Virus record (IMG/VR): IMGVR_UViG_3300008448_012223
Reading direction: 5' to 3' (one strand)
DNA length: 64,000 bases
DNA from: a virus
This document shows, piece after piece, positions 1 through 64,000 of the stretch. Each line of letters starts with the position of its first letter. Within the stretch, counting starts at the first letter, position 1. Both the position numbers and the translations under genes were made by a program. Below the pieces are notes generated by a model. It was not told where the DNA came from. It ran no database searches and saw only the letters and a program-made list of their open reading frames with translations.

Positions 1-160
1 CCGCAGTACAGAGGGAGACTGGAGCGTATTCACTAGTGAGATAGGAGAGGCCGATATACTAGATGCGGGGCTACTAATAGGACAGCAGCTAGGCATAAAT
101 GGTAACCTCTGGTCTAGTGATGGTACTACCATCTCTAACCACGAGAGAGAAGATATCAGT

Positions 161-769
161 ATGCGTCTCTACCGCGCTGTATTCCCGACGACTCCGATTA
201 GTATAGACCTAGGTAGTTACTCTTCCAATATGACGGCCTTCGCCCTCAATATACGAGACATAGTACCAGCGGGCTGCACAATAGATTATCAGTACAAGGC
301 GGGCGTGAACCCCAACTGGATATCTATAGCACCTAATACGCCTATATGTCTAGATAAAGTAGAGTCTATACTCCTCCTACGTGCAGTATCCACAGGTACG
401 GCAGCCCTAGCTCCTATCATAGAAATAGGGACAGTATCCATCTATCGTAACCTGTCACCCACACAGCACATATCTAACTGGCAGCCTATCCTGCAGACGA
501 GTACGAGATTTACAGTAGCCATAACAGCGCTAATGCCGCCATCGAGTACGCTACAGGTAAGAATACAGTTCAACACAGGGGGTTGGCACACCCTAAGCAA
601 CCCGACCACAGTCACGCTAGATGCAGGACTAGGACTATCTCGCCTAACTTATGTATATGTATCTCCCGGCCCGCGTAGTGGAGAGCTGAAGTGGTCTATA
701 GACGCATTTGGAATCTCGACAACAGACGTGCCATCTATAATGGAGGTAGTGGTATATGGAACGAACTAA
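161..769 (+). CDS. Putative virion structural protein (beta-rich)
   Basis: 202-aa ORF, overlaps next gene, lies in morphogenesis block. Confidence 0.45.
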   Translation: MRLYRAVFPTTPISIDLGSYSSNMTAFALNIRDIVPAGCTIDYQYKAGVNPNWISIAPNTPICLDKVESILLLRAVSTGTAALAPIIEIGTVSIYRNLSPTQHISNWQPILQTSTRFTVAITALMPPSSTLQVRIQFNTGGWHTLSNPTTVTLDAGLGLSRLTYVYVSPGPRSGELKWSIDAFGISTTDVPSIMEVVVYGTN

Positions 770-3278
770 GCTACTATTCACGGATGGCCGGCCCCTACAG
801 GCGCGAGAGCTCATAGAGATGCAGGATCTCTTACACTTGCATGTAGAGGAGATGAGCCGCAGTCTATACGATGTCTATTACCTAGCAGAGGTAGATATAA
901 TATGGGCGTCCCCCAGTCTAACAATACAAGGTGGTCTGATATATATAGAGGAGGAGGGATGGTATCGTATCAACCCAGCCCAGCTAACTATAACCGGTAA
1001 CGCCAACGTTACACTCCGCATATACCGGATAGATTATGATGGGCGCAGTATCCTATTTCCTGAACCAGTAGTAGGGCAGGACGGTTACCCATTCCTGCAG
1101 ATATCGGGGGGCCAGATACTCATATACGATGGTAAGCGATTCAGTCGGGCCCCGCGCAGTAAAGTAGCGTCACTAGAAGAGACCATAGAATTAGTGGACA
1201 AGGAGGTATACGGCAACTACATCCAGCGAGGCCTAGAGGTACTGGGCCTGCGCTTCGATAGTGCACTAGAGATAGACCTAACACAGAATCAACCTATTCA
1301 ACGTCTGGCCGTCCAGCCGGGCCGGGCCTTCATAGATGGTAAGATAGTGGATCTATACGAGCCTGTCTATCTGCCCATGATGGTTAGTGGTGAGATCGTC
1401 ATAGATAAGAAAGGTGAGGTGAGAATAGGTACGGGGCCCCTCACGCTAGCGCGTATACGTAATAGTGAACTAATAGCCAGCGATAATAGATGGGTAGAGC
1501 CCGGCCTACTGCGAGATCTACAGGTTAAGTTGAACACACTACGAGAGGAGGCTATAGATATCGTTCTAGAACGACTTAACTTCTACTCGGGGGCCCCGCG
1601 TATTCTAGAGAGCGGCTTTGTAGAATCCTTCCAGAATACACTGGGGACTGACATCACAGCTCCTGGCTTCGATTGTGCTATGACGGGGTACATGACACTA
1701 CCTAGCTCGTATAACACGATCAGACCCGATAATCTAACTATAAGCAGTAGTAGTAATGTAACCATAACGGAGTCTGGAGGGAGCCTGCAGACGGCGTATC
1801 TACGACCTGCCCCTGGTACTATAATTGATCAACGACGCGCTACAGGCAGTCTGGCATTAGCAGCCCAGACACGAGACGTGCGTATGACGCTCAACCCACC
1901 AGTAGTAGCACCCGATGCAAGGCGCATCGAGTACCAGATAGGCCGTCTCACTATAGCCACCGAGGCAGTGCAAGTCACAATCACTCTACAGGGTCTGTTA
2001 TCTCTAGAGAGTGGTATAGTATTACAAATAGACGGACGGGCTCCCCAGGCTACAGTAACCCGTGGCTCTATAGAAGACGGACGCTATAGGGCTGATGTCA
2101 GCGGCACACTAGTAGCAAATATAGCAGTCCCTTCTAGTAGCGCAGCACTATCTATAACAGCAACAGGAAGTGGATGGACAATAGGGCAGTGTCTGGAGTT
2201 CGGTTCCACTGGAGCCCCCGCACCAGCTGTAGTACAGGTCAGGGAGGGTATGGCACAGCTATTTACTCTATCAACAGCCAATACTATAACGGGTATACGC
2301 GTATATCCTGCGGGGGCCATAAGCGCTTGGGTGAGTCTAGTAGCAGCACCCAATAATATACCAGAGGAGAGGGAGCTAGGACGGGTCCGCCTACAGGTAA
2401 CGAGCGGTAGCCCTGATACACCAGTAGAGTTGACCTTCGACCCGCCCATTAATCTAGTGGCAGGTAGTTACTGTGTGGTCATTAGTGCCACTAGCCCGGG
2501 CTCTATGCACATCAATACAAACGCACAGCTTGCTATATCACGAAACCAAGAAGGGCCCGACATACCCGGCTACCTCCTGACACGCAGTGGTAGTAACTGG
2601 CAGTCACAGACCAATAGTGATCTAACATACCAGCTAATAGGAGGGAGTCTAGGTTCGACAGGCTATATAGACTTCACCTATAGCCCAGCGCCTGAGGCGG
2701 ACACTCAGGTAGACCTAACACAGCTCAATAGCCTCTGGAGTTATAACCTAGGTCAGGGGGGCTCATTCTCTACCTTCTATAGGGAAGGGCAGGAGCTAGT
2801 GCCCTTACCCGAGCGAGCTACGGAGCTGCCAGATAATCTAGAGATGAGGCTAGTGCTCTTCACTACAGGTACGACACCCATAGTCTACCTCAACAGGAGT
2901 ATACTGATTATAGGGCGGGCCCGTTCTAAAGCTACCTGGATCAGCATAGATTATCCTACGCGTGACTACACTAACGTCAAGGTTATATACCGCGCCTTCC
3001 TACCGCAGGGTAGTAGTGTAGTAGCCAGTGTCAGCTCCAATGGGGGCCAGACGTGGACTGAAATGCCTACTCCTACCACTACGCTGGTAGATGGTAATAT
3101 ACCCCTCATTGAGAATGAGACTACATTGTCCGACCTCACTCCCACTGTATTAGTGCGTCAGGGTGATAATGATGTACCATTGGCCAGAAATCGCATACGC
3201 ATTAGATTACAAATAATCGTAAGCGGCACTATAACTAGATTACCCTATGTCTCGAGCCTGCAGTGTCTGACATATTAG
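756..3278 (+). CDS. VrlC/DUF4815-like virion (baseplate/tail) protein
   Basis: N-terminal LFTDGRPLQARELIEMQ and VQPGRAFIDG resemble the VrlC/DUF4815 signature; beta-rich C-terminal modules. Confidence 0.6.
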   Translation: MERTKLLFTDGRPLQARELIEMQDLLHLHVEEMSRSLYDVYYLAEVDIIWASPSLTIQGGLIYIEEEGWYRINPAQLTITGNANVTLRIYRIDYDGRSILFPEPVVGQDGYPFLQISGGQILIYDGKRFSRAPRSKVASLEETIELVDKEVYGNYIQRGLEVLGLRFDSALEIDLTQNQPIQRLAVQPGRAFIDGKIVDLYEPVYLPMMVSGEIVIDKKGEVRIGTGPLTLARIRNSELIASDNRWVEPGLLRDLQVKLNTLREEAIDIVLERLNFYSGAPRILESGFVESFQNTLGTDITAPGFDCAMTGYMTLPSSYNTIRPDNLTISSSSNVTITESGGSLQTAYLRPAPGTIIDQRRATGSLALAAQTRDVRMTLNPPVVAPDARRIEYQIGRLTIATEAVQVTITLQGLLSLESGIVLQIDGRAPQATVTRGSIEDGRYRADVSGTLVANIAVPSSSAALSITATGSGWTIGQCLEFGSTGAPAPAVVQVREGMAQLFTLSTANTITGIRVYPAGAISAWVSLVAAPNNIPEERELGRVRLQVTSGSPDTPVELTFDPPINLVAGSYCVVISATSPGSMHINTNAQLAISRNQEGPDIPGYLLTRSGSNWQSQTNSDLTYQLIGGSLGSTGYIDFTYSPAPEADTQVDLTQLNSLWSYNLGQGGSFSTFYREGQELVPLPERATELPDNLEMRLVLFTTGTTPIVYLNRSILIIGRARSKATWISIDYPTRDYTNVKVIYRAFLPQGSSVVASVSSNGGQTWTEMPTPTTTLVDGNIPLIENETTLSDLTPTVLVRQGDNDVPLARNRIRIRLQIIVSGTITRLPYVSSLQCLTY

Positions 3279-3598
3279 AGAGTATAGTAACGCGTATACC
3301 AGTTAATCACGCTGTGCCCCTCATCATAGGGGCACTATACCGTCGTACTGTATCACAGCTGGCAGCGCGGGGCTACGATAATAGACTGGCCCTATTATTA
3401 CAAGGCCTCCCTATAGCTGACTTCACAGATGAGGAGCTCGATTACCTAACAACGCTACCACTAGGCCTCCTAACGGCAGGTATGACTAGTACGTATAGAG
3501 AGCTGTATTACCGCGGGCAGTATATTCATATACCCTCTTATCTATCTGACCACACCATAGCCCAATTCCTAGTAATAGTGGAGAGCCTACGTGAATAA
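3263..3598 (+). CDS. Hypothetical protein
   Basis: 111-aa ORF overlapping both neighbours. Confidence 0.5.
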   Translation: MSDILESIVTRIPVNHAVPLIIGALYRRTVSQLAARGYDNRLALLLQGLPIADFTDEELDYLTTLPLGLLTAGMTSTYRELYYRGQYIHIPSYLSDHTIAQFLVIVESLRE

Positions 3599-6500
3599 TC
3601 CCTTATCTTTAAATGGCACTATACCATCGGGTCATTCCGTTAGAAAAGCGTACTTTGAATTATTAGGTGAAGATGATACAGATGCGACTGCAATCCTATC
3701 GGTTAATACTGTTATTGTTGAATTAGGTGCTATTATACCTACTAGCTATAGCCCTTCTTATATAAATCTTCTATCTCAATTATTATCAACAGCAGATGGT
3801 AGCTTAAAAGCCCACGTAGTAGAGAAAGTAAGAGCAATAATTGGGAGAGTTGGTAATAATCCTAATATTCCACAGATGCAGGCGATTATTGGCGATACTC
3901 CCTCACGATTAGCGCCCGCCCCACCTGGCACAACAGTTAGCCCTAAGTTGGGGTTAACTGATGTAGTACCAGAGGAGGGGTTACGCCTTACCTCCTATTT
4001 TAATTTTGACCCCTCCGATAGCGATATAAATCTTCTTGTAGGACTACTAGTTGATGATCGATTAGATGATGAAGCCAGAGGACAGGCTATAAAGTACCTT
4101 AAAGATACAGTCTCTACATTGCCTATTAGTATGGACCTCACCGAGGTAGGAAAAGAGAAGGCTAGGGCGTATATAGCAAAACTTGACACTCCGAGTAGTA
4201 CAGTTATACCTACAGGTAGTAAAGTAGATATTTCTAAGGGGGATGCCAACAAATCAACAACTAAGCAGGAGCCGACTATAACGTATCCACCTGCGGCAGA
4301 CTGGGGTATGAGGGTTACACAAGTAGACACTAATAAGAGTTATTTCTTCAGTCTATTGCCGGCTATGGACTCAGTCATACCTATGACAGCGAGTAAGGAT
4401 GTACCCAACGCACTGCCGGGATTATACATACGAGTTAAGGCTAATATAGCTAAGTTGCGGGTACCAGGCAGCACACCTATCTACCAACACATGGGGATAG
4501 ATAGTGTGATGGTAACTGTAGTAGGGATGTTCACTGGAATGGATGGTGATAAACCGAGCCCGGCTACCTATCTATCTCATGCTACTGGTAAGGATAAGGT
4601 CGGGACTCTTATGGCTAAGCTAGATACTTATGGCGCTATGCAGAGTTTTTACGAGCACGCATACCTGAGTGGGGCTGATCTAGACGTAGAGATCAACATG
4701 GCACGCTACCAGGCCTTCGACGTAGAGGAGGGGGTGATACGTTCAGCTAAGACAGGTAATCCCCGCTTCCGCGGGCACTTGTCACTACTCGAGGTAGCAC
4801 ATGCACGTAGCGATAGAACATACTATACGCTACAATTCGAGACGCGCTCTCTAACGGAGGATAAGTGTGAGATAACTAAGATAGATCACATACCTGATAG
4901 TCTCAAGGAGAGACTAAGCCAGGTCGCAGTAGAAGAGCAGACCGTCGCAGTTGAGAGCATCAGGACTATAACTGACGACATTAATATGGCTAAGGAGGGA
5001 ACCAATGGCAAAAAGATATCTGAGTGGGAGAGTGGGGATCCTGACCCCAGCGGCCGGGCCCTTCGCGTAAATGAAGTATGTGATAACGACGGTAAGTGTA
5101 GATACTACGTCTTCACTCCAGGAGGGCAGCTATATGAAGAAACTGATAAAGAGGAAATAGATAAACTCAAGAATGAGAGAATAGGGGGCTGGAATACTAA
5201 TAGACTTATACGCACTGGAGCAAGTATTGCAGCTACAGTGACAACCTGTGCTGTAGCTGCAGGCTCCATACCTGCAGCTGTTACCATTGTAGGAGGAGTA
5301 GTAACAGCAGCGGCGGCCGCAGGTTGCGGTGCTGTTGCAGGTGATCTCATTAATACAGTTGCTAATGGAGATAACAGACAATACACGCCTGTCGAGGCGG
5401 CCATAGACGCAGTAACTATACTGGCTCCTACTAAGATAGGAGCCGCAACGCTAGGCAAAGTAGTTGGTGTTGGGGCTAAGGTTGCATCTGCCCCAGTAAA
5501 ACTCGCGGGTAAGGTTGTATCAAAGACTGGTATATTAAGTACTGGGCCAGCAGCTAAGATAACTAGTAGCCTGGCTCAGTCCACTCAAGGTGTTCGTAGG
5601 GCTATTCTCTCTACTGCTAATAAGGCTAAGAATAGCGCAGTAAACTTTGCACTGAGCCCCACTCCCGATATACTACAACCTCCCTCGAATTATCTCAGTA
5701 GTAGTAACGTCGCGGCTAGGTTCACTAGGTTTATAACTCCTGGCCTAGGCTCAGCCAGTAATACAACTAATGCAGTCGACGACGCAGGCCGGTCGACTGG
5801 CCGCGTTTCTACTGCTACTTCTCAGACTAATAATATTGTTGATGATACAGTTACTAACGCTACACGGTCAACTTTAACAAGAAGGGATATTCCTAATATA
5901 GATAAGGTAAGTCAAGAAAGCGGCAACATAGCCATCCAAATGCGTAATGAGAATATATCTATAGATGATGCGTCTAGATGGATAGTTGATAATTATCCAA
6001 ATGCTAATTCTGGAGAAGTACTCCGTGCTAGACAAATTATACGTAATAATGTTGATTTTCCAGTAGAAGATGATCCTGCTTCGTTGGCCACTGCCCTATA
6101 CAAAGAAGGTTATAACCCACAAGATATGAGCCCAGCTGAATTAATTAATTATATTAAGAATGCTAGGCCCGGCATATATGACGAGGCTAGGCCCGGCATA
6201 TCTGACGAGGTTGTGACTAGTTTAAAGAATCAGGTACTCAGTGAATATAATGAGAAGTATCCCAGAGCTATAACTGATGAGGGCGTATACAATGACATTA
6301 TAGAGATTGCCGATACTCTACGCCCAGACGCCACTCAGGCCCAGAAGCTAGAGGCTCTTGAGAATATCCCTGATAAAGAGGGGGGCCTCCAAGTACTTAA
6401 CGAGGTACTAAATAGACGATTAACTAGTAATATAAGAGTTACTTCAGTAAGACCTCCAGAAGAGGCGCTTCCTCCTCCACTTAATCCTGACGGTACCCCT

Positions 6501-7238
6501 ACTACCTTAGGTCCTGCTGCAGGCTCTATTGATGGTGAGCCCATTGTTATTATAGACGATACGTTCAATACTATTGATTCTATAGTACCTATACCTACGA
6601 ATACACTAACCGCGCCAGCCGCACCAGTAGGATCGCCTGGCAATATACAAACTAATACAGGTGCTGCACCTGTATCTGCACCGGCTTCTCCAGCTAATAA
6701 GGTTATTTCTATTACGGGAGGGGGAACCATATCAGAAGAAGCAGTTGCTAACGACATAGCTGCACTCATACCTGATGTGGGGAATATTCCGGATGCAGTA
6801 CTTGGAAATGAAGTAATAGACTATCTAGGGGCTAGTCAGGCAATATATAGTCCTGATCAAGTAAACGAGATAGTAAACTTAGTCAAGCAAAATAATCCTG
6901 GGTCTCCAGTAGTACCTAGAGTAGCTAATACAGGTGATATACAGGATATAGTAGAGCAACTACCTGATAGATTGGGTACGCCTACTAATCAAGTGGTAGG
7001 GCGGGCTCCAGATGCTACAACTGGTCATGCTACTATTAGCCGTTCTACTTCGCCTATACAAATAGAACAAATAGCAAAGAATCAGGCACAAGCAATATTA
7101 AATAATAATCCCGACATAAATCCTGATAGGCTATCTAATAATCAGATACTCGCTCTTGTTGACGTAACCTTTGCGATAGGTTTTAACAGAGATCTATTTG
7201 CTACTACTATACGTAATTATATAAGAGTTTTGAAATAA
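3591..7238 (+). CDS. Large mosaic virion protein: central tail/baseplate-like domain, hydrophobic Ala/Gly segment, low-complexity C-terminus
   Basis: 1215-aa ORF, GTG start overlapping upstream stop; LRVPGSTPIYQHMGIDSVMVTVVGMF segment; AIAATVTTCAVAAG...GGVVTAAAAAGCGAVAG hydrophobic stretch. Confidence 0.5.
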   Translation: MNNPLSLNGTIPSGHSVRKAYFELLGEDDTDATAILSVNTVIVELGAIIPTSYSPSYINLLSQLLSTADGSLKAHVVEKVRAIIGRVGNNPNIPQMQAIIGDTPSRLAPAPPGTTVSPKLGLTDVVPEEGLRLTSYFNFDPSDSDINLLVGLLVDDRLDDEARGQAIKYLKDTVSTLPISMDLTEVGKEKARAYIAKLDTPSSTVIPTGSKVDISKGDANKSTTKQEPTITYPPAADWGMRVTQVDTNKSYFFSLLPAMDSVIPMTASKDVPNALPGLYIRVKANIAKLRVPGSTPIYQHMGIDSVMVTVVGMFTGMDGDKPSPATYLSHATGKDKVGTLMAKLDTYGAMQSFYEHAYLSGADLDVEINMARYQAFDVEEGVIRSAKTGNPRFRGHLSLLEVAHARSDRTYYTLQFETRSLTEDKCEITKIDHIPDSLKERLSQVAVEEQTVAVESIRTITDDINMAKEGTNGKKISEWESGDPDPSGRALRVNEVCDNDGKCRYYVFTPGGQLYEETDKEEIDKLKNERIGGWNTNRLIRTGASIAATVTTCAVAAGSIPAAVTIVGGVVTAAAAAGCGAVAGDLINTVANGDNRQYTPVEAAIDAVTILAPTKIGAATLGKVVGVGAKVASAPVKLAGKVVSKTGILSTGPAAKITSSLAQSTQGVRRAILSTANKAKNSAVNFALSPTPDILQPPSNYLSSSNVAARFTRFITPGLGSASNTTNAVDDAGRSTGRVSTATSQTNNIVDDTVTNATRSTLTRRDIPNIDKVSQESGNIAIQMRNENISIDDASRWIVDNYPNANSGEVLRARQIIRNNVDFPVEDDPASLATALYKEGYNPQDMSPAELINYIKNARPGIYDEARPGISDEVVTSLKNQVLSEYNEKYPRAITDEGVYNDIIEIADTLRPDATQAQKLEALENIPDKEGGLQVLNEVLNRRLTSNIRVTSVRPPEEALPPPLNPDGTPTTLGPAAGSIDGEPIVIIDDTFNTIDSIVPIPTNTLTAPAAPVGSPGNIQTNTGAAPVSAPASPANKVISITGGGTISEEAVANDIAALIPDVGNIPDAVLGNEVIDYLGASQAIYSPDQVNEIVNLVKQNNPGSPVVPRVANTGDIQDIVEQLPDRLGTPTNQVVGRAPDATTGHATISRSTSPIQIEQIAKNQAQAILNNNPDINPDRLSNNQILALVDVTFAIGFNRDLFATTIRNYIRVLK
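6162..6209 (+). repeat. 24-bp in-frame tandem duplication (ARPGIYDE/ARPGISDE)
   Basis: gctaggcccggcatatatgacgag followed by gctaggcccggcatatctgacgag (1 mismatch). Confidence 0.9.
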
Positions 7239-7249
7239 GGGAGGGTCTA

Positions 7250-8398
7250 ATGAGATTACTGATATACATAGGTCAGTCTGTAACTATGAGATATCTAGTA
7301 GGTAAGGTAGAGTCTCAGGTGACGGGTACGCTATCTATCACTGATAAGATAGTGACAGTAGGGCCCGCCCGTTCTAACCTACGAGATGTACTGATTATAA
7401 TACAAGGCAATAATACTATCTACACTAGGCCAGATGGCACGCCGACCTATAACGCCCCAGTGGCGCAGACACTAACACGTCCGTTTAACTGGGCTGCTGA
7501 CGCAGAGAGGGCTGTGATAGAGTACCTAGAGCAGGGTATAGCGCCAGAGGTACAGCTTATACGCCGTACTGCACTAGTCACATACATAGATAGCATCATA
7601 GTAGAAGCAGTCAGATTAATTGATAATGACCTCATATTAGAAACAGCAGCAGGAGACGTAAGAACGGCAGTCAACGCAATACTCCAGATTACTACTGGGG
7701 TTCCATCTCGATGGAGTGATAGTATAATAAACCTGGAGGTATGGTTAGAATCTCTGGGCTCAGGTCGTTTCTACATAGATAGAATAGGAGACGCCACAAC
7801 GATAGAGGCAGATACAGTCTATACTAGTCGGGGCCGTCAGATAGTAGGTAGACTAGGGGATATAACTGTAACAATGCCAATAGAGACAGTAGAGAGTGTA
7901 AGACAAGGCGATAAGACGTGGTTTAATACCCGGCCGCCGCGGGGGCCTATAATTCCTAACTTAGGTCTACTCCGTGCTGCTACTAGGTTTATACGAAACT
8001 ACACAATAAATGAGACTATAGGCGCAGAGTTATACGATACGTATCTAATAGATGGTACTCGTATAAGCAGCCGGGCCATGTATTTACAGGATGGCTGCAT
8101 AGTATTAGCAAATGGGCCAGAGAGCTGGTGGGTCAGTATAAGAGATGTAAGGTTACTGACGGCTACTATGTTCTCTGGTCTATCAGTTAATACGCTTATA
8201 CAGCCGGGCAGGTCTACTCCACAGGCCCGTACTGTATCTATACAATCATCGATAGGCGTAATATATAGGGAAGGTGACTATAAGCCCATATTCTTCTTAT
8301 CTATAAAAGAATGGAGTAATATATTCATTCTTGCTACATACGAGAATGATAATTACCTAGTAGCTAAAGAGGAGATTGGCCGAATTGAGTACTATTAA
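7250..8398 (+). CDS. Hypothetical protein (probably virion)
   Basis: 382-aa ORF preceded by AAGGAGG. Confidence 0.55.
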   Translation: MRLLIYIGQSVTMRYLVGKVESQVTGTLSITDKIVTVGPARSNLRDVLIIIQGNNTIYTRPDGTPTYNAPVAQTLTRPFNWAADAERAVIEYLEQGIAPEVQLIRRTALVTYIDSIIVEAVRLIDNDLILETAAGDVRTAVNAILQITTGVPSRWSDSIINLEVWLESLGSGRFYIDRIGDATTIEADTVYTSRGRQIVGRLGDITVTMPIETVESVRQGDKTWFNTRPPRGPIIPNLGLLRAATRFIRNYTINETIGAELYDTYLIDGTRISSRAMYLQDGCIVLANGPESWWVSIRDVRLLTATMFSGLSVNTLIQPGRSTPQARTVSIQSSIGVIYREGDYKPIFFLSIKEWSNIFILATYENDNYLVAKEEIGRIEYY

Positions 8399-9221
8399 AC
8401 CATGGCAAGAACTAGTAGCAGAACAGCGGCGGCTCAACCCCACGCGGCCGTATCAGCCGCAGGCAGGTCTATTTGAGTATAAGGGCCTAGATGCACTAGT
8501 CATAGAGGTAGAGAGTTACACATGGGTAGGAATTCAGTGGCTGGGCGGCGATTTATGGGGCCGTCGTGGCTGGCAGGAGATAGCCGTATTTGTAAGAATA
8601 GATGGCCAGAGCTGGGCCAATAGGCGATATATCTACTTACCAGTAGATTTAGTAGAGCATCTCCTGCCATATATACCAATGGTAGATGGTGGTTATACAC
8701 TACGTTATCCCTCAGCGAATGATCTAGTACCTATATTCAGTGGTAGGGTGGTGTTGTTAAGTAGTCAGGGTATACACCCCCTATTACCCGGCTGGGTATG
8801 GACTGGGCGAGTGATATGGCCTTACTATGAATATCAGCATGTATCAGGTGATATAGCACCGCCTGATACTCTCCAGTGGAGTAGGTTGAGACCTACTAAT
8901 CTACTAGATCCCCTTGGTCCACCAAGCGTAGAGCAGATGACGCGTACACTACCTAATCTAGTAGGTGAGTTACCCACTAGATTAGAGGAACCCTGGATAG
9001 GAACGTATACGGGCTGGTCTACTATTAATTATGGTGAGGAGACGACGCTATATCAATATAGAGCCCAGACTCAGGAATTATTCCTACTAGATAGCCCCCC
9101 ATTATTAGATAGTATTTTATACAAACAGCAGTGGTTAATTGATAGGGTGCGCCTCAGTCATAGAGTTGTACAGGGCGTAGTTATACAGCAGACAGTAACA
9201 GCAACATTGAGATTATGGTAA
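8376..9221 (+). CDS. Hypothetical protein (probably baseplate/tail)
   Basis: 281-aa ORF, TTG start after GAGGAG, coupled to neighbours. Confidence 0.5.
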   Translation: MAELSTIKPWQELVAEQRRLNPTRPYQPQAGLFEYKGLDALVIEVESYTWVGIQWLGGDLWGRRGWQEIAVFVRIDGQSWANRRYIYLPVDLVEHLLPYIPMVDGGYTLRYPSANDLVPIFSGRVVLLSSQGIHPLLPGWVWTGRVIWPYYEYQHVSGDIAPPDTLQWSRLRPTNLLDPLGPPSVEQMTRTLPNLVGELPTRLEEPWIGTYTGWSTINYGEETTLYQYRAQTQELFLLDSPPLLDSILYKQQWLIDRVRLSHRVVQGVVIQQTVTATLRLW

Positions 9222-9583
9222 CTAAGCTAGATCTAGTTAAGGATAGAGCTATTATACGGGGGGCCCTCTGGGATCTACTGACTATACTACGTCAGGGAGA
9301 TCTAACAGCAATGCAGTGCCGGGGCCAGATACGAGATGGGGAGGATGGTGAGTTATTTGCTAACTTTGAGTTTGAGCCCCTAACTACAGTAAATAGAGAT
9401 GGAGTGATCTACACACGTATTAAACCCTATCTAGGTGCTACACGTACTAAGCAGATACCTACTACAGCGCTCCGCCAGACATGGTTCTATGATATAGAGT
9501 TATATGACCCCCTTGATGATGATATAGTGTATAGAATCATCGACGGCGCTGTAGAGAGCCGCCTTAACATAACACTACCTTAA
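9215..9583 (+). CDS. Small virion structural/adaptor-type protein
   Basis: DLTAMQCRGQIR...YDIEL...VYRIIDGAV pattern typical of small phage tail-associated Ig-like proteins. Confidence 0.5.
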   Translation: MVTKLDLVKDRAIIRGALWDLLTILRQGDLTAMQCRGQIRDGEDGELFANFEFEPLTTVNRDGVIYTRIKPYLGATRTKQIPTTALRQTWFYDIELYDPLDDDIVYRIIDGAVESRLNITLP

Positions 9584-9584
9584 T

Positions 9585-10055
9585 ATGTACACAAGAGCAC
9601 TATACTCCTTCCTACTATCTCAGATTAATACTAATCTAGTAGTCATTCTAATCAATCGACCCCAATTAGGTATCGGTACTGTATTAACCGCCGATGAGAT
9701 AGATGCCCGCCTGAATATCACTATGGCTCAGGCAGCCCTCTGGGAGATTAGTGGTTATAGTAGATTCATCATCACTACCCCAATCATCACTATCCCAACG
9801 CGTACAGCCCCCACTGCTAGTCTGGTTAGTACTGCCACATTCACGCCATCAGGGGGGACGATAGGGCCCTTTACTCATGCACTGGTAGTACGGGGGGCTA
9901 ACCTAACTGGTGCCACTCCAGCTAATGGTAATAACCGCGGCAGTAACGTGGGTACTGTAGTGCACATAGAAACCGTAGTTAGCGCACCACTCTCGGTAGC
10001 GCCACCTGCAGTATACAATTACACTATCAATTTACTGCTCAACGAGGAGGCATGA
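9585..10055 (+). CDS. Putative tail/baseplate structural protein
   Basis: EISGYSR...ATFTPSGGTIGPFTHA pattern; context. Confidence 0.45.
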   Translation: MYTRALYSFLLSQINTNLVVILINRPQLGIGTVLTADEIDARLNITMAQAALWEISGYSRFIITTPIITIPTRTAPTASLVSTATFTPSGGTIGPFTHALVVRGANLTGATPANGNNRGSNVGTVVHIETVVSAPLSVAPPAVYNYTINLLLNEEA

Positions 10056-10222
10056 CCCATGTAGCTGCTACCTAGTAGAGAGGCCAGCAGGGTATAGTTC
10101 TCTGGCCTCCTCGACTGTTAGTGCCATTCATTCCCATACTACCATCTCAATACTAAGCATAGTGTCAATTACTACACGAGCCGTGCTATAGCCTTTCAAA
10201 TCTATAGTCAAGTACATGCGCG

Positions 10223-11011
10223 GTGCCTGCTATTGACCATATAGTAGGGGGCATACTACTAAAGCGTTGCTGTCTAAACTCATTATTCATTGTGATTAAC
10301 CTCGAGTCATTAATTAGAACACGGGCCCCCACACTATTAGGTGCTCTGCCACTATTAGATTGGTGGATAATACAATTACTCAGTAGTACTGATTACCCCG
10401 TCGTAGTTCTCAATAGGGATATACATTCTGTTAGAGTGCCCGCTCCCTACGACATGATAGATAGTAGGGGTAATTTTATCATGCGCTCAGAATTAGATAG
10501 CTGGGGTCTAGAACCACTGCAGAGAGCCATCCTCTCTACTAAGGAGGAGGGCAGTATAAGCGCATACATACTACGGTCAGGCAGCTCCAGTACTATTATA
10601 ATCTACACTGCATTCTCTCGAGACAATAGTCTAGATCAAGAGGTACAATTAGAGGTCCCGCAGAATATAACTGTAACGACTATCCGCTTCAATTCAACTG
10701 TGCTCTGGACACTACGCTATATAGAATCGCCACCCCGCTTAGAGGTACCAATACCAGACGAGTACATAGAGCTGGAGATAGACGCGGGCCCCTATATTAT
10801 GAGTACCGTATCATCTATATATCTGAATCCATCACTACCAGTAAACACAATATCGGGCCCTGCAGCAATACACATGATACCCCAAGGTGACGTATTCTAT
10901 GTTGCTATAAATGAGGATCCTAATTTAGTCAAGGCCATACAACCTGACATAGACATAACAGAATACACAGAGACTAAGAATATGTGTATGGAGGTGACAC
11001 TTGGCGCGTAA
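10223..11011 (+). CDS. Hypothetical protein
   Basis: 262-aa ORF overlapping the terminase start; true start may be internal. Confidence 0.45.
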   Translation: MPAIDHIVGGILLKRCCLNSLFIVINLESLIRTRAPTLLGALPLLDWWIIQLLSSTDYPVVVLNRDIHSVRVPAPYDMIDSRGNFIMRSELDSWGLEPLQRAILSTKEEGSISAYILRSGSSSTIIIYTAFSRDNSLDQEVQLEVPQNITVTTIRFNSTVLWTLRYIESPPRLEVPIPDEYIELEIDAGPYIMSTVSSIYLNPSLPVNTISGPAAIHMIPQGDVFYVAINEDPNLVKAIQPDIDITEYTETKNMCMEVTLGA

Positions 11012-12779
11012 ACGTAAGCTGGATCCAATAGAACTATTCGATGAGTTAGTATATGAAGGCCTAGCTCAGGTTAGGACTGGTCACGTTATAGGTATAGTTG
11101 AATTTGCAGAGCAGTATCTACTGGCCCCCGGCGATACATTATTCCCGCCTCAGAGAGCTATACTGCGCGCTCTCTATAATGAGCCCCTACCAGGGGATGA
11201 GCTAGCTATACTACAACGATGGGCTGAGCAAGATGTAACCACCTGGGTACCAGACCGCTCCTACGTCAACATGGTACTAGAGTGCGGGCGACGAGGAGGT
11301 AAGAGTGTGCTAGCGAGTATATGCGTGCTCTATGAATTCTATTGCCTTATCAACCTAGATAACCCAGCTAAGCACTATGGTCTCCTGAGTGGATCCCCTA
11401 TAGCCATATTTGTTATAGCGCGGAGCGGGGCCCAGGTCAATGAGACACTATTCGGCGCAATCAGGGGCTACGCTAGCCAGAGCGCGTACTTCAAGGGGCT
11501 AGTGAACAGTGGTCAGATAGAGATACTCACGCAGGAGATACGTTGCCCGACTAAGAATATAGCCATCTACGCTAAACACACTAACTCGCAGTCCCTAGTA
11601 GGTTATTCTCTTAAGATGTTAGTTCTAGATGAGGCGGCCCGCTTCGAGTATAACGAGCTAGGAGAATCGAAGGCAGATGATATATGGAGTAACGTAGCTA
11701 AGGGGCTGAGTACCTTCGGCGATAAAGGTAAGAAGATAGCCATTAGTTCTGCTTGGGGTGAGGGGGACTACATACAGAATCTCTATAAGGTAGCGACACG
11801 CGATGCGCGCATGGTGGCATTCCGCCTACGCACCTGGGATATCAATCTACGACCAGAGGTCAGTGAGTATAACCTCAAGAATAGTGAGGACTACATACGC
11901 GATCCCGTAACAGCAGCTCTGGAGTATGAGGGCATACGCTCTAGTAGGCACGGCTCCTTCTTCCAGAAGGAGTATATAGAGGAGGCAGTTAAGGGTCTCT
12001 CTTGTCTGGATGCGCGTTCTATACCACTGGATATAACCAATGGGGATGATACACGCCATTACGTATCACTGCAGATAACTAGACTAGAGAGACTCAGTGA
12101 GGGCCGCTCCTATCTACACGTAGACTACGGGCTCAAGAAGGATAGTGCCGCTATTGCCTTCGTAAGGAGCACTAAGCTAGAGGATGGTAGATGGGGTGTC
12201 ATAGTAGATGGTCTGCTAGTGTGGAAGCCCTATAGTGATAGAGATGATAGGGGGAGGGGCATACAGCGTATAGTCTCCTACCTAGATATAGAGGAGAAGT
12301 TAGTGCAGATATGTCAGGCCCGCCATATTGGTCTCTGCTCATTTGACTCGTACCAATCTCAGTCCACTATACAACGACTACACGCTCACGGCATACGCTC
12401 TACTGAGATGAGTACCACTAATACAGCGCAGCTGAGTTACTATAACCTAACGCGACAACTACTCAATGAGGGGCGCCTGATACTACCTCGCGATAGCACC
12501 TGGACGCATAGTCTGATGGCCGAGATGGGCGGTATATTACAACTGGCTAGTGGTAAGATAACTCACAACGAGCGGGCCAGTGGTAAGGACATAATAGATG
12601 CTGTAGTCAACGCTGTATTCAACTGCGTTAAGGAGGATAGCACTCTCATGGGATTCAGTATAAGTTCTAGTGGCATCAAGAGTATCAGTAGCAAGACACT
12701 CAATAAGAATAGAGAACTAACTACAGCTCGCGGTAAGGGGTTACTACTAGCAGCGCGTAAGCGGCGCCCCTCAATCTAG
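11001..12779 (+). CDS. terL: Terminase large subunit
   Basis: Walker A GRRGGKS, Walker B MLVLDEAA, ISSA coupling motif, RNase H-like YLHVDYGLKKDS and KDIIDA. Confidence 0.9.
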   Translation: MARKRKLDPIELFDELVYEGLAQVRTGHVIGIVEFAEQYLLAPGDTLFPPQRAILRALYNEPLPGDELAILQRWAEQDVTTWVPDRSYVNMVLECGRRGGKSVLASICVLYEFYCLINLDNPAKHYGLLSGSPIAIFVIARSGAQVNETLFGAIRGYASQSAYFKGLVNSGQIEILTQEIRCPTKNIAIYAKHTNSQSLVGYSLKMLVLDEAARFEYNELGESKADDIWSNVAKGLSTFGDKGKKIAISSAWGEGDYIQNLYKVATRDARMVAFRLRTWDINLRPEVSEYNLKNSEDYIRDPVTAALEYEGIRSSRHGSFFQKEYIEEAVKGLSCLDARSIPLDITNGDDTRHYVSLQITRLERLSEGRSYLHVDYGLKKDSAAIAFVRSTKLEDGRWGVIVDGLLVWKPYSDRDDRGRGIQRIVSYLDIEEKLVQICQARHIGLCSFDSYQSQSTIQRLHAHGIRSTEMSTTNTAQLSYYNLTRQLLNEGRLILPRDSTWTHSLMAEMGGILQLASGKITHNERASGKDIIDAVVNAVFNCVKEDSTLMGFSISSSGIKSISSKTLNKNRELTTARGKGLLLAARKRRPSI

Positions 12780-12852
12780 TCATGTCCACAATAGATAAGC
12801 CCATCTCATCCATGATGTATTAAAAGCTGTCCCCAGGCGCGCCATAACTATA

Positions 12853-13488
12853 ATGAAATTATCTCCAGTTGTATTTAAGTTCCAGGAATTATTCGGCTCG
12901 TGGCGATACTACCTGTATATCACGCCGCCGCGTTCTCTCCGTGGGGTCACGCCTGGCACCAGTCAGAGAATACATCTCCAGTCGACTATACCCCTACGCT
13001 TATTGCTGGCCCCCTGCGAGCCGGAGTATATACCGCTGGCCTACCCCCAGTACAGCACGCCGCGAGCCAGCGAGGCACTCAGGCTAGAGAATGCCTATAG
13101 GATAGAGATCTGGAGATGGAGGCAACAATCTAAGGTACCAGGGCGCGTAGTCCTGGACTATCAGGAGTCATTAGTAGACACACGATACTGGTGGATAGGT
13201 ATGTCTACCGGCCGCGAGCGTATAGAGGTAACACCAGTAAACAATATAATTAGTTTATTTGATTACCCCGATATACTGACAGGCATCATTGTTAAAAATG
13301 CACTGGGTGCTAGTGTAGATTACACCGTCAAGGACCAGAGCACTAGCCGAGCAGAGCGCTTCAAGGCAGAGATACAATTACCTAATAATGATCCCGTAGT
13401 AGTAGAATACGATACACCGGTAGTGCCGGTAGAGGTCTCCTATACAGATAATATAGAGGTCAATGAACAGTGGAATCGGATCTACTAA
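12853..13488 (+). CDS. Hypothetical protein
   Basis: 211-aa ORF overlapping the start of the giant gene. Confidence 0.55.
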   Translation: MKLSPVVFKFQELFGSWRYYLYITPPRSLRGVTPGTSQRIHLQSTIPLRLLLAPCEPEYIPLAYPQYSTPRASEALRLENAYRIEIWRWRQQSKVPGRVVLDYQESLVDTRYWWIGMSTGRERIEVTPVNNIISLFDYPDILTGIIVKNALGASVDYTVKDQSTSRAERFKAEIQLPNNDPVVVEYDTPVVPVEVSYTDNIEVNEQWNRIY

Positions 13489-16400
13489 AACAAATAGAGG
13501 AGGCAGGTAAATACCCATCGGCTGGTGTTGGTTCACTAGGAGACTACCCTAGTCGATTCGGCGTGTCATCTCTTAGTGAGACTCAGCGTTTTCTAAGAGA
13601 TGCGCGCCCGAATACTCTACAAGCAGCCCTGTTTTCACACAATAGGTTCCACTCAGATTTTACCCTAGAGTTATTACACGATACTTTTAATAAAGAGAGC
13701 TTCAGGACAATAGGCCAAGAGAGGCAAGATAAATTCTATCAGAGCATGAAGCCATATATAAAAATGGCAGAGGGTATATTTACTAATGAGATGGATTTAT
13801 ACGATAAGGTAGGTGGTACCGTCGTAGTTGACATGACTATATCTAAGAGAGAGTCACAGGCATTAAAGGCAGCATCTAGTAATCTAAACGTCATACCCTA
13901 TATTGCTAATAAGGGTCAGGGCACTACGCTGATGCACTCTAAGCTCGAGTTGATCACCAGAGAAGACGGCACCAATGTAGGTAGAGTACACACGGCTCCT
14001 TATATAACAGAGTACGGAACTAATGCCCTTGAGGTAGGAGCGGTAGTATCAGGTATCGCAGGAGCCGGCGCTATAATATCAGGCAGGGCCCCGCGACTAG
14101 GTATAGTAGGGGCTATAGCCGCTCCTCTACTCATGGGTGCTGGCGTAATGCTCAGGAATACTAATAGTAGTCTTCTTGACATAGGCCTTAAGTCTGATAA
14201 AAAGGACATATTCTACGAAACCAGTAACCCTAAGTTTGTTGCTGAACTCCGCACTTATATGCGTTCCTTAGCAGGCGGCAGGGAGCTAGATACTTCTAGC
14301 AATAGATTCATATTAGGTGAGTCAGAAGCTATATTAGCCATGACCCGCGACGCGCAGAGGGCCAATGGCATAGTACTGAGCCCAGCAAGCTGGAGCCTAG
14401 CTCAAGCAAGAGATGATAGTGGAAGTATTATCAGTCGAGATAATAATTTAGATAGGACTCACTACGCCAGACTAGAGAACTTCGAGAACACTATAGTAGA
14501 GCGGGCGCCCGACATACCAATATTAATGGCTACTAGTGGCCGGGTAGATTCCAGTATACGTAATCGTCTGCAGCAGGCCGGCGTTATAGTGGGCTCTAAC
14601 GTAGGTACTCATTATAATAAACACCTATTCGAGAATATAGATGAGGAGGGCACTGATGTACTCTATATGGGCACTCGACGCCTCAGTGCTCAGCACAATA
14701 GGGAGATCATGATACGGTTGACTAGCGGGGATGACCCCGCTGCCTTCGCGTATTATAAGGGCATGTTATTGTCTGATAATAAGTTCAACGTCTCCGATAT
14801 AGCGATGACGCAGATGGGTTATACCAATAAGTCATTTATACGTGCTACTACTGGTACTACTATATCTCAACTACCCAGCTTCCTGGGAGCCTCTCATTTC
14901 TATGAGGTGGCCATCAATAACGCAGCCCGCGCTCGAGTAAGCGGACACCTAGACTGGAGAGAATCATTAGAGTCTTATACCAATAGGCCGGGCATAGCCG
15001 CACAGAACTACCTAGCGCGCGCTGCGCTAAGTGGGACCCCCAGTGCTGTACCAGACCAGGTCCGCGATTACGATAGAGCTCTATTAGCGCCAGGCCTAGG
15101 CTCTCTCATTAATGAATACACTATCATGGCTGGCTTCGGCAGGCTATATAAGGATGAGGTGGGGGCCCTACCTAGTATAACGGGGGCCTTCGGTGCAGTA
15201 CTAGATAGAACACTGACATACTACGGCACATTCTTCGACTACGATGAGACGCGCGATAGTATGGTACCGGTGGCTGGTGTATACGAGAATGCGCTTACAT
15301 TTGCTAGTAGCTTCGTAATGACTACAGCGGCCAGTATGGGACTATACTTCAGTGTAGGTATACCCCTAGGTTACATAACTGCAGAACTAAATAAGTCGAT
15401 GGTCCAGGGCACTATCGATAGCGCTGTACAGAAGACAAAAGGAAAAAGATATCCTCAGCACACACCTATACTAGACTTTTCTCCCATCGATAATTTCGAG
15501 TTAGCTAAATACATGCAGGAAGTTCAGGGGCTTAGCGGAGGCACCCTCGACAATTATTACACTAATCGTATAAATACACTGCCCGCTCTCAATAACCTAT
15601 TTTATAGAGAGAGGGGGTCCACCTTCTTCGAGTATATAACTAAGCCCTTCATACTAGATGTCATGAATCCCTATGAGAGAGGGAGTGCAGAGGACATTAA
15701 GTTAAGGCGCTCTGCGGATGCCTTCCATGATTCATTGCGGCGTCCTATTGGTCTAGAGGCCACTTTTGAAGAGAGGTATAACCAAGTCTCGGGTAAGATG
15801 GAGCCATTCCTAGTGTCGCTCAGGGCCACTAACATAGGCTTCGAGAGACAACGAGAATTAGCAATACTAATTGACGAGGTAGGGGCTAGTCTACCTGCTG
15901 CACCCTGGCGCTGGGGATGGGGGGTGGGTAAGGAAGACAGCCGCTCCTTTGTGAGTATGGCAGAGGTATTCAGCTTTAGTGAGATGGCAGAATCCTTCCA
16001 TAGAATCTTAGGTACTGGAAGCCAGAGCCTCAACTACATAGTCAGTAGTAGCGAGAATAACACTAGAGGTATGAAGGGTCTCCTCATGCGAGGAGGGGCT
16101 ATGCTGGGGGGAGTGATGCGTTCTACTAAGGCGCGCCTCCAGGGCAATAACTTATTTATGGGTATAGGGCCCATAGCAACTACTAATCTAGCTGCAGAGT
16201 ATAAGAAACTCATGAAGTTAGAGAGACAGATGTTAGTAGAGAACCTACTGACATGGGAGGTAGGCATTAATGGACAAGGTAGTCGTCAGATAGGTAATGT
16301 ACAAACTAGCGAGCAGCGCCAGTTAGTTGCTAAGTTTGTAGATCAGTTGATAGTCTACAATCAGGCCATACAGAGTAGTCCTCACTATCAGCAGGCAGTA

Positions 16401-19400
16401 CAACGAGCAGCGGGGGCCACGGCAGCTCAAGAGGATCTATTCAGGTTAATATCAGGGCGTAATAGTCGCTTCCTAACCTCATCGTTCTTCCGCAATAAGG
16501 GTGTTATAGGTGCCTCTGTATTAGCTCTTATGAACGTACAGACTGGCCTAGCTAATATACTAGATGCCAGTGGGCCTAGCTTCCTGCGTTCTATTAACCT
16601 GCAGTTCGGTGCTGTCGACGTAGAGGAGGTGCGCTACAATAACCGCAATCTAATACTCGAGGGGCCCGTCATGGGGGCTGCCTATACGGCATTAGCAGTA
16701 GCCGGGGGTTATGTAGGTAGTGAGGTATTTGGCAGTATGGCTATTAACCGGTATAGTCTCAGCGATGAGTTGTATGCCAATGGTATCAGTCGTCTAATAT
16801 CCGCAGAGGCGGAGGAGGTACTGAAGCGAGGCACTCTAGTCAAGAAGGGTAATAGATTCATGACGTGGGGTCTAACTACAGCAGCGCTACTATGGGCCCC
16901 CCGCGTCATCACTGGTGTAGGTAACTTTATAATGAATACCTTCAACCGTATGACAGGGCAAGAGGGGCAGGTACTAGACGAGAACTACGCAACAGTAGGT
17001 AGTCTCCAGGCATGGAAACAATCAGTACTCAATAGGGTTAATACAGGCACGCTAGTTGGCAATAGAACTGAGAGGACTCTAGAGGCATGGTCTGCATTCG
17101 TAGCAGGACGCATTAGTGCCCACACACCGGTAGCAGCTATAAGTCGACGGGCCAAAACTATAGAGGTCTACGCGAGCCAGGCCCCCACGTCCTACATACA
17201 GTTCTTCATAGCGGAGTCACGGCGCCGTGGTTCTGAGATAGATAAAGGCGTATACAGTTATAGTATGGGGGTACAATCAGCACCTGTACTGGGTATCTCT
17301 ATGAGCGTGTCAGCCCCCCTAGCCTTCGACGCTAATAAGCCCTTCGCTGAGGCCTTCATATATAACCAGGAGAAGGATAACGTTATCAATTACATACAGA
17401 GCGCTGGTAATGTATCATTAGCAGTATCGTTAACGGCGGGTCTAGTTAGTCTGTCTGCTCTGTTACCAGAGTACGCGCGCTCTAAGATACTACGCGATCC
17501 AACGATAGGTGCGGGTGCGAAGGATCTCAGCAATAAGATGACTAACTTAGCAGTACTAGTAGATGACTGGGGCGGCCGGGCTATGAATATACCCATAGCA
17601 GGTGCACGAACTGCGGTTGGTTCCTTCTGGCATTACTCAGGTAAGGTAATAGACACAATGGCGGGGTTTAGTTACGGGGCACTACAAGGATTCGATAAGC
17701 TAGATAGAAGACTAGCTAAGGTCATAGCTCTGAGTAACTTTATTGTACCGCCTGTGCTAGGCGCACTATTTGGACTAACGGGCACGAGTCCTCTAACAAG
17801 TTCTCTACTTGTAGGTACTTCTCTGGCCTTTGCATATTCCTTCGCTATGAAGCACGATCCATGGCGTAAGAATGTAGCGGCGCTACAATCTCGTGTAGCG
17901 AGAGTAACAGGTATGAATGATATTAGTATAAGCCGCGGTATGCATACGGGTCTACGCAGATGGCGGGCCTATCGCATGCCACTACTTCTTGGCACTACAG
18001 CAGCCCTATTCCAGACTAAGACTGGGTGGAACATAAGTGAGGGCATGGACGACAATGTCATGACTCGACTAGCTACAGTGGGGCTCTATGCCGGCGTAAA
18101 CGCTATGGCAGTAGTAGAACTAGCAGACCTCGGGCTAGACCCAGGCGCTACTATAGAGCGGTATCGTAGAATGAGGGCCAAGGTAGGTAAGATGCACCCA
18201 CTGAACCCACTAGGTATGTGGCGGCGGCTACGTCTAGCCTCTCTTGAGAGAGACATACGGTCTGATTTCAATACTGTAGAGACCTACCTATCAGACTACC
18301 GTAATAATCGACGGGGCTATCATAGCTTCGATTTACTAGATGAACACCTGAAGACACAGCATGGCAAAGCATACCATGATGCTATGAATGAACACGGCCG
18401 GCGTCCATCTAACTTCCAGGTACGGGACATTATAGACGAGGCAGGTAACTATAGACTAACAGATTACGGTGAGAACCTACGCACCCTAGTAGATAGCCGG
18501 GACTACCTCAAGTATAGAAACGCCAGAATACTGGGGCCCGGCGGTAATAGGCTATTACGTTCTGCAGCGGCACTAGGTACCGTGAACATAGCCGCTACTG
18601 CTCTTCTATTAGGTGTAGGTGCTATATTATCTGGCTCAGGTAATCAGGAGGAAGCAACAGCGGGCTTCTATAATGCTATGGATGGCACGCCGCTGGAGTT
18701 CGTATCTAATGCATTCCGTCTAGTCACACGACGGGATATAGCTGTGGCACCGGATCCTCTGGAGCCTCTGATTGTAATGGCAGATGGCGCCTATAAGCGT
18801 AAGCGCGGCGTGCGCTTAATCAACCCCATAGAGAGCAACGTAGGGCGTATGAGTACTGCAATAGATAACCTACGCAGCAGCTTTGTATTAAATGCCAGTA
18901 ACCCATTCATGAGTGTCCTAGTATTCGGTACTAGTGTGCGAGAGGGAGAGCTAGGCTCGCGTCAGACCTTCTACATGCAGCTACAGTCTACTAACCAGGA
19001 CATCAGTACGGCAGTATATTCTACAGCGCCAGCCTATATGTTCAAGATGGTCAAGGCAGGGGCCATGGGCCAGCTATACGCGCGCGACTACCGTAAGGCT
19101 AATATAACTGATGCCTCGATGAATGACTTATCAAAGGATCAGCGCAAGTTTATGGCCATCAGCGTAGTCAGTCTAACAGCACGATTAGACCCACTGACTG
19201 ATAAGAACCGCCGGCGCGTAACTAGCCCATTCAATAGAGCCAGCCTGGCCCTCTATAGAGCGGATCCGTTGATGAACATAGCGTTGAGTAGTCGCCTGCA
19301 GGTAATACGCAACTTCGCATATCAGCGGCCCGAGTCACTAGTATCTGAGATGACTAATCTAGGTAATCCTGATGGTATGAATCCCCGGGATAGTAAGAAA

Positions 19401-22166
19401 CCCAAGTCATATCTAGACACGCTAATTGCATCGTTGAGTAAGGGAGACATGCGACTATTAGCAGAAACTGCATTCCCTGGCCTGGCATCCAGAGTGGCTA
19501 ATCCCCTCAACTTCGTACAGTACGAGAACTTCATTAAGTACTCGTCGGAACGGCGTACAGGAGGTAGACGGGTAGATATATATGCTGCAGATGGAGACTG
19601 GCTGGAGATGGGCGCGCCTACATCAATGAGGACAGAGGAGAGCAATATCCTGGGGATGATGGGATCCTTCTTAGTTAACTTCTGGGGTAAGATACCACTA
19701 ATCAACACACCCATTATGACGAGTCTAGCTGGGGGCGTTGCAGCCACTATGATTGCGGGCGCGATAGGCGCGATGATGAGTTTATTTGGCGTACTAGAGG
19801 GAGGTAAGCAGGCACGAGCTATAGATAACGTTATGACTGAGCTGCGTGTTCTATGGGCCGGTGAGAAGGCAGAACACTTTATTATAACGGCACCCCAGGC
19901 TAAGAGCCCCCTAGGAGAGAACCGTATGAAGTATGAGGTGAAGCGGGGCCGCTTCACCTATACGCTACACGCCAGTCCACCTGATGGCATGGGCGGAGAG
20001 GTAGGGAAGAGAATAGGTTATTTCCTCAATAGTTCTATGAGTATAACCGCAAATGACGGGATGGATGCTCTAATGGCGCGCGTATACGATGCCCCTATTA
20101 TAAACGAGAGCACTGTACGCAGTATAGGTGATAGGGATGCTCTAGTACGTAAATTAGTAGATAGTCTAGATGACGCTATAAGCCGCGGGTCCGATAGCTT
20201 CCTAACTAAGATATTAAACCTACTAGATAGCGATATATCAATTAATAACGGGCCCGCCCTCTTCTCACAGAAGGCCTACTCACTACTAGGATTAAACGAG
20301 GAGACATTCAAGATACAGTATGGAGATGCTAACTCATTCCTAAGACGTCGTATACGCGAGGTTATCGAGGAGACGATAGAGCGCGAGGTTATACGTAATA
20401 TATCTCTTAACCCCGATCCTGGTGATGCCTTCATGATATCATCGCGCTTCCGTGGTCTGACATCAGACGAACAGATACGCATCATAAGCGCTAGCGTACT
20501 AAATGAACTAGGCTTCCTATTCAAGGATATCAAGGAGAAGGCGCTGATAATGGCTGGGGCCACTACTGATATAGAAGTATTGCGTAGTCGCAATCAGAGA
20601 GTAGAGGGCTGGGCCAATAAGCAGGGCGGCATTATAGATATAGAGCGGAAGAAGGCCCCCCAATGGAAGCGTATATTCCACTGGGATAGCGGTAAGGCTC
20701 CCATAGCTGACCCCTCAGAGATAAAGGTCTACCCATTTTTTAAGGCGCGGCTCAGCGCATGGGGATCGCTTCAGGCATTAGGCGGCGGCGTTATGACAGC
20801 CTGGGGGGGCATAGAGAGTCTAGATGTGGGTAGTGCATTTTTAAGACTCGGCCGATCTCAGCGGGATGAGTTATACACTGAGGCAGAGAGACAGCTACTT
20901 GAGGAGCATGCTGGTATGACAGTGCGTAACTCCATAACTGGTATAGTCACAGGTCTAATAGCTGCTAAAGCAATAGGAGCTATAGGCGCGGCAGTCATGG
21001 GCGCCCCTCTAATAGCAGCAATAGGGGTGGTAGCAATAGGCGTAGGTATAGCAACAGGACTATTTGCATGGGGCTATAAACACCTAGAGGCAGTCACCAA
21101 GGGCGATGCCTGGCAGGACTTCAGTCAAGCTAGCGAGAGATTCTGGGCCGGCGTAGATAGAGCTATAGGCGACATAATAGGAGATAAGATACCCAGCGTT
21201 CTATCATTGGGTAATGATGAGGTCAAGGGCGTCATTACATCGGCTATAGGCATGGCACTAGGTGCAATGTCACTAGTCGGGGCGGCTGCAAGCTGGTTCA
21301 AGGGCGCGGGCTGGAGTCTAATAGCTAAATCAGGCCTGGGGGGCCTTCTAGGAGGGGCAGTTATAACTGCCACCCCAGGTGTACACGAGACACTGGCCCG
21401 CGGTAGTAGCGTCGCAGTAGAGGGCATGGGTAAGATAACAGGGCTGAATATGTTTGTCACGCCAACAGATTATCTACTAGCGCGTTATAAACAAGGGCCA
21501 GGCGGCATGACACTAGCTATGCCAGGGCGCGCCTTCCAATACAACGCGGATAGATGGGCCGAAGCTAGCAAGGACTCCGCTGGTAATAGGACGGCAGCTA
21601 TGCTGTTACCGACACCTGATGGAGGGGATAGTAACATACAACTACTAGATCCATTCACAGAGAGAGAGATAGCACGACGGGCCCGTCTCTTCAACGTAGA
21701 GATATTCGGACAGACCAGTTGGGTCAAGTCAGCGCGGGCCAGTAGTGATTGGGGCTCCATAAAGATATACGTTAGACAGCAGATGCTAGGCCAGTATAAA
21801 AACAACATGGCGGCTATTCGCGCTACTGTATCAGACACTATGAATAAGCTGGCCCAGTCAGCTACTCCTTATAATACAGAGGTGGCCCGTCTAGCCATAG
21901 CCGTCAGTAAGACAGTAGGCGGGCCCGCACCCGCTACTCAATCTCGAGCCATTATAAGCAATAATGGTAACTTCAGCCCCGAGCTGAAGGAGATAGCAGA
22001 GGAGGCAACACGACGGGGCCATATAGCACTAATATCTCAGGAGACCAGCGCCGAGCAGAATGGTAATACAGTAACAGTCACAACAAGACCCAGTGACGAT
22101 AATAGTCTCTGGGTCAATAGGTTAGATGGTAAACTTGATAGAGAGGCAATGTTACGCATGGGCTAG
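13470..22166 (+). CDS. Giant tape-measure-like / ejected virion protein with many hydrophobic segments and a possible degenerate PLD-like N-terminal region
   Basis: 2898-aa uninterrupted ORF, Ala/Gly-rich helical composition, multiple TM-like stretches, last gene of the + strand block. Confidence 0.6.
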   Translation: MESDLLKQIEEAGKYPSAGVGSLGDYPSRFGVSSLSETQRFLRDARPNTLQAALFSHNRFHSDFTLELLHDTFNKESFRTIGQERQDKFYQSMKPYIKMAEGIFTNEMDLYDKVGGTVVVDMTISKRESQALKAASSNLNVIPYIANKGQGTTLMHSKLELITREDGTNVGRVHTAPYITEYGTNALEVGAVVSGIAGAGAIISGRAPRLGIVGAIAAPLLMGAGVMLRNTNSSLLDIGLKSDKKDIFYETSNPKFVAELRTYMRSLAGGRELDTSSNRFILGESEAILAMTRDAQRANGIVLSPASWSLAQARDDSGSIISRDNNLDRTHYARLENFENTIVERAPDIPILMATSGRVDSSIRNRLQQAGVIVGSNVGTHYNKHLFENIDEEGTDVLYMGTRRLSAQHNREIMIRLTSGDDPAAFAYYKGMLLSDNKFNVSDIAMTQMGYTNKSFIRATTGTTISQLPSFLGASHFYEVAINNAARARVSGHLDWRESLESYTNRPGIAAQNYLARAALSGTPSAVPDQVRDYDRALLAPGLGSLINEYTIMAGFGRLYKDEVGALPSITGAFGAVLDRTLTYYGTFFDYDETRDSMVPVAGVYENALTFASSFVMTTAASMGLYFSVGIPLGYITAELNKSMVQGTIDSAVQKTKGKRYPQHTPILDFSPIDNFELAKYMQEVQGLSGGTLDNYYTNRINTLPALNNLFYRERGSTFFEYITKPFILDVMNPYERGSAEDIKLRRSADAFHDSLRRPIGLEATFEERYNQVSGKMEPFLVSLRATNIGFERQRELAILIDEVGASLPAAPWRWGWGVGKEDSRSFVSMAEVFSFSEMAESFHRILGTGSQSLNYIVSSSENNTRGMKGLLMRGGAMLGGVMRSTKARLQGNNLFMGIGPIATTNLAAEYKKLMKLERQMLVENLLTWEVGINGQGSRQIGNVQTSEQRQLVAKFVDQLIVYNQAIQSSPHYQQAVQRAAGATAAQEDLFRLISGRNSRFLTSSFFRNKGVIGASVLALMNVQTGLANILDASGPSFLRSINLQFGAVDVEEVRYNNRNLILEGPVMGAAYTALAVAGGYVGSEVFGSMAINRYSLSDELYANGISRLISAEAEEVLKRGTLVKKGNRFMTWGLTTAALLWAPRVITGVGNFIMNTFNRMTGQEGQVLDENYATVGSLQAWKQSVLNRVNTGTLVGNRTERTLEAWSAFVAGRISAHTPVAAISRRAKTIEVYASQAPTSYIQFFIAESRRRGSEIDKGVYSYSMGVQSAPVLGISMSVSAPLAFDANKPFAEAFIYNQEKDNVINYIQSAGNVSLAVSLTAGLVSLSALLPEYARSKILRDPTIGAGAKDLSNKMTNLAVLVDDWGGRAMNIPIAGARTAVGSFWHYSGKVIDTMAGFSYGALQGFDKLDRRLAKVIALSNFIVPPVLGALFGLTGTSPLTSSLLVGTSLAFAYSFAMKHDPWRKNVAALQSRVARVTGMNDISISRGMHTGLRRWRAYRMPLLLGTTAALFQTKTGWNISEGMDDNVMTRLATVGLYAGVNAMAVVELADLGLDPGATIERYRRMRAKVGKMHPLNPLGMWRRLRLASLERDIRSDFNTVETYLSDYRNNRRGYHSFDLLDEHLKTQHGKAYHDAMNEHGRRPSNFQVRDIIDEAGNYRLTDYGENLRTLVDSRDYLKYRNARILGPGGNRLLRSAAALGTVNIAATALLLGVGAILSGSGNQEEATAGFYNAMDGTPLEFVSNAFRLVTRRDIAVAPDPLEPLIVMADGAYKRKRGVRLINPIESNVGRMSTAIDNLRSSFVLNASNPFMSVLVFGTSVREGELGSRQTFYMQLQSTNQDISTAVYSTAPAYMFKMVKAGAMGQLYARDYRKANITDASMNDLSKDQRKFMAISVVSLTARLDPLTDKNRRRVTSPFNRASLALYRADPLMNIALSSRLQVIRNFAYQRPESLVSEMTNLGNPDGMNPRDSKKPKSYLDTLIASLSKGDMRLLAETAFPGLASRVANPLNFVQYENFIKYSSERRTGGRRVDIYAADGDWLEMGAPTSMRTEESNILGMMGSFLVNFWGKIPLINTPIMTSLAGGVAATMIAGAIGAMMSLFGVLEGGKQARAIDNVMTELRVLWAGEKAEHFIITAPQAKSPLGENRMKYEVKRGRFTYTLHASPPDGMGGEVGKRIGYFLNSSMSITANDGMDALMARVYDAPIINESTVRSIGDRDALVRKLVDSLDDAISRGSDSFLTKILNLLDSDISINNGPALFSQKAYSLLGLNEETFKIQYGDANSFLRRRIREVIEETIEREVIRNISLNPDPGDAFMISSRFRGLTSDEQIRIISASVLNELGFLFKDIKEKALIMAGATTDIEVLRSRNQRVEGWANKQGGIIDIERKKAPQWKRIFHWDSGKAPIADPSEIKVYPFFKARLSAWGSLQALGGGVMTAWGGIESLDVGSAFLRLGRSQRDELYTEAERQLLEEHAGMTVRNSITGIVTGLIAAKAIGAIGAAVMGAPLIAAIGVVAIGVGIATGLFAWGYKHLEAVTKGDAWQDFSQASERFWAGVDRAIGDIIGDKIPSVLSLGNDEVKGVITSAIGMALGAMSLVGAAASWFKGAGWSLIAKSGLGGLLGGAVITATPGVHETLARGSSVAVEGMGKITGLNMFVTPTDYLLARYKQGPGGMTLAMPGRAFQYNADRWAEASKDSAGNRTAAMLLPTPDGGDSNIQLLDPFTEREIARRARLFNVEIFGQTSWVKSARASSDWGSIKIYVRQQMLGQYKNNMAAIRATVSDTMNKLAQSATPYNTEVARLAIAVSKTVGGPAPATQSRAIISNNGNFSPELKEIAEEATRRGHIALISQETSAEQNGNTVTVTTRPSDDNSLWVNRLDGKLDREAMLRMG

Positions 22167-22199
22167 GCCCTCGTGTCAGGAATCCCCAACATTATTAGC

Positions 22200-22229
22200 T
22201 TGACTCAACCTATCCTAATAAGCTAAGAT
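22200..22229 (+). promoter_or_regulatory. Sigma70-like promoter
   Basis: TTGACT-18 nt-TAAGAT immediately after the giant gene. Confidence 0.4.
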
Positions 22230-22250
22230 GGGGGGATGCATTTGTAAAGA

Positions 22251-22280
22251 GCCAGTACCCCTACAGGTACTGGCTTTTTT
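22251..22280 (+). terminator. Rho-independent terminator
   Basis: gccagtacc-cctaca-ggtactggc followed by T6; A-rich upstream. Confidence 0.8.
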
Positions 22281-22861
22281 CTAGCTTCGCATCATTGAGA
22301 TTAGCCCTCTCAACAGCCCACCAGGAGATTTAAAACCTTATTAGTGGACTCAAGAAGCCAGGAGGTCAATCAATAAATCACTTACTCATTGTCATGCTCC
22401 TAAGCTCCCTCTTTTACGACGTAGCTCTGGGCGAGATCAAGCCCTACGAGTTCGTTTTTCTCCGTACCGTAACAGAACTGGTAAAACTCTACGGTGGGGA
22501 TAATCAAGGCGGGAAGCGATAGGTAGAATGTTTACTGAATTCAAGCTGGGCAGTGCGACAACACTCGACTAGCTTTTTGTACTGTTTTTACTATTGCCCT
22601 ATTGTTCCATCTGAGATACCTCCCGCCGTGATAGTTTGTTTTCAATGAGCTTACCTCTAATTTTCAGATGAAATGGGCGTTGACTAGACCAGCTAATAGC
22701 ACAATAGATGGAGCCCAGTCGAATGTCCTGATAGAAGGTATAACCACATCTATCATAATTAATACTACCACCTAGGCCAAATATAAATGTACCGATGAAT
22801 ACATTGAAGCTATTATAAAGAAAGTATTCATCTAGTATATGCGTGCTATATTGTGATGCCA

Positions 22862-23572
22862 CTACGCGCGGGGCTCCAACGTATTGAGGAGTGTCTTGGC
22901 CATCTGTATACGCCGGTAGATACGACTCGCTATAGCTGGATTCTCCTTGTTCACCTCCTCTATTACAATTTGCTTGAATCGGTCTATGGCCTCGAATTGC
23001 TTGACAGTCTCCATCAGTGAGCGCGCATCCTTCAGTAGTTGACGCTGCTCCTGCAACATAGATACCCATATTTCCTCCTTGACTTTCCTAGCCTTAAAAA
23101 ATGGTTCATCATCGGCCGACTCGAGAGCTATAATACCTGCTTTAAGATCATTGAATATAGTCTGTAGCTGTGTCTGAGTATCAAACACAGAGCCATAGGG
23201 ATACTCTACTCTCTCCATTATAGGCGCGCTTCTATAGGCGGTTATCCATTCACCTACCTCGCGCGCTGTAAGATCAACCCCGTGCATAGATAAGGCGCGG
23301 GATATATCACTCTCACTGGAACCCTTCTCTATTAACTGCACGACAAATTCTGTCATCCCACAGGCATCAATAGGGTGGCGGAGAGCCACCTTATAGTTAT
23401 CCAGTGGTTCAGATATTATAGGGTCATTGAATAATTTCTCTAGAGCTACTAACCGCTCCCAGAGGGGCTGCCAATCAATAGTTCCTATAAGCTGCTTACT
23501 ATCAAGCAGACTACCAAAGTCATTCTTCCAGTCCCGCAGCTCCTGCAGTATATTAGTGTAGTCTGCCATCAT
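22862..23572 (-). CDS. HTH-containing protein, possibly terminase small subunit-like
   Basis: QLIEKGSSESDISRALSMHGVDLTAREVGEW HTH-like segment followed by a coiled-coil. Confidence 0.4.
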   Translation of the reverse strand: MMADYTNILQELRDWKNDFGSLLDSKQLIGTIDWQPLWERLVALEKLFNDPIISEPLDNYKVALRHPIDACGMTEFVVQLIEKGSSESDISRALSMHGVDLTAREVGEWITAYRSAPIMERVEYPYGSVFDTQTQLQTIFNDLKAGIIALESADDEPFFKARKVKEEIWVSMLQEQRQLLKDARSLMETVKQFEAIDRFKQIVIEEVNKENPAIASRIYRRIQMAKTLLNTLEPRA

Positions 23573-23999
23573 CTACCACGCTATCTAAGTAATCAGCGGC
23601 CGTATACACATTACCCTCGACGATCTCAGGGATCCTGATGTGCTTATCCTCTTCCTCCATCTGCATACGAATATCGATGGGGCCTAATACAGGCATGATA
23701 TTAGGATGAATCAGATAATTAAGTAATTGGATAGCAAAAGCATCAAACTTACGCTTAATAGTACTACTATCCACATTAAGACCGCCCGCGATGTCATTGC
23801 GACTGCGCTGCGTAGCCCAGAGCCAGGCGGCATGTCTATATATATCGGGGCTAGTTCTCATAATTAAATACATGCACTTACGCACTGTCTCATATGAGAA
23901 TGTTCGATTGTAACAGGCAGACTCGAAATCAATCTGCTGATAGAACCTCTTACGCAGGTAATACTTTACTTCATCAAGCCAGGGGTTAGGTTTGGGCAT
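23553..23999 (-). CDS. HTH DNA-binding protein (sigma region 4-like)
   Basis: RSRNDIAGGLNVDSSTIKRKFD HTH. Confidence 0.5.
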   Translation of the reverse strand: MPKPNPWLDEVKYYLRKRFYQQIDFESACYNRTFSYETVRKCMYLIMRTSPDIYRHAAWLWATQRSRNDIAGGLNVDSSTIKRKFDAFAIQLLNYLIHPNIMPVLGPIDIRMQMEEEDKHIRIPEIVEGNVYTAADYLDSVVDDGRLH

Positions 24000-24048
24000 A
24001 CATATCCTCTATATACCCATTAATCTTATCGTACTAAATACCAGTATG

Positions 24049-25191
24049 TCAAATCAATAATCTATAGAGATCGAGTAGGCTCTGTTCCTCTGCGAGCTCA
24101 GGGTAGCAATCATGGAGATAGGGACAAGGCTTACCGAAGGAATCGAGACAGGGACTATAATTATCCTCAGGGTAGTGGTGAGGATAGAAACCCGCCGTGA
24201 TTAATTTGTGCGTGCCAAAGAATGAGGTTAGTACGCGATCCATGATGCTACGGTCAATAGGTGTTAGTACTAGACTACCCTCCCTGACGTTATAGATACC
24301 CATAGCATCAACGCGAGTGCCTGTCAATTTCTCATAGGCATAGGCATAGGCACAGAGCTGAGGGTTATACGCCAGCTTATCTGTAGTATAGGCAGATTTA
24401 CTGGTCTTATAATCAACTATAGTTAGGCCATGAGAGGTGATTCCCACCCAGTCAATGAAGCCCAGGAGGTTGATACCGGCATCACCGCCGCAGTCAGGCG
24501 GCATAGACACCTCATTGATTATAGTGCCGTCATTATACTCACTGATAGGTAACTCAACATAGATAGTGCGCTTAAATTCCTTAGGAGGGATAAAGGCCCG
24601 ACATAGGTTAAACGCGTCAGTCAATGCGCCAATAACATCAAGCTCAGTATCCAATTCAGGATTAAGCATAAGCATATATTCATTAGCTGCATGCCGTAGA
24701 GCGAGAAGGGGCTCCTCTGCCTGCTTCCATGCAGTAGTAGACTGATAGGCACTACTCACCTTACCGGCAGCGGTGCGTATGGCATCGGGACCCTTATAGT
24801 CAGCGCGGGCTCTGTTATGCAGTGCTGCATAACCATCTACTAGACCCATTAAGTAACTAGAGATAGTGGTCTGGTCCGACGCAGGCGTATTAGATACAAT
24901 GACACCAGCGGCCATAAGCGCGCTTATGTAGGTCTCCTCGAGGCACTGCTCTAGATTATAATCATGTTCTACTTCAGGATCATAGAATAACTCGAGGGCC
25001 TCATGCACTAGGTTACCCAATAGAGTAGAGCGCGTAGCCCCACTCTTCCTATTGAGGTCAACGTATTTATGATAGAACTCCATCCCACAGCGGCGATATA
25101 CGCGCAGTGCACTAACAGAGTAGTAGGGCGGGCGTTCTGCTATAGATCGACTAGTAATAATATTAGAGGTCATCGATAACCTCTGCGCCAT
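24049..25191 (-). CDS. PD-(D/E)XK (RecB/Cas4-like) exonuclease
   Basis: YSVSALRVYRRC, GNLVHEALE, GFID...IVDYKTSK, QLCAYAYA, C-terminal Cys cluster. Confidence 0.85.
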   Translation of the reverse strand: MAQRLSMTSNIITSRSIAERPPYYSVSALRVYRRCGMEFYHKYVDLNRKSGATRSTLLGNLVHEALELFYDPEVEHDYNLEQCLEETYISALMAAGVIVSNTPASDQTTISSYLMGLVDGYAALHNRARADYKGPDAIRTAAGKVSSAYQSTTAWKQAEEPLLALRHAANEYMLMLNPELDTELDVIGALTDAFNLCRAFIPPKEFKRTIYVELPISEYNDGTIINEVSMPPDCGGDAGINLLGFIDWVGITSHGLTIVDYKTSKSAYTTDKLAYNPQLCAYAYAYEKLTGTRVDAMGIYNVREGSLVLTPIDRSIMDRVLTSFFGTHKLITAGFYPHHYPEDNYSPCLDSFGKPCPYLHDCYPELAEEQSLLDLYRLLI

Positions 25192-25714
25192 AATGAGCTA
25201 ATAATAGTGCCTCAGCCATACCATCATGGGGCTTGTGGCAGAGAGGAGTCCTGAATAAATTAACAGCAGGATAGAGATCCACAGCAATAGATACGCTGCG
25301 TGTCTTAGTAGGTTTACTATAGGTCCATTTAATAGGCGGGGCCATATCGGCATAGTGCGATTGCCACTCACGGGAATCTACTACTACATAATTCAGACCT
25401 ATACCCTCCAATAGGCCAATTAGTTTCCCATAGTTAAGCATAGTCTTAGCAGTAGAACCCAGACCCTGACGCCGCGTCTTTCCCGCAACTATCCTGGGCC
25501 GTACTACTATCTGGCGTTCAATAATAGTAAGATGAGGTCTATAATAAGACAGGTAATTCTTAATTACCCCCATGTTTATATCCTTATCAGACGTAGAGAT
25601 TGGCATGATTCTAACATCAACTACATTATGGGTATCCCCCTTTTGTAGTATACAAAGTCCCCCAGTTAAACCTGGGTCTATCCCACATATAAATTTATCC
25701 AAGATAATCACCAA
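25163..25714 (-). CDS. RuvC-like Holliday junction resolvase
   Basis: ICGIDPGLTGG, IIERQ, HDGMAEALLLAHYG. Confidence 0.8.
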   Translation of the reverse strand: MVIILDKFICGIDPGLTGGLCILQKGDTHNVVDVRIMPISTSDKDINMGVIKNYLSYYRPHLTIIERQIVVRPRIVAGKTRRQGLGSTAKTMLNYGKLIGLLEGIGLNYVVVDSREWQSHYADMAPPIKWTYSKPTKTRSVSIAVDLYPAVNLFRTPLCHKPHDGMAEALLLAHYGAEVIDDL

Positions 25715-25762
25715 CTAGTATATTATCATTATAGCACATAACGCCTGCTACACTGAGAATAA

Positions 25763-25969
25763 CTAATCGAATTGAAACAACCAGGGATTCCAGGTTAGTT
25801 CAGTATTATCATCTAACGTAACAACCACTCTGTTCTTATGGCCAGCGTAGCGGTGAGAAAGATTACCCTTCGTGTTGTAACTATAACCCGCTGACCTAGG
25901 GTACGTTGATTGATATGCTATATTAGTAACTACCTTATTATTAATCTCATCGCCTAGCCTGATGTGCAT
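25763..25969 (-). CDS. Hypothetical protein
   Basis: 68-aa ORF coupled to the radical SAM gene. Confidence 0.45.
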   Translation of the reverse strand: MHIRLGDEINNKVVTNIAYQSTYPRSAGYSYNTKGNLSHRYAGHKNRVVVTLDDNTELTWNPWLFQFD

Positions 25970-26928
25970 GGGAAGCCTGTCTGGAAGTAATCGATTAGTG
26001 AAGTAGAGTCGAATGACGTACGGTTATAACTACGACTAGTAGGAGCATACTGCTGCTTAACTGCATCAATATACATAGTAAACTGGAAGTCATCGCCCAT
26101 ATAGAAGCGGGCCCACCCCTCATCAGTGAATAAACGTCTGAGCTCTAACTGTTCGATAGCCAGGTTATCAAAGGAGAGATTACACTTACCTATAAGAGAG
26201 GGTAGGGAACGCCGCCACTGCGCTATGCCTGCATCTACCTCAGGGCTATGATAATCTATACCGAAGCCGAAGTTCTTATAGCCTAGTACGAGTACCTTAC
26301 TGGTTACAGCGCTGAGGCTAACCAACTCATCGATTATACTGACGGGATGGATACCAGCGATGATGTGATACACGATGTTATCTGAGAGACGCAGTACTGG
26401 TATCAGACTGCTATAGTTACTACTAGTGATTGAGATACCGAGGCCCCGCACTAACTCCTGACTTACTATGTCCTCTATTAGAGTAGCGTAGCGATGTAGA
26501 TGACCCTGGTTAACAGTAATGTTAGCTATAAGCCCGCGGGCCTTAAGTTCTACTAGGAAGCCCACTATATCAGGATGAGATAGTGGGTTACCCCCTCCAT
26601 TTGCTAACTCGACCCCAGCAGGTATATCACTAAGGACATCGAGTAACCGTGTTAGGTCAGCGTGTTTACCACTACGAGTAGAACTCTCATGGCAGTACCT
26701 ACATCCCATATCACAGTAGTCAGTGATCTTAATATCTATAGAGCAGGGATAGGCAGGGCGGGCCCCAACCACACTTGTAGTACGAACTAGGGTACCATCA
26801 GCATATAGAGTACACTCATAATCACCATTAATATAATGCGCTAACGCTATCGCTTCATTAAACCTATTCATAGTCATAGAATGACGGATAATCATCAGTA
26901 TTAATCCCCATGATCTCGCAAGCTTCAA
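25954..26928 (-). CDS. Radical SAM protein
   Basis: IDIKITDYCDMGCRYCHE (CxxxCxxC), GGGNPLSHP; start probably internal. Confidence 0.85.
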   Translation of the reverse strand: MKLARSWGLILMIIRHSMTMNRFNEAIALAHYINGDYECTLYADGTLVRTTSVVGARPAYPCSIDIKITDYCDMGCRYCHESSTRSGKHADLTRLLDVLSDIPAGVELANGGGNPLSHPDIVGFLVELKARGLIANITVNQGHLHRYATLIEDIVSQELVRGLGISITSSNYSSLIPVLRLSDNIVYHIIAGIHPVSIIDELVSLSAVTSKVLVLGYKNFGFGIDYHSPEVDAGIAQWRRSLPSLIGKCNLSFDNLAIEQLELRRLFTDEGWARFYMGDDFQFTMYIDAVKQQYAPTSRSYNRTSFDSTSLIDYFQTGFPCTSG

Positions 26929-27220
26929 CTAATTTATCTATCCCCCCGAACCATTTGGCGGTAACATTAGGATTGCTCAATAAACATCGGAGCTCTTCGA
27001 TGAGGCATTCACCTCTACGCTCTTTTGTGTAGGCTTCTGGAGAAGTATATAATTCGCATTCCCAATCTCCTACTTGACGGTGAGTATCAATATCAAACTC
27101 CTTGCCATCAACCACTATATACTTTCGCCCGACTGATTTAATAGTTCCCCATGTACCATCCTCGTGGGGAATTACTGCCCATACCCTGGCACCCTTTTTA
27201 ATAAAGTCTTTCGGCAACAT
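26864..27220 (-). CDS. Hypothetical protein
   Basis: 118-aa ORF with GAGGA upstream. Confidence 0.5.
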   Translation of the reverse strand: MLPKDFIKKGARVWAVIPHEDGTWGTIKSVGRKYIVVDGKEFDIDTHRQVGDWECELYTSPEAYTKERRGECLIEELRCLLSNPNVTAKWFGGIDKLVEACEIMGINTDDYPSFYDYE

Positions 27221-27269
27221 TTACTTTTCCTCTGGTAAATTAGTTTAGGCGAGCCCTAGCTAGTGATAT

Positions 27270-27764
27270 CTAATTGCCCTTGTAAAAGAAGTCGCTAGCA
27301 TACTCCATCACTCCCTTATTATCAATCACATAACTGTAATCATTATCACTACCGGTTAGGATAAAGCTATAGGGCGAGAATAGATAACGCATCATCATAT
27401 CCTTATTAGCTACAATAGCATTGAGGAAGCCGTTCAACTCGTTGGCGTGGTCCATGTAGCCGCCATTAAGACTTTTGTATTTGTCATATACTACATCCTC
27501 GGCAGTTACAGCAATACCCTCTGATAGCAGATAGAGTATCATGTCATAGGCGTCTTTCATTCTATCGTTAGCGGCGAAGCCCGTGTATAAATAACTGGCC
27601 TTGGCTGCTATAGAACTCAGGATACTAGTTTCAGAACCGAATTCGCCAATCTCGAAATGTATTAATTTAGGGATAGTAAGGCTAGTCTGACAGGGAATAG
27701 ATATACTATGGGTGCTCGAACTATTAGTTTCAAATACACCCTGACGGACTTGAATGCTAAGCAT
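27270..27764 (-). CDS. Conserved phage protein of the FETNSSSTHS family
   Basis: QVRQGVFETNSSSTHSI N-terminal motif; AGGAG upstream. Confidence 0.65.
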   Translation of the reverse strand: MLSIQVRQGVFETNSSSTHSISIPCQTSLTIPKLIHFEIGEFGSETSILSSIAAKASYLYTGFAANDRMKDAYDMILYLLSEGIAVTAEDVVYDKYKSLNGGYMDHANELNGFLNAIVANKDMMMRYLFSPYSFILTGSDNDYSYVIDNKGVMEYASDFFYKGN

Positions 27765-27971
27765 AAAGACTCCTTAAGAAATTATAGATCTACTTACGAC
27801 ACAGCGGTACGACAGTGAGGAGGGTCAAGTTAAGTCATTAAACAACAAGCCAATTATTGTGATAAGAGCGAGAGCTAGCCCTATAACTAACGGTGCATTA
27901 TCCATTTTAACCTCCCAGGATTATTAATAGTGATTTGACATTGACTCTAGGGGAACGAGAACCTCAACCCG

Positions 27972-28772
27972 CTATCGTTTATCTGCGGCGAAGGCGCGTT
28001 GTGTTAACTTAGCCATATCCCTAATAACATCCCATCCTGCTTCACCGTATTGAGATACAGCATATTGCTCAACAGCGAGTAATAGATCAGCTAACTCACA
28101 TTGTCTCAATAACGAATTAGTGGCCTCGCGGCACTCGAGCAGCTCCTCGTATATCTTATCCAACGTATTAACAGAATATTTAGGGATAGGGCTAGAGTGA
28201 TAGCCGGGCCGGAAGGAGTCATTAACTGCTATACTAAAGCGGGGCTCAGCTATACCAGTGCCATAATACCACCAGTGATCATCATAAGAGCGCTTACCAT
28301 AGGAGCCCAGCTCTAGATTCAATGGAGTATAGATTATATCCGTCTCATTGGCACAATGCACGTACTTGAGATTATGTGGATTAATGTAATGTAGCATCCA
28401 CTGGTAGGCATCAGTACAGATAGTATTTACAGTCATACCAGGCATACCCTTGTACACAAATAACTCTAGCTTCATAAAGTAAGGGTAGCTATAATTGTCA
28501 TTATCCAGTGGACGAAAGCACGGCGTAATAGCTTGCAGTGCGTCACCTGCCTGATAATGTCCATTTATCGCATTATAGATGAAGGTCTGTTCTGCGCTAC
28601 CTACCAGCACAAAAGTGTCGTAACAGCTATAGGGGGCCTGACTGTTAGGCTCTGGTGAGGTTATAGAGCCAATTCTGCGGGGCACGACCCATTTTAGATC
28701 GACTACTCTATAGCCTTTTTGTTTGTAGTATTCCTGCGCCTCTGTTAGATAGCGATAATTAATAGTAAACAT
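27972..28772 (-). CDS. Class II aaRS-like core fused to a MazG-like domain
   Basis: LVGSAEQTF, ITPCFR, YFMKLEL, ELGSYGKR, YGTGIAEPRF; then KIYEELLE...ELADL. Confidence 0.55.
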   Translation of the reverse strand: MFTINYRYLTEAQEYYKQKGYRVVDLKWVVPRRIGSITSPEPNSQAPYSCYDTFVLVGSAEQTFIYNAINGHYQAGDALQAITPCFRPLDNDNYSYPYFMKLELFVYKGMPGMTVNTICTDAYQWMLHYINPHNLKYVHCANETDIIYTPLNLELGSYGKRSYDDHWWYYGTGIAEPRFSIAVNDSFRPGYHSSPIPKYSVNTLDKIYEELLECREATNSLLRQCELADLLLAVEQYAVSQYGEAGWDVIRDMAKLTQRAFAADKR

Positions 28773-28943
28773 TTGTCCTCTACTCTACAATATACGTTAG
28801 GTTGCGCGTAGTTAATACATACTAGGCCCTACTTTTCTATCTGTTACCCGTCCCCCAAGTCCGTAAATTTGAAAATCCCCTTATTCCTGCCGCTTCTCCC
28901 AGTCCCACCCTCTCACTAATCCTGTTCCCCCTCCCAGATAAAA

Positions 28944-29273
28944 TTAGTCCCTTGCGCTTTTCCCCTCGGCCACATCTGCAAATGGAGTAATAGGAATGTG
29001 GCTATAAACTTCGGCATTCTTTGCCCGAGCTTGGCGGAGATCGTAGCCTGTTTGAAGATTCAGCCAAAACTGAGGACTGTTACCGAAATATCGTGACAGA
29101 CGCAAAGCTGTATCCGCAGTGATACTACGCTTACCCGCTAAAATCTCACCGATACGAGTTTGAGCTACGCTTAAATCTTTGCTCAGTCTGTAGGGGGTAA
29201 TATTGAGCGGTTCCAGAAAATCTAACTTGAGGATTTCACCGGGATGAATATTGGGTAAATGGTCGCTGTTCAT
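28944..29273 (-). CDS. higA: HigA-family antitoxin (orphan)
   Basis: NIHPGEILKLDFLEPLNITPYRLSKDL...ITADTALRLSRYFGNSPQFWLNLQ. Confidence 0.9.
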   Translation of the reverse strand: MNSDHLPNIHPGEILKLDFLEPLNITPYRLSKDLSVAQTRIGEILAGKRSITADTALRLSRYFGNSPQFWLNLQTGYDLRQARAKNAEVYSHIPITPFADVAEGKSARD

Positions 29274-29287
29274 CGCATTTAGCTAAT

Positions 29288-29629
29288 TTAGTCCTTAATT
29301 AATAGAACGTTTCTTTCTTGATAATACGCTAGGCGGCCCTCGCAAAATTGAATTACAGAGTTAGGTAGTGCTCCGAGCACCTTTTCTACCTTGACATTGT
29401 CAAAGAAGCGCACGTCCTTATCTATAAAATTAGGAGATAATAGGTCGTTGATCTCCATGAAGATACGCGGAAGCAATTCAAATAAAGCGGGGGGCGGCTC
29501 ATCCTCGATTACTCTCTCACATAGGGCTGCATCTATCTGACAGAGATACACATGGAATGGCTTATCAGGGTACTCTTTCATCAGATACTCTAGATTAAGA
29601 CTAATAAGCGTAGATAGGTTAGCAGACAT
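29288..29629 (-). CDS. Hypothetical protein
   Basis: 113-aa coupled ORF. Confidence 0.5.
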   Translation of the reverse strand: MSANLSTLISLNLEYLMKEYPDKPFHVYLCQIDAALCERVIEDEPPPALFELLPRIFMEINDLLSPNFIDKDVRFFDNVKVEKVLGALPNSVIQFCEGRLAYYQERNVLLIKD

Positions 29630-30119
29630 TGAATAATCTCCTGTTAATATCAGATGATAGGAAAGCCTCTAACCAGACAGGGCGGGGCTCTATAAGATAA
29701 CAGGCCCGCGCTGCGATAAGAGGATGATAGAAGTAGGGTAAGAACTCTAGCTGAGCTAGAGCCTCTATATGCTGAGGTGTAGCTATACCCCTATGATCTA
29801 GTATACCCAGGGTAGGGTAGCGCTCGTGATATATATTTAGGTTATAGTCATGCAGATACTCAGTAGTATCTAGACAGTACCAGGCAGCGCCAGAGCGGGG
29901 CCGCCCCATATCAGGTAGGTAGCCTGTTATAATCGGCGGGCTTTCATTATCCTCACGTAGATACTCTATGGCACGCCGATACATACGCCACTCCTGGGCC
30001 CAGCCCGACTGTAGTGTTATAGTAACAGCACTATAGCGGCCATCAGCGTAACGCCCTACATAATAGGGGTATATCATACAATCGCGAGCAGGTATACTCA
30101 CGTGATAATTAGTCATCAC
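29619..30119 (-). CDS. Hypothetical protein
   Basis: 166-aa ORF, overlap with the primase stop. Confidence 0.5.
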   Translation of the reverse strand: MMTNYHVSIPARDCMIYPYYVGRYADGRYSAVTITLQSGWAQEWRMYRRAIEYLREDNESPPIITGYLPDMGRPRSGAAWYCLDTTEYLHDYNLNIYHERYPTLGILDHRGIATPQHIEALAQLEFLPYFYHPLIAARACYLIEPRPVWLEAFLSSDINRRLFNVC

Positions 30120-31336
30120 GATCCGAATAGTAGAGAGGCATATTCAAGGGGCCCTAATTGATTATCTACATAAGGAGCCAGTAGCCCTAAGGGGGAATGA
30201 GTAGCAGTCAATACCCGCAATATATCTACGTGATGACTAATGTCGGGCCCCCATTGAGCTAGTAAATCATCTACGAATAATATGCGGTTAGCATTGATAG
30301 TATCAGCAGCATTAACGCGAGGCTCTGCTACCAACCACTCATTAATATCTTTATAATCAGCAACCATATACGTCATAAGCTCAGCTAATGGTAAGTTAAC
30401 CTGTAGCTGAACTAGTTGAGGTATGATACGCACCCAGCTCTTATATACACCGGCATGAGTAGGATGATCATCGCTATACTTATCTGAGTCGAATATAAAT
30501 GTGATACGACGGAAGGGCTTGAACTTACTGGTGTGACATAATAGATACTCCAGACCCAATAGTCCCACTACAGGTAAACCACGACCTATTAGTGATGTGG
30601 CATCAGGCGGGCCCTCAACTATATATAGCTCGCGAGCTGGGTGCTTACTATACTCCTTAAGACAATGTTCTAGATAGAGATAGCGCTTACTATTAATAGC
30701 GGCCCGCGTATCCTTATAGCGGGGGGCCCTCTCACTACTACCTATATAGCGACCAACCATATGGACTAGATGGCCTCGTGTATCTCGTATAGGGAATATA
30801 ATGCGTTCCCTATAGTAATCCTCGCCGTCCTCCTTAATCAGACCCTCGCGGGCTAATGCCTCATGATCTATATCGAATTGACGTAGACCACTAGGAGGAG
30901 CATACCCTATACCAATGCTACGAGCTAGATCGAGGGACCAGCCCCGCCGCAGTATATAATCCTGAGCAGCAGGCGTAGTATCAAAATAATAATGATAGGC
31001 CTCTAGCGCGCTCTCTAGTACTATACTGCGAGCATCCATAACCTCGCGGGCCTGACGTATACCAGCGCGGGCCTCTAACTGCTGCATAGCCCCAGCATAA
31101 TCAAGCTTAGTATGCCAGCGCCAGGCATTGACTAGACCCATACCTGCGTTCAACTCACAACTAGTCCTCCAGCACTTCATATAGTGCGGATACACGCTCA
31201 GCTTACCGCGGCCCCCACAAGCAGGGCAATCATTAGTACCATGCCGTAGATTTAGTAGCTCTGGTATAGTTAGCCGCTCCATTATCAGTTGCTCATTCTC
31301 TCTCGTCACCGCTCTCCGTATATTGGATGAATGCAC
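30116..31336 (-). CDS. DnaG-type DNA primase
   Basis: Zn finger CPACGG...CWRTSC, RIIFPIRD, TOPRIM IVEGPPDA and IFDSD. Confidence 0.85.
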   Translation of the reverse strand: MHSSNIRRAVTRENEQLIMERLTIPELLNLRHGTNDCPACGGRGKLSVYPHYMKCWRTSCELNAGMGLVNAWRWHTKLDYAGAMQQLEARAGIRQAREVMDARSIVLESALEAYHYYFDTTPAAQDYILRRGWSLDLARSIGIGYAPPSGLRQFDIDHEALAREGLIKEDGEDYYRERIIFPIRDTRGHLVHMVGRYIGSSERAPRYKDTRAAINSKRYLYLEHCLKEYSKHPARELYIVEGPPDATSLIGRGLPVVGLLGLEYLLCHTSKFKPFRRITFIFDSDKYSDDHPTHAGVYKSWVRIIPQLVQLQVNLPLAELMTYMVADYKDINEWLVAEPRVNAADTINANRILFVDDLLAQWGPDISHHVDILRVLTATHSPLGLLAPYVDNQLGPLEYASLLFGS

Positions 31337-31681
31337 TATAATAACTAAGCTTAAACTTTAACACTAATACATATCGCCTGTTAATGGCAATATGCTCGAG
31401 ATAAGTGATGTCACTTACCCGTGGCCCGTTCCATAAGAATATCTCGGATAGTTTTTTCAACAGGTACCTTAATATACTACTACCGCCAACGTCTAGGGCC
31501 ACCCCACGTCATCCATACTACTGTTCTTAAGCGATACCTAACGAATTTCTAATTGACTAACATCAAAATCACCGCCATTTGGCAGAGTTTTCCCTGAAAA
31601 AAGATGCTGTTGCTTGCGAAGCCATGATATTAGATGATTGTGTTAATTTTAAACGCTTTAGTCTGAGTCCATATTTTAATT

Positions 31682-32172
31682 TCAATTAAATGTAAAAAGT
31701 TTGTCGATAAAACTTGATATAGTTTCTGCTATTTCCTCTGTTTTATCACGAATAAAGGTAATCTCTTCCTGTTTGTCAGAGATTCCAAAACTTGAGTAGT
31801 ATCCATCATCTGGATCATCATACGCTCTACATATAGCTATTTCTTTTATTTTTCCTGTTCTTAAATCAAATATCGTACCAGTTACTCTGGTTTTTGGTAT
31901 TAAGCTAAAGCTTGGTACAAAACCACAAAAAACCTTGACATGGGCTACCGTCTGACAATCTAAAAGAACCTTAGCATTACCTGTTAGGTAAATTTGTTGT
32001 TCAAACTTTAGTTCCCATTCTGACCAAAGAAAGTTTTTAAACGACCAACTGTTCCAATCAGAATTGTCGTTATATTCTTTGTGACAAAAAGCCGCAATTT
32101 TTTTAAGTATATCTATTTTTTTGGTCCTTCTATAGCTTTTTGCCTTTTAAAAAACTCTTCTGCTGTTGTCAT
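31682..32172 (-). pseudogene. Frameshifted (A7 run) paralog of the adjacent 32169-32615 gene
   Basis: MTTAEEFFKRQKAIEGPKK* then the -1 frame continues IDILKKIAAFCHKEY...FTFN*; not in the ORF track. Confidence 0.65.
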
Positions 32173-32615
32173 AGTGTCACCTCGGTTTGTATTTCAGTTT
32201 CGATAAATTCATAAATATCAATCATAATTCGTGTTCCTTTTTTACGCCATAGATTTAATTCTCCATGTTTAGCAGTCCCACTTTTCTTGAATGAGATTTT
32301 ACTGTTTTTTCTATCATTTATCCATACAAAAAAACTTCCTTCCCAATCTAAATTAGAAATAGTAGATCGACCTTCTATGTAATTTCTAAAATCGCTAGGT
32401 GAACCGTCACTACTATAAAAGTTGTTACTATTGATACTTATATCTATTTGTATTCCATTTATAGAATTAAGAATAGGGCGATACCCGTAAATCATGTCTT
32501 GAGTTCTGCCTAAAGATGTAAATGACCACTTTAGCTCTGGGTAAGTTTTTTGGCAGAAATTGAATATTTTTTGGGCTGTTTCTTGTTTGTTCATTATATG
32601 AAGATCAGAATCCAT
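32169..32615 (-). CDS. AT-rich hypothetical protein
   Basis: 148-aa ORF, QKIFNFCQKTY motif, ATGA overlap with the next gene. Confidence 0.55.
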   Translation of the reverse strand: MDSDLHIMNKQETAQKIFNFCQKTYPELKWSFTSLGRTQDMIYGYRPILNSINGIQIDISINSNNFYSSDGSPSDFRNYIEGRSTISNLDWEGSFFVWINDRKNSKISFKKSGTAKHGELNLWRKKGTRIMIDIYEFIETEIQTEVTL

Positions 32616-32647
32616 CTTAAGCGAAGCTACACCTAAACGACTTTGTA

Positions 32648-32812
32648 TTATGCAAAAAATTCCAGTCTGTAATAAAACAGGGCAAGTCTGAAAGAATTAC
32701 AATCATAAAACTTGCGTATTAAGTTGTCTGTTCCAATGTAGGGTTCAGGCATAAACATAGAGGCCTTCAGCTTATTGTGCAGAGATCAATCACTACAATT
32801 AATAGTCTTCAT
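32648..32812 (-). pseudogene. Array unit 40, Trp codon changed to TGA, no acidic tail
   Basis: MKTINCSD*SLHNKLKAS...FYYRLEFFA*. Confidence 0.55.
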
Positions 32813-32930
32813 CGAAATAATTGTATAGCATTCTATAGTAAAATTGATCTATAAGAGTAATAAGTATAAAGGCCTTGACCTTATTGTTGAGAGTCCAGTC
32901 GAAAATCCAATAGTTAGAAATAGTCTTCAT
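32799..32930 (-). CDS. Array unit 39 (43 aa)
   Basis: MKTISNYW...FYYRMLYNYFDEDY*. Confidence 0.6.
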   Translation of the reverse strand: MKTISNYWIFDWTLNNKVKAFILITLIDQFYYRMLYNYFDEDY

Positions 32931-33088
32931 TCAAACAAACCCTTATGATTCAATCTAGAGTAAAACGAACCGACATGATTCCTACTCATTAAATAAGACC
33001 GGGTTACTAAATAACTTGCAGGCTCAATAAGCATAGAGGCCTTAAGCTTATTGTGTAGAGACCAATCATTAATCATAATCATCTTCAT
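32927..33088 (-). CDS. Array unit 38 (53 aa, ATGA-coupled)
   Basis: MKMIMINDWSLHNKLKAS...FYSRLNHKGLFE*. Confidence 0.6.
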   Translation of the reverse strand: MKMIMINDWSLHNKLKASMLIEPASYLVTRSYLMSRNHVGSFYSRLNHKGLFE

Positions 33089-33267
33089 TGAAACTATCTT
33101 CATTGAAATAACCGTCTTTATGTATAATGTTATACTTACTCATTCTCATCTAGAATGTGTTAGACAATACACTTACCAGTCTATAGTAAAACTGGTCGAC
33201 AGAGGTAATAAGTATAGAGGCCTTCAGCTTATTGTGCAGAATCCAAATATTACAATTTAGTCTTCAT
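33069..33267 (-). pseudogene. Array unit 37, two frameshifts
   Basis: MKTKL*; homologous body and tail are in other frames. Confidence 0.55.
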
Positions 33268-33439
33268 CGAAATAATTGTATAGCAGTCTATAGTAAAATT
33301 GATCTATAAAAGTAATAAGTATAGAGGCCTTGAGCTTATTGTCGAGAGTCCAGTGGTAAAGCAAACTCAATTTGAAATAATCATTATTACACAGAACCCA
33401 ATTATTATATAAAATCCAATAAGTAGAAATTCTCTTCAT
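33257..33439 (-). CDS. Array unit 36
   Basis: MKRIST...FYYRLLYNYFDED*. Confidence 0.6.
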   Translation of the reverse strand: MKRISTYWILYNNWVLCNNDYFKLSLLYHWTLDNKLKASILITFIDQFYYRLLYNYFDED

Positions 33440-33603
33440 AAAAACAAACTCTTATAATTCAATCTAGAGTAAAACGAACCGACATAATACCTGCCCATTA
33501 AATAAGACTCGGTTACTAAGTAATTTGCCCCAACGGAAAACTCAATAAGCATAGAGGCCTCAAGCTTATTGTGCAAAGACCAATAATCATTAATCATCTT
33601 CAT
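33436..33603 (-). CDS. Array unit 35 (55 aa, ATGA-coupled)
   Basis: MKMINDYWSLHNKLEAS...FYSRLNYKSLFL*. Confidence 0.6.
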   Translation of the reverse strand: MKMINDYWSLHNKLEASMLIEFSVGANYLVTESYLMGRYYVGSFYSRLNYKSLFL

Positions 33604-33868
33604 CTAAATAACCGTCCTCATATTCATCGAATTGCCCATCCTCAAGATAATAATCGCCCTCATCTAGAATATCATCCTTATCTAGGATGTTTTCTAACAT
33701 ATTTACCAGTCTACAGTAAAACCGGAAGATAGAGCCGCAACACTCGCTTAGTTTAGGAGTATAAATCTCGAGACCCATCTCTTCATAATAATGAAACAAG
33801 CGCAAGGCATTGAGATAATCATTATTCAAAATCCAAGGTAACAGACAATCGTTAGAAATATTCTTCAT
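33590..33868 (-). CDS. Array unit 34 (expanded acidic tail)
   Basis: MKNISND...DKDDILDEGDYYLEDGQFDEYEDGYLDEDD*. Confidence 0.65.
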   Translation of the reverse strand: MKNISNDCLLPWILNNDYLNALRLFHYYEEMGLEIYTPKLSECCGSIFRFYCRLVNMLENILDKDDILDEGDYYLEDGQFDEYEDGYLDEDD

Positions 33869-34046
33869 TGAAGTAATCGCTCTCATCTAGAGCGTTATAT
33901 AATCTAGAGTAAAACAAACCGATGTAGTACCTGCTTATTAAATAAAACCTAGGCACTAAGCCGGTTGCCCTAGCGAAAGGCTTAATAAGCATAGAGGCTC
34001 TAAGGTTATTGTGTAGAGTCCACTCGTCACATATAATAGTCTTCAT
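33852..34046 (-). CDS. Array unit 33
   Basis: MKTIIC...DESDYFNEEYF*. Confidence 0.65.
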   Translation of the reverse strand: MKTIICDEWTLHNNLRASMLIKPFARATGLVPRFYLISRYYIGLFYSRLYNALDESDYFNEEYF

Positions 34047-34251
34047 AAAAACATACTCCTAGCCAGTTACCCAATCTGAAGTAAAACAAAGATGTCGAAG
34101 CAGACACCCAAAAAATACTGTAATGCATAGCAAGGTTAAAATAATTATGATTATAATACTTTCTTACATTTATATCAGTGGAAGGCTCTCTACTAGATAT
34201 AGATGCCATAAGCTTATTATTAAGCATAGGCCAATAATCAATCATCTTCAT
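34027..34251 (-). CDS. Array unit 32
   Basis: MKMIDYW...FYEDYYM*. Confidence 0.6.
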   Translation of the reverse strand: MKMIDYWPMLNNKLMASISSREPSTDINVRKYYNHNYFNLAMHYSIFWVSASTSLFYFRLGNWLGVCFYEDYYM

Positions 34252-34459
34252 CGAAATAACCACCCTCATCTAGAACGTTATATAACATATTTGCCAGTCT
34301 ATGATAAAACCTGGCGGGCCCTCTATATACAATAAAGATGAAGCTATAGTATAAACTTTCACCATTTGCTAATTTTAGCTTGTCAGTAATAGTAAGTACA
34401 CCCCCTTTATTGCTATGAATATAATGACAAAACAGGTTGTTACAATTAACCATCTTCAT
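34238..34459 (-). CDS. Array unit 31
   Basis: MKMVNC...DEGGYFDEDD*. Confidence 0.65.
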   Translation of the reverse strand: MKMVNCNNLFCHYIHSNKGGVLTITDKLKLANGESLYYSFIFIVYRGPARFYHRLANMLYNVLDEGGYFDEDD

Positions 34460-34658
34460 TGAAGTAGTCATCCTCATTTAGAATATCATTATCATCTAGA
34501 GCGTTATATATAAAAGCCACTAGTCTATAGTAAAACTCGCCGGTAGGGTTAATATGTGTGTGGCCCTTCAACTTATCACACACATTCCAGTAGTAAAATA
34601 AGGTAATGTCATACAAACAATCGTTAGAAATATTCTTTATTGAAGTAATCACTCTCAT
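34446..34658 (-). CDS. Array unit 30 (upstream ATG available; usual ATG mutated to ATA)
   Basis: MRVITSIKNISND...EDDYFNEDG*. Confidence 0.6.
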   Translation of the reverse strand: MRVITSIKNISNDCLYDITLFYYWNVCDKLKGHTHINPTGEFYYRLVAFIYNALDDNDILNEDDYFNEDG

Positions 34659-34812
34659 CTAGAGCGTTATATATAAAAACCACTAGTCTATAGTAAAACA
34701 AGTTGATAGCGTTAATAGGTATAGAGGCTTTATGCTTATTATACACATTCCAATTGTACAGAATCAAGTTATAAAACAAAGCAAGCCCGAGATCATTATC
34801 AATCATCTTCAT
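34624..34812 (-). CDS. Array unit 29
   Basis: MKMIDND...DESDYFNKEYF*. Confidence 0.65.
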   Translation of the reverse strand: MKMIDNDLGLALFYNLILYNWNVYNKHKASIPINAINLFYYRLVVFIYNALDESDYFNKEYF

Positions 34813-34972
34813 AGAGTGTATACTTATATAGAATATTGTATATCACAGCTGTTAGTTTATAGTAAAACCAGTCGATAGAGCACCTGCTAAATTTAGGAAT
34901 ATGAGTCTCGATGGTCACATCCTCATAATAATAAAACAAGTAATTAAGCCTGTTACAACTAATCCATCTCAT
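34799..34972 (-). CDS. Array unit 28
   Basis: MRWISC...LYEDD*. Confidence 0.65.
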   Translation of the reverse strand: MRWISCNRLNYLFYYYEDVTIETHIPKFSRCSIDWFYYKLTAVIYNILYKYTLYEDD

Positions 34973-35198
34973 TGAAATAACCGTCCTCATCTAGAATGCT
35001 ATATAACACATCTTCTAATCTATGATGAAACAGATTGATAGAACCATGGAACCTGTCTAATTCAGGTATATAAGTTATAAGCCACATACCCTCATAACAT
35101 ATTAATAATCCGTGATGGTCAGCTGGCAGATCAGTAATAGATATAGGTATATTCAACTTATTACGTGGGGCTCAATTGTTACAATTAATTATCTTCAT
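34959..35198 (-). pseudogene. Array unit 27, Trp codon changed to TGA
   Basis: MKIINCNN*APRNKLNIP... stays in frame to ...DEDGYFNEMD*. Confidence 0.6.
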
Positions 35199-35352
35199 CG
35201 AAATAACCGTTCTCATCTAGAATGTTATATAACTCATCTCCTATATAAAACAGGTTGATAGAACCATGGTACCTGAATTAGTCAGGTACAGGAGTTGTAA
35301 AGACACATACCCTCATACAATAAAACAGGGCGTCACAATTAACCATCTTCAT
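35185..35352 (-). pseudogene. Array unit 26, internal TAA
   Basis: MKMVNCDAL...VPD* then in-frame ...YNILDENGYFDEDN*. Confidence 0.6.
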
Positions 35353-35512
35353 TGAAATAATCATCCTCATCTAGAATGTTATATAACTCATCTCCTAATC
35401 TATGATAAAACAGGTTGATAGAACCATGGAACCTGTCTAATTCAGGTATATAAGTTATAAGCCATATACCCTCATGACAATAAAACGGGGCGTCACAATT
35501 AATCACCTTCAT
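35339..35512 (-). CDS. Array unit 25
   Basis: MKVINC...LDEDDYFNEDG*. Confidence 0.65.
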   Translation of the reverse strand: MKVINCDAPFYCHEGIWLITYIPELDRFHGSINLFYHRLGDELYNILDEDDYFNEDG

Positions 35513-35714
35513 CGAAATAATCGTCCTCATCTAGAATGCTATATAAATGTTCTAATCTATGATAAAACAGGTTGATAGAGCCAGAGAACTTACTTAATTC
35601 AAGAGTATAGGTATCGAGATCCATGTTCTCATAATAAAACAAGGCAATATAATAATCGAGCTTAACTAATAAGTCACTTATCTGAATGTGCTCGTCACAG
35701 TTAATCACTCTCAT
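35499..35714 (-). CDS. Array unit 24
   Basis: MRVINC...LDEDDYFDEGD*. Confidence 0.65.
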   Translation of the reverse strand: MRVINCDEHIQISDLLVKLDYYIALFYYENMDLDTYTLELSKFSGSINLFYHRLEHLYSILDEDDYFDEGD

Positions 35715-35904
35715 TGAAGTAATCGTCCTCTCTATTAAGAAAGCTATATATTACAAGTTCTACTAATCTATAATAAAAAAGTCTTCCAGGACTATAAGCA
35801 AAATACAATTTGATTAATAATTTACGTAGGTCAACGGGCAGATCAGTAATAGGTATATTCAAGTTATTACGCGGAGCCCAGTCATTACAATTAATCATCT
35901 TCAT
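35701..35904 (-). CDS. Array unit 23
   Basis: MKMINC...EDDYFNESD*. Confidence 0.65.
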   Translation of the reverse strand: MKMINCNDWAPRNNLNIPITDLPVDLRKLLIKLYFAYSPGRLFYYRLVELVIYSFLNREDDYFNESD

Positions 35905-36148
35905 CGAAATAATCCCCCTCCCCTAGAAAGTCATATAACAAACATGCTAGTTTATAATAAAACAAGTCGATAGGAACATGTAACTTGTCCAATTCAGGGA
36001 TATAGGCCCCGAGACCCATGCTTTCATGGTAGTAACGATAGAACCATAGATAGTATAGATTATCACCATTTGGTAAAATCGGCGGGTCAATATATATATT
36101 CAGTTTACTACTATGAGGCGCCCAATCGTTACAATTAATCATCTTCAT
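35891..36148 (-). CDS. Array unit 22
   Basis: MKMINC...GDYFDEDD*. Confidence 0.65.
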   Translation of the reverse strand: MKMINCNDWAPHSSKLNIYIDPPILPNGDNLYYLWFYRYYHESMGLGAYIPELDKLHVPIDLFYYKLACLLYDFLGEGDYFDEDD

Positions 36149-36323
36149 AGAAATAATGGTAGGTTATAGTAGGCTCAGATAGGTTATGGTAAACCCAAGC
36201 GACTCCTCTGACATAAAAGTTATCGTATAAACTATTATGGTTTGCTATCAACGGGTTAGTAATAGGTGTAGATACACCTAACGTATTACGTGGGGCCCAG
36301 TCATTACAGTTAATTATCTTCAT
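36135..36323 (-). CDS. Array unit 21
   Basis: MKIINC...YFYEDD*. Confidence 0.65.
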   Translation of the reverse strand: MKIINCNDWAPRNTLGVSTPITNPLIANHNSLYDNFYVRGVAWVYHNLSEPTITYHYFYEDD

Positions 36324-36327
36324 ATAA

Positions 36328-36528
36328 TTAATTGTCCTCATCTAGAATGTTATACAACACTACTCCCGCTAGTCTATGGTAAAACCTGGCGGGCCCCCCA
36401 GCGTTATAAGTATGAAAGTTATAGTTATAGAAACTGTAGTATAAACTATCACTGTCTACTAAAATCGACGGGTCAGTAATATATTTATTCAGTTTACTAC
36501 GTGAAGGCCAACCGTTAATCATATTCAT
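36328..36528 (-). CDS. Array unit 20
   Basis: MNMINGW...YNILDEDN*. Confidence 0.65.
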   Translation of the reverse strand: MNMINGWPSRSKLNKYITDPSILVDSDSLYYSFYNYNFHTYNAGGPARFYHRLAGVVLYNILDEDN

Positions 36529-36703
36529 AAAAATATAACAATCTATGGTAAAACCAAGCAGGCCCTCCACCATGATAAAGATAGAAGTTATAGAATAACT
36601 TATTATTATCTGCTATTGGAAGAACAATAGTAGGTACAGGTGCATTCATACGGAGCCCATTTAAATTACGCGGAGTCCAACCATTACAATCAATCTTCTT
36701 CAT
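36515..36703 (-). CDS. Array unit 19
   Basis: MKKIDC...FYHRL..FYEYD*. Confidence 0.65.
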   Translation of the reverse strand: MKKIDCNGWTPRNLNGLRMNAPVPTIVLPIADNNKLFYNFYLYHGGGPAWFYHRLLYFYEYD

Positions 36704-36707
36704 ATAA

Positions 36708-36902
36708 TTAATTGTCCTCATCTAGAATGTTATATGATGCTACTCTTTCCAGTATATAATAAAACAGCACCCCATCATAAAAGCTATAGTATAAATTATC
36801 AACGCTCGCTAGAGGCGGATTAGTAATAGGTATGTATGAAGTCCACGCATGCGGGTCTCTTCTATTACGAGGAGCCCAATTGTCAGAATTAATCTTCTTC
36901 AT
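36708..36902 (-). CDS. Array unit 18
   Basis: MKKINSD...YNILDEDN*. Confidence 0.65.
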   Translation of the reverse strand: MKKINSDNWAPRNRRDPHAWTSYIPITNPPLASVDNLYYSFYDGVLFYYILERVASYNILDEDN

Positions 36903-37090
36903 AGAAATAATGGTAGGGCCACTATAGTATAAAACATAGCAAGCCCCCCATCATCATTATAAAGATAAAAGCTATAGTATAAATTATCAACGCTCACTAG
37001 AGGTGGATTAGTGATAGTGAGTACGTATGGAGCCACATGCGGGTCTCTTCTATTACGAGGAACCCAATTGTCAGAATTAATCTTCTTCAT
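36899..37090 (-). CDS. Array unit 17, altered tail, ATGA-coupled
   Basis: MKKINSD...LPLFL*. Confidence 0.55.
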   Translation of the reverse strand: MKKINSDNWVPRNRRDPHVAPYVLTITNPPLVSVDNLYYSFYLYNDDGGLAMFYTIVALPLFL

Positions 37091-37286
37091 CGAAATAATC
37101 ATTCTCATATAGAACGTTATATAATACTATCCCCGACAGTCTATAGTAAAGTATAGCAAGTCCTCCAGAATTATAAAGATAGAAGCTATAGTATAAATTA
37201 TTGATATTTGCTACTGGCGGGGCAGTGATAGGTACAGGTACATTCCACTCATACGGGGCCCAGCAATTTGGATTAATTGTTTTCAT
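37077..37286 (-). CDS. Array unit 16
   Basis: MKTINPNC...ENDYFDEED*. Confidence 0.65.
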   Translation of the reverse strand: MKTINPNCWAPYEWNVPVPITAPPVANINNLYYSFYLYNSGGLAILYYRLSGIVLYNVLYENDYFDEED

Positions 37287-37325
37287 AGAGATAGTTATCC
37301 TGACCTAAAATATCAATATACCAGT

Positions 37326-37517
37326 CTATGTTAAAGCGCGCTGATAAGAGCGCAGTTTATAGGCCAGTCTATAGTAAAATTGGAAGATAGAGCCACAGCA
37401 CTTGTTTAATTCAGGAGTATAAATCTCGAGACCCAGCTCTTCATAATAATAAAACAAGTACAAAGCATTGAAATAATCATTATTCAAAATCCAATTGTTA
37501 CAACTAATCGCTCTCAT
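37326..37517 (-). CDS. Array unit 15, tail frameshifted
   Basis: ...YQRALT*; DWYIDILGQDNYLYENN is out of frame. Confidence 0.55.
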   Translation of the reverse strand: MRAISCNNWILNNDYFNALYLFYYYEELGLEIYTPELNKCCGSIFQFYYRLAYKLRSYQRALT

Positions 37518-37677
37518 CGAAATAATCATCCTCATATAGAATATCGTATATCACAGTTCTTAGTCTATAGTAAAACCCGCCGGTAGAGATAATAAGTATA
37601 CGGGCCTTTAGCTTATTCTTGATAGTCCAGTTGTAAAACAAAGCAAGTTTGAAAACATTACAATTAATCATCTTCAT
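37504..37677 (-). CDS. Array unit 14 (57 aa, below track cutoff)
   Basis: MKMINCNVFKLAL...FYYRL...YEDDYFDESD*. Confidence 0.65.
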   Translation of the reverse strand: MKMINCNVFKLALFYNWTIKNKLKARILIISTGGFYYRLRTVIYDILYEDDYFDESD

Positions 37678-37825
37678 AGAATATATATTTATCTACTATG
37701 TGTATATACAGTCTATAGTAAAATCGGTCGACAGCATAAAACCTTAATTCAGGAGTATAGGTGAAACCCGCACGCTCACAATAATAAAAAAAGTAATTAA
37801 GCTTGTTACAACTAATCGCTCTCAT
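37664..37825 (-). pseudogene. Array unit 13, frameshifted
   Basis: MRAISC...TPELR then out of frame; FYYRL and tail are in another frame. Confidence 0.6.
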
Positions 37826-38039
37826 TGAAGTAATTGCCCCCCAAGCTTAAGGCCTCATTCAGAAAGCCATATATCACAAATTCTCCCAGTCTATAATAAA
37901 ACCAGGCGAGTCTCCCAGGACTATAAGCAAAATACAATTTGCTTAATAATACCTGTAGGTCAACAGGCGGGTCAGTAATAGGTATAGGTATATTCAACTG
38001 ATTACACGGGGCCCAATTATTACAACTAATCATCTTCAT
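37812..38039 (-). CDS. Array unit 12
   Basis: MKMISC...NYFNESD*. Confidence 0.65.
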   Translation of the reverse strand: MKMISCNNWAPCNQLNIPIPITDPPVDLQVLLSKLYFAYSPGRLAWFYYRLGEFVIYGFLNEALSLGGNYFNESD

Positions 38040-38202
38040 CGAAATAATCATCCCCATATAGAATGTCGTATATCACAGCTGTTAGTTTATAGTGAAGCCG
38101 GTCGATAGAGCACCTGCTAAATTCAGGAATATGACTCTCGATGGTCACATCCTCATAATAAAAAAACAAGTACTTAAGCTTATTACAACTAATCGCTCTC
38201 AT
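38026..38202 (-). CDS. Array unit 11
   Basis: MRAISC...DDYFDEDD*. Confidence 0.65.
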   Translation of the reverse strand: MRAISCNKLKYLFFYYEDVTIESHIPEFSRCSIDRLHYKLTAVIYDILYGDDYFDEDD

Positions 38203-38210
38203 TGAAGTAA

Positions 38211-38393
38211 TCACCCCCTATTCAGAAAGCCGTATATCCCAAATTCTTCCATTCTATAATAAAACCAGGCGACTTCTCGACTATAAGCAAAATACACCTG
38301 TAGGTCAACAGGCGGGTCAGTAATAGGTATAGATATCATAGGTAGATTTAACTTATGACGTGGGGTCCAATTGTTACAATTAATTATCTTCAT
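38211..38393 (-). CDS. Array unit 10, tail truncated by +1 in a G5 run
   Basis: ...FLNRG*; DYFNESD is out of frame. Confidence 0.55.
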   Translation of the reverse strand: MKIINCNNWTPRHKLNLPMISIPITDPPVDLQVYFAYSREVAWFYYRMEEFGIYGFLNRG

Positions 38394-38562
38394 CGAAATA
38401 ATCGTCCTCATCTAGAGTGTTATAATAAAACACGCTTACCAGTCTATAATAAAACCGGTCGATAGTTACAAGACCTGTGTTATCGTAATAATAAGTTCTA
38501 ATAGGCCTAGGTATATTCAACTTATTACGTGGGGCCCATTTGTCACTATCATCTATCTTCAT
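38380..38562 (-). CDS. Array unit 9
   Basis: MKIDDS...LDEDDYFDEDN*. Confidence 0.65.
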   Translation of the reverse strand: MKIDDSDKWAPRNKLNIPRPIRTYYYDNTGLVTIDRFYYRLVSVFYYNTLDEDDYFDEDN

Positions 38563-38785
38563 AGAAATTGTCCTTAGCTAACAATGTCAGTCTATAATAA
38601 AACAACTTGATAGAAGCATAAAACTTATTTAATTCAGGTAGATAGACCCAGAGACCCACACTCATACTTTCGTAGTGGTAATGATAAAAGCTATAGTATA
38701 AACTACCACTGTTTGCTAAAACCGGCGGATCAGCAGCAGGTATATTCAACTTATTAAGTGAAGGCCAGTCGTTAATAATCTTCAT
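38549..38785 (-). CDS. Array unit 8
   Basis: MKIINDW...FYYRL...DNFYEDR*. Confidence 0.65.
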   Translation of the reverse strand: MKIINDWPSLNKLNIPAADPPVLANSGSLYYSFYHYHYESMSVGLWVYLPELNKFYASIKLFYYRLTLLAKDNFYEDR

Positions 38786-38989
38786 AGAAATAATTCCCCT
38801 CCTCTAGAAAGTCATATAACAAAAAATACTACCCCACGACAGACTATAGTAAAATATAGCAAGTCCTTTAGAATTATAAAGATAGAAGCTATAGTATAAA
38901 TTATTGATATTTGCTACTGGCGGAGCGGTGATAAATACAGGTAAACCCCATTTATACAGAGCCCAGCAATTTGGATTAATTATTTTCAT
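38772..38989 (-). pseudogene. Array unit 7, frameshifted near a T6 run
   Basis: Stops at 38804; acidic tail LEEGNYFYEDY is in another frame. Confidence 0.6.
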
Positions 38990-39254
38990 TGAGATAGTTA
39001 TCCTCACCTAAAATATCAATGTACCAGTCTATGTTAGAGCGCTGATAAAGCAGCAATTTACAATAAAACCAGTCGACAGAAACATATAACCTGTCTAATT
39101 CAAGAGTATAGGCCCCAATTATACTTTCATAGAACCATGTATAATATAAATTATCGCCGTTTGCTAGAATCGCTGGGTCAGTAATAGATTTAGATATAGA
39201 CATATCTGGACCCCAATTACTACTAAGCCAACCGTTACAATTAATAATCTTCAT
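38976..39254 (-). CDS. Array unit 6
   Basis: MKIINC...GEDNYLNENN*. Confidence 0.65.
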   Translation of the reverse strand: MKIINCNGWLSSNWGPDMSISKSITDPAILANGDNLYYTWFYESIIGAYTLELDRLYVSVDWFYCKLLLYQRSNIDWYIDILGEDNYLNENN

Positions 39255-39447
39255 AGAGATAATCATCCTCATCTAATGATAGTTTACGGTAAAACCAAGC
39301 AAGCCCTTGATTATTATAAGTATGAAACTTATAGTATAAACTATAACCATCTGTTATTAGAGGATCAGTAATAGGTATAAGTTCACCCCAATATGGAGCC
39401 CATCTAGTATTGCGAAGAGCCCAACCATTATAATTAATCATCTTCAT
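39241..39447 (-). CDS. Array unit 5
   Basis: MKMINY...DEDDYLYEDY*. Confidence 0.65.
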   Translation of the reverse strand: MKMINYNGWALRNTRWAPYWGELIPITDPLITDGYSLYYKFHTYNNQGLAWFYRKLSLDEDDYLYEDY

Positions 39448-39652
39448 AGAAGTAATTGTCCTCATCTAGAATGTTATATACATTTCCTGCTAGTCTATCG
39501 TAAAACTTGGCGGGCCCCCCAGCATTATAAACGTAGAAGCTATAATATAAAATATCACTGTTTGTTAAAATTGGCAGGTTAGTAATAGGTATAGGTGCGT
39601 CCCATAAATAATGATTATGGGGTGCCCAACCATTACAATTAATCTTCTTCAT
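39434..39652 (-). CDS. Array unit 4
   Basis: MKKINC...NILDEDNYFYEDD*. Confidence 0.65.
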   Translation of the reverse strand: MKKINCNGWAPHNHYLWDAPIPITNLPILTNSDILYYSFYVYNAGGPAKFYDRLAGNVYNILDEDNYFYEDD

Positions 39653-39845
39653 AGAGATAATCATTCTCATCTGGCGATAGTTTACGATAAAACCAAGCAA
39701 GCCCTTCATTATTATAAGTATGAAACTTATAGTATAAACTATAACCACTTGTTATCAGAGGATTAGTAATAGGTACAAGTTCACCCCAATATGGAGCCCA
39801 TCTAGTATTACGAGGAGCCCAACCATTAGAATTAATAACCTTCAT
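39639..39845 (-). CDS. Array unit 3
   Basis: MKVINS...DYLYEED*; 14-nt overlap. Confidence 0.65.
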   Translation of the reverse strand: MKVINSNGWAPRNTRWAPYWGELVPITNPLITSGYSLYYKFHTYNNEGLAWFYRKLSPDENDYLYEED

Positions 39846-40068
39846 AGAAATAGTCACCCTCATATAGAATATTATATACATTTCCTGCCAGTCTATCGTA
39901 AAACTTGGAGGGCCCCCCAACATTATAACCGTAGAAGCTATAGTATACAGTATCACCGTTTGCTAAAATTGGCGGGTTAGTAATAGGTATAGGCGCGTCC
40001 CATTCATAATACGGCGCCCCATAATCGTTATGGGGCGCCCAATAGTTTGGATTAATCTTTTTCAACAA
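39832..40068 (-). CDS. Array unit 2
   Basis: TTG start with AAGGA; ...FYDRL...YFYEGY*. Confidence 0.65.
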   Translation of the reverse strand: MLKKINPNYWAPHNDYGAPYYEWDAPIPITNPPILANGDTVYYSFYGYNVGGPSKFYDRLAGNVYNILYEGDYFYEGY

Positions 40069-40087
40069 ATGTTTCCTTTTGGTACTA

Positions 40088-40297
40088 TTAATTATCTTTA
40101 TAGAAATTGTCCTTAGCGAACAGTGTCAGTATATAATAAAACATCCCAGCATTATAAACGTAGAACCTATAGTATAAAGTATCACCGTTTGCTATTGGCG
40201 GGTTAGTAATAGGTATAGGTGCGTCCCATAGATAATCATTATGAGGCGCCCCATAATGATTATGGGGCGCCCAATAATTTGTACTAATCTCTTTCAT
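40088..40297 (-). CDS. Array unit 1
   Basis: SD GAGGAG upstream; MKEISTNYWAPH...DNFYKDN*. Confidence 0.7.
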   Translation of the reverse strand: MKEISTNYWAPHNHYGAPHNDYLWDAPIPITNPPIANGDTLYYRFYVYNAGMFYYILTLFAKDNFYKDN

Positions 40298-40312
40298 CAG
40301 GTGCCTCCTCTT

Positions 40313-40699
40313 TTACTGGACGTAAAACGACTTTTTCTTATAAGCAACCACCTTTAAATACACCTCTAGCAAAGCCTCAATGAGAGACTCTTGTCGAGAG
40401 ACAAAACAACGCGAAGTCTCGTAAATATTGGGGTTCACACTAACTGTCACAGTATAACTATTAGGTAATCGTTGAATAACCCAACCATAACCAGAGCTAT
40501 CTAGACGCATTTGGAAAAAATAGATCAACTTAGCAAGCGACCCCCGATCTAACAAAAAGGGATCAGGATCAGAGGTAGAGATAGAAATACAATCACCCCA
40601 AGATAGTTGGATAAAAAAGGTATTCCGAAAAGTACCCCACCCATACCGACAAATGTGAGGCTCAGACTTGACCCAATCATGCAAAAATTCAGTAAGCAT
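40313..40699 (-). CDS. Hypothetical protein directly upstream of the array
   Basis: 128-aa ORF, GAGGG upstream. Confidence 0.55.
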   Translation of the reverse strand: MLTEFLHDWVKSEPHICRYGWGTFRNTFFIQLSWGDCISISTSDPDPFLLDRGSLAKLIYFFQMRLDSSGYGWVIQRLPNSYTVTVSVNPNIYETSRCFVSRQESLIEALLEVYLKVVAYKKKSFYVQ

Positions 40700-40787
40700 T
40701 TATACCCTCTGTATAGACGACAATATGTTGTAATAAGAATAGACTAACAAGAATACTCGTTAAGATACTTTATATCTAACTAATTAA

Positions 40788-41114
40788 TTAAAATTGTTGA
40801 ATAATAACGCCCCCCTCAAATTTAATTACTGTTGTTTTGTCTTCTAGATAAGTAATAGCAGATGACTCTACATCATCCTCATCCTCATCATCTTCTGGTA
40901 TAAAGCCGTAATGTTCGGCCGCTTCTAGGGCGCTAGAGTATTCTGAATACTCGCACCGGATAGCGACTCTATCAAATTCGATAGATTCATCAAGGCTATC
41001 CTCTAAATCTTCTAGATACCCAACTAAAGCCTCAGCGCCCGACCATGACCAATCAGCATTATCATCCTCTTTGAGTAGCTTGATAGCTTCATCGGTGCTT
41101 ATATTTTGATGCAT
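40788..41114 (-). CDS. Highly acidic small protein, possible DNA mimic / ArdA-like antirestriction
   Basis: WSWSGAEALVGYLEDLED...IEFDRVAIRCEYSEY...EDDEDEDD. Confidence 0.45.
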   Translation of the reverse strand: MHQNISTDEAIKLLKEDDNADWSWSGAEALVGYLEDLEDSLDESIEFDRVAIRCEYSEYSSALEAAEHYGFIPEDDEDEDDVESSAITYLEDKTTVIKFEGGVIIQQF

Positions 41115-41265
41115 TTTATCTTTCCCTTAGATTAACAATTAGGTTTAAATTCAGATTCTTTGGTTAGTGCCATGCAATAGACTGGGGCTATAGACAATAG
41201 AACCCCCCTGCCAAAGTGCAAGGGGGGCCACTAATAATAGATGAAAGGTTCTACCTTACAGTAGT

Positions 41266-41550
41266 TCACCCATTGTTATCAAATAGATTTCTGTAGGCCT
41301 CGTATACGGCATCAGGTGCCTCCTCGTCATTGTATTGTTGAGCCGACTTGAATGTAGATAAGATGCTCAATAGATTAGGGCGGTAGTTAGGGATAATACA
41401 ATAACCACCATTAATCCATCTAATACACGCGAGACGACGGGTGCCATGAAACCAGCATAAGATCTCATCGCCAAGGGCCGTATGAGATTGATATGGTTCG
41501 CGGAAGTCAGATATACGCCCCCGCAAGTATTTAAGTAAATCTAACATCAT
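41266..41550 (-). CDS. Hypothetical protein
   Basis: 94-aa ORF with ATGA overlap to the helicase. Confidence 0.5.
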   Translation of the reverse strand: MMLDLLKYLRGRISDFREPYQSHTALGDEILCWFHGTRRLACIRWINGGYCIIPNYRPNLLSILSTFKSAQQYNDEEAPDAVYEAYRNLFDNNG

Positions 41551-42725
41551 GATTTAGTACCTAACCGATTATAGAATTTAAGGATAGAGGGCTCTATATA
41601 GCAACTATCACAGAAGGCGGATCGTGTACCTATCAGGCGGAGGCCGCTATAGTGACGTACACGACTAAGAATAGTATAGAGGCCCCCGCTGAGCCAACGT
41701 AAATTACTGAGACGAGCCTGTACGTTATTAAGCGTGAGCCCCTGACTACGATGGACAGTAAGGGCATAGCCCAGTCTAACGGGTAAGTAGTGGCAGCGGC
41801 CCAATAGTTTGTTAGTGCCGAGCTCTTTATTATCTCGTGTCACGTATTCAATGATAGTCTCCTGACCGGTACGTTCTACTGTCACCAGTATAGTATTAGT
41901 CATGAGCTCCTTGACTATGGCGATATCGCCATTAGCGTATGTAGGTAGTCTATTACGAAGTAGAATAACGCGCGCGCCTTTCCTTAGCTCTACTGATTCA
42001 GGTATTTGGCCCCACTCAGGAGCGGTCCTCCCCCCCTTCGGTATAACGTAATTCTTAGTATAGAGGCGACTAGGCCCTTCTAGTTGTGCTAGGTGCAGGG
42101 CGTTATATCTATCTACACTATCATTAGTAGGCAGGATAGTAGTACCTGCGTAGTTATCTTCGAGCTGATTGACAAACTCTACATTATCTATGAACCAATC
42201 TACTGCTTCGTGAGGCCGCCCTTCTCTTACGCTAGTCAGCGCCTGTATAAAGCCGGGGTCATTCTGGCGCCTGACCTCTCGTAAGTACTGTATATCGAAG
42301 CTCTGTAGGCAGTCTGTTTGATAGACTGGCGTGCTAGTGACCTTTTTATCTGGTACTAGTGGTAACTGACAGAAGTCTCCCACGAGTAGGAGATTCATAT
42401 TTATGTTACTCTTCTCCATTACGTGATGGATAATAGTTAGTTGAGGGCCATGTAACATACTGATCTCGTCTATGACTAGAGTATCAAATGCATTAGATAT
42501 AGCCTGTAGCTGAGTGGTCAGCTTTCCACTAGAAGCGGAGCGTAATAGACTAGTAGTGTCGAAGAACTGGAGGGCCGCGTGAATAGTAGTACCACCTGCA
42601 TTAATAGCGCTCACGCCGGTACTACTAGTGATGAGGGCCTTACTCAAACTCTGTATGTATGTTGTCTTACCACTCCCTGCTGGACCCAGCAGCATCTGAT
42701 AGGGGCCGTTGAACGTTATCTGCAT
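41547..42725 (-). CDS. PIF1/RecD-like SF1B helicase
   Basis: GPAGSGKT, VIDEISML, VGDFCQLP, VRRQND, ALTVHRSQGLT, YTILSRV. Confidence 0.9.
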   Translation of the reverse strand: MQITFNGPYQMLLGPAGSGKTTYIQSLSKALITSSTGVSAINAGGTTIHAALQFFDTTSLLRSASSGKLTTQLQAISNAFDTLVIDEISMLHGPQLTIIHHVMEKSNINMNLLLVGDFCQLPLVPDKKVTSTPVYQTDCLQSFDIQYLREVRRQNDPGFIQALTSVREGRPHEAVDWFIDNVEFVNQLEDNYAGTTILPTNDSVDRYNALHLAQLEGPSRLYTKNYVIPKGGRTAPEWGQIPESVELRKGARVILLRNRLPTYANGDIAIVKELMTNTILVTVERTGQETIIEYVTRDNKELGTNKLLGRCHYLPVRLGYALTVHRSQGLTLNNVQARLSNLRWLSGGLYTILSRVRHYSGLRLIGTRSAFCDSCYIEPSILKFYNRLGTKS

Positions 42726-43122
42726 CTAATCTCCGTATAGTCCTAATTGTTTTACTCCATCGGTTCATCTCGCATTCGAGATAGATAATCAACTCGGCCC
42801 GCGCGGACTTCAAATACTTATGACTATGAGGAGTACTAACATCACACCGCTCAATAACTGATAGGTGTCCCTTCTGTCTTACTAGATAGTTACCATAACC
42901 TGCTACACTAGCGGGCCTAATAGCACGGGCTAGGCGGATACTAGCCTTATAATCTGCGCGGCCCTTCTTCAGGTAATTGAGTAATCTACTCTGTTGCGTC
43001 ATAAAACTTAGACTAGGCTGCCTATCATACGCCACGGCTGCGAGATAATCAGTGACACCTATATAAGAATCGGGGCCCTCATATATAACGTAGTACCACG
43101 GTCTATTATCTAGTATTGACAT
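42667..43122 (-). CDS. Hypothetical protein, weak GIY-YIG-like N-terminus
   Basis: WYYVIYEGPDSYIGVT. Confidence 0.35.
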   Translation of the reverse strand: MSILDNRPWYYVIYEGPDSYIGVTDYLAAVAYDRQPSLSFMTQQSRLLNYLKKGRADYKASIRLARAIRPASVAGYGNYLVRQKGHLSVIERCDVSTPHSHKYLKSARAELIIYLECEMNRWSKTIRTIRRLDADNVQRPLSDAAGSSREW

Positions 43123-43693
43123 AAATCTTAAGCAATCCCTCTAGTGCCTTCTTCAAGTCTGATACTCTACGGTAGTCATTAACTATGTCTATATAATGAA
43201 CGCCCGCCTCATCAAGACGAGCCAGACGGTCCTTAATAGCCTGATAGTTAACATCACTACTCAGTACCTGCTCAGACGGGCGGCTTATATTGATTACTAT
43301 ACAACATCTATTAATCAATGTAGATAGCATACTCTCTATTACCTCTACCTCCTCTAGGTTACGTAAGGACAATAGAACAGTAGGTATACCCTCGCTAATA
43401 TGGCGCTGTATCTCAGTCCGCATCATACGACTAGAGAAGTAACGGTCATTCTCTCTCATGAAGTGATAGAGATTAACCATGAACTGATTCATGGTTATAT
43501 TCATACCATTGGGCGTATACTCCTTGTATTCTGTTGTATCGAGGGCCCCCTCTGGCAATCCATAGTATTTCTCCATGAAGCGCTTCCACGGAGCTATAGG
43601 ATGGATCTCCTGTACCCCCAGTAACTTAGATAAACACTTAGAGGCTTCAGTCTTACCTGAGCCACTCAAACCATGAATAATAATAAAGAACAT
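43106..43693 (-). CDS. P-loop nucleotide (dNMP) kinase-like protein
   Basis: IIIHGLSGSGKT N-terminal P-loop; IDIVNDY near C-terminus. Confidence 0.7.
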   Translation of the reverse strand: MFFIIIHGLSGSGKTEASKCLSKLLGVQEIHPIAPWKRFMEKYYGLPEGALDTTEYKEYTPNGMNITMNQFMVNLYHFMRENDRYFSSRMMRTEIQRHISEGIPTVLLSLRNLEEVEVIESMLSTLINRCCIVINISRPSEQVLSSDVNYQAIKDRLARLDEAGVHYIDIVNDYRRVSDLKKALEGLLKIYVNTR

Positions 43694-43708
43694 AGGTAGT
43701 CATGCAAA

Positions 43709-43778
43709 GACAATTTTAGAAGTCTCTGATAGAATTGAAGTGCTAGGGTAGCTTGGTAGCTAAAGGCCAAAACGGAGC
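43709..43778 (+). repeat. Direct repeat copy 1 (70 bp: promoter + 5' part of the tRNA-like RNA)
   Basis: 65/70 identical to 44960-45029; -35/-10 here AAGACA-17-TAGAAT. Confidence 0.9.
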
Positions 43779-43783
43779 ATAAC

Positions 43784-43814
43784 AAAAAAACAGAGGGACA
43801 ACCCTCTGTTTTTT
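43784..43814. terminator. Bidirectional rho-independent terminator
   Basis: aaaaaaacagaggg-acaa-ccctctgtttttt. Confidence 0.85.
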
Positions 43815-44048
43815 ATTTATTAACTTTTGAGCGGTTTAACGTATTCCCAGTCTTTTTCAAAATCTTTTTGTTTAATTCGATAACCATTAGAAAGAAGAAC
43901 AAAAATAACATTGTCTGTTAACTGAAATTCTTTGACTTCTGAAATTTCAGAAGTAGTTTTGTTATACACAAGCGGCTTTAAGAATGACATAGTGAGTTAC
44001 TCCTAATTGATTTGATTTTTTAACTAATAACTAATAGCTAATTTTGCA

Positions 44049-44279
44049 CTAATCTAACTCAGATAGTAAGGCTTTAATTGTATTCAATGCAATACCCTCT
44101 GGTGTATATTTTGGTACAGATGATATAGCTAGTAGCTCTTCAAGCATCTGACTAAAAAATTTTAGCTGTTCTTCTTTATCAGAAAAAGGAAAAACTGTAT
44201 TACCGACTACATTCGTTAGTTTATCTGACATCAATGAAATTTGAGGATTGCGTGCGTAATAGTCAATTTTTTGGTTCAT
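44049..44279 (-). CDS. AT-rich hypothetical protein
   Basis: 76-aa ORF between the direct repeats. Confidence 0.5.
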   Translation of the reverse strand: MNQKIDYYARNPQISLMSDKLTNVVGNTVFPFSDKEEQLKFFSQMLEELLAISSVPKYTPEGIALNTIKALLSELD

Positions 44280-44305
44280 TTAGGTTATTTTAGCTGTTTC
44301 TTAGT

Positions 44306-44704
44306 TTATTCGTAGTCCCAATCAAAGGGAGATTCATTGACATAACCTTCCTTTGCAAGGTAACTAGCTATAACAAGAGATTGTAGAAAAAGACAATAGT
44401 TTTTCTTAAGAAGCTTAGGTATTGTCACACCTGCTAGTAGCGAAAAAACAACCAGTAATATTCTTGTCTTTAAGTACCAAAAACACCCTACTTTTCTGTC
44501 CTGATCAGCGTCAATAAATGCACTGCTTAAAAGTGCATCTATATCGTCTGATTTAATTGCGCTGTCATAAAATCCTTTTAACACTGTCGATACAAAGGGT
44601 TTTTTTGATGCTTTATTTACCAAACGATTGACGTAATGCTTAGCTTCTCTTGGTAACTCATCGTAGCTTGAATCGATTAATATTCGATAGGTTTGAGTGT
44701 TCAT
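44306..44704 (-). CDS. AT-rich hypothetical protein
   Basis: 132-aa ORF, AGGAG upstream. Confidence 0.55.
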   Translation of the reverse strand: MNTQTYRILIDSSYDELPREAKHYVNRLVNKASKKPFVSTVLKGFYDSAIKSDDIDALLSSAFIDADQDRKVGCFWYLKTRILLVVFSLLAGVTIPKLLKKNYCLFLQSLVIASYLAKEGYVNESPFDWDYE

Positions 44705-44957
44705 TGTTTTACTCCTGAGTTGTATTGTCGGTTATTTCTTTATTGTTCCCCATGTAAATCTACAAAGGATTTCAAAATCTGCACTTGTTTGATCAAAAGT
44801 TACATCACTCACACAAAACAATCCTTTAGTGATTAGCATAAATCCCCACGCAGAAATTAAGAGTAAAGTCAAGATCAGGGTTATTTTCATAATTTTACTT
44901 TAACTTTTCTAGGTGTTCTATATTACTTTACCATAATTAAAATTATTTATCTTAGGA

Positions 44958-44986
44958 TTGACAATTTTAGAAGCCTCTGATATAAT
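44958..44986 (+). promoter_or_regulatory. Consensus sigma70 promoter
   Basis: TTGACA-17 nt-TATAAT, 6 nt upstream of the tRNA-like RNA. Confidence 0.85.
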
Positions 44987-44992
44987 TGAAAT

Positions 44993-45190
44993 GCTAGGGT
45001 AGCTTGGTAGCTAAAGGCTGAAACGGAGCCTTCAACCGAAAAGGGACTTAATGCAAAAAATACCTTTGTTTTTTGTTTCAAAACTGAAATTTGCGAATCC
45101 ACCGAACTTGGCAAAGATTGAGTGAGGGAAGGGCGTTTCGTCAGGAGTAGATTTAATTAAGTTTTGCGGGTTCAATTCCCGTCCCTAGTA
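44993..45190 (+). ncRNA. tRNA-shaped RNA with a ca. 120-nt insert in place of the anticodon arm
   Basis: Acceptor GCTAGGG/CCCTAGT + A, class II-like D arm, T arm GCGGG-TTCAATT-CCCGT, long helix TGAAACG..CCTTC / GAAGG..CGTTTCG. Confidence 0.7.
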
Positions 45191-45231
45191 CCTATTAAAT
45201 TATGCCACCAGTCACGAGTTAATAAATTCAT

Positions 45232-45504
45232 TTAATACTCATTGAGTTGCATTTTTAGATTCTTCAGTTTTTCAAGTTTTCTTTCAGTTTGTTTAATTGC
45301 TTTAAGTCTCTTTTCTTCAAAGACTTTTTGAGCTTCTGTTTCCGTTAGCACGTACTCTTTTGAGGTAAATCCGTCTAGCATTAACACATTAAATTTACGG
45401 GGATTATCCGGGGAAAATACCTGATTGCAGATTTTTCCACTGCACTTTATAATACCACTTGTTAAAGCATATTTAGTGATATAAACTGTGACTGTTTCGT
45501 CCAT
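45232..45504 (-). CDS. Hypothetical protein
   Basis: 90-aa ORF, AGGAG upstream. Confidence 0.55.
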   Translation of the reverse strand: MDETVTVYITKYALTSGIIKCSGKICNQVFSPDNPRKFNVLMLDGFTSKEYVLTETEAQKVFEEKRLKAIKQTERKLEKLKNLKMQLNEY

Positions 45505-45533
45505 TGATTTACTCCTATGGTTATTATTTTTAA

Positions 45534-45616
45534 TGGGTTAAGCTGGATTTGCACCAGCGTGGAATTAAATCTACAGATTTACAGTCTGTCGCCTTCGACT
45601 ACTCGGCCACTAACCC
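45534..45616 (-). tRNA. tRNA-Tyr (GTA), CCA not encoded
   Basis: GGGTTAG/TTAACCC acceptor, ACAGA-CTGTAAA-TCTGT anticodon arm, long variable arm, GCTGG-TGCAAAT-CCAGC T arm. Confidence 0.9.
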
Positions 45617-45628
45617 TTGTTTGTTTTA

Positions 45629-45658
45629 ATTTTAACACAATTACTAATGCTGTGTCAA
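45629..45658 (-). promoter_or_regulatory. Sigma70-type promoter for tRNA-Tyr
   Basis: TTGACA-18 nt-TAAAAT with extended TG. Confidence 0.65.
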
Positions 45659-45750
45659 TCATGAGTGTAATTAATTGCCCAGGTACTTAACACCTACTAT
45701 TAACCAATTACGTTGAGTATGATGATGGTGAAATTAGAAGAGCATTAACT

Positions 45751-46014
45751 ATGGCTAAGAAGAAGAGCTTTGCCTTTAAGAAAGAGCACAAGGACCCAGC
45801 CGGAGGGCTAACAGCTAAGGGCCGCGCTGATTACAATCGCGCTACTGGCTCTAACCTGAAGCCCCCTGCCCCTAATCCCAAGAACAAGGTGGATGCGGCC
45901 CGCCGCAAGAGCTTCTGTGCGCGTAGCGCAGGTCAGGCGGATATGCACAATATAGACTGTCGCAAGACACCTAACAAGCGCTTATGCAAGGCGCGCAGGG
46001 CATGGGCATGCTAG
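45751..46014 (+). CDS. Small basic phage protein (DUF6321-like)
   Basis: HKDPAGGLTAKGRADYNRATGSNLKPP...RRKSFCARS...RRAWAC. Confidence 0.65.
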   Translation: MAKKKSFAFKKEHKDPAGGLTAKGRADYNRATGSNLKPPAPNPKNKVDAARRKSFCARSAGQADMHNIDCRKTPNKRLCKARRAWAC

Positions 46015-46024
46015 GAAGCTAGTG

Positions 46025-47467
46025 TCAAGTAGTGAATACAGTGACGTGATCACCGCCGTATGTATCAGTGGCTATCCTAATGCGCGCCTTACTCTGAGAG
46101 TGGAACCAGCCCTGTGGATCCACGAAGTCAATTATAGGTGGGTTACGCTTACCCTCTTTAATGCGTAAGGCCCGGCCCACCTTTTGAATCATAGATACAC
46201 CATCTACTCCTCCCTTACCACCGGCGGCCATGATTATGCTACCAATAGAACGTATGCTCACACCTAGGCTCAAGATACCCTCACTGGCTATAGCGCCAGA
46301 TATAGAGCCCGCTGACAGCTGGTCTAGTACGTCGGTTATGTTAGTACTCTTACCATGAATAATGGGTAGAGATGTGCCCAGCGCCTCTAGCTCAGTCAGT
46401 ATGTTAAGGGCCTGACTAGCAGGATTCTTCTTCTTACTAGTAGTACCTACCTTACGTACTAGGATGAGCACAGGTCCATAGCCGTCTTTTATCAGTCGGC
46501 ATGCGTGCCTCGCTATAAGGGCATTGCGGGCTCTATTATTAACTATGACGCTATCGTATAGCTGATTATAGAGCCATGGTGTAAAGGGCTTATCGAATGA
46601 GCCGCGCGCTACTGCACCGGGAGGGGCCGGATAAAACTCGAACTTAGGCTGCATAATGACGCCACTCTCGATGAGAGTAGTCTCTTGATACTCTCCGAGA
46701 AGGGGGCCGAATATAGCTTCCATCATCTTAGTGCGCGTAGGTGTAGCAGTCATGCCAATCTTATAACACGCATTGTCTAATGACAGAGCAGTAGTAATAC
46801 CACTTGCATTCATATAGGTATGCGCCTCATCGAACACAGCGACCTCAATACTAGAGAGCCACTCTATATAGCGTCTATCGCCCCGTTTAATACGCTCATA
46901 GAGAGTATCTACGGTAGCGATAGTCATAGCTCCAATATCATCATTACCATCTCCTACTAGCCCAGGAGAGAGGCCCGCCCACTCCTGCACATCCTCTGCC
47001 ATCTGGTAGAGTAGGCGCACGGTAGGTACTACTATGAGTCGGTGGGCCTCGAAGTATTTCATCAGCGTAGCAATAACAGGGCTCTTTCCATAACCAGTAG
47101 CAGCCCGCACGTAGCCCCGGTAGCCCCCTAATACGCTAGCTACTGCCTCTCGTTGGTCGAGGCGTAGTCTGGCGTCTATAACAGGATCGAGTAACGTTGG
47201 TCGGGGGGGTAGCTCTAGAGTAGCAGTATGGCCGGCCCGCCGTAATAACTCCATATAGAGAGGGAGGAGGCCCGCCAATAAGCGATAGTCCCCTCGCTCA
47301 TCTGGATAATAGAGAGGGTAATGAGCGGGTATAGCTAGAGGTTCAATAGGAAGAATACCCGCTATAGAGCGGGCCTCTTCTACGTCTAGCACTGCAGAGA
47401 GATGTCTATGACAGCCTGGCAGTAGTTCTGGTATATAGGCCCAGTTACCATCTACTCGTATTATCAT
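46025..47467 (-). CDS. SF2 DNA helicase (UvsW/ResIII-like)
   Basis: AATGYGKS, FDEAH, GMTATPTR, QKVGRALR. Confidence 0.85.
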   Translation of the reverse strand: MIIRVDGNWAYIPELLPGCHRHLSAVLDVEEARSIAGILPIEPLAIPAHYPLYYPDERGDYRLLAGLLPLYMELLRRAGHTATLELPPRPTLLDPVIDARLRLDQREAVASVLGGYRGYVRAATGYGKSPVIATLMKYFEAHRLIVVPTVRLLYQMAEDVQEWAGLSPGLVGDGNDDIGAMTIATVDTLYERIKRGDRRYIEWLSSIEVAVFDEAHTYMNASGITTALSLDNACYKIGMTATPTRTKMMEAIFGPLLGEYQETTLIESGVIMQPKFEFYPAPPGAVARGSFDKPFTPWLYNQLYDSVIVNNRARNALIARHACRLIKDGYGPVLILVRKVGTTSKKKNPASQALNILTELEALGTSLPIIHGKSTNITDVLDQLSAGSISGAIASEGILSLGVSIRSIGSIIMAAGGKGGVDGVSMIQKVGRALRIKEGKRNPPIIDFVDPQGWFHSQSKARIRIATDTYGGDHVTVFTT

Positions 47468-48630
47468 TCGGCCCAGGGGTTCCCATTAATCTCAATTGTT
47501 TCTTCTTCTACAATTTCCGCAGTACACGGGCCAACACTCTTTGTGTTGCTGAAGTCACCCTCATTGAGGACATTAATCTCATCAACAGGATTAATCTGCT
47601 GCCAGTATTTGCGTGCTGCCTTAATAGCTCCTAAGTCAGGAATCTCCTTAACTGCGAAGTTTAGTGATGCCTTGGGGTTCTTATCTTCTGGATTAGGCGG
47701 CACGATACTAATGATAATAGTCTGAAAATAAGGACTCATCTTCATTGCAATAGTATCGCGTTTGCCAACAGGAGCATTATTGAAGTCCTTGCTGTGCTTG
47801 TAGATGAGATTATTGACCATAGCCTCATAACCAACACTAGTCCACTGTTTAGTTGAGGCATCCCAGATACCACGGCGAGTAGACTTTGCCTTGAGGGGAA
47901 TGATTAGGATGAAGCCAGTATCATCCATGAGTTCCTTCACTGTATAGTCAGTGAAGGTAGATGTGACCTTGCCCCCCTTATTAGACAATACACGAGTGGT
48001 GAAGCCTGTAACATAGAAGATAAGCTGGCCCGTCGGGCTACAGGTAACAGGGCGGTCCTTACCTTCTACCTCTTGACTATGCAGGCCTGCGCGAATACAT
48101 TCACTACAGGTCATGCCCTTCTTACCAACTAGACCTAGCTTATCGACAATAGGTAGAGGGCGATTAGGTGGATCTCCATATTCAGTTACGCCCTTGAGAC
48201 ATACGTTCTCAGGGAGGGCCTGGATTAGTTTAATGCTACCATCAGGATAGGCACGCTTATATCCCACACTATTGCAGAAGCGCACATATTTACTATTAGC
48301 TTCATCCCAATAGCTGTGGTCTAACTGCGCCTGGTGCTGTAGTATTACGCCCTGTAACCGTACAATCACACCATTCACGCCCTCGAATTGTTCGAATAAC
48401 TTCTGGTCATCCTGGCCTGGGTAGGCCCAGCGCATCTCTTGGCTATCTTGATAACTAGCGCTATTGAGGCGGCGGACGACAATATCCTTAGGCAGCGAGG
48501 TAAAGTATGTATTAAGGCTGCTCTTCGATGTGTTGATATCAATAGTATCAGTGATGGTATTGATATCAATGTTCAGTTCAGCAGCTAAATCAAGATAATC
48601 GTTATCGACATTAAGTAATAAATCAGACAT
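47464..48630 (-). CDS. Hypothetical replication-module protein (possible ssDNA-binding)
   Basis: 388-aa ORF with acidic C-terminus EIVEEETIEINGNPWAE; context only. Confidence 0.4.
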   Translation of the reverse strand: MSDLLLNVDNDYLDLAAELNIDINTITDTIDINTSKSSLNTYFTSLPKDIVVRRLNSASYQDSQEMRWAYPGQDDQKLFEQFEGVNGVIVRLQGVILQHQAQLDHSYWDEANSKYVRFCNSVGYKRAYPDGSIKLIQALPENVCLKGVTEYGDPPNRPLPIVDKLGLVGKKGMTCSECIRAGLHSQEVEGKDRPVTCSPTGQLIFYVTGFTTRVLSNKGGKVTSTFTDYTVKELMDDTGFILIIPLKAKSTRRGIWDASTKQWTSVGYEAMVNNLIYKHSKDFNNAPVGKRDTIAMKMSPYFQTIIISIVPPNPEDKNPKASLNFAVKEIPDLGAIKAARKYWQQINPVDEINVLNEGDFSNTKSVGPCTAEIVEEETIEINGNPWAE

Positions 48631-48753
48631 ATTCGTGTAGATGTATGTGGTGTATATCTGGTTTAGGTGGACCAGTAACCTTATAGACGCGACTAATCGA
48701 TGCGATAGCCGTAGTTATGTGGCAGGAGCCAGCACTCGGTAAGATAGATTCTC

Positions 48754-49440
48754 CTAGTTCAGAAGTGTATCAAGAAAGGCGAGGTCGTTTTCTGATGGGG
48801 TGGGCCCCACTCTAGCTATCCACTCCTCTAGCGCTAGTGCCAGCCAGGTAGAGCGCGGACCGCCTGCTCTAATACAGGCAGCTACTCTCTCTATAGCAAC
48901 ACCTATACTATCAGTGCGGCTATTAGACATCAATGCTACATATACCTCACTATCTAGGTTAAGTATGTGGCGGGCCCCACGACCCAGGCGTACTCGATTA
49001 CTCCGAGTACTAGGCCCGACCCAATCTGCTGGCTTACCAGTCTCCTTATAGAGCAGGCTGAGTATTAATAGCTCTGCTCCCAGGCGACGAGGGGCCATAT
49101 GATAGGCTCGCCATAGATTAAGGCGCCCCTGCTGTGTGAGTACGCCCCCTACCTTATTCAGGATAGCCTGATACTGATTGGGGTCTACCTCATAACTTGT
49201 ACCGCGAGCGGCCCATGCAGCTGGTATCCTATCGAAGACGAGATAGGCGGTGTTACCCTCTACCTGTGTCACGTGATCAATAGTGGGGGGCCCCTCCCAT
49301 ATAACCACCACTGGCTCTAGGAAGTTGCCCCACTCGAGACAAGATGCATCGTGTCCTACTAGAGGAGTAATGCCCTGCTGCCGCAAGTGATAGTTGAGTA
49401 GAGTGATAGGTGTAGTAGTCAGGTATATCACTGCAGCCAC
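48754..49440 (-). CDS. Hypothetical protein, possible clamp-loader accessory (delta-like) subunit
   Basis: GTG start overlapping the clamp-loader gene; size and position. Confidence 0.3.
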   Translation of the reverse strand: MAAVIYLTTTPITLLNYHLRQQGITPLVGHDASCLEWGNFLEPVVVIWEGPPTIDHVTQVEGNTAYLVFDRIPAAWAARGTSYEVDPNQYQAILNKVGGVLTQQGRLNLWRAYHMAPRRLGAELLILSLLYKETGKPADWVGPSTRSNRVRLGRGARHILNLDSEVYVALMSNSRTDSIGVAIERVAACIRAGGPRSTWLALALEEWIARVGPTPSENDLAFLDTLLN

Positions 49441-50531
49441 CTCAGTCCCGTACCTTGAGTTAATAGCAGGGGTACGGGGGACACCACACTAGTACCCAGA
49501 TGGGCTAGTAGAACAGCCTCCAGTGGGTATGACTTATTACCCCACCAGCGGGCTAGGTCAGCAAGTAATCGTTCTATAGAGGGATTAGGTCCAGTAATTC
49601 TATTAATTATATCCTCCACTAGAAGGCCTGCGATTACCTCCCCATTAACGTCGAGTCGCCACATCTTGATATAAGCGCGGACGGCTCTCACATCACTGAG
49701 GGCTAGGGCGCTCCAGAATGCAGCTCGGCCCTCTATAGTAGCGCCACCTGCCAGTTCATCATAAACTAGGTCATAGGTGATATCCTCCACTGTATTAACT
49801 AGTAGTAGTCGTTCTAGAAGAGACCACGCTCTACCAGCGCTACCGGCCAGTTTAACGAGGGCCTGAGCTGCCTCCAGCTCTATCTTCATTATATCACAAA
49901 TACGCCCCGCCATATCATCAATGGGGGGATTAGATAGCGGTACCTCTAAGCAACGGCGCTCTATGGCCTGGCTCGTCACCTTATTAGCCATTAGCTTCTG
50001 CTTATCCATAGTGCAGAGGATCCAACTGGTATGATTGGGGCCGAACTCAATGGCTTCTAGTAATAGAGATGCCAGCTCAGGGCTGATACGCTGAAATTCA
50101 TCGAGGATGATGAACTGGCGATACTGATCTTCTCTATCCCCTACTATTACAGGACTGGCATAGGCTATATCCAAGAAGCGCTCTATATGAGGCCGGGCCT
50201 CAGTAGGGCTACTGATAGTATAATGATAAATATTAGTGGTATCAGTACCCAGACATACGGGGCACTCACCGCAGCCCTCCCAGCTACCGGGCTCACGGTT
50301 AGGACAGAGAGTGCTACGAGCATATAGTAGAGCTAGTGTAGTCTTACCACAACCAGGCGGACCCCACATTAATATATTCCCCGCCGAGTAAACATTATTA
50401 CCTGCCGAGCTATGCAGATTTCTGCTGATAAGGGCCTTAACTAGCGAGATAGCCAATCCGCCGCCTACATAGTCAGCTAGTCGGCGGGGCCTATGTTCAT
50501 TAGATAGACTATTAGTCATAGGGACGCACAC
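49428..50531 (-). CDS. Clamp loader AAA+ subunit (DnaX gamma/tau-like)
   Basis: EHRPRRLADYVG, GPPGCGKTTLA, Zn cluster C...CGECPVC, ILDEFQRI, ILCT, ERRC. Confidence 0.85.
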   Translation of the reverse strand: MCVPMTNSLSNEHRPRRLADYVGGGLAISLVKALISRNLHSSAGNNVYSAGNILMWGPPGCGKTTLALLYARSTLCPNREPGSWEGCGECPVCLGTDTTNIYHYTISSPTEARPHIERFLDIAYASPVIVGDREDQYRQFIILDEFQRISPELASLLLEAIEFGPNHTSWILCTMDKQKLMANKVTSQAIERRCLEVPLSNPPIDDMAGRICDIMKIELEAAQALVKLAGSAGRAWSLLERLLLVNTVEDITYDLVYDELAGGATIEGRAAFWSALALSDVRAVRAYIKMWRLDVNGEVIAGLLVEDIINRITGPNPSIERLLADLARWWGNKSYPLEAVLLAHLGTSVVSPVPLLLTQGTGLRWLQ

Positions 50532-50742
50532 AGATAATACATACTAGGGTGAAGACTATGACAGCAATTGTACCTATTTCCAGAGGAGTGAACCCCTGTT
50601 TAGCGAGGTCAATAGTACGTTCAGTAAGACCATAGGTGGCCCCAATTAATAGGTACCAGTACGCTAGATTCTTAATATTCATGTCAAACGATAATAGTGA
50701 TGTGTCCTTCTTGATTATCTTGGGGCAGTAGATTGCGCGCAA
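50512..50742 (-). CDS. Small membrane protein
   Basis: Two hydrophobic segments; start likely internal (MNIKNL). Confidence 0.4.
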   Translation of the reverse strand: MRAIYCPKIIKKDTSLLSFDMNIKNLAYWYLLIGATYGLTERTIDLAKQGFTPLEIGTIAVIVFTLVCIICVRPYD

Positions 50743-50947
50743 TTCTCCAGATCAATTTAGTCTCCTCGATATTAAAGTTAGCGGATATCATGTACGTGTC
50801 AGTAACGTCAGAGTTATAGAGGGGCGCTAGGAGACAGGGTTGCTTATTATCGTGCCAGTAATGAACGACTATACTCTTGATACCCAGAAGGCGCAACTTA
50901 TTGAATAAGGCGGCCCGCTCTGTGACATGTTTATTTTGTGTTTGCAT
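50684..50947 (-). CDS. Hypothetical protein
   Basis: 87-aa coupled ORF. Confidence 0.45.
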   Translation of the reverse strand: MQTQNKHVTERAALFNKLRLLGIKSIVVHYWHDNKQPCLLAPLYNSDVTDTYMISANFNIEETKLIWRIARNLLPQDNQEGHITIIV

Positions 50948-51686
50948 AGTTCAGTATCTCTTGCTTGATGGTATTTATATCCTTCCTGAAGTACCACATC
51001 ATACTACCTACAGGGACGGGGTTCCACATACGAGTCTTAACTATCTTATCGATGTCATTATCTCGCAGGGTTTTCTTACTACGTAGTAGGGCCTCGAGGT
51101 CACGTTTAACATCCTCTTCATCTATAGTAGTCTTATAGAAGACACCTCTCTCTACTTCTACTGGATTAAACGTAGTTACAGTAGGATGGCCCCGCCAGTT
51201 ATAGACAGCCCCTCTGTAATTGGCTATAGTGGCGTCGAGACCGTGTATGGCCTTAACTGCCTCGCTACCTGCTAGTAATAGAGGTACGCCAGTCGGTAGT
51301 GCTGTGAGCTCAGGGAGTAGCCAGGTATCCCGACAGCGGGAGCGATGAATATCTTTAACTGTCTTGTCTCGAGGGGAGCACTTTATAGCATTAGTAAAAT
51401 ACACTAGCTCATTAATGGGGGGCCCATCCCACGTGGGGTCACATTCTATAGCCCAATATAAGCAACGCCGGAGGAAGGCCCCGGCACCACCAGTATCCTC
51501 ATTGTTAGTGCCGGGAGCGAGGCTCATCTTAGTGGCCTCCTCCCGTTTACCAGGATAGGCTGAGATAGCTACCAGTATTACATCCTTAATAGGTCTCTCA
51601 GACTGACCACTCACTGCCTGCCTAGTAGATAGACTACATACGGTACACTGCGGGTTGAATTGTACGGCTCGGTATAGCGCTGTCAT
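50931..51686 (-). CDS. Uracil-DNA glycosylase-like protein (family 4 / SPO1 pol-associated)
   Basis: CTVCSL, YPGKREE, YFTNAIKCSP, CRDTWLLPE, LAGSEAV, TTFNP. Confidence 0.75.
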   Translation of the reverse strand: MTALYRAVQFNPQCTVCSLSTRQAVSGQSERPIKDVILVAISAYPGKREEATKMSLAPGTNNEDTGGAGAFLRRCLYWAIECDPTWDGPPINELVYFTNAIKCSPRDKTVKDIHRSRCRDTWLLPELTALPTGVPLLLAGSEAVKAIHGLDATIANYRGAVYNWRGHPTVTTFNPVEVERGVFYKTTIDEEDVKRDLEALLRSKKTLRDNDIDKIVKTRMWNPVPVGSMMWYFRKDINTIKQEILNYANTK

Positions 51687-51687
51687 A

Positions 51688-52770
51688 TTAAGTCTGAATT
51701 TCGAAGCTTTCGGGATCTATGCCATTATTGAATTCGATTACAGCTTCGCGGGCTGAGGTGTGCGCGGGATCAACACGTACTGCATGGTAGTGATTAGTGC
51801 TAGGGCAGCGCATGGTTAGAATATGCGCGTCCTCGCCACCGAAGTCACCACGGATGATGTGTAGCTCGTACTCATTACCGGAACCTACGTAGCTAGTAGT
51901 ATTATAGGTGCTGATGATCTCACTATCCAGGCGCGATAAGATATTCTCGTAGCCCAGCGCCTCAATGAGGATACGGCGGTGCTCAGAGTTCATACCCTTC
52001 TCATCATCAAGTAACCATTTGGGATCCCAGGTAGAGCTATGACACTGCATGAAGGCCGGTAACGGGATACCGTGCCATAACCACAATTCAACGCCATCAG
52101 AGAATTTAATCGCGGGCTCACCATCGCAATGAATATCGCCGTCTAGAGTATAATGTACCTTGGGCCGCTCACATACAATACATAACTCTTCATAGGTGTA
52201 TACCCACGATAAGTTCTCAGCAATGAGCATATACTTATCGTAATCCTCCATAGTCACGCCGAGTACCTCGACGCTGAAGTTAGCGAATGCAGCAAAGCTC
52301 ATACGGCACTCGTAAGAGAAGTGACCATTAGCAATATAATTGCTACACTCCTTATCCTTAATAGGATCAATGGGGCCCCGCTCTGCAACATAAGCATCGA
52401 CGAGTTTCTGGAGTACGGCCTCGTTCTCAGGAGTAGCGGGCTTACGCTTAAAGAACTCCTTGATTAATGTGAGTTCAGTCTTAGTAAACTTAGTTTTAGT
52501 CTTCTTACCACTAACGACACTCTGCTCTTCCTCCTCAGCTTTATTGAGAAGAGCAATAATACTGGCCGCCATGATGGGCGAGCTAGTGAAGATAGTACGC
52601 GGACAGTCGAGATCTCCTAAGTCACAGTGCTTCTTGAGTAGGGCATATAGTTCAGTAACCGCTTGGCGGGCTAGGACTTTATCGAAGGGGCGATCTACCA
52701 TACGGATCCAGCGCTCCTTGTAGGTAGGGATTAGCTGTTCATGTTCCGGAGTTAATTCAAGATAAGTCAT
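51688..52770 (-). CDS. DUF6745-like protein
   Basis: IHCDGEPAIKFSDG...WHG, NSEHRRILIEALG, MRCPST...VRVDP. Confidence 0.7.
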   Translation of the reverse strand: MTYLELTPEHEQLIPTYKERWIRMVDRPFDKVLARQAVTELYALLKKHCDLGDLDCPRTIFTSSPIMAASIIALLNKAEEEEQSVVSGKKTKTKFTKTELTLIKEFFKRKPATPENEAVLQKLVDAYVAERGPIDPIKDKECSNYIANGHFSYECRMSFAAFANFSVEVLGVTMEDYDKYMLIAENLSWVYTYEELCIVCERPKVHYTLDGDIHCDGEPAIKFSDGVELWLWHGIPLPAFMQCHSSTWDPKWLLDDEKGMNSEHRRILIEALGYENILSRLDSEIISTYNTTSYVGSGNEYELHIIRGDFGGEDAHILTMRCPSTNHYHAVRVDPAHTSAREAVIEFNNGIDPESFEIQT

Positions 52771-52785
52771 TGAAAAATTGGGTTT

Positions 52786-53017
52786 GAAATCCCGCCCCTT
52801 AGCGATAGTGGAGGGCGACTTTACATAAATTAATAAGAAACAATTAAAACGCTAGAACAACGAATTAACTGAATCTTGCTAACAGCTATCTGTCCCAATC
52901 GTTTCCAACTGGTATCGCTTACAGATAGCTGTTTTTCCATTAACATAACCAAGTCTCTACTTGCGTTGCCTAGATCAATTTAGGCAAGCCCTGTTGCTTT
53001 AGGGCGTGGCTAGTTAC
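52786..53017 (-). mobile_element. Non-autonomous IS200/IS605-superfamily remnant with a HEARO/omegaRNA-like 5' end
   Basis: Minus strand begins GTAACTAGCCACGCCCTAAAG...GGGCTTG and ends in hairpin CGCCCTCCACTATCGCTAAGGGGCGGGATTTC; internal 12-bp perfect stem acagctatctgt/acagatagctgt; no ORF. Confidence 0.55.
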
Positions 53018-53031
53018 CTCTTGCAAAGGTC

Positions 53032-53427
53032 TTATTCAGCTACTTGCCGAGCAAAGTTTCCGTTGCCTCCCGCCCCTGTCCAAAATTCCTGCTTCCACAC
53101 AGATATTTCAGCCTTTTTGATGGCAATTTCCCATTCTAAGTCGGCTATTTCTCGCTCGAGTTCAACAATTTTACTATTAACTTGCTTTAAATCGGCGATA
53201 ATTTCTTGTTTACTGCGTCTATCGTAGATAGCTAGTTCATCCTCTTGTAATTTCTCAAGGATAGAGTTTAGGAAAGCGGTTAAATCGGCCGAGGGATTGT
53301 CCATATTACCTAAACGCATTAAGATCTGTACCGCTTTGACAACGTCTTGCTGATAAGCTTCTTTGGAGGGGTAATCTTGGGGTTTTTTGAGATCTAAAGC
53401 GTCAATGATAGCGTCAATGATATTCAT
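53032..53427 (-). CDS. Coiled-coil hypothetical protein, host-like composition
   Basis: 131-aa ORF lying between two usually adjacent genes. Confidence 0.55.
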   Translation of the reverse strand: MNIIDAIIDALDLKKPQDYPSKEAYQQDVVKAVQILMRLGNMDNPSADLTAFLNSILEKLQEDELAIYDRRSKQEIIADLKQVNSKIVELEREIADLEWEIAIKKAEISVWKQEFWTGAGGNGNFARQVAE

Positions 53428-53542
53428 ATTTCAGGTTATGAGGGTTAAATGCGAAACTGTGATTATGTCACACTTATGCCGTCGAGTGTTGCCAAAAAGG
53501 CCGGCACTAGGCCGGCCACGGTAGAGGTTACAGTAATTAGTA

Positions 53543-53917
53543 CTAGTCGGCTACAGAGCGGAAACCAGAAGGAGTATACTCTTGCTGAATACCGATCTTG
53601 TAGAGCCCCTGCTTAAAGATAATGGGACCGTGTTCTTCGTGCTGAAGACGGGCCGTACTATCATTTACGCGGAGGTACAGAGTGCCGCTGTCATCAAGAC
53701 GGAAGAGTTCAGCAGCCTTATTTTCACCGATGATTGCATTGTTATTGCCCGTTTCAACAGGAACAACCTGATGTTTATGGCCAGTGACTTCACCGTATGC
53801 TAAGACAGTATTATCAACACGAGTAGCTTTCGATAAGTCAATGCTGTCTTCTGGAATACGTTGAATAAGTACGTCACCTTGACGAGCGAATTTATTGAAA
53901 GTAGGAATAGTAGACAT
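53543..53917 (-). CDS. DUF6745 partner protein (RQGDV...GEVTGHxH family)
   Basis: RQGDVLI, LAYGEVTGHKH, HEEHGPI, QQEY. Confidence 0.7.
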   Translation of the reverse strand: MSTIPTFNKFARQGDVLIQRIPEDSIDLSKATRVDNTVLAYGEVTGHKHQVVPVETGNNNAIIGENKAAELFRLDDSGTLYLRVNDSTARLQHEEHGPIIFKQGLYKIGIQQEYTPSGFRSVAD

Positions 53918-54014
53918 TGATTATAACTCCGAGAATTTACTGACCCCACGGACTGGGGATATTGACAATTAACCTAGTTTTTGATTAAACCGGGTTGACT
54001 AGGAACCCGGGCTG

Positions 54015-55118
54015 TTACCTTACTACGGTAACATTCTCAGTGAGTAGAGCTCTAGTAGATAAGCCATTAACTTCCTTCTCTAGGAGAAGTATAGATATAG
54101 CCTTATCTCCTATTATAAAGGCTCTAACAGTAAGTTGGATAGGTCCCTCTCCTCGTAGGACTGTTGTAAGATCACAGGCCCGCAGATTAATAGAGGCCTC
54201 ACCAGTAATAGTGCACGGTATAGAAGCGGGCTCCCCTGCACCCTGCACCAGTAAATTATTATTAGTGAAGTGCAGTTGTATGGCCTGCCCCACACTGGCT
54301 CCTGTACTCTGCCAATTGATAGCACCCAGTAGTAATCGAGTATCGATTGTAGTTGATGCACGGAACTCAGCATCAGGTGCTCTATCGAAGTGGGGTATCT
54401 TATCTGCTTCCTTACCGGTGAGTATAGTGAGGGAGCCCCGCGCGCTATCTAATATTAGTCGACGAGGAGCGCGGCCCACTGATAAGGTGAGGGGGCTCTC
54501 TAGATAAGATACTAACTGAAGCTGACGGGAGGTCAGATTAGCAGACCAACGAGCAATTGGGTTATCAGCCCACGATACCTGTACATAAGCACTAGCTGCT
54601 ACACGACGGGTAAGAGAGCAGCCATCAGGCGTGATATCCAGACGTATGTGATTCTCCTTACTCTTATAGTCAGTTATGAGTCGCATAGCCCCGGCTATCA
54701 GATTACTATCTAGTATACCCTCGCTCTCTAGTACCACAGGAGTAGCAGGAGAGCCACTATAGATAGGAGTAGAGTTAGTACCATACGCACCTAGTCTATA
54801 GACTATCTTATCCTCTTCTATATCGATAACAAGCGAGGTAGGTGTACCCATACGACAAGTTAGATTAAGGAGGGGCCCGCCAGGTACTAGGATATCTGCA
54901 TCATCTGCCTGCACTGGTAGTTTGAGTATTAGGCTATGAGAGCCCAGGTGATTACCACTCAGTTGCATTTGTCCTTTACCTATAGTCATACGCACACAAG
55001 ATGCGTCAGCTCGCGGGCTGTCTTTATCTAGACAGGACACTACTGCCTTTAATGCGGCTACGTACTGAGGTATATTAATTTGGGCTACCGATACCGTCAT
55101 TACCGTCATCATCTTCAC
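54015..55118 (-). CDS. DNA polymerase III beta-like sliding clamp
   Basis: ca. 360 aa, three-domain periodicity, ILVPGGPLLNL and SINLRACDL patterns; near the clamp loader and PolA. Confidence 0.55.
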   Translation of the reverse strand: MKMMTVMTVSVAQINIPQYVAALKAVVSCLDKDSPRADASCVRMTIGKGQMQLSGNHLGSHSLILKLPVQADDADILVPGGPLLNLTCRMGTPTSLVIDIEEDKIVYRLGAYGTNSTPIYSGSPATPVVLESEGILDSNLIAGAMRLITDYKSKENHIRLDITPDGCSLTRRVAASAYVQVSWADNPIARWSANLTSRQLQLVSYLESPLTLSVGRAPRRLILDSARGSLTILTGKEADKIPHFDRAPDAEFRASTTIDTRLLLGAINWQSTGASVGQAIQLHFTNNNLLVQGAGEPASIPCTITGEASINLRACDLTTVLRGEGPIQLTVRAFIIGDKAISILLLEKEVNGLSTRALLTENVTVVR

Positions 55119-55647
55119 TAGAATCTGTATTGAGTGAAGAGAAGTCTAGGATATCCATATTATCACCGTCGAGGGTAATGCCCTGACTGACTAGATCTTC
55201 TATGACCTCTCTTTTCCTATTTTTTGCGTAGCTTTCAGTATAGCTATTAAGCACATGCACAGCCCGCCCTGCTCGACCTAGGAACTTATCCATCTTCTCC
55301 TTATTTAACGTAGCGTAGTTAAAGGCGGCCCTGTACTCTAAGACTATAGCTACATCATTTAGGTCATGTTTTATATAGGTATAGAGATAGCCAAAGTCTA
55401 ACACTAGGGCCATATGCTCAGACATAACCAACATATCCGCATGACTCATTGGGTTAAACTGTACCCATTCGTAACGAAACTCACCGATACCGGTATCACT
55501 TACGATATCCAAATAAGTCCTATCATTAATAGCTACCTGCTGAGCAAAATCGTCTGTTAGTGGGAAGTTACTTAATGAAGCCTCGATGGCCTTCATGGGG
55601 TTATATAGCCTCAGTAATTGTAATAGTTTATCCATTAATGTGACCAA
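55075..55647 (-). CDS. Hypothetical protein
   Basis: 190-aa coupled ORF with acidic tail. Confidence 0.5.
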   Translation of the reverse strand: MVTLMDKLLQLLRLYNPMKAIEASLSNFPLTDDFAQQVAINDRTYLDIVSDTGIGEFRYEWVQFNPMSHADMLVMSEHMALVLDFGYLYTYIKHDLNDVAIVLEYRAAFNYATLNKEKMDKFLGRAGRAVHVLNSYTESYAKNRKREVIEDLVSQGITLDGDNMDILDFSSLNTDSSEDDDGNDGIGSPN

Positions 55648-56516
55648 TAGCGGTGTATATTTGGCTTAGCCCGACATGGTATATCGGAGCCCAGCACATC
55701 CTTAAGTATATAGTTACCTGCGCTCTCCATCTGATATAATGCAGCAGCGGCATAACGTTGTGCCAGCATAAACTCATCGAGCTGCTGACCAGTATAGTAG
55801 TCCTGATCCAAGATAGGTACTACTCGAGAGTTAACTACTTGCCATGCCACATAGCCCGGCACTAGTAGATTGATTTCATCGTGAGTAGCGTTGATAATAC
55901 TGGCCCGCCGTTCTCCTGCATCTATAGTCTCTATGGCCTGCCTTACTCGCGGTAGCGAGATCTTCAGCATCTCACTACCTGAGCTCTGGATAACAGAATT
56001 AACTGCCTTTCGCCGCGTAGTACTCTTACCAGCTATACCCTTAGCATTATCCTCATTGACATTGATGAAGCGGCCCATAGCGCTACGAACCCATCGAGTA
56101 CGAGAACATAGGCTCCCCGTAATCTCAATCCAGGTATAGAGGCCATGGAAACCTGTGAAGTATTGCTTGAGTAAGCGACCTGCCTCCTTGTCATCACAAT
56201 TGAGGTCTGCTGCTAAACTACTAGCGCTACCACCATATATCACCTTGAAGTTCATAATCTTACCCTTCTTCCGCCAGGGCGAGATGACAGGATCATCTGC
56301 ACTCACAGTCCAGGGCTCGTGTGTCATGCGCCTCTCTATATCCTTATTCAGGAACGTACTAGCGACTAGGTGCTGATCTACCTTGGGGTCAGTATAAGTT
56401 AGACCCTCAGGCGATAGGGGGAGGGGTCGTATACCTCTATGGTACTCATCTTCGAGTACGTAAATCTCTGTAATAGCAGAATCCTTACTGAAGGCCCCCG
56501 CCAATCTTAACTCTTG
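55635..56516 (-). CDS. polA: DNA polymerase A, C-terminal gene, exon 2
   Basis: QELRLAGAFS (second half of motif A), RKKGKIMNFKVIYGG (motif B), ATHDEI (motif C). Confidence 0.85.
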   Translation of the reverse strand, partial: QELRLAGAFSKDSAITEIYVLEDEYHRGIRPLPLSPEGLTYTDPKVDQHLVASTFLNKDIERRMTHEPWTVSADDPVISPWRKKGKIMNFKVIYGGSASSLAADLNCDDKEAGRLLKQYFTGFHGLYTWIEITGSLCSRTRWVRSAMGRFINVNEDNAKGIAGKSTTRRKAVNSVIQSSGSEMLKISLPRVRQAIETIDAGERRASIINATHDEINLLVPGYVAWQVVNSRVVPILDQDYYTGQQLDEFMLAQRYAAAALYQMESAGNYILKDVLGSDIPCRAKPNIHRYWSH

Positions 56517-57023
56517 CCTCCGCTGTCACGGATGGACCATCTCTTCACCATCTCTACTAGGTTTAGGTGTTCCACGTATGGTCTCTACACGGTAACACGT
56601 CTATCAATGGGTAGTAGCCCTACTGACGTGTTACTCGCTCGGGATTGGGAGAGAGTCCTTTCCCCGAGTTAGTGGAATATTACCTTGCCGGTTTCCTAGC
56701 AAGCGAGCCAAATTTATCTCTCTTTCTATATAGACAGATACATGCATCATACTGATTTTTAAATGGATATAATCCCAAGAACCAGCAAACTCGTTTAAGT
56801 CCCTTCGACCACTACTAATAACATAACTTGGCTTTATCCAACGCCTTACCAATAAGGCTTAGAGTTAATCCAGACTAGGGAAGTATCTGGAAGTCTGTAG
56901 CAATTAGCAGCTCAATGGTCTATTCACCTCTTACGTCCTCAGAATTGGTTCTGGCAATCCTCGTCATGAAAGGGGCGAGGTTAGTGATGTCGATGTCTAT
57001 ATCTGTCTATGGACAGTTAGCTA
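56517..57023 (-). ncRNA. Group I intron (507 nt) within PolA motif A
   Basis: Exon ends in U (TCG AGT), intron ends in G before CAA GAG; P7 GACCAT/ATGGTC, GTGTAGAGAC and GAAGAGATGGTCC core, AATCCCGAGCGAG; splicing restores DFSS|QELR. Confidence 0.85.
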
Positions 57024-57104
57024 ACTCGAGAAGTCTACGCTTACCCATGCATAGCCCGGTGGGGCCTGCAGAGCAAAGCGACTATTCATCTTTATTTTCG
57101 TCAT
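57024..57104 (-). CDS. polA: DNA polymerase A, C-terminal gene, exon 1 (27 codons)
   Basis: MTKIKMNSRFALQAPPGYAWVSVDFSS. Confidence 0.8.
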
Positions 57105-57234
57105 GTCTATATTGACTGAGGTCTATTACTCTAACCCTACCAGTATTAACATCATATAATAATGCCGTATCCCTCTCAGAGGGATAACGGTTGGTTAGTA
57201 TACGCCGTAATCGTTTACTACTAATTGTCTTCAA
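57082..57234 (-). CDS. 50-aa ORF bridging the two PolA genes
   Basis: GAGGAGG-9 nt-TTG; MKTISSKRLRRILTNRYPSERDTALLYDVNTGRVRVIDLSQYRHDENKDE*; overlaps both PolA parts. Confidence 0.45.
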   Translation of the reverse strand: MKTISSKRLRRILTNRYPSERDTALLYDVNTGRVRVIDLSQYRHDENKDE

Positions 57235-58495
57235 ACAATCTATCCTCCTCTATATCTACTATTAGCTCAACATTACTAATCTGCTGTGCATTGAATTTAT
57301 TAGTATCTCCACTACTAGAACTACTCATACGGCCTGTACTGGTGCCGATGGTCTGGTAACGGGCGTGGACATTACCTGTACGCGGGTTAATCAGGGCCGC
57401 CCAGTTAGTACTAACCATCTTGGTCAGTTTCTTATACCGCAGTAGATCTGATATAACCTGAATACCCAGGTCGCGTATACCCTCTTCACTAGTAGCGCCA
57501 TCCTCGTCATCCTCGCTATCTAGTTCTCGCAGCACTGTTTCTAGTGTCTTCTGCTGCAGGTTATCTAGCTCAACGGGTAGGAGCTTCTGGATACGACTCA
57601 CTAGGGCAGTGGGGTTATTCAGTAGGGCTGTTATCTTATCAGGTACTACTAGAGTCACCTGAGGGGCCCCCGAGTTCCAATCGACTACCTGATCTACGCT
57701 GAAGTCGAAGTGAGCACTCATGCGCAGCTTATAATTATCTAGCTCTGATTGAGCTGTACTCAGAAAGCTGCGCATGACATTCATGTTAATAGGCAATCCA
57801 TCCCATTCCATGCGCGCTATCTCCATAAAGGCGGCCTGGTCTATCTCTTCTACTTGAGGCATCTCATAGGTATAGAGTAGTTCATTACGTAGTAGAGCAT
57901 AGGCCTCTAGCAGGAGGCTAGTGTAATTAGAATTACGAGGGGCCCCTACATCTAGAGCGGCGTACTGTAATTGAGCGGGTGTTAACTCACCTGACCAGTC
58001 ACTACTAGCGAGTTCCTTATTCAGAGGAGTATCCAGTATATCGCGTACTAGACTACCATAAGAATAGCCTCTAGTACGGCCCGCCTTGAATCCAGTAGCA
58101 GCGCCTATCTGTTGAAATAGCACCATAGCGCAGTATAGATTATTAGGCCATACGCCCCACGTAGCTTGCGTTACTAGGGCTTCGAAGCGTGCGTTGAAGC
58201 AGACCTTCCTGACACTACTATCAAGCCATATGTCCCGTATCTCAGTGGGCCAGTCTAGGGCGCGGAGATCAACCACATACGGTATTGCATTACCAGGCCA
58301 GTTAATTTGTAGCAGGCGGGCTACTAACGTATGGGGATCTAGTGCACTAGCCTGGGGCCCCCACGTTTCTACATCTGCATAGGTTTCATAATCCATAGCG
58401 AGTAGGGGGCGGCCCCCTAGTTCTAATAGTAGTGCATCTAGCTCCTCTCGAGTAGTGATATACTCTAGGTCAATTAGATCAGTATTAACTCTCAT
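57221..58495 (-). CDS. polA: DNA polymerase A, N-terminal gene (3'-5' exonuclease + thumb)
   Basis: MDYET, FNARFE, YAALDV exo motifs; VHARYQTIGTSTGRMSS...NAQQI. Confidence 0.85.
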   Translation of the reverse strand: MRVNTDLIDLEYITTREELDALLLELGGRPLLAMDYETYADVETWGPQASALDPHTLVARLLQINWPGNAIPYVVDLRALDWPTEIRDIWLDSSVRKVCFNARFEALVTQATWGVWPNNLYCAMVLFQQIGAATGFKAGRTRGYSYGSLVRDILDTPLNKELASSDWSGELTPAQLQYAALDVGAPRNSNYTSLLLEAYALLRNELLYTYEMPQVEEIDQAAFMEIARMEWDGLPINMNVMRSFLSTAQSELDNYKLRMSAHFDFSVDQVVDWNSGAPQVTLVVPDKITALLNNPTALVSRIQKLLPVELDNLQQKTLETVLRELDSEDDEDGATSEEGIRDLGIQVISDLLRYKKLTKMVSTNWAALINPRTGNVHARYQTIGTSTGRMSSSSSGDTNKFNAQQISNVELIVDIEEDRLFEDN

Positions 58496-59139
58496 ACACC
58501 ACTCGAGCCGAAGCCGCGGGGGCCCCGCGCAGTAGCACCTAAGTCAAATTCATCTCGTACGAGATAATTAGATAAGTCTCCCATATCGGCTACCAGTTCG
58601 AATGTGAATTGGGCAATACGGGCCCCATCACCGAATAGGTGAACATTGCAACTTCTATTCTCTAGTAGCGCTATGATCTCCCCTGCGTATGTCTCCATAT
58701 CATCGAGGCCGGGCGTATTAACTACACTAATACCGCACTTAGCTAATCCTGAGCGGGGCTGGATACGACCAATACGCACTAGGCGACCTATACCCACCTC
58801 CACTAACTTATCCTGAGTTTCTTCAGGCAAACCAGGCGAGGTCACATAGAAGCCTGTATGGACAGGGACAGATTGACCTGGCAGCAGGACATAGAAGCCC
58901 TTCTCATCGAGTAGGCATGTCTCTAGTGTATCTTTTATATGGTCATGCTCTACGAGACTCCCATTAACGAATAGATCACACTCAGACTCTAACAACGCTC
59001 TCTGTAGTGATAGATTCTTCAGGAGACACTCAGTTACGAACTTATGCTCTTCTGTGAGGCGGGCCTTAAGATCATACCCACCATCCCGACTATTATTCTT
59101 AGTAGGGAGATAACGGTCTGCGGTAACGAATGTTTTCAT
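58492..59139 (-). CDS. dut: dUTPase (trimeric type)
   Basis: GYDL, QPRSGLA, PGLDD..YAGEI, RIAQ, RGPRGFGSSG. Confidence 0.85.
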   Translation of the reverse strand: MKTFVTADRYLPTKNNSRDGGYDLKARLTEEHKFVTECLLKNLSLQRALLESECDLFVNGSLVEHDHIKDTLETCLLDEKGFYVLLPGQSVPVHTGFYVTSPGLPEETQDKLVEVGIGRLVRIGRIQPRSGLAKCGISVVNTPGLDDMETYAGEIIALLENRSCNVHLFGDGARIAQFTFELVADMGDLSNYLVRDEFDLGATARGPRGFGSSGV

Positions 59140-59193
59140 AAGAAAAAGACCTGTCTAGACAGGTCAAGTAATAAGTAAGAATAAGGATTATAT

Positions 59194-59403
59194 CTAGGCT
59201 GAACTATCTCGGTGTTTACCCATACCAAAGGCTCCCATGGAGCCTGCGGCGAGATCACGAAATATGTTCATTGCCATTTCGATACTCTGTGTCTGCTCTG
59301 GACTAATAGGACGATAAGTACTAAAAACAGCAAGAAATAAAGCGCATGAAGCACAAATTAATGCTAGGTAGAATGCAAGAGTAGTATCAGAAATGCGAGG
59401 CAT
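59194..59403 (-). CDS. Small membrane protein (holin-like?)
   Basis: 69 aa, N-terminal TM and a second hydrophobic helix. Confidence 0.4.
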   Translation of the reverse strand: MPRISDTTLAFYLALICASCALFLAVFSTYRPISPEQTQSIEMAMNIFRDLAAGSMGAFGMGKHRDSSA

Positions 59404-59405
59404 AG

Positions 59406-60077
59406 TTAATAACGCGATAGGACGTGTTGGATAATGGCATGACGTTGAATATCCTCTGGTTCGAAGCGTATTATACCTACGTCATCAAGGCCCACAAATC
59501 TACGTAGCGCATCAGCTAGACCATTAGGTGCGCTAAGCTCTCCTAGATCGGCCTGTCCCAAATCGCCTATTACTACTACCTTACTGTTCTCAGCAACACG
59601 AGTTAATACTGCCTTGAGTCCATTGATAGATATGTTCTGGGCCTCATCTACTATGATTAGCGAGTTCCGAAAGGAGCGCCCCCTAATGAGACTAACTACT
59701 GTAGGAATAATATGCTCATTCTCGATAACGGCCTTAGCATCTCCCTCACTCATGAAGGTTATTAGATTATCCAGCACAGGCGCCGCGAGGGGCCATATCT
59801 TCTCTAGTAGAGAGCCCTTGAGATAACCGACATCACGCTCATCCTTAACACCAACATTAGGACGTACGTATATAATTCTCTCTAGTCCATTCTCAGGCGC
59901 ATTAATCATAGTAATAGCAGTATGAAGTGCAAGTAGCGTCTTACCGCATCCTGGCACCCCATCGGCTATGGTTATTGTATTGCGCTTGATGTTCTTAACA
60001 AATGCGCGCTGGTTTTCTGTAGCTGGGCGAATGAGAGTATGCGTACGGAAGATGGGGCCTGCGTTGTTTCTTCGCAT
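59406..60077 (-). CDS. phoH: PhoH-family ATPase
   Basis: GVPGCGKTLLA, RDVGYLKG, IRGRSFRNSLIIVDEAQN, GDLGQAD. Confidence 0.9.
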   Translation of the reverse strand: MRRNNAGPIFRTHTLIRPATENQRAFVKNIKRNTITIADGVPGCGKTLLALHTAITMINAPENGLERIIYVRPNVGVKDERDVGYLKGSLLEKIWPLAAPVLDNLITFMSEGDAKAVIENEHIIPTVVSLIRGRSFRNSLIIVDEAQNISINGLKAVLTRVAENSKVVVIGDLGQADLGELSAPNGLADALRRFVGLDDVGIIRFEPEDIQRHAIIQHVLSRY

Positions 60078-60134
60078 GATAATGGTTTCAAGACAACTAC
60101 TATCAAGTCATGTGACAGGCCCCGAAGTGTAGGA

Positions 60135-60950
60135 TCAACAACTCACGCCTACGCTTTGGAATTCACGCGCTACAGGTTCTGCAACGAACACGCGATTGTG
60201 AATCATTTGCATCAGGTAGTGCTGTAGGTTATCCTCTGTGTAGGGTAGGCGTACCAGGATTTCATTGCCCAGTGAGTTAGTTAGAGTATGGACTAAGTGA
60301 ATCTTATCCACTTCACGGTAGCCTTCTTCGACATAACTGAGGAAGCGATATTCTGACACCTTCACTATACCGTAGTCAACCGACAGTACGTGCTGAGGCT
60401 GTACTTCCACGTCGGACATAACACCCTGATCTGGGCACAGCGAAATAATCCAGTCTAGACTGCCTAGACGCAGAGGTTCGTCATTCTGTGTAACCACAGT
60501 ACCAGGCGTCACTACATTATGCCACTGGCCATTGTTATTCCAGGACGCGCGCTTATAAAGCACGATGTTACCGTCGTAGGTAAGAGCTACCTCCTTACTA
60601 GCCACTAGATGTTGTAGATCTGCGGTAATATTCTGGTCGACTGATTGCAACTTAGTCAGAAAATTAAGGATAGGGGTATAGTCGTACCCCTGGTCAATGA
60701 GCTGACTAAGGCGTTGACTCATACTTCCTGTTAGACGCATATTCTTGAAGTAATACGCGTTATCTAGCCACACAACATTATAGTCAGTAGCGCTTTGTAG
60801 TGGGTGGCTATCAAATTCAAAGGCAGTATTGCGCGCTAGTGCATCAGATAACTGATCAAACAGTGTTGGATAGGTAGGTTTGTCGATAGTAATAACGCTA
60901 TCCCCATCGAAAAAGGATAGACTATCACTCAACTGGACATAATTAAACAT
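60135..60950 (-). CDS. rIIB-like protein
   Basis: NFLTKLQ...ALTYDGNIVLYK; follows the rIIA-like gene. Confidence 0.6.
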   Translation of the reverse strand: MFNYVQLSDSLSFFDGDSVITIDKPTYPTLFDQLSDALARNTAFEFDSHPLQSATDYNVVWLDNAYYFKNMRLTGSMSQRLSQLIDQGYDYTPILNFLTKLQSVDQNITADLQHLVASKEVALTYDGNIVLYKRASWNNNGQWHNVVTPGTVVTQNDEPLRLGSLDWIISLCPDQGVMSDVEVQPQHVLSVDYGIVKVSEYRFLSYVEEGYREVDKIHLVHTLTNSLGNEILVRLPYTEDNLQHYLMQMIHNRVFVAEPVAREFQSVGVSC

Positions 60951-60978
60951 TAGGAATCTCCATTTAGTTTATATTGAG

Positions 60979-63381
60979 TTAAGCAACAACTTGGTCCAAC
61001 GGACTAGGCCCTCCCAAGCTATTGCCCTGTACCTTGTAGTAAGCACTAATTAAGGGCATTATAGTATCTACTACTTGGCTTTTAGAGTACTCTAGGAATG
61101 CACAGGCATCGTAATAACCACCTAGTAGACATTTAAGCCATACTATACAACTATTACTGCCAGCAAATTCATAAAGTCTCTTTACTGCATCACTATCTGC
61201 AGCTATGAAGCCATTGTCTATTAATTGCTGCATAAACATCCAGTAGCCATCATCTATTAGGGCCTGGACATTCTTATTGAAGTGTTCAGGATAGGGATAA
61301 GTTCTTATAAATGTCTGGATATCAGATAGTGGCCAGTTAGTAGTACGCGCTAGGTATAGGTTATCAGCCCCATATTTTACAGCTAGTTCATTACGTTTAT
61401 CCTCAGCCCACGTGTCTATATCGCGCCACTCGGGATAATGGACAGCAATAATCTCAGCCTGTTTAGGTGTTAGATAATATAGATCACTACCATCATCAGC
61501 ATAATTCCAGTAAGGATATACACCACAATGTCGACGACTAACACAATACACTGCCTTAGTCGGTAGATCACGATAGTCGACTACAGACAAGTGATTGTGT
61601 ATATCCCCAGCATAATAGGAGGTATACGTTTTATTAACTATGCGAATACCGCGCAGGCCGCTTAGTCGTAAAGAATCGGCCCCCTGTTTCTCTTGCTCCT
61701 GCTCCTGCTCCTGCTTTCTCAGCTTTAAAGATTTAATAGGTTTAATTAGGCCTGTTACACTCTGAAAGAAGCGTATATAGGGCCACGTGGTATGGGCCCG
61801 CTCTTCTAAGTCTGTATTAGATAATATATCAGCCCAATCCTCACACTCAGTTACGTCTATCCATAAGATAGGCGTATAATTTGGTATACCACTAGCAGCG
61901 CGAATACTTCTAGCATTATAGTGCCCGCGAGTTACAACTAGTGCTACCTTCTGTATGTCTTCCAGAGTAATGCTACGCGCATAACTTTCTACAACATCAG
62001 CTGTTTTACAGACAACACAAGTATTAGCATTTAGGCTACTTGGCGCTCGCGAATTATAACGGTTTATATTACGCAGCACACGATAGATATTATACCATTT
62101 CTCTGCGTTCATGTCATCAGAACAACCTATCAACCGCAGATTTCTATTACTCTTTACTATAAGGTTAGTAGGTAATATAGTATTATCAGCTGGCCCTGCT
62201 GGTTCATCCATAACGTTAATTATAACATTACAGTAGCGTGTACCCCTCCATGTAAAGTACTTATCACCCAGATTCCACTTGTTTATGACACCAGTTGCTT
62301 CGGTTAACGAATCGCACGCCTCTACTTCTGCCTGTCTTCTGTCAACTAGACTTTTGATAGCATTAAGAGATAACTCCTTCAGCTTCTTAATATTAGACTC
62401 TGACCACGCGAGGGTCTCGCGTTGTGGGGGCAGCTCTAGATAACCTATGGGTACTGGAATGACGATAGAATCAACAACATTGTATGCCCCCTCCCAATGA
62501 GGATCTATATTGTAGAGATTTCTTATGGAGTACCCCTGTTCTTTTAGATAGGCAGTAATAGTATCAAATACCTTACTATCTGAAATAGTGTAAGGTATAC
62601 CGCCGATAGTAAAGCACAGCAGTGTGTATCTACGATTATAAAAGGCCTTACTAATAAAGGGGCCGGGCGCACCATATTCGTAGTCATAATCATTACGATA
62701 ATCCAATAGGCGACGCGTAGTCTCACCTCCTGTATCCTCAGGATTATAAATATTAGTAACGGCGCGGGACCACATTACTATACTCATAACCTCATTATAA
62801 CACTGACGACGGTTGTGTTGTTCTACGATAGGAATGGCCACACGCGTGCCACTGCTGTCATTGGAGGGTCGACTATTTAATAGAGCAGCAGTAGGCATGC
62901 CATTATTGAGAGAACAGGCATAGATATACTCTATACCATTATGGATAGTCGTGACTGTAAATTGACTAGCGATAGCATAGGGGCTCTTACTACCCAGGCC
63001 GTATCCGCCGCACTGAATATTATCACCTCGCTTAGTGCTAGTCATAAATGTAAAGAAACCAGGCGCACGTTCAGGACTAATACCGATGCCGTAATCACGA
63101 ATGATGAGCTGGTTAGACTGCACCTCTAGGGGAATTATAGCTGGTAGTGTAATGTCAACGGGGTGGTTAGGGCGTCCTGCCTCGACATTAGCATCGACAG
63201 CATTAGTGAATATCTCACGTATGACGGCCGTTAGCTTATTAGTATACATGCGGGAGGTCAATACTTCCATTAGGAGGCGCACACCTACCTCATCGGTAGG
63301 GAGCTGATAATTAACTAGACTCACATTAGTATTAACAGTGTCTAGATCCTTACATAATTCCATACAATAAAACCCCTCCAA
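60979..63381 (-). CDS. rIIA-like protein (GHKL ATPase N-terminus)
   Basis: VLTSRMYTNKLTAVIREIFTNAVDA, IRDYGIGIS, STKR...GGYGLGSKSPYA. Confidence 0.8.
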   Translation of the reverse strand: MEGFYCMELCKDLDTVNTNVSLVNYQLPTDEVGVRLLMEVLTSRMYTNKLTAVIREIFTNAVDANVEAGRPNHPVDITLPAIIPLEVQSNQLIIRDYGIGISPERAPGFFTFMTSTKRGDNIQCGGYGLGSKSPYAIASQFTVTTIHNGIEYIYACSLNNGMPTAALLNSRPSNDSSGTRVAIPIVEQHNRRQCYNEVMSIVMWSRAVTNIYNPEDTGGETTRRLLDYRNDYDYEYGAPGPFISKAFYNRRYTLLCFTIGGIPYTISDSKVFDTITAYLKEQGYSIRNLYNIDPHWEGAYNVVDSIVIPVPIGYLELPPQRETLAWSESNIKKLKELSLNAIKSLVDRRQAEVEACDSLTEATGVINKWNLGDKYFTWRGTRYCNVIINVMDEPAGPADNTILPTNLIVKSNRNLRLIGCSDDMNAEKWYNIYRVLRNINRYNSRAPSSLNANTCVVCKTADVVESYARSITLEDIQKVALVVTRGHYNARSIRAASGIPNYTPILWIDVTECEDWADILSNTDLEERAHTTWPYIRFFQSVTGLIKPIKSLKLRKQEQEQEQEKQGADSLRLSGLRGIRIVNKTYTSYYAGDIHNHLSVVDYRDLPTKAVYCVSRRHCGVYPYWNYADDGSDLYYLTPKQAEIIAVHYPEWRDIDTWAEDKRNELAVKYGADNLYLARTTNWPLSDIQTFIRTYPYPEHFNKNVQALIDDGYWMFMQQLIDNGFIAADSDAVKRLYEFAGSNSCIVWLKCLLGGYYDACAFLEYSKSQVVDTIMPLISAYYKVQGNSLGGPSPLDQVVA

Positions 63382-63412
63382 CGGAGGGGCGGTGTAGTTG
63401 ATTAACTGTTGT

Positions 63413-64000
63413 TTAGATAGAATCCCAACCGTCTACTACCTTAGCGGGGTTACGATACATAACACCACTCTCAAAGAAGTTATCTCGAGTGATAGAGTCC
63501 TCACCAGTAGTAGCGGCGAATCTATCGAGGTGGGCGTAGGGATTGCGGCTATACTGGCGCCCCTCGAATACAGTAGGTAAGCCTATTGCGCGGGCCCTAA
63601 TATTACATAGATACTTAGCATATTGTTCGATAGTAGTAGCACTAATACCATTCACACCAAGTCCAATATGGAGACCCCATTCAATCTCATACTCGGCGGC
63701 CTTACGGAATAGATCCATAATCTCATCCGTATCCCACATGAGTGTACCCTCAGCTAGGCCGGTACGAATTATATTAGCGATTAATTTAAGGTGGGTCTGT
63801 TCATCACGCTCGATGAGCTTAATGATATCAGCTGTAGCGGACATATAACGCTCATTAGCTATAGCGTAGAATAAGCGGAAGCCAGGGAAGAAGTATATAC
63901 CCTCGAGTAAGAAGTCACTTACCATACTGATAGTATAATTCTCCATAGTCATCTCATGAATATACCTATCATAGAGATTCTGGATATACTCACAGCGCCT
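63413..64000 (-). CDS. nrdB: Ribonucleotide reductase class I beta subunit (5' part outside the window)
   Basis: FLLEGIYFFPGF, IERDEQTH; frame open to the window edge. Confidence 0.8.
   Translation of the reverse strand, partial: RRCEYIQNLYDRYIHEMTMENYTISMVSDFLLEGIYFFPGFRLFYAIANERYMSATADIIKLIERDEQTHLKLIANIIRTGLAEGTLMWDTDEIMDLFRKAAEYEIEWGLHIGLGVNGISATTIEQYAKYLCNIRARAIGLPTVFEGRQYSRNPYAHLDRFAATTGEDSITRDNFFESGVMYRNPAKVVDGWDSI

Follow-up and report, generated by a model that had tools for sequence, protein, structure and literature searches.

A lineage-variable chain of 40 FYYRL micro-genes in a Microcystis phage, with a putative counter-defence role

A stretch of viral DNA of 64 000 nucleotides (IMG/VR record IMGVR_UViG_3300008448_012223; hereafter the window) was found to carry a chain of 40 micro-genes under selection for open, in-phase reading. 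The chain is remodelled by unequal recombination at the unit junctions and the FYYRL DNA, which deletes, duplicates and splices units, so that the set differs by lineage. The true invariant of the encoded proteins is the FYYRL motif and not their acidic tail. Putative host-protein-binding counter-defence peptides are the best explanation of the array (probability about 0.45), and an anti-defence role is plausible.

The window comes from a Microcystis phage of the Ma-LMM01 type (Fukuivirus), its terminase being 97% identical. Such phages are the principal lytic viruses of toxic Microcystis blooms available in culture, with host ranges that are narrow and unexplained. The array (GC about 34%, against about 46% for the remaining window) sits between the helicase block and the primase, as in other Ma-LMM01-like phages (Table 1). 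The first-pass annotation had recognised no named family; the units in fact belong to phrog_4393, equivalent to Ma-LMM01 gp137-157 and catalogued without function, and five of the six units scanned matched its profile (E 1e-28 to 1.6e-4). Pfam, NCBIfam, PADLOC and PDB gave no match for the units. When 1.84 billion representatives were searched with a profile, 73 members of the family came back, along with a single spurious match of 4,357 aa; longer or fused forms were not found, which is weak evidence. The family was restricted to Fukuivirus among 50,697 phage records, every profile match was confined to the array in the three complete genomes, and no member was found in the three Microcystis genomes searched. 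Homologous arrays were present in all nine Fukuivirus records and an identical one (100%) in three further assemblies (L058, L059 and L060); an assembly artefact is therefore excluded. No paper treating phrog_4393 or gp137-157 as an array was found in a literature search that did not extend to the 2008 Ma-LMM01 genome paper, and searches on comparable arrays found none.

The units were recounted, and the 40 head-to-tail copies first reported on the - strand were all recovered; they are numbered here from 40297 down to 32648. Start-to-start periods range from 118 to 265 bp. They are 1 mod 3 in 32 of 39 cases (binomial p 5e-10 against 1/3, shared ancestry being ignored), which is the phase that a 14-nt overlap between an ORF and the following start requires. 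Read-through to the tail was seen in 30 units, within one of the 31 counted initially, and the overlap is exactly 14 nt in 24. A late frameshift, past the FYYRL-like motif only, is present in units 7, 10, 15, 17, 35 and 38; units 26, 27, 37 and 40 are broken early. The strong SD reported for unit 1 is present, and most other units are preceded by AGGA or TAAGGA about 11 nt upstream. Since each stop overlaps the next start, one transcript could be read by termination-reinitiation. Units 18 and 20 stop 6 codons early, unit 30 has an ATA start, and the tails of units 30 and 34 are duplicated internally. A recent 398-bp tandem duplication covers units 3-4 and the region from unit 5 on. The tailless form of unit 7 is retained in three relatives (L006, L008 and L014). 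The proteins (43-92 aa) contain 12% Tyr, 5% Phe and 9% Asn, and their median best 19-residue Kyte-Doolittle mean is 0.74, below the transmembrane-helix level. Structure prediction was run on unit 16 with a 50-sequence alignment and gave two helices at low confidence (pLDDT 50).

Table 1. Positions of the array, its units and neighbouring features in the window
Feature	Position	Strand	Remarks
Whole array	32648..40297	-	40 head-to-tail paralogous micro-genes; phrog_4393
Lead gene	40313..40699	-	128 aa, unrelated to the units; kept in all Fukuivirus arrays
Acidic protein	40788..41114	-	108 aa; phrog_9974 = Ma-LMM01 gp158; weakly ArdA-like fold; outside array
RecD-like helicase	41547..42725	-	gp160 equivalent; upstream landmark
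DNA primase	30116..31336	-	gp134 equivalent; downstream landmark
tRNA-Tyr(GTA)	45534..45616	-	Sole tRNA of the window
Orphan HigA-family antitoxin	28944..29273	-	Found in some relatives only
Radical SAM gene	25954-26928		5.7 kb downstream of array
Unit 1	40088..40297	-	69 aa; intact; strong SD
Unit 2	39832..40068	-	78 aa; TTG start; intact
Units 3-6	38976..39845	-	68, 72, 68, 92 aa; intact; 14-nt overlaps
Unit 7	38804..38989	-	61 aa; frameshift past FYYRL-like motif; no acidic tail
Units 8-9	38380..38785	-	78, 60 aa; intact
Unit 10	38211..38393	-	60 aa; late frameshift
Units 11-14	37504..38202	-	58, 75, 53, 57 aa; intact
Unit 15	37326..37517	-	63 aa; late frameshift
Unit 16	37077..37286	-	69 aa; intact
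Unit 17	36899..37090	-	63 aa; late frameshift; ends with 4-nt stop/start overlap
Units 18-25	35339..36902	-	64, 62, 66, 62, 85, 67, 71, 57 aa; in phase
Units 26-27	34959..35352	-	Broken: 26, early frameshift (24 aa); 27, stop at conserved Trp codon
Units 28-34	33590..34972	-	57, 62, 64, 73, 74, 64, 92 aa; intact
Units 35-36	33257..33603	-	35, 55 aa, late frameshift; 36, 60 aa, intact
Units 37-39	32799..33270	-	37, early frameshift, broken; 38, 53 aa, late frameshift; 39, 43 aa, intact
Unit 40	32648..32812	-	Terminal; stop at Trp codon here, intact in relatives

The array is coding, because the interiors of 205 of 211 in-phase units across 12 arrays were open, against 13 expected after shuffling. 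The five other frames had 0-12 open interiors, and 7 stop-creating changes were counted against 32 expected. In Ma-LMM01 the array is transcribed among the middle genes, at 3 and 6 h (PMC5780444 Table S3). Its expression there is below that of the flanking replication genes (log2 FPKM 7.3-9.8 against 9.5-11). The first description of a phage-encoded, translated and diversified repertoire is supported. Omega for the array was about 0.88-1.0 (~0.9; bootstrap 0.90-1.16 with kappa 4), against 0.08-0.5 for flanking genes. Divergence at second positions and fourfold sites was 0.068 and 0.062 in the array, against 0.023 and 0.112 in seven flanking genes. An omega of about 1 is equally expected from relaxed selection, and an excess over 1 is only suggestive. 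By residue, omega was low for Trp (0.19), Pro (0.42) and Tyr (0.55) and raised for Lys, Val, His and Ser (1.4-1.7). The constrained elements are Met-Lys, one Trp, prolines, aromatics and FY(Y)RL; the remainder changes at about the silent rate. Site-wise counts agreed with the conserved motif first described: its Tyr had 0 replacements and 4 silent changes and its Leu 1 replacement and 10 silent changes (four Leu codons used), these motif-anchored counts being partly circular and the expected values up to twofold too high for defining residues. The motif Phe codon was TTT throughout. The motif was retained in 48 of 67 out-of-phase or truncated units, against 27% for random indels. Substitutions were counted on a spanning tree that links close pairs of units and not on a recombination-aware phylogeny, and units from different genomes are not independent.

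Array content was compared among relatives. Copy number per lineage is about 22-49 and array length 3.5-10 kb in every Fukuivirus genome examined; unit order also differs, the best matches lying at different ranks in different genomes. Two genomes 99.98% identical to the window (L056 and L057) carry a 2,525-bp deletion from unit 2 to unit 15, with 13 units lost. The crossover (left at about 39909-39905 in unit 2, right at about 37384-37380 in unit 15) is located at the FYYRL DNA. The genome lacking these units persists in several samples. As reported at first, no RT, Cas or recombinase gene is adjacent. A diversity-generating retroelement (DGR) was rejected: PF00078 had no match in the complete Ma-LMM01 and MaMV-DL01 genomes (control positive), no RT was present among the window ORFs, and adenine-specific mutagenesis was not seen (A-G 357, C-T 319; transversions 61-65, with C-G 65, A-C 65, G-T 65 and A-T 61). 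A carbohydrate-binding module suggested by the ESM Atlas (score 0.87, 108/256 features) was unconfirmed by Pfam and PDB sequence searches.

The acidic tail, which adds solubility at most, arises mainly as a consequence of the 14-nt overlap together with the AGGA ribosome site: the last unit has no tail, an overlapping lead gene acquires one and the acids turn over fast. It had been called constant, but the last 12 residues hold 0-8 acids per unit, and the terminal unit ends a few residues past FYYRL without an acidic tail in every array examined. Where the lead gene overlaps unit 1 by 14 nt (L002, L006, L015, L016, L017 and L045), it then ends in AFDERD. The Asp positions of the tail evolve 2-2.6 times faster than silent change would predict; the Glu imposed by the following start is the only residue that is fixed, and tailless variants are retained across genomes. 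Gene overlap alone can thus create a conserved-looking acidic tail, which calls for caution in annotation. The proposal that the tail mimics DNA or the SSB tail and carries a variable binder is consequently very unlikely; about half of the intact units do have 5-8 acids in the last 12 and two tails are duplicated, but the median net charge of units is only -3 and no unit has a terminal Phe. Compared with known mimics, the stable acidic fold of the Ocr and ArdA type is missing (net charge, pLDDT of 50 and turnover as above), as is the conserved acidic tip with Phe of the SSB C-terminus; units end in Asp, Asn or Tyr, at positions among the fastest changing. The RiPP-like precursor library with a constant follower and a variable core, also proposed at first, can be given hardly any credence. 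The peptides are short and variable and a radical SAM gene lies downstream, but there is no constant leader or follower, no column is invariant in 30 units and the tail is dispensable. The radical SAM protein scored far below all maturase cut-offs, with a core domain match only; no precursor family matched, and no peptidase or transporter was seen nearby in the window. It is highly improbable that the repeat acts as non-coding DNA or RNA (CRISPR-repeat mimic, promoter or restriction-site decoy, origin), since the frame and stop statistics require translation. Such a role would fit the 73 promoter-like sites (48+-7 expected), the invariable TTT codon and a junction loosely like both ends of the Microcystis type I-D repeat. 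This resemblance did not stand out from shuffled repeats (best score 13.5 bits, p about 0.17), Rfam gave no CRISPR or other match on the array, and no folding signal was found (mean z -0.3 for cores, +0.1 for junctions). A CRISPR array or RNA anti-CRISPR was likewise rejected, the cores being homologous coding sequence and not unrelated spacers. Among 442 host type I-D spacers, a small sample, none matched any array over more than 17 nt, and there was one good match to another part of the window.

More weight is due to a translated, nearly neutral 'ORFanage', in which recombination resizes the array and selection only keeps ribosomes moving or products harmless; we regard it as unlikely, yet it accounts for several observations. 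Omega is near 1, 13 units are dispensable in some genomes, the intact fraction drops from 51/58 to 26/47 toward the 3' end, and 40 of 67 frameshifted units nonetheless terminate at the following start, against a null of 32%. ORFan blocks in cyanophage S-PM2 can be costly and then lost (PMC4503421). Against neutrality, Trp, Pro, Tyr and FYYRL are constrained while silent change runs free, and every Fukuivirus genome examined retains its kilobases of array though deletion is easy. Decidedly less probable is a collective material, in which aromatic-rich peptides would co-assemble via FYYRL into a polymer, condensate or membrane coat, for example shielding replicating DNA or excluding superinfection, copy number mattering more than individual sequence. 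Translational coupling suggests equal amounts, and the Tyr-, Phe- and Asn-rich composition, the lack of an individual fold, the site between helicase and primase and the middle-gene timing are compatible with it. Hydrophobicity is, however, too low for transmembrane helices, and a polymer would not obviously require diverging paralogues.

For the preferred reading as counter-defence peptides, the genomic context was counted in favour: the weakly ArdA-like gene two genes upstream of the array, the orphan HigA downstream and the tRNA-Tyr, upstream of the array in 8/8 relatives scanned. A phage tRNA-Tyr acts as a counter-defence gene in T6 (PMC13096335), and Microcystis has the largest defence-gene number among the prokaryotes studied (PMC5780444). 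The ArdA-like protein was modelled at pLDDT 91; its matches to ArdA are weak (top Foldseek PDB match 2w82, E 0.52, TM 0.40-0.43; VIA Z 4.2, rmsd 4.3, 86 residues aligned), and the same call was made in a preprint (10.1101/2024.12.13.628456). Counted on the other side were the middle, not early, expression and its level below the flanking replication genes, the loss of 13 units, the missing Pfam, NCBIfam, PADLOC and PDB matches together with the low-confidence unit model, the location of the neighbours in a general hyperplastic region and the weakness of the ArdA call. On this reading the units are a polymorphic multigene chain of short, mostly unstructured, aromatic-rich phage proteins. FYYRL and the next residues may fold into a short amphipathic helix (hydrophobic at 0, 1, 4, 7, 8 and 12) for docking to a host protein; which host allele or paralogous target is bound would be tuned by the N-terminal two thirds, the variable part. 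The purpose would most likely be counter-defence against the rich, variable Microcystis arsenal during middle expression. A self-diversifying, antibody-like library, with a fixed FYYRL docking helix and recombinable variable modules in one coupled chain, is possible but doubtful. If true, dozens of binders per lineage would face strain-variable Microcystis defence proteins, in an undescribed type of phage counter-defence repertoire that needs no RT or site-specific recombinase. Should the units prove to be counter-defence binders, the array would offer ready probes of immunity in cyanobacteria and would be a candidate determinant of host range. The phages spend 3.5-10 kb on a chain that differs between every lineage, and natural 13-unit deletion variants are already available for comparison.

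The closest known systems are of the same family: Ma-LMM01 gp137-gp157 (NC_008562.1) and the corresponding ORFs of MaMV-DC, -DH01, -DL01/02 and -CH01/02. They share the order helicase - gp159 - gp158 - lead gene - array - primase and the 14-nt overlaps; this genome has 40 units against about 22-28 in those isolates, units are 72-77% identical overall and their order is different. T4-type hyperplastic regions with PeSL (PMC2839356) resemble the array in their small non-essential ORFs, variable region and recombination between repeats, and shuffling by such recombination was found here. In PeSL a non-coding cassette of promoter and terminator recurs between ORFs that are unrelated, whereas in the present array it is the gene that repeats, with a junction read in two frames; 10 terminator-like sites were found in 11 kb, not one per unit, and promoter-like sites lie inside coding cores. 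Segmentally amplified genes of lytic myoviruses, T4 tifA (PMC9391042) and T6 tRNA-Tyr/segB (PMC13096335), likewise occur as tandem copies that recombination creates and removes; they are transient identical copies of one gene, with a shown counter-defence purpose. This array, in contrast, is stable, consists of 22-49 diverged mosaic paralogues, and its counter-defence role is putative. The T4 internal-protein locus, paralogue families of jumbo phages and the multigene families of ASFV are lineage-specific, fast-evolving and thought to act on the host. Compared with these, the array proteins are much smaller, overlap-chained and without a detectable fold.

The source phage was assigned to Fukuivirus because its terminase is 97% identical to those of the Microcystis phages Ma-LMM01, MaMV-DC, -DH01, -DL01/02 and -CH01/02. 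The array region was matched in many pieces, at 72-77% identity, by the hypothetical genes gp137-gp157 of Ma-LMM01 and their equivalents; no other match was obtained from the 50,697 phage records searched. Five of the six units scanned matched phrog_4393, of which the array is, by sequence similarity, a member. The first-pass annotation had recognized no named family; the family is catalogued, with its function listed as unknown. Units had no match in Pfam, NCBIfam, PADLOC or PDB sequences. Every copy lay inside the array in the three complete genomes searched, three host genomes held none of the family, and no relatives beyond it were found among 1.84 billion representatives.

Features of the window considered in this analysis
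Feature	Position	Strand	Remark
Terminase	11001-12779		
Radical SAM gene and 164-aa neighbour	25954-27764	-	Under every NCBIfam cut-off
Orphan HigA-family antitoxin	28944-29273	-	TIGR02607, 108 bits (cut-off 47.7); 3.4 kb downstream of array
Array-primase gap	31400-32615	-	Slot of variable content; occupied here by AT-rich genes of 148 and 163 aa
Array, units 40 to 1	32648-40297	-	
Lead gene (128 aa)	40313-40699	-	Just upstream of unit 1
108-aa acidic protein (gp158; phrog_9974)	40788-41114	-	Two genes upstream of array
CRISPR spacer match	44156-44190		32/35 to a Microcystis type I-D spacer
tRNA-Tyr(GTA)	45534-45616	-	Upstream of array, kept in all relatives scanned

Recounting gave the same 40 units, all on the minus strand. 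At each 14-nt junction the end of one unit is read in one frame and the MKxIN start of the next in the +1 frame. Because the junction is read twice, an intact unit requires a period of 1 mod 3, which was found for 32 of 39 periods despite a range of 118-265 bp. Thirty units read through (about 31 had been announced), six are frameshifted only past the FYYRL-like motif and four are broken early. An assembly artefact was ruled out, since three other assemblies hold an identical array. The junction (-19 to +16 around each start) is also a degenerate 18-bp tandem repeat with 14/18 consensus matches, which provides about half of the units with an additional in-frame ATG, six codons ahead of the first.

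For the coding test, 263 distinct units were cut from 12 arrays; 211 were in phase, and these in-phase units represented 42 different lengths. With junctions removed, 205 of the 211 in-phase interiors were open; the remaining five frames gave 0-12 and shuffled interiors 13. Stop-creating changes between close unit pairs numbered 7 versus 32 expected. Frame preservation was thus borne out, and a non-coding array is highly improbable. The Ma-LMM01 counterparts are transcribed as 'middle' genes: their log2 FPKM, with possible cross-mapping among paralogues, was 0-2.8 at 1 h, rose to 7.6-9.8 at 3 h and stood at 7.3-9.7 at 6 h. Flanking replication genes were higher (9.5-11), and the near-silent gp037-041 block was far lower (PMC5780444 Table S3). 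Judged from its reading frames, the array is protein-coding, and a coding, coupled, recombining array of paralogues is our main reading (probability about 0.9). A sigma70-like pair (TTTATA, 16 nt, TATAAT) lies within the coding core of about eight units (36900-40200, minus strand); ahead of gp150 and gp156, this motif has been predicted to act as a middle promoter (PMC5780444).

Junction counts ranged from about 22 (MaMV-DC) to 49 (assembly L054). Unit cores are built as mosaics from a small number of blocks, and the rank of the best match to a window unit changes from genome to genome. A 2,525-bp stretch of array is missing from two assemblies that come from separate samples and have flanks 99.98% identical to the window. 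The crossover lies where units 2 and 15 share a 5-bp exact match that runs into their FYYRL-coding DNA; 13 units were lost and an out-of-frame chimera was left. Recombination therefore does not itself keep the frame, and the 80% in-phase share must arise from later selection. A DGR was rejected because the substitution spectrum lacks adenine bias and two complete relatives lack reverse transcriptase, in line with the earlier remark that none is adjacent. The RecA of Ma-LMM01 (gp008) would be enough for array recombination. In Ma-LMM01 the array-primase slot is occupied by a transposase pair and in MaMV-DL01 by three other genes, and in MaMV-DC it is empty; assembly L058, otherwise identical to the window, lacks 120 bp there (31964-31843). 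In L054 (13057-14700) and L061 (16737-19150), a terminal-type unit occurs twice, bracketing foreign inserts (fragments of UbiD and of an AAA ATPase); the end of the array seems to take up cargo.

The tail had been described as constant and acidic, possibly mimicking DNA or an SSB tail; this was not supported. The terminal unit lacks a downstream partner; it stops a few residues past FYYRL and is tailless in all arrays whose end was read. Six genomes have a 14-nt overlap between the unrelated lead gene and unit 1, and only in these does the lead gene end in AFDERD. A single tail residue is fixed, the Glu imposed by the following start codon (5 replacements versus 15 expected); changes at Asp positions are 2-2.6 times as many as expected, and an AGGA ribosome site lies about 11 nt before the next start, within the upstream acidic codons. 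The FYYRL-like motif is retained in 48 of the 67 units that are out of phase or truncated (27% predicted from random indels), and 40 of the 67 stop -45 to +25 nt from the next start (32% expected). Together these data indicate that the Met-through-FYYRL stretch and the coupling are kept and the tail is not. The tail is mostly a by-product, and a mimic is very unlikely. Conservation of the motif was upheld: its first Tyr and Leu accept silent changes and almost no replacements.

Array omega was 0.88 with the fitted substitution spectrum and 1.0 (0.90-1.16) with kappa 4, against 0.08-0.51 in seven flanking genes. In reciprocal best pairs, second-position and fourfold-site divergences were 0.068 and 0.062 for the array; the corresponding values for the flanks were 0.023 and 0.112. 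By this comparison array proteins change about three times faster than their neighbours, but the DNA does not mutate faster. Trp (0.19), Pro (0.42) and Tyr (0.55) are constrained; Lys, His, Val and Ser are fast (1.4-1.7). Since the anchors are constrained, an average of about 1 may reflect either a degree of positive selection at other positions or relaxed selection alone. A translated but nearly neutral array is considered rather unlikely. The unit 16 model (50 relatives) was poor (pLDDT 50), with helices at 28-38 and 44-60; in an AlphaFold 3 survey of Ma-LMM01, the annotated models likewise include no member of gp137-157 (10.1101/2024.12.13.628456). The motif would fit an amphipathic helix, with hydrophobic residues at positions 0, 1, 4, 7, 8 and 12, and the peptides are insufficiently hydrophobic for membrane spans. 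Collective assembly of the peptides is doubtful. The alternative first proposed, a RiPP library, is hardly credible; the radical SAM gene gave only weak viperin-like and MoaA-like scores.

That the units are host-binding counter-defence peptides docked via FYYRL is held tentatively, at slightly less than even odds. The neighbours hint at a counter-defence region. The 108-aa acidic protein, confidently modelled, has ArdA as its best, though weak, PDB match; gp158 was likewise called ArdA-like (10.1101/2024.12.13.628456), and it is a candidate anti-restriction protein. Siphophage Mic1 and some Microcystis assemblies carry this protein as well. The tRNA-Tyr may serve the array because the latter is Tyr-rich (12% versus 4% elsewhere; 286 codons), or may counter a tRNA-Tyr-cleaving defence as in T6 (PMC13096335). 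The HigA-family gene, with no partner toxin gene seen, is a candidate anti-toxin-antitoxin gene; it is present in L051-L053, L056 and L057 and absent from Ma-LMM01, MaMV-DC, MaMV-DL01 and others. In L002, L005 and L016, the genes directly downstream of the array are matched by a CRISPR spacer other than that in the table.

The family phrog_4393 was already known; no description of the array architecture, chained by a dual-coding junction, was found in the literature. The array behaves as a phage hyperplastic multigene region or a stabilized gene accordion does, but is unusual in comprising dozens of mosaic paralogues chained in this way.

Follow-up and report, generated by a model that had tools for sequence, protein, structure and literature searches.

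The junction between the small genes of a tandem array in a Microcystis phage is dual-coding, and it is the most conserved part of each unit. The array lies in the window, a stretch of 64,000 nucleotides from the IMG/VR record IMGVR_UViG_3300008448_012223, which is a Ma-LMM01-like Microcystis phage (Fukuivirus). The account that we favour is, taken as a whole, reasonably likely. At the junction, the end of one member of a tandemly amplified family of small phage genes, phrog_4393, would overlap the start of the next, with one selected ATG, a separate small protein made from each unit, local re-initiation of translation and exchange of units as cassettes. The strong conservation of the junction would arise because two protein-level constraints abut there, with 14 nt in common. 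In one frame unit n contributes its acidic aromatic C-terminal tail, L-D-E-D-D-Y-F-x-E-D-D, and in the +1 frame unit n+1 contributes its N-terminal head, M-K-M-I-N-C-N-N-W....

Extent, family and distribution of the array

Stop-to-stop ORF tiling of the minus strand at 32648-40312 gave 38 intact small ORFs and about three decayed ones. A family HMM built from the units matched 39 frames, every one within these limits. The first-pass annotation had placed the array at 32799-39845; the location was right and the bounds were too narrow, as the array reaches 40312 at its upstream end and 32648 at its downstream end. The GC content of the array is 33-36%, compared with about 45% in the flanks. The array and its neighbours are as follows.

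32648..40312, minus strand: tandem array of phrog_4393 units, 38 intact ORFs of 43-107 codons stop-to-stop, plus decayed units
30116..31336, minus strand: DNA primase homologue adjoining the array on its downstream side, in synteny with the primase genes of Ma-LMM01 (gp134) and MaMV
41547..42725, minus strand: RecD-like helicase homologue on the upstream side of the array, equally oriented and in synteny with Ma-LMM01 gp160

Six units covering different interior types all matched phrog_4393 (E 1e-28 to 1.3e-5), a PHROGs family without assigned function, whose entry is silent on the tandem, overlapping architecture. The family appears confined to Ma-LMM01-like (Fukuivirus) Microcystis phages. 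All the isolates (5/5) and IMG/VR loci (13) that we examined had the array with its junction, at about 21-39 units apiece, and the nearest virus record examined contained 35 phrog_4393 matches in one cluster. No occurrence of the junction pattern was found in the 185,579 prokaryotic species genomes searched. A profile search of 1.84 billion representative proteins returned 51 matches, all but two of them small proteins of this family; these two weak matches to Ig-like repeat proteins were judged spurious and repeat-driven. A word-index homologue search returned only 27 small hypothetical proteins, and Pfam gave no match for the units or the small flanking ORFs. AlphaFold2 models from alignments of 35 and 146 sequences were of low confidence (mean pLDDT 53.1 and 53.7) and contradicted each other in secondary structure, one showing a beta hairpin and the second helices. 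In the ESM Atlas we found only sub-threshold look-alikes (0.87, starch-binding fragments), which serve as a lead only.

About 4% of the genome is taken up by the array, and no other stretch that we examined varies as much. The flanks are 94% identical between relatives, among which the array ranges from about 21 to 39 units and little of it is common at 90% identity or more. No description of the array turned up in our literature searches, which left out the Ma-LMM01 genome paper (PMC2258655).

Two coding constraints at the junction

The units are joined by the recurring motif ...CTAGATGAGGAYGATTAYTTCNATGAAGATGATTAA.... A search with TAYTTCNATGARGATRATTAA, allowing up to two mismatches, gave 23 matches, all on the minus strand within 32799-40108, where shuffled sequences led us to expect 0.00. 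The recurring junction described in the first-pass annotation is thus real and far above chance. Its two-frame reading was also confirmed: one frame gives LDEDDYFxEDD*, the second M R M I I S M K M I N. The parts of a representative canonical junction, taken from direct reading and from column statistics over 25 window and 179 unique junctions, are listed below together with an exact-consensus example.

38380..38414, minus strand: representative canonical junction
38414-38412, minus strand: head-frame TAG
38411-38409, minus strand: optional upstream ATG
38409-38406, minus strand: GAGG
38393-38391, minus strand: selected ATG
38382-38380, minus strand: TAA of the upstream unit, closing the 14-nt overlap ATGAAGATAATTAA
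35891..35904, minus strand: exact-consensus 14-nt overlap ATGAAGATGATTAA between units 36148..35891 and 35904..35701

In the window, the overlap from an in-frame ATG to the last base of the upstream stop measures exactly 14 nt at 24/37 junctions, and 3/37 are ATGA overlaps. Among 414 adjacent junctions, 66% have an ATG at -14, 25% have one at -8 and 8% one at -4; the -14 geometry accounts for 69% of 261 unique junctions across 19 arrays, and only 10% of junctions are without an ATG near the stop. All junctions share one ancestral junction, and these counts are therefore non-independent. The proposed 14-nt overlap is the dominant geometry, and the public Ma-LMM01 annotation independently gives 14-nt overlaps.

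Alignment-free recurrence of 12-mers was 3-5 times higher at the junction than inside the units, so the junction is more conserved than the rest of the unit. The codons for FYYRL formed a second, smaller peak. The conservation in both frames was resolved into two separate signals. For the tail segment ahead of the start, dN/dS was 0.25 when read in the frame of the tail and 0.97 when read in that of the head; for head codons 6-13 it was 0.33 in the frame of the head and 0.96 in both others. Unit interiors have diverged to less than 50% amino-acid identity. These substitution patterns indicate that selection is concentrated at the two ends of each mini-protein.

A different reading of the two frames is that the array is translated into one or more polyproteins, through programmed frameshifting or read-through at each junction. 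The step to the next unit is +1 at 80% of junctions, as it is at most junctions of the window array, and the head frame stays open over the 32 nt ahead of the stop, two points in favour of such a reading. However, the remaining 20% of junctions would require another shift or none (+2 in 15%, 0 in 4%). A slippery heptamer (X_XXY_YYZ) occurs in only 3/179 junctions, the stops are UAAU or UGAU, which are strong termination contexts, in 144/179, U follows the stop in 157/179, and the start ATG is strictly selected. We rejected the frameshift polyprotein on the slippery sites, the strong stops and the mixed frame steps, and regard it as highly improbable.

Start codon selection and a probable ribosome hand-off

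The ATGA sequence is invariant at 25/25 window junctions. The wobble T of the -14 ATG was found at 147/147 junctions, compared with a share of NAC of 25-39% among the Asn, Asp and Tyr codons of unit interiors. At the second ATG position GAT and GAC are about equal in frequency, and the flanking ATGs occur in 13-25% of junctions with a GAT/GAC wobble that matches ordinary codon usage. Codon statistics thus indicate that the -14 ATG is the single start codon under selection. The first-pass annotation had seen in the additional in-frame ATGs a selected redundancy; they are at or below codon-usage expectation, and the frame ahead of the -14 ATG, with its dN/dS of 0.97, carries no protein constraint.

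One of its examples of used redundancy was unit 30, which had lost the usual ATG and kept an upstream one. Both features were found, and the ATA lies at 34640-34638, 3 nt from the 34637 given before. Orthologous junctions of this unit (34658..34446) in L007 and L012 retain the ATG, so the unit is better explained by a recent start loss. Three units with altered tails (17, 35 and 38) do end in an ATGA overlap, as claimed.

34624..34658, minus strand: variant junction (unit 30), with ATA 34640-34638 at the usual start, an in-frame upstream ATG at 34658-34656 and the end of the preceding unit (...NKEYF*) at 34626-34624
36899..36902, minus strand: ATGA stop/start overlap after a frame-shifted unit without acidic tail (...ALPLFL*)
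33436..33439, minus strand: ATGA stop/start overlap after an altered-tail unit (...YKSLFL*)
32927..32930, minus strand: ATGA stop/start overlap after an altered-tail unit (...HKGLFE*)
35172..35338, minus strand: decayed unit and gap in the ORF chain, where the frame entered at the junction start 35352 runs for 24 codons to a stop

The ATGA cases are explained by other-frame stops within the junction, which end most frame-shifted units beside the start. The decayed unit is part of a 160-nt tandem duplication.

The GAGGA motif had been assigned a Shine-Dalgarno function. Its presence in most window junctions was confirmed (G21 A20 G20 G18 A21 of 25, position by position), and its proposed duty was not. 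The exact GAGG occurs in 87/179 unique canonical junctions of all arrays (49%) and ends 12 nt before the selected ATG. Only 13/179 canonical junctions have an SD-like 4-mer (GAGG, GGAG or AGGA) at a gap of 4-10 nt, and on this count Shine-Dalgarno-led initiation at the junctions was rejected. In the other window genes with an SD-like motif, it lies 3-10 nt upstream of the start.

Of the triple function proposed for the junction, dual coding and the 14-nt overlap therefore stood, and the Shine-Dalgarno duty and the selected spare ATGs fell. In full, that proposal was a selected module that combines the coding of tail and head with a ribosome-binding site and redundant starts, so as to keep any recombinant, duplicated or deleted unit translated. 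Blocks common to different arrays do end at junctions, frame-shifted units still stop at the ATGA of the next start, just 10% of junctions are without an ATG near the stop, and GAG is preferred at the GAGG position (68% of junctions compared with 47% in unit interiors). Set against these points, the distance of GAGG from the ATG, the rarity (13-24% of junctions for the upstream ones) and ordinary wobble of the spare ATGs and the retained ATG in the orthologues of unit 30 make the full module unlikely. We favour instead the reading that the extra ATGs, the TGA and TAG stops in other frames and GAGGA are mostly side effects of an Asp/Glu tail spelled GAT-GAN, which corrects an over-reading of the Shine-Dalgarno motif and the spare ATGs. 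Such by-product stops and starts would still make the boundary tolerant of frameshifts.

On sequence grounds, translational coupling across the junctions is plausible. At most array junctions, co-directional neighbours overlap at stop and start, as in coupled gene pairs, whose members overlap or lie no more than about 10 nt apart. Termination-reinitiation takes place locally and can operate across short overlaps (PMC10666635). The array resembles known termination-reinitiation pairs, typical of phage operons, in its co-directional genes and in a downstream start near the stop, within the last codons of the upstream ORF (PMC10666635, PMC6728339). Known coupled pairs have ATGA, TAATG or -8 overlaps, and the coat-lysis overlap of phage fr has 34 nt. 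The array differs from the pairs of 4, 1 or 8 nt in its overlap, mostly of 14 nt, and in that one boundary is repeated about 40 times between paralogues; its dependence on upstream translation is putative. We infer that a ribosome ending at UAA(U) could re-initiate locally at the -14 AUG, 11 nt upstream of that stop, so that the 14-nt overlap is probably an ordinary ribosome hand-off. Direct initiation on weakly structured, A/U-rich RNA would probably contribute as well.

Direct initiation could also suffice on its own. Junction folds compared with shuffles had no significant structure (z-scores 0.27, -1.29, 0.05 and 1.78), 50-nt junction windows gave -5.3 kcal/mol compared with -6.2 for random array windows (p = 0.29), and no RNA structure masking the start was found at the junctions folded. 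With an unstructured start region, independent initiation would be enough, and the overlap could be compaction inherited through duplication. Overlaps are common in the other genes of this phage (14, 16, 8, 23, 7, 11 and 19 nt if each gene is taken from its first possible start). Several internal promoters are also possible: TTTATA-N16-TATAAT matches recur within units, promoter-like sites number 71 compared with 46.2 +/- 6.7 in shuffles, and Morimoto et al. predicted middle promoters ahead of several array genes. The array may therefore not be a single transcript. In Ma-LMM01, on the other hand, gp137-157 all belong to middle class B5 and have similar levels, log2 about 7.3-9.8 both 3 h and 6 h after infection (supplement of PMC5780444), a point for the account that we favour. 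The unstructured start region, the promoter-like sites inside units and an overlap exceeding those of the -4, -1 and -8 classes, which make up most known coupled pairs, weigh against it. However, the -14 or another short overlap is kept over about 260 unique junctions while interiors fall below 50% identity, a constancy that exceeds the needs of compaction, though common descent contributes to it. We consider a complete lack of coupling possible and on the unlikely side.

Probable exchange of units and comparison with known systems

Shared blocks of at least 92% identity between arrays were compared with 45-nt windows at the junctions. As many as 38/54 of the 5' ends and 26/52 of the 3' ends fell in these windows, where about 22% were expected. 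Since the blocks start and stop at junctions, units behave as exchangeable cassettes; the pattern fits an exchange of whole units between arrays. The common boundary sequence would then be the place where units are gained, lost and swapped intact.

Junction conservation could also stem mainly from a DNA-level effect, with concerted evolution or gene conversion at work by way of a recombination hot spot (or some other element of DNA or RNA) in place of selection on proteins or translation. The clustering of block ends at junctions would agree with this. In unit pairs with close interiors, synonymous divergence was 0.21 in tails and 0.19 in heads, about twice the 0.10 of interiors; the junctions therefore have histories that differ from those of the units they flank. 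In addition, TTC is used at 82% of junctions compared with 23% in unit interiors, which hints at an additional nucleotide-level constraint with no explanation from coding. The frame-specific dN/dS values, 0.25 and 0.33 compared with about 0.96 elsewhere, nevertheless point to protein-level selection on tail and head, and the junctions gave no Rfam match, no significant fold and no inverted repeat of the attC kind. A mainly DNA-level origin is thus quite improbable. Gene conversion could be an added source of junction conservation, and with the common ancestry of the junctions and the TTC bias it counts against the account that we favour. An integron-like cassette array was also rejected, with no structured attC-type repeat (folds no better than shuffles), no Rfam match and no integrase adjoining the array in the window.

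We tentatively suggest that the array is a phage library of about 20-40 fast-diversifying mini-proteins, a proposal that we rate well short of likely. Selection would act on the two ends alone: the acidic tail and the head would be candidate common handles, the freely varying interiors candidate specificity regions (e.g. decoys or inhibitors against the very large set of Microcystis defences), and the boundary would serve both as hand-off and as homology for swapping. If true, this would make the array a viral counterpart of contingency or antigenic-variation loci, with a repeated boundary that lets co-infecting phages swap, duplicate or drop whole cassettes. Among the cultured viruses of toxic Microcystis blooms, phages of the Ma-LMM01 type are the main ones. 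The single-ATG dual-coding boundary, the end-focused selection and the cassette-wise exchange make a defined experimental target of the 'hypothetical proteins gp137-157'.

The T-even internal-protein (IP) locus encodes diverse injected anti-restriction proteins that have in common only an N-terminal capsid-targeting sequence (PMC3012670). The array is similar in being a cluster of small, very diverse phage proteins with a short conserved N-terminal segment, in a phage of a defence-rich host. It differs in that there is no sequence relationship (no Pfam matches) and in that its units have a conserved acidic C-terminal tail and 21-39 copies. A capsid-targeting function of the T4 type was rejected, as only 3/146 units have the [LIV]xE protease-site motif within their first 20 residues.

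Poxvirus K3L is a gene-amplification 'accordion', and amplification of T4 tifA against toxIN is a phage case (10.1101/2022.04.14.488369). The array resembles viral accordions in the tandem copy-number change of a small gene and in its rapid turnover between close relatives. In contrast to them, the array is non-transient; its copies are old, have diverged into subtypes and are stably present in every relative examined.

Genome setting and layout of the array

The flanks of the array show ~94% identity to Ma-LMM01, MaMV-DC, MaMV-DH01 and three more MaMV isolates, and the relatives matched by the flanks are phages of Microcystis that belong to the genus Fukuivirus. Against the same isolates, the array itself gave only patchy matches of 72-77% identity. 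GC content is ~45% in the flanks but drops to 33-36% within the array. The block of primase, array and helicase lies entirely on the minus strand; Ma-LMM01 has the same arrangement, with gp137-gp157 as the counterparts of the array. The bordering genes are as follows:

30116-31336, minus strand, primase gene, neighbour of the array on one side
41547-42725, minus strand, RecD-like helicase gene, last gene of the block on the other side of the array

In Ma-LMM01, the primase gene is separated from the array by a transposase and a resolvase-type gene (gp135-gp136, L001 3713-5471). Their place in the window (31337-32615) is occupied by a 148-aa ORF (32169-32615), for which no family match was found, and by ~830 nt lacking any long ORF. 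Upstream of the array, at 41226-41203 on the minus strand, the gp159 and gp158 homologues are separated by a strong terminator-like hairpin with 9 pairs (7 G-C) and a T-rich tail behind it, so the array and two small ORFs may form a separate transcription unit.

In terms of stop-to-stop ORFs, the minus strand of 32648-40312 is tiled by 38 units, interspersed with about three decayed ones. The first-pass annotation had described a conserved junction in which the acidic tail of one unit overlaps the start of the next, and this observation was confirmed. The junction motif TAYTTCNATGARGATRATTAA occurs 23 times with at most 2 mismatches, always within the array and on one strand, where the chance expectation is none. 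At 24 of the 37 window junctions, the distance from an in-frame ATG (the -14 ATG) to the end of the upstream stop is exactly 14 nt, and 3 junctions are ATGA overlaps. The three units with altered tails do terminate at ATGA, as reported (36902, 33439 and 32930). In an alignment-free count, 12-mer recurrence peaked at the junction at 3-5 times the unit-interior level; a second peak was seen over the FYYRL codons. Two recent tandem duplications were also observed within the array, at 39228-40010 (398-nt period, two units, 89% match) and at 35181-35583 (160-nt period, 2.6 copies, 85% match, a decayed unit included).

Arrays were surveyed in five isolate genomes (L001-L005) and 13 IMG/VR loci (L006-L018). 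The same family was present in every one of them, always on a single strand, and the longer arrays comprise ~21-39 units. Six units chosen to represent different interior types all matched phrog_4393. When 1.84 billion representative proteins were searched with a profile, only 51 matches were returned, essentially all of them small family members, and the junction pattern was not found in 185,579 prokaryotic species represented by one genome each. The literature searched, to which the original Ma-LMM01 genome paper did not belong, contained no description of the array or the junction.

Coding constraint and start codons at the junction

Both protein-coding duties proposed for the junction are real. 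Over the 21 nt that precede the main ATG, closely related unit pairs gave a dN/dS of 0.25 in the frame of the upstream tail and 0.97 in that of the downstream head. Head codons 6-13 gave 0.33 when read in their own frame, compared with 0.96 in each of the other two. This frame-specific constraint on tail and head indicates that the junction is a meeting of two selected protein ends with only 14 nt in common. The Phe codon three nt before the start (e.g. 38398-38396) is TTC in 82% of junctions, while TTT accounts for 77% of Phe codons in unit interiors; the TTC preference is explained by neither reading frame.

The ATGA showed no variation among the canonical window junctions (25/25). When the junction pattern permitted T or C at the position creating the -14 ATG, T was present at 147 of 147 junctions; in unit interiors, 25-39% of the codons for Asn, Asp and Tyr are NAC. 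GAT and GAC are roughly balanced at the ATG#2 position. The ATGs at -32, -26 and -8 each occur in only 13-25% of junctions, the frame opened by the extra ATGs is without protein constraint, and such ATGs arise wherever a G follows an Asp codon spelled GAT. One start is under selection and the other ATGs are not; the spare ATGs, which had been regarded as a used redundancy, are largely by-products. Among the 414 adjacent junctions compared (261 unique), the commonest position of an ATG is -14 (66%), followed by -8 (25%), -32 (24%), -26 (13%) and -4 (8%); 10% have no nearby ATG.

Unit 30 (34658..34446) had been cited as an instance of this redundancy. Its usual ATG is indeed replaced by ATA, and the upstream ATG at 34658 is present; the ATA, placed 3 nt off in the first-pass annotation, sits at 34640-34638. 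It is a recent G-to-A change, since the orthologues in two IMG/VR loci (L007 and L012) retain ATG. Unit 30 could equally well be a unit heading for decay.

The proposed Shine-Dalgarno duty proved weak. Of the 179 unique canonical junctions, 87 contain an exact GAGG, with a gap of 12 nt to the ATG; GAGG, GGAG or AGGA at a 4-10 nt gap was found at only 13 of the 179. About one-third of the other window genes carry such a motif, there 3-10 nt upstream. At the junctions, the motif is largely a by-product. GAG is somewhat favoured at the codon of the GAGG position (68% vs 47% in unit interiors), so a minor Shine-Dalgarno contribution is possible.

Translation and transcription across the array

No RNA structure masking the start was found in four junction folds compared with shuffles (z = 0.27, -1.29, 0.05 and 1.78), and 50-nt start windows were weakly folded, no differently from random array windows (-5.3 vs -6.2 kcal/mol, p = 0.29). 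The folding results thus do not point to coupling by unmasking. Open A/U-rich RNA would also allow the units to be initiated independently. Judged from the sequence, local termination-reinitiation is plausible, since the stop lies 11 nt past the AUG and reinitiation is a short-range event (PMC10666635). Coupled gene pairs usually fall into the overlap classes -4, -1 and -8, whereas the overlap at the array junction is longer (14 nt). Overall, the first-pass interpretation is supported in part: the junction is a dual-coding boundary with a single selected start, at which a ribosome hand-off would be plausible. A recoded polyprotein is unlikely: frame steps from unit to unit are mixed (+1 in 80%, +2 in 15% and 0 in 4% of the 414 junctions), slippery heptamers occur at 3 of 179 junctions, and U follows 88% of stops.

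The Ma-LMM01 homologues of the array genes all belong to the middle transcription class, together with the replication genes, and are expressed at similar levels (PMC5780444 supplement). Units of the NWAPRN/LYYSFY type repeatedly contain a sigma-70-like match (10 of 12, TTTATA-N16-TATAAT), which coincides with their LYYSFYxYN codons:

40178-40151, minus strand, sigma-70-like match TTTATA-N16-TATAAT
39738-39711, minus strand, the same match
39551-39524, minus strand, the same match
39340-39313, minus strand, the same match
38900-38873, minus strand, the same match
37197-37170, minus strand, the same match
36983-36956, minus strand, the same match

The same hexamers form the predicted middle promoters of Ma-LMM01 gp150 and gp156 (PMC5780444 supplement). 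The region contains 71 promoter-like sites, compared with 46.2 ± 6.7 in shuffles. These motifs suggest that the array may contain internal promoters.

Probable exchange of cassettes, and the unit proteins

The GAT-GAN spelling of the tail creates TGA stops in the +2 frame, the one within ATGA among them, and in most cases also a head-frame TAG just upstream. Because of these stops, a frame-slipped unit still terminates beside the next start, and the ATGA cases are frame-slipped units stopping there. Blocks shared between different arrays at 92% identity or more start 1-45 nt before the stop in 38 of 54 cases and end -15 to +29 nt from it in 26 of 52, with ~22% expected in each comparison. In pairs with close interiors, the tails and heads show about twice the synonymous divergence of the interiors, which means that the history of a junction often differs from that of the unit it flanks. 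The block ends and the divergence fit whole-cassette exchange via the shared boundary. To this extent the idea of an evolvable boundary is consistent with the data; its stronger form, that the boundary was selected for exchange, is not demonstrated by these results.

Tyr (11%), Leu and Asn are abundant in the units, whose median pI is 5.1. The N-terminal head and the acidic tail are where constraint is concentrated. In unit interiors (32648-40312), no frame-specific purifying signal was detected, either in close pairs or in deeper type-A pairs; dN/dS was 0.6-0.8 in the coding frame and about the same in the others, and the frames are nonetheless open. We do not claim diversifying selection, since young paralogues can yield such values. 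Two AlphaFold2 models were of low confidence and mutually discordant. The nearest functional analogy is the T-even internal-protein locus, which encodes diverse small proteins having only a short N-terminal signal in common (PMC3012670); however, the protease-site motif that defines those proteins is largely absent from the array units.

A longer unit form of 85-96 aa, well conserved across contigs, combines a PITDPP/LYY block with an IPELDK...FYY(R/K)L block:

35894-36148 of the window, longer unit form
L009:7646-7933, longer unit form
L012:10082-10369, longer unit form
L013:12721-13008, longer unit form
L015:10733-11020, longer unit form

The shorter unit types resemble products of deletion from this longer architecture.
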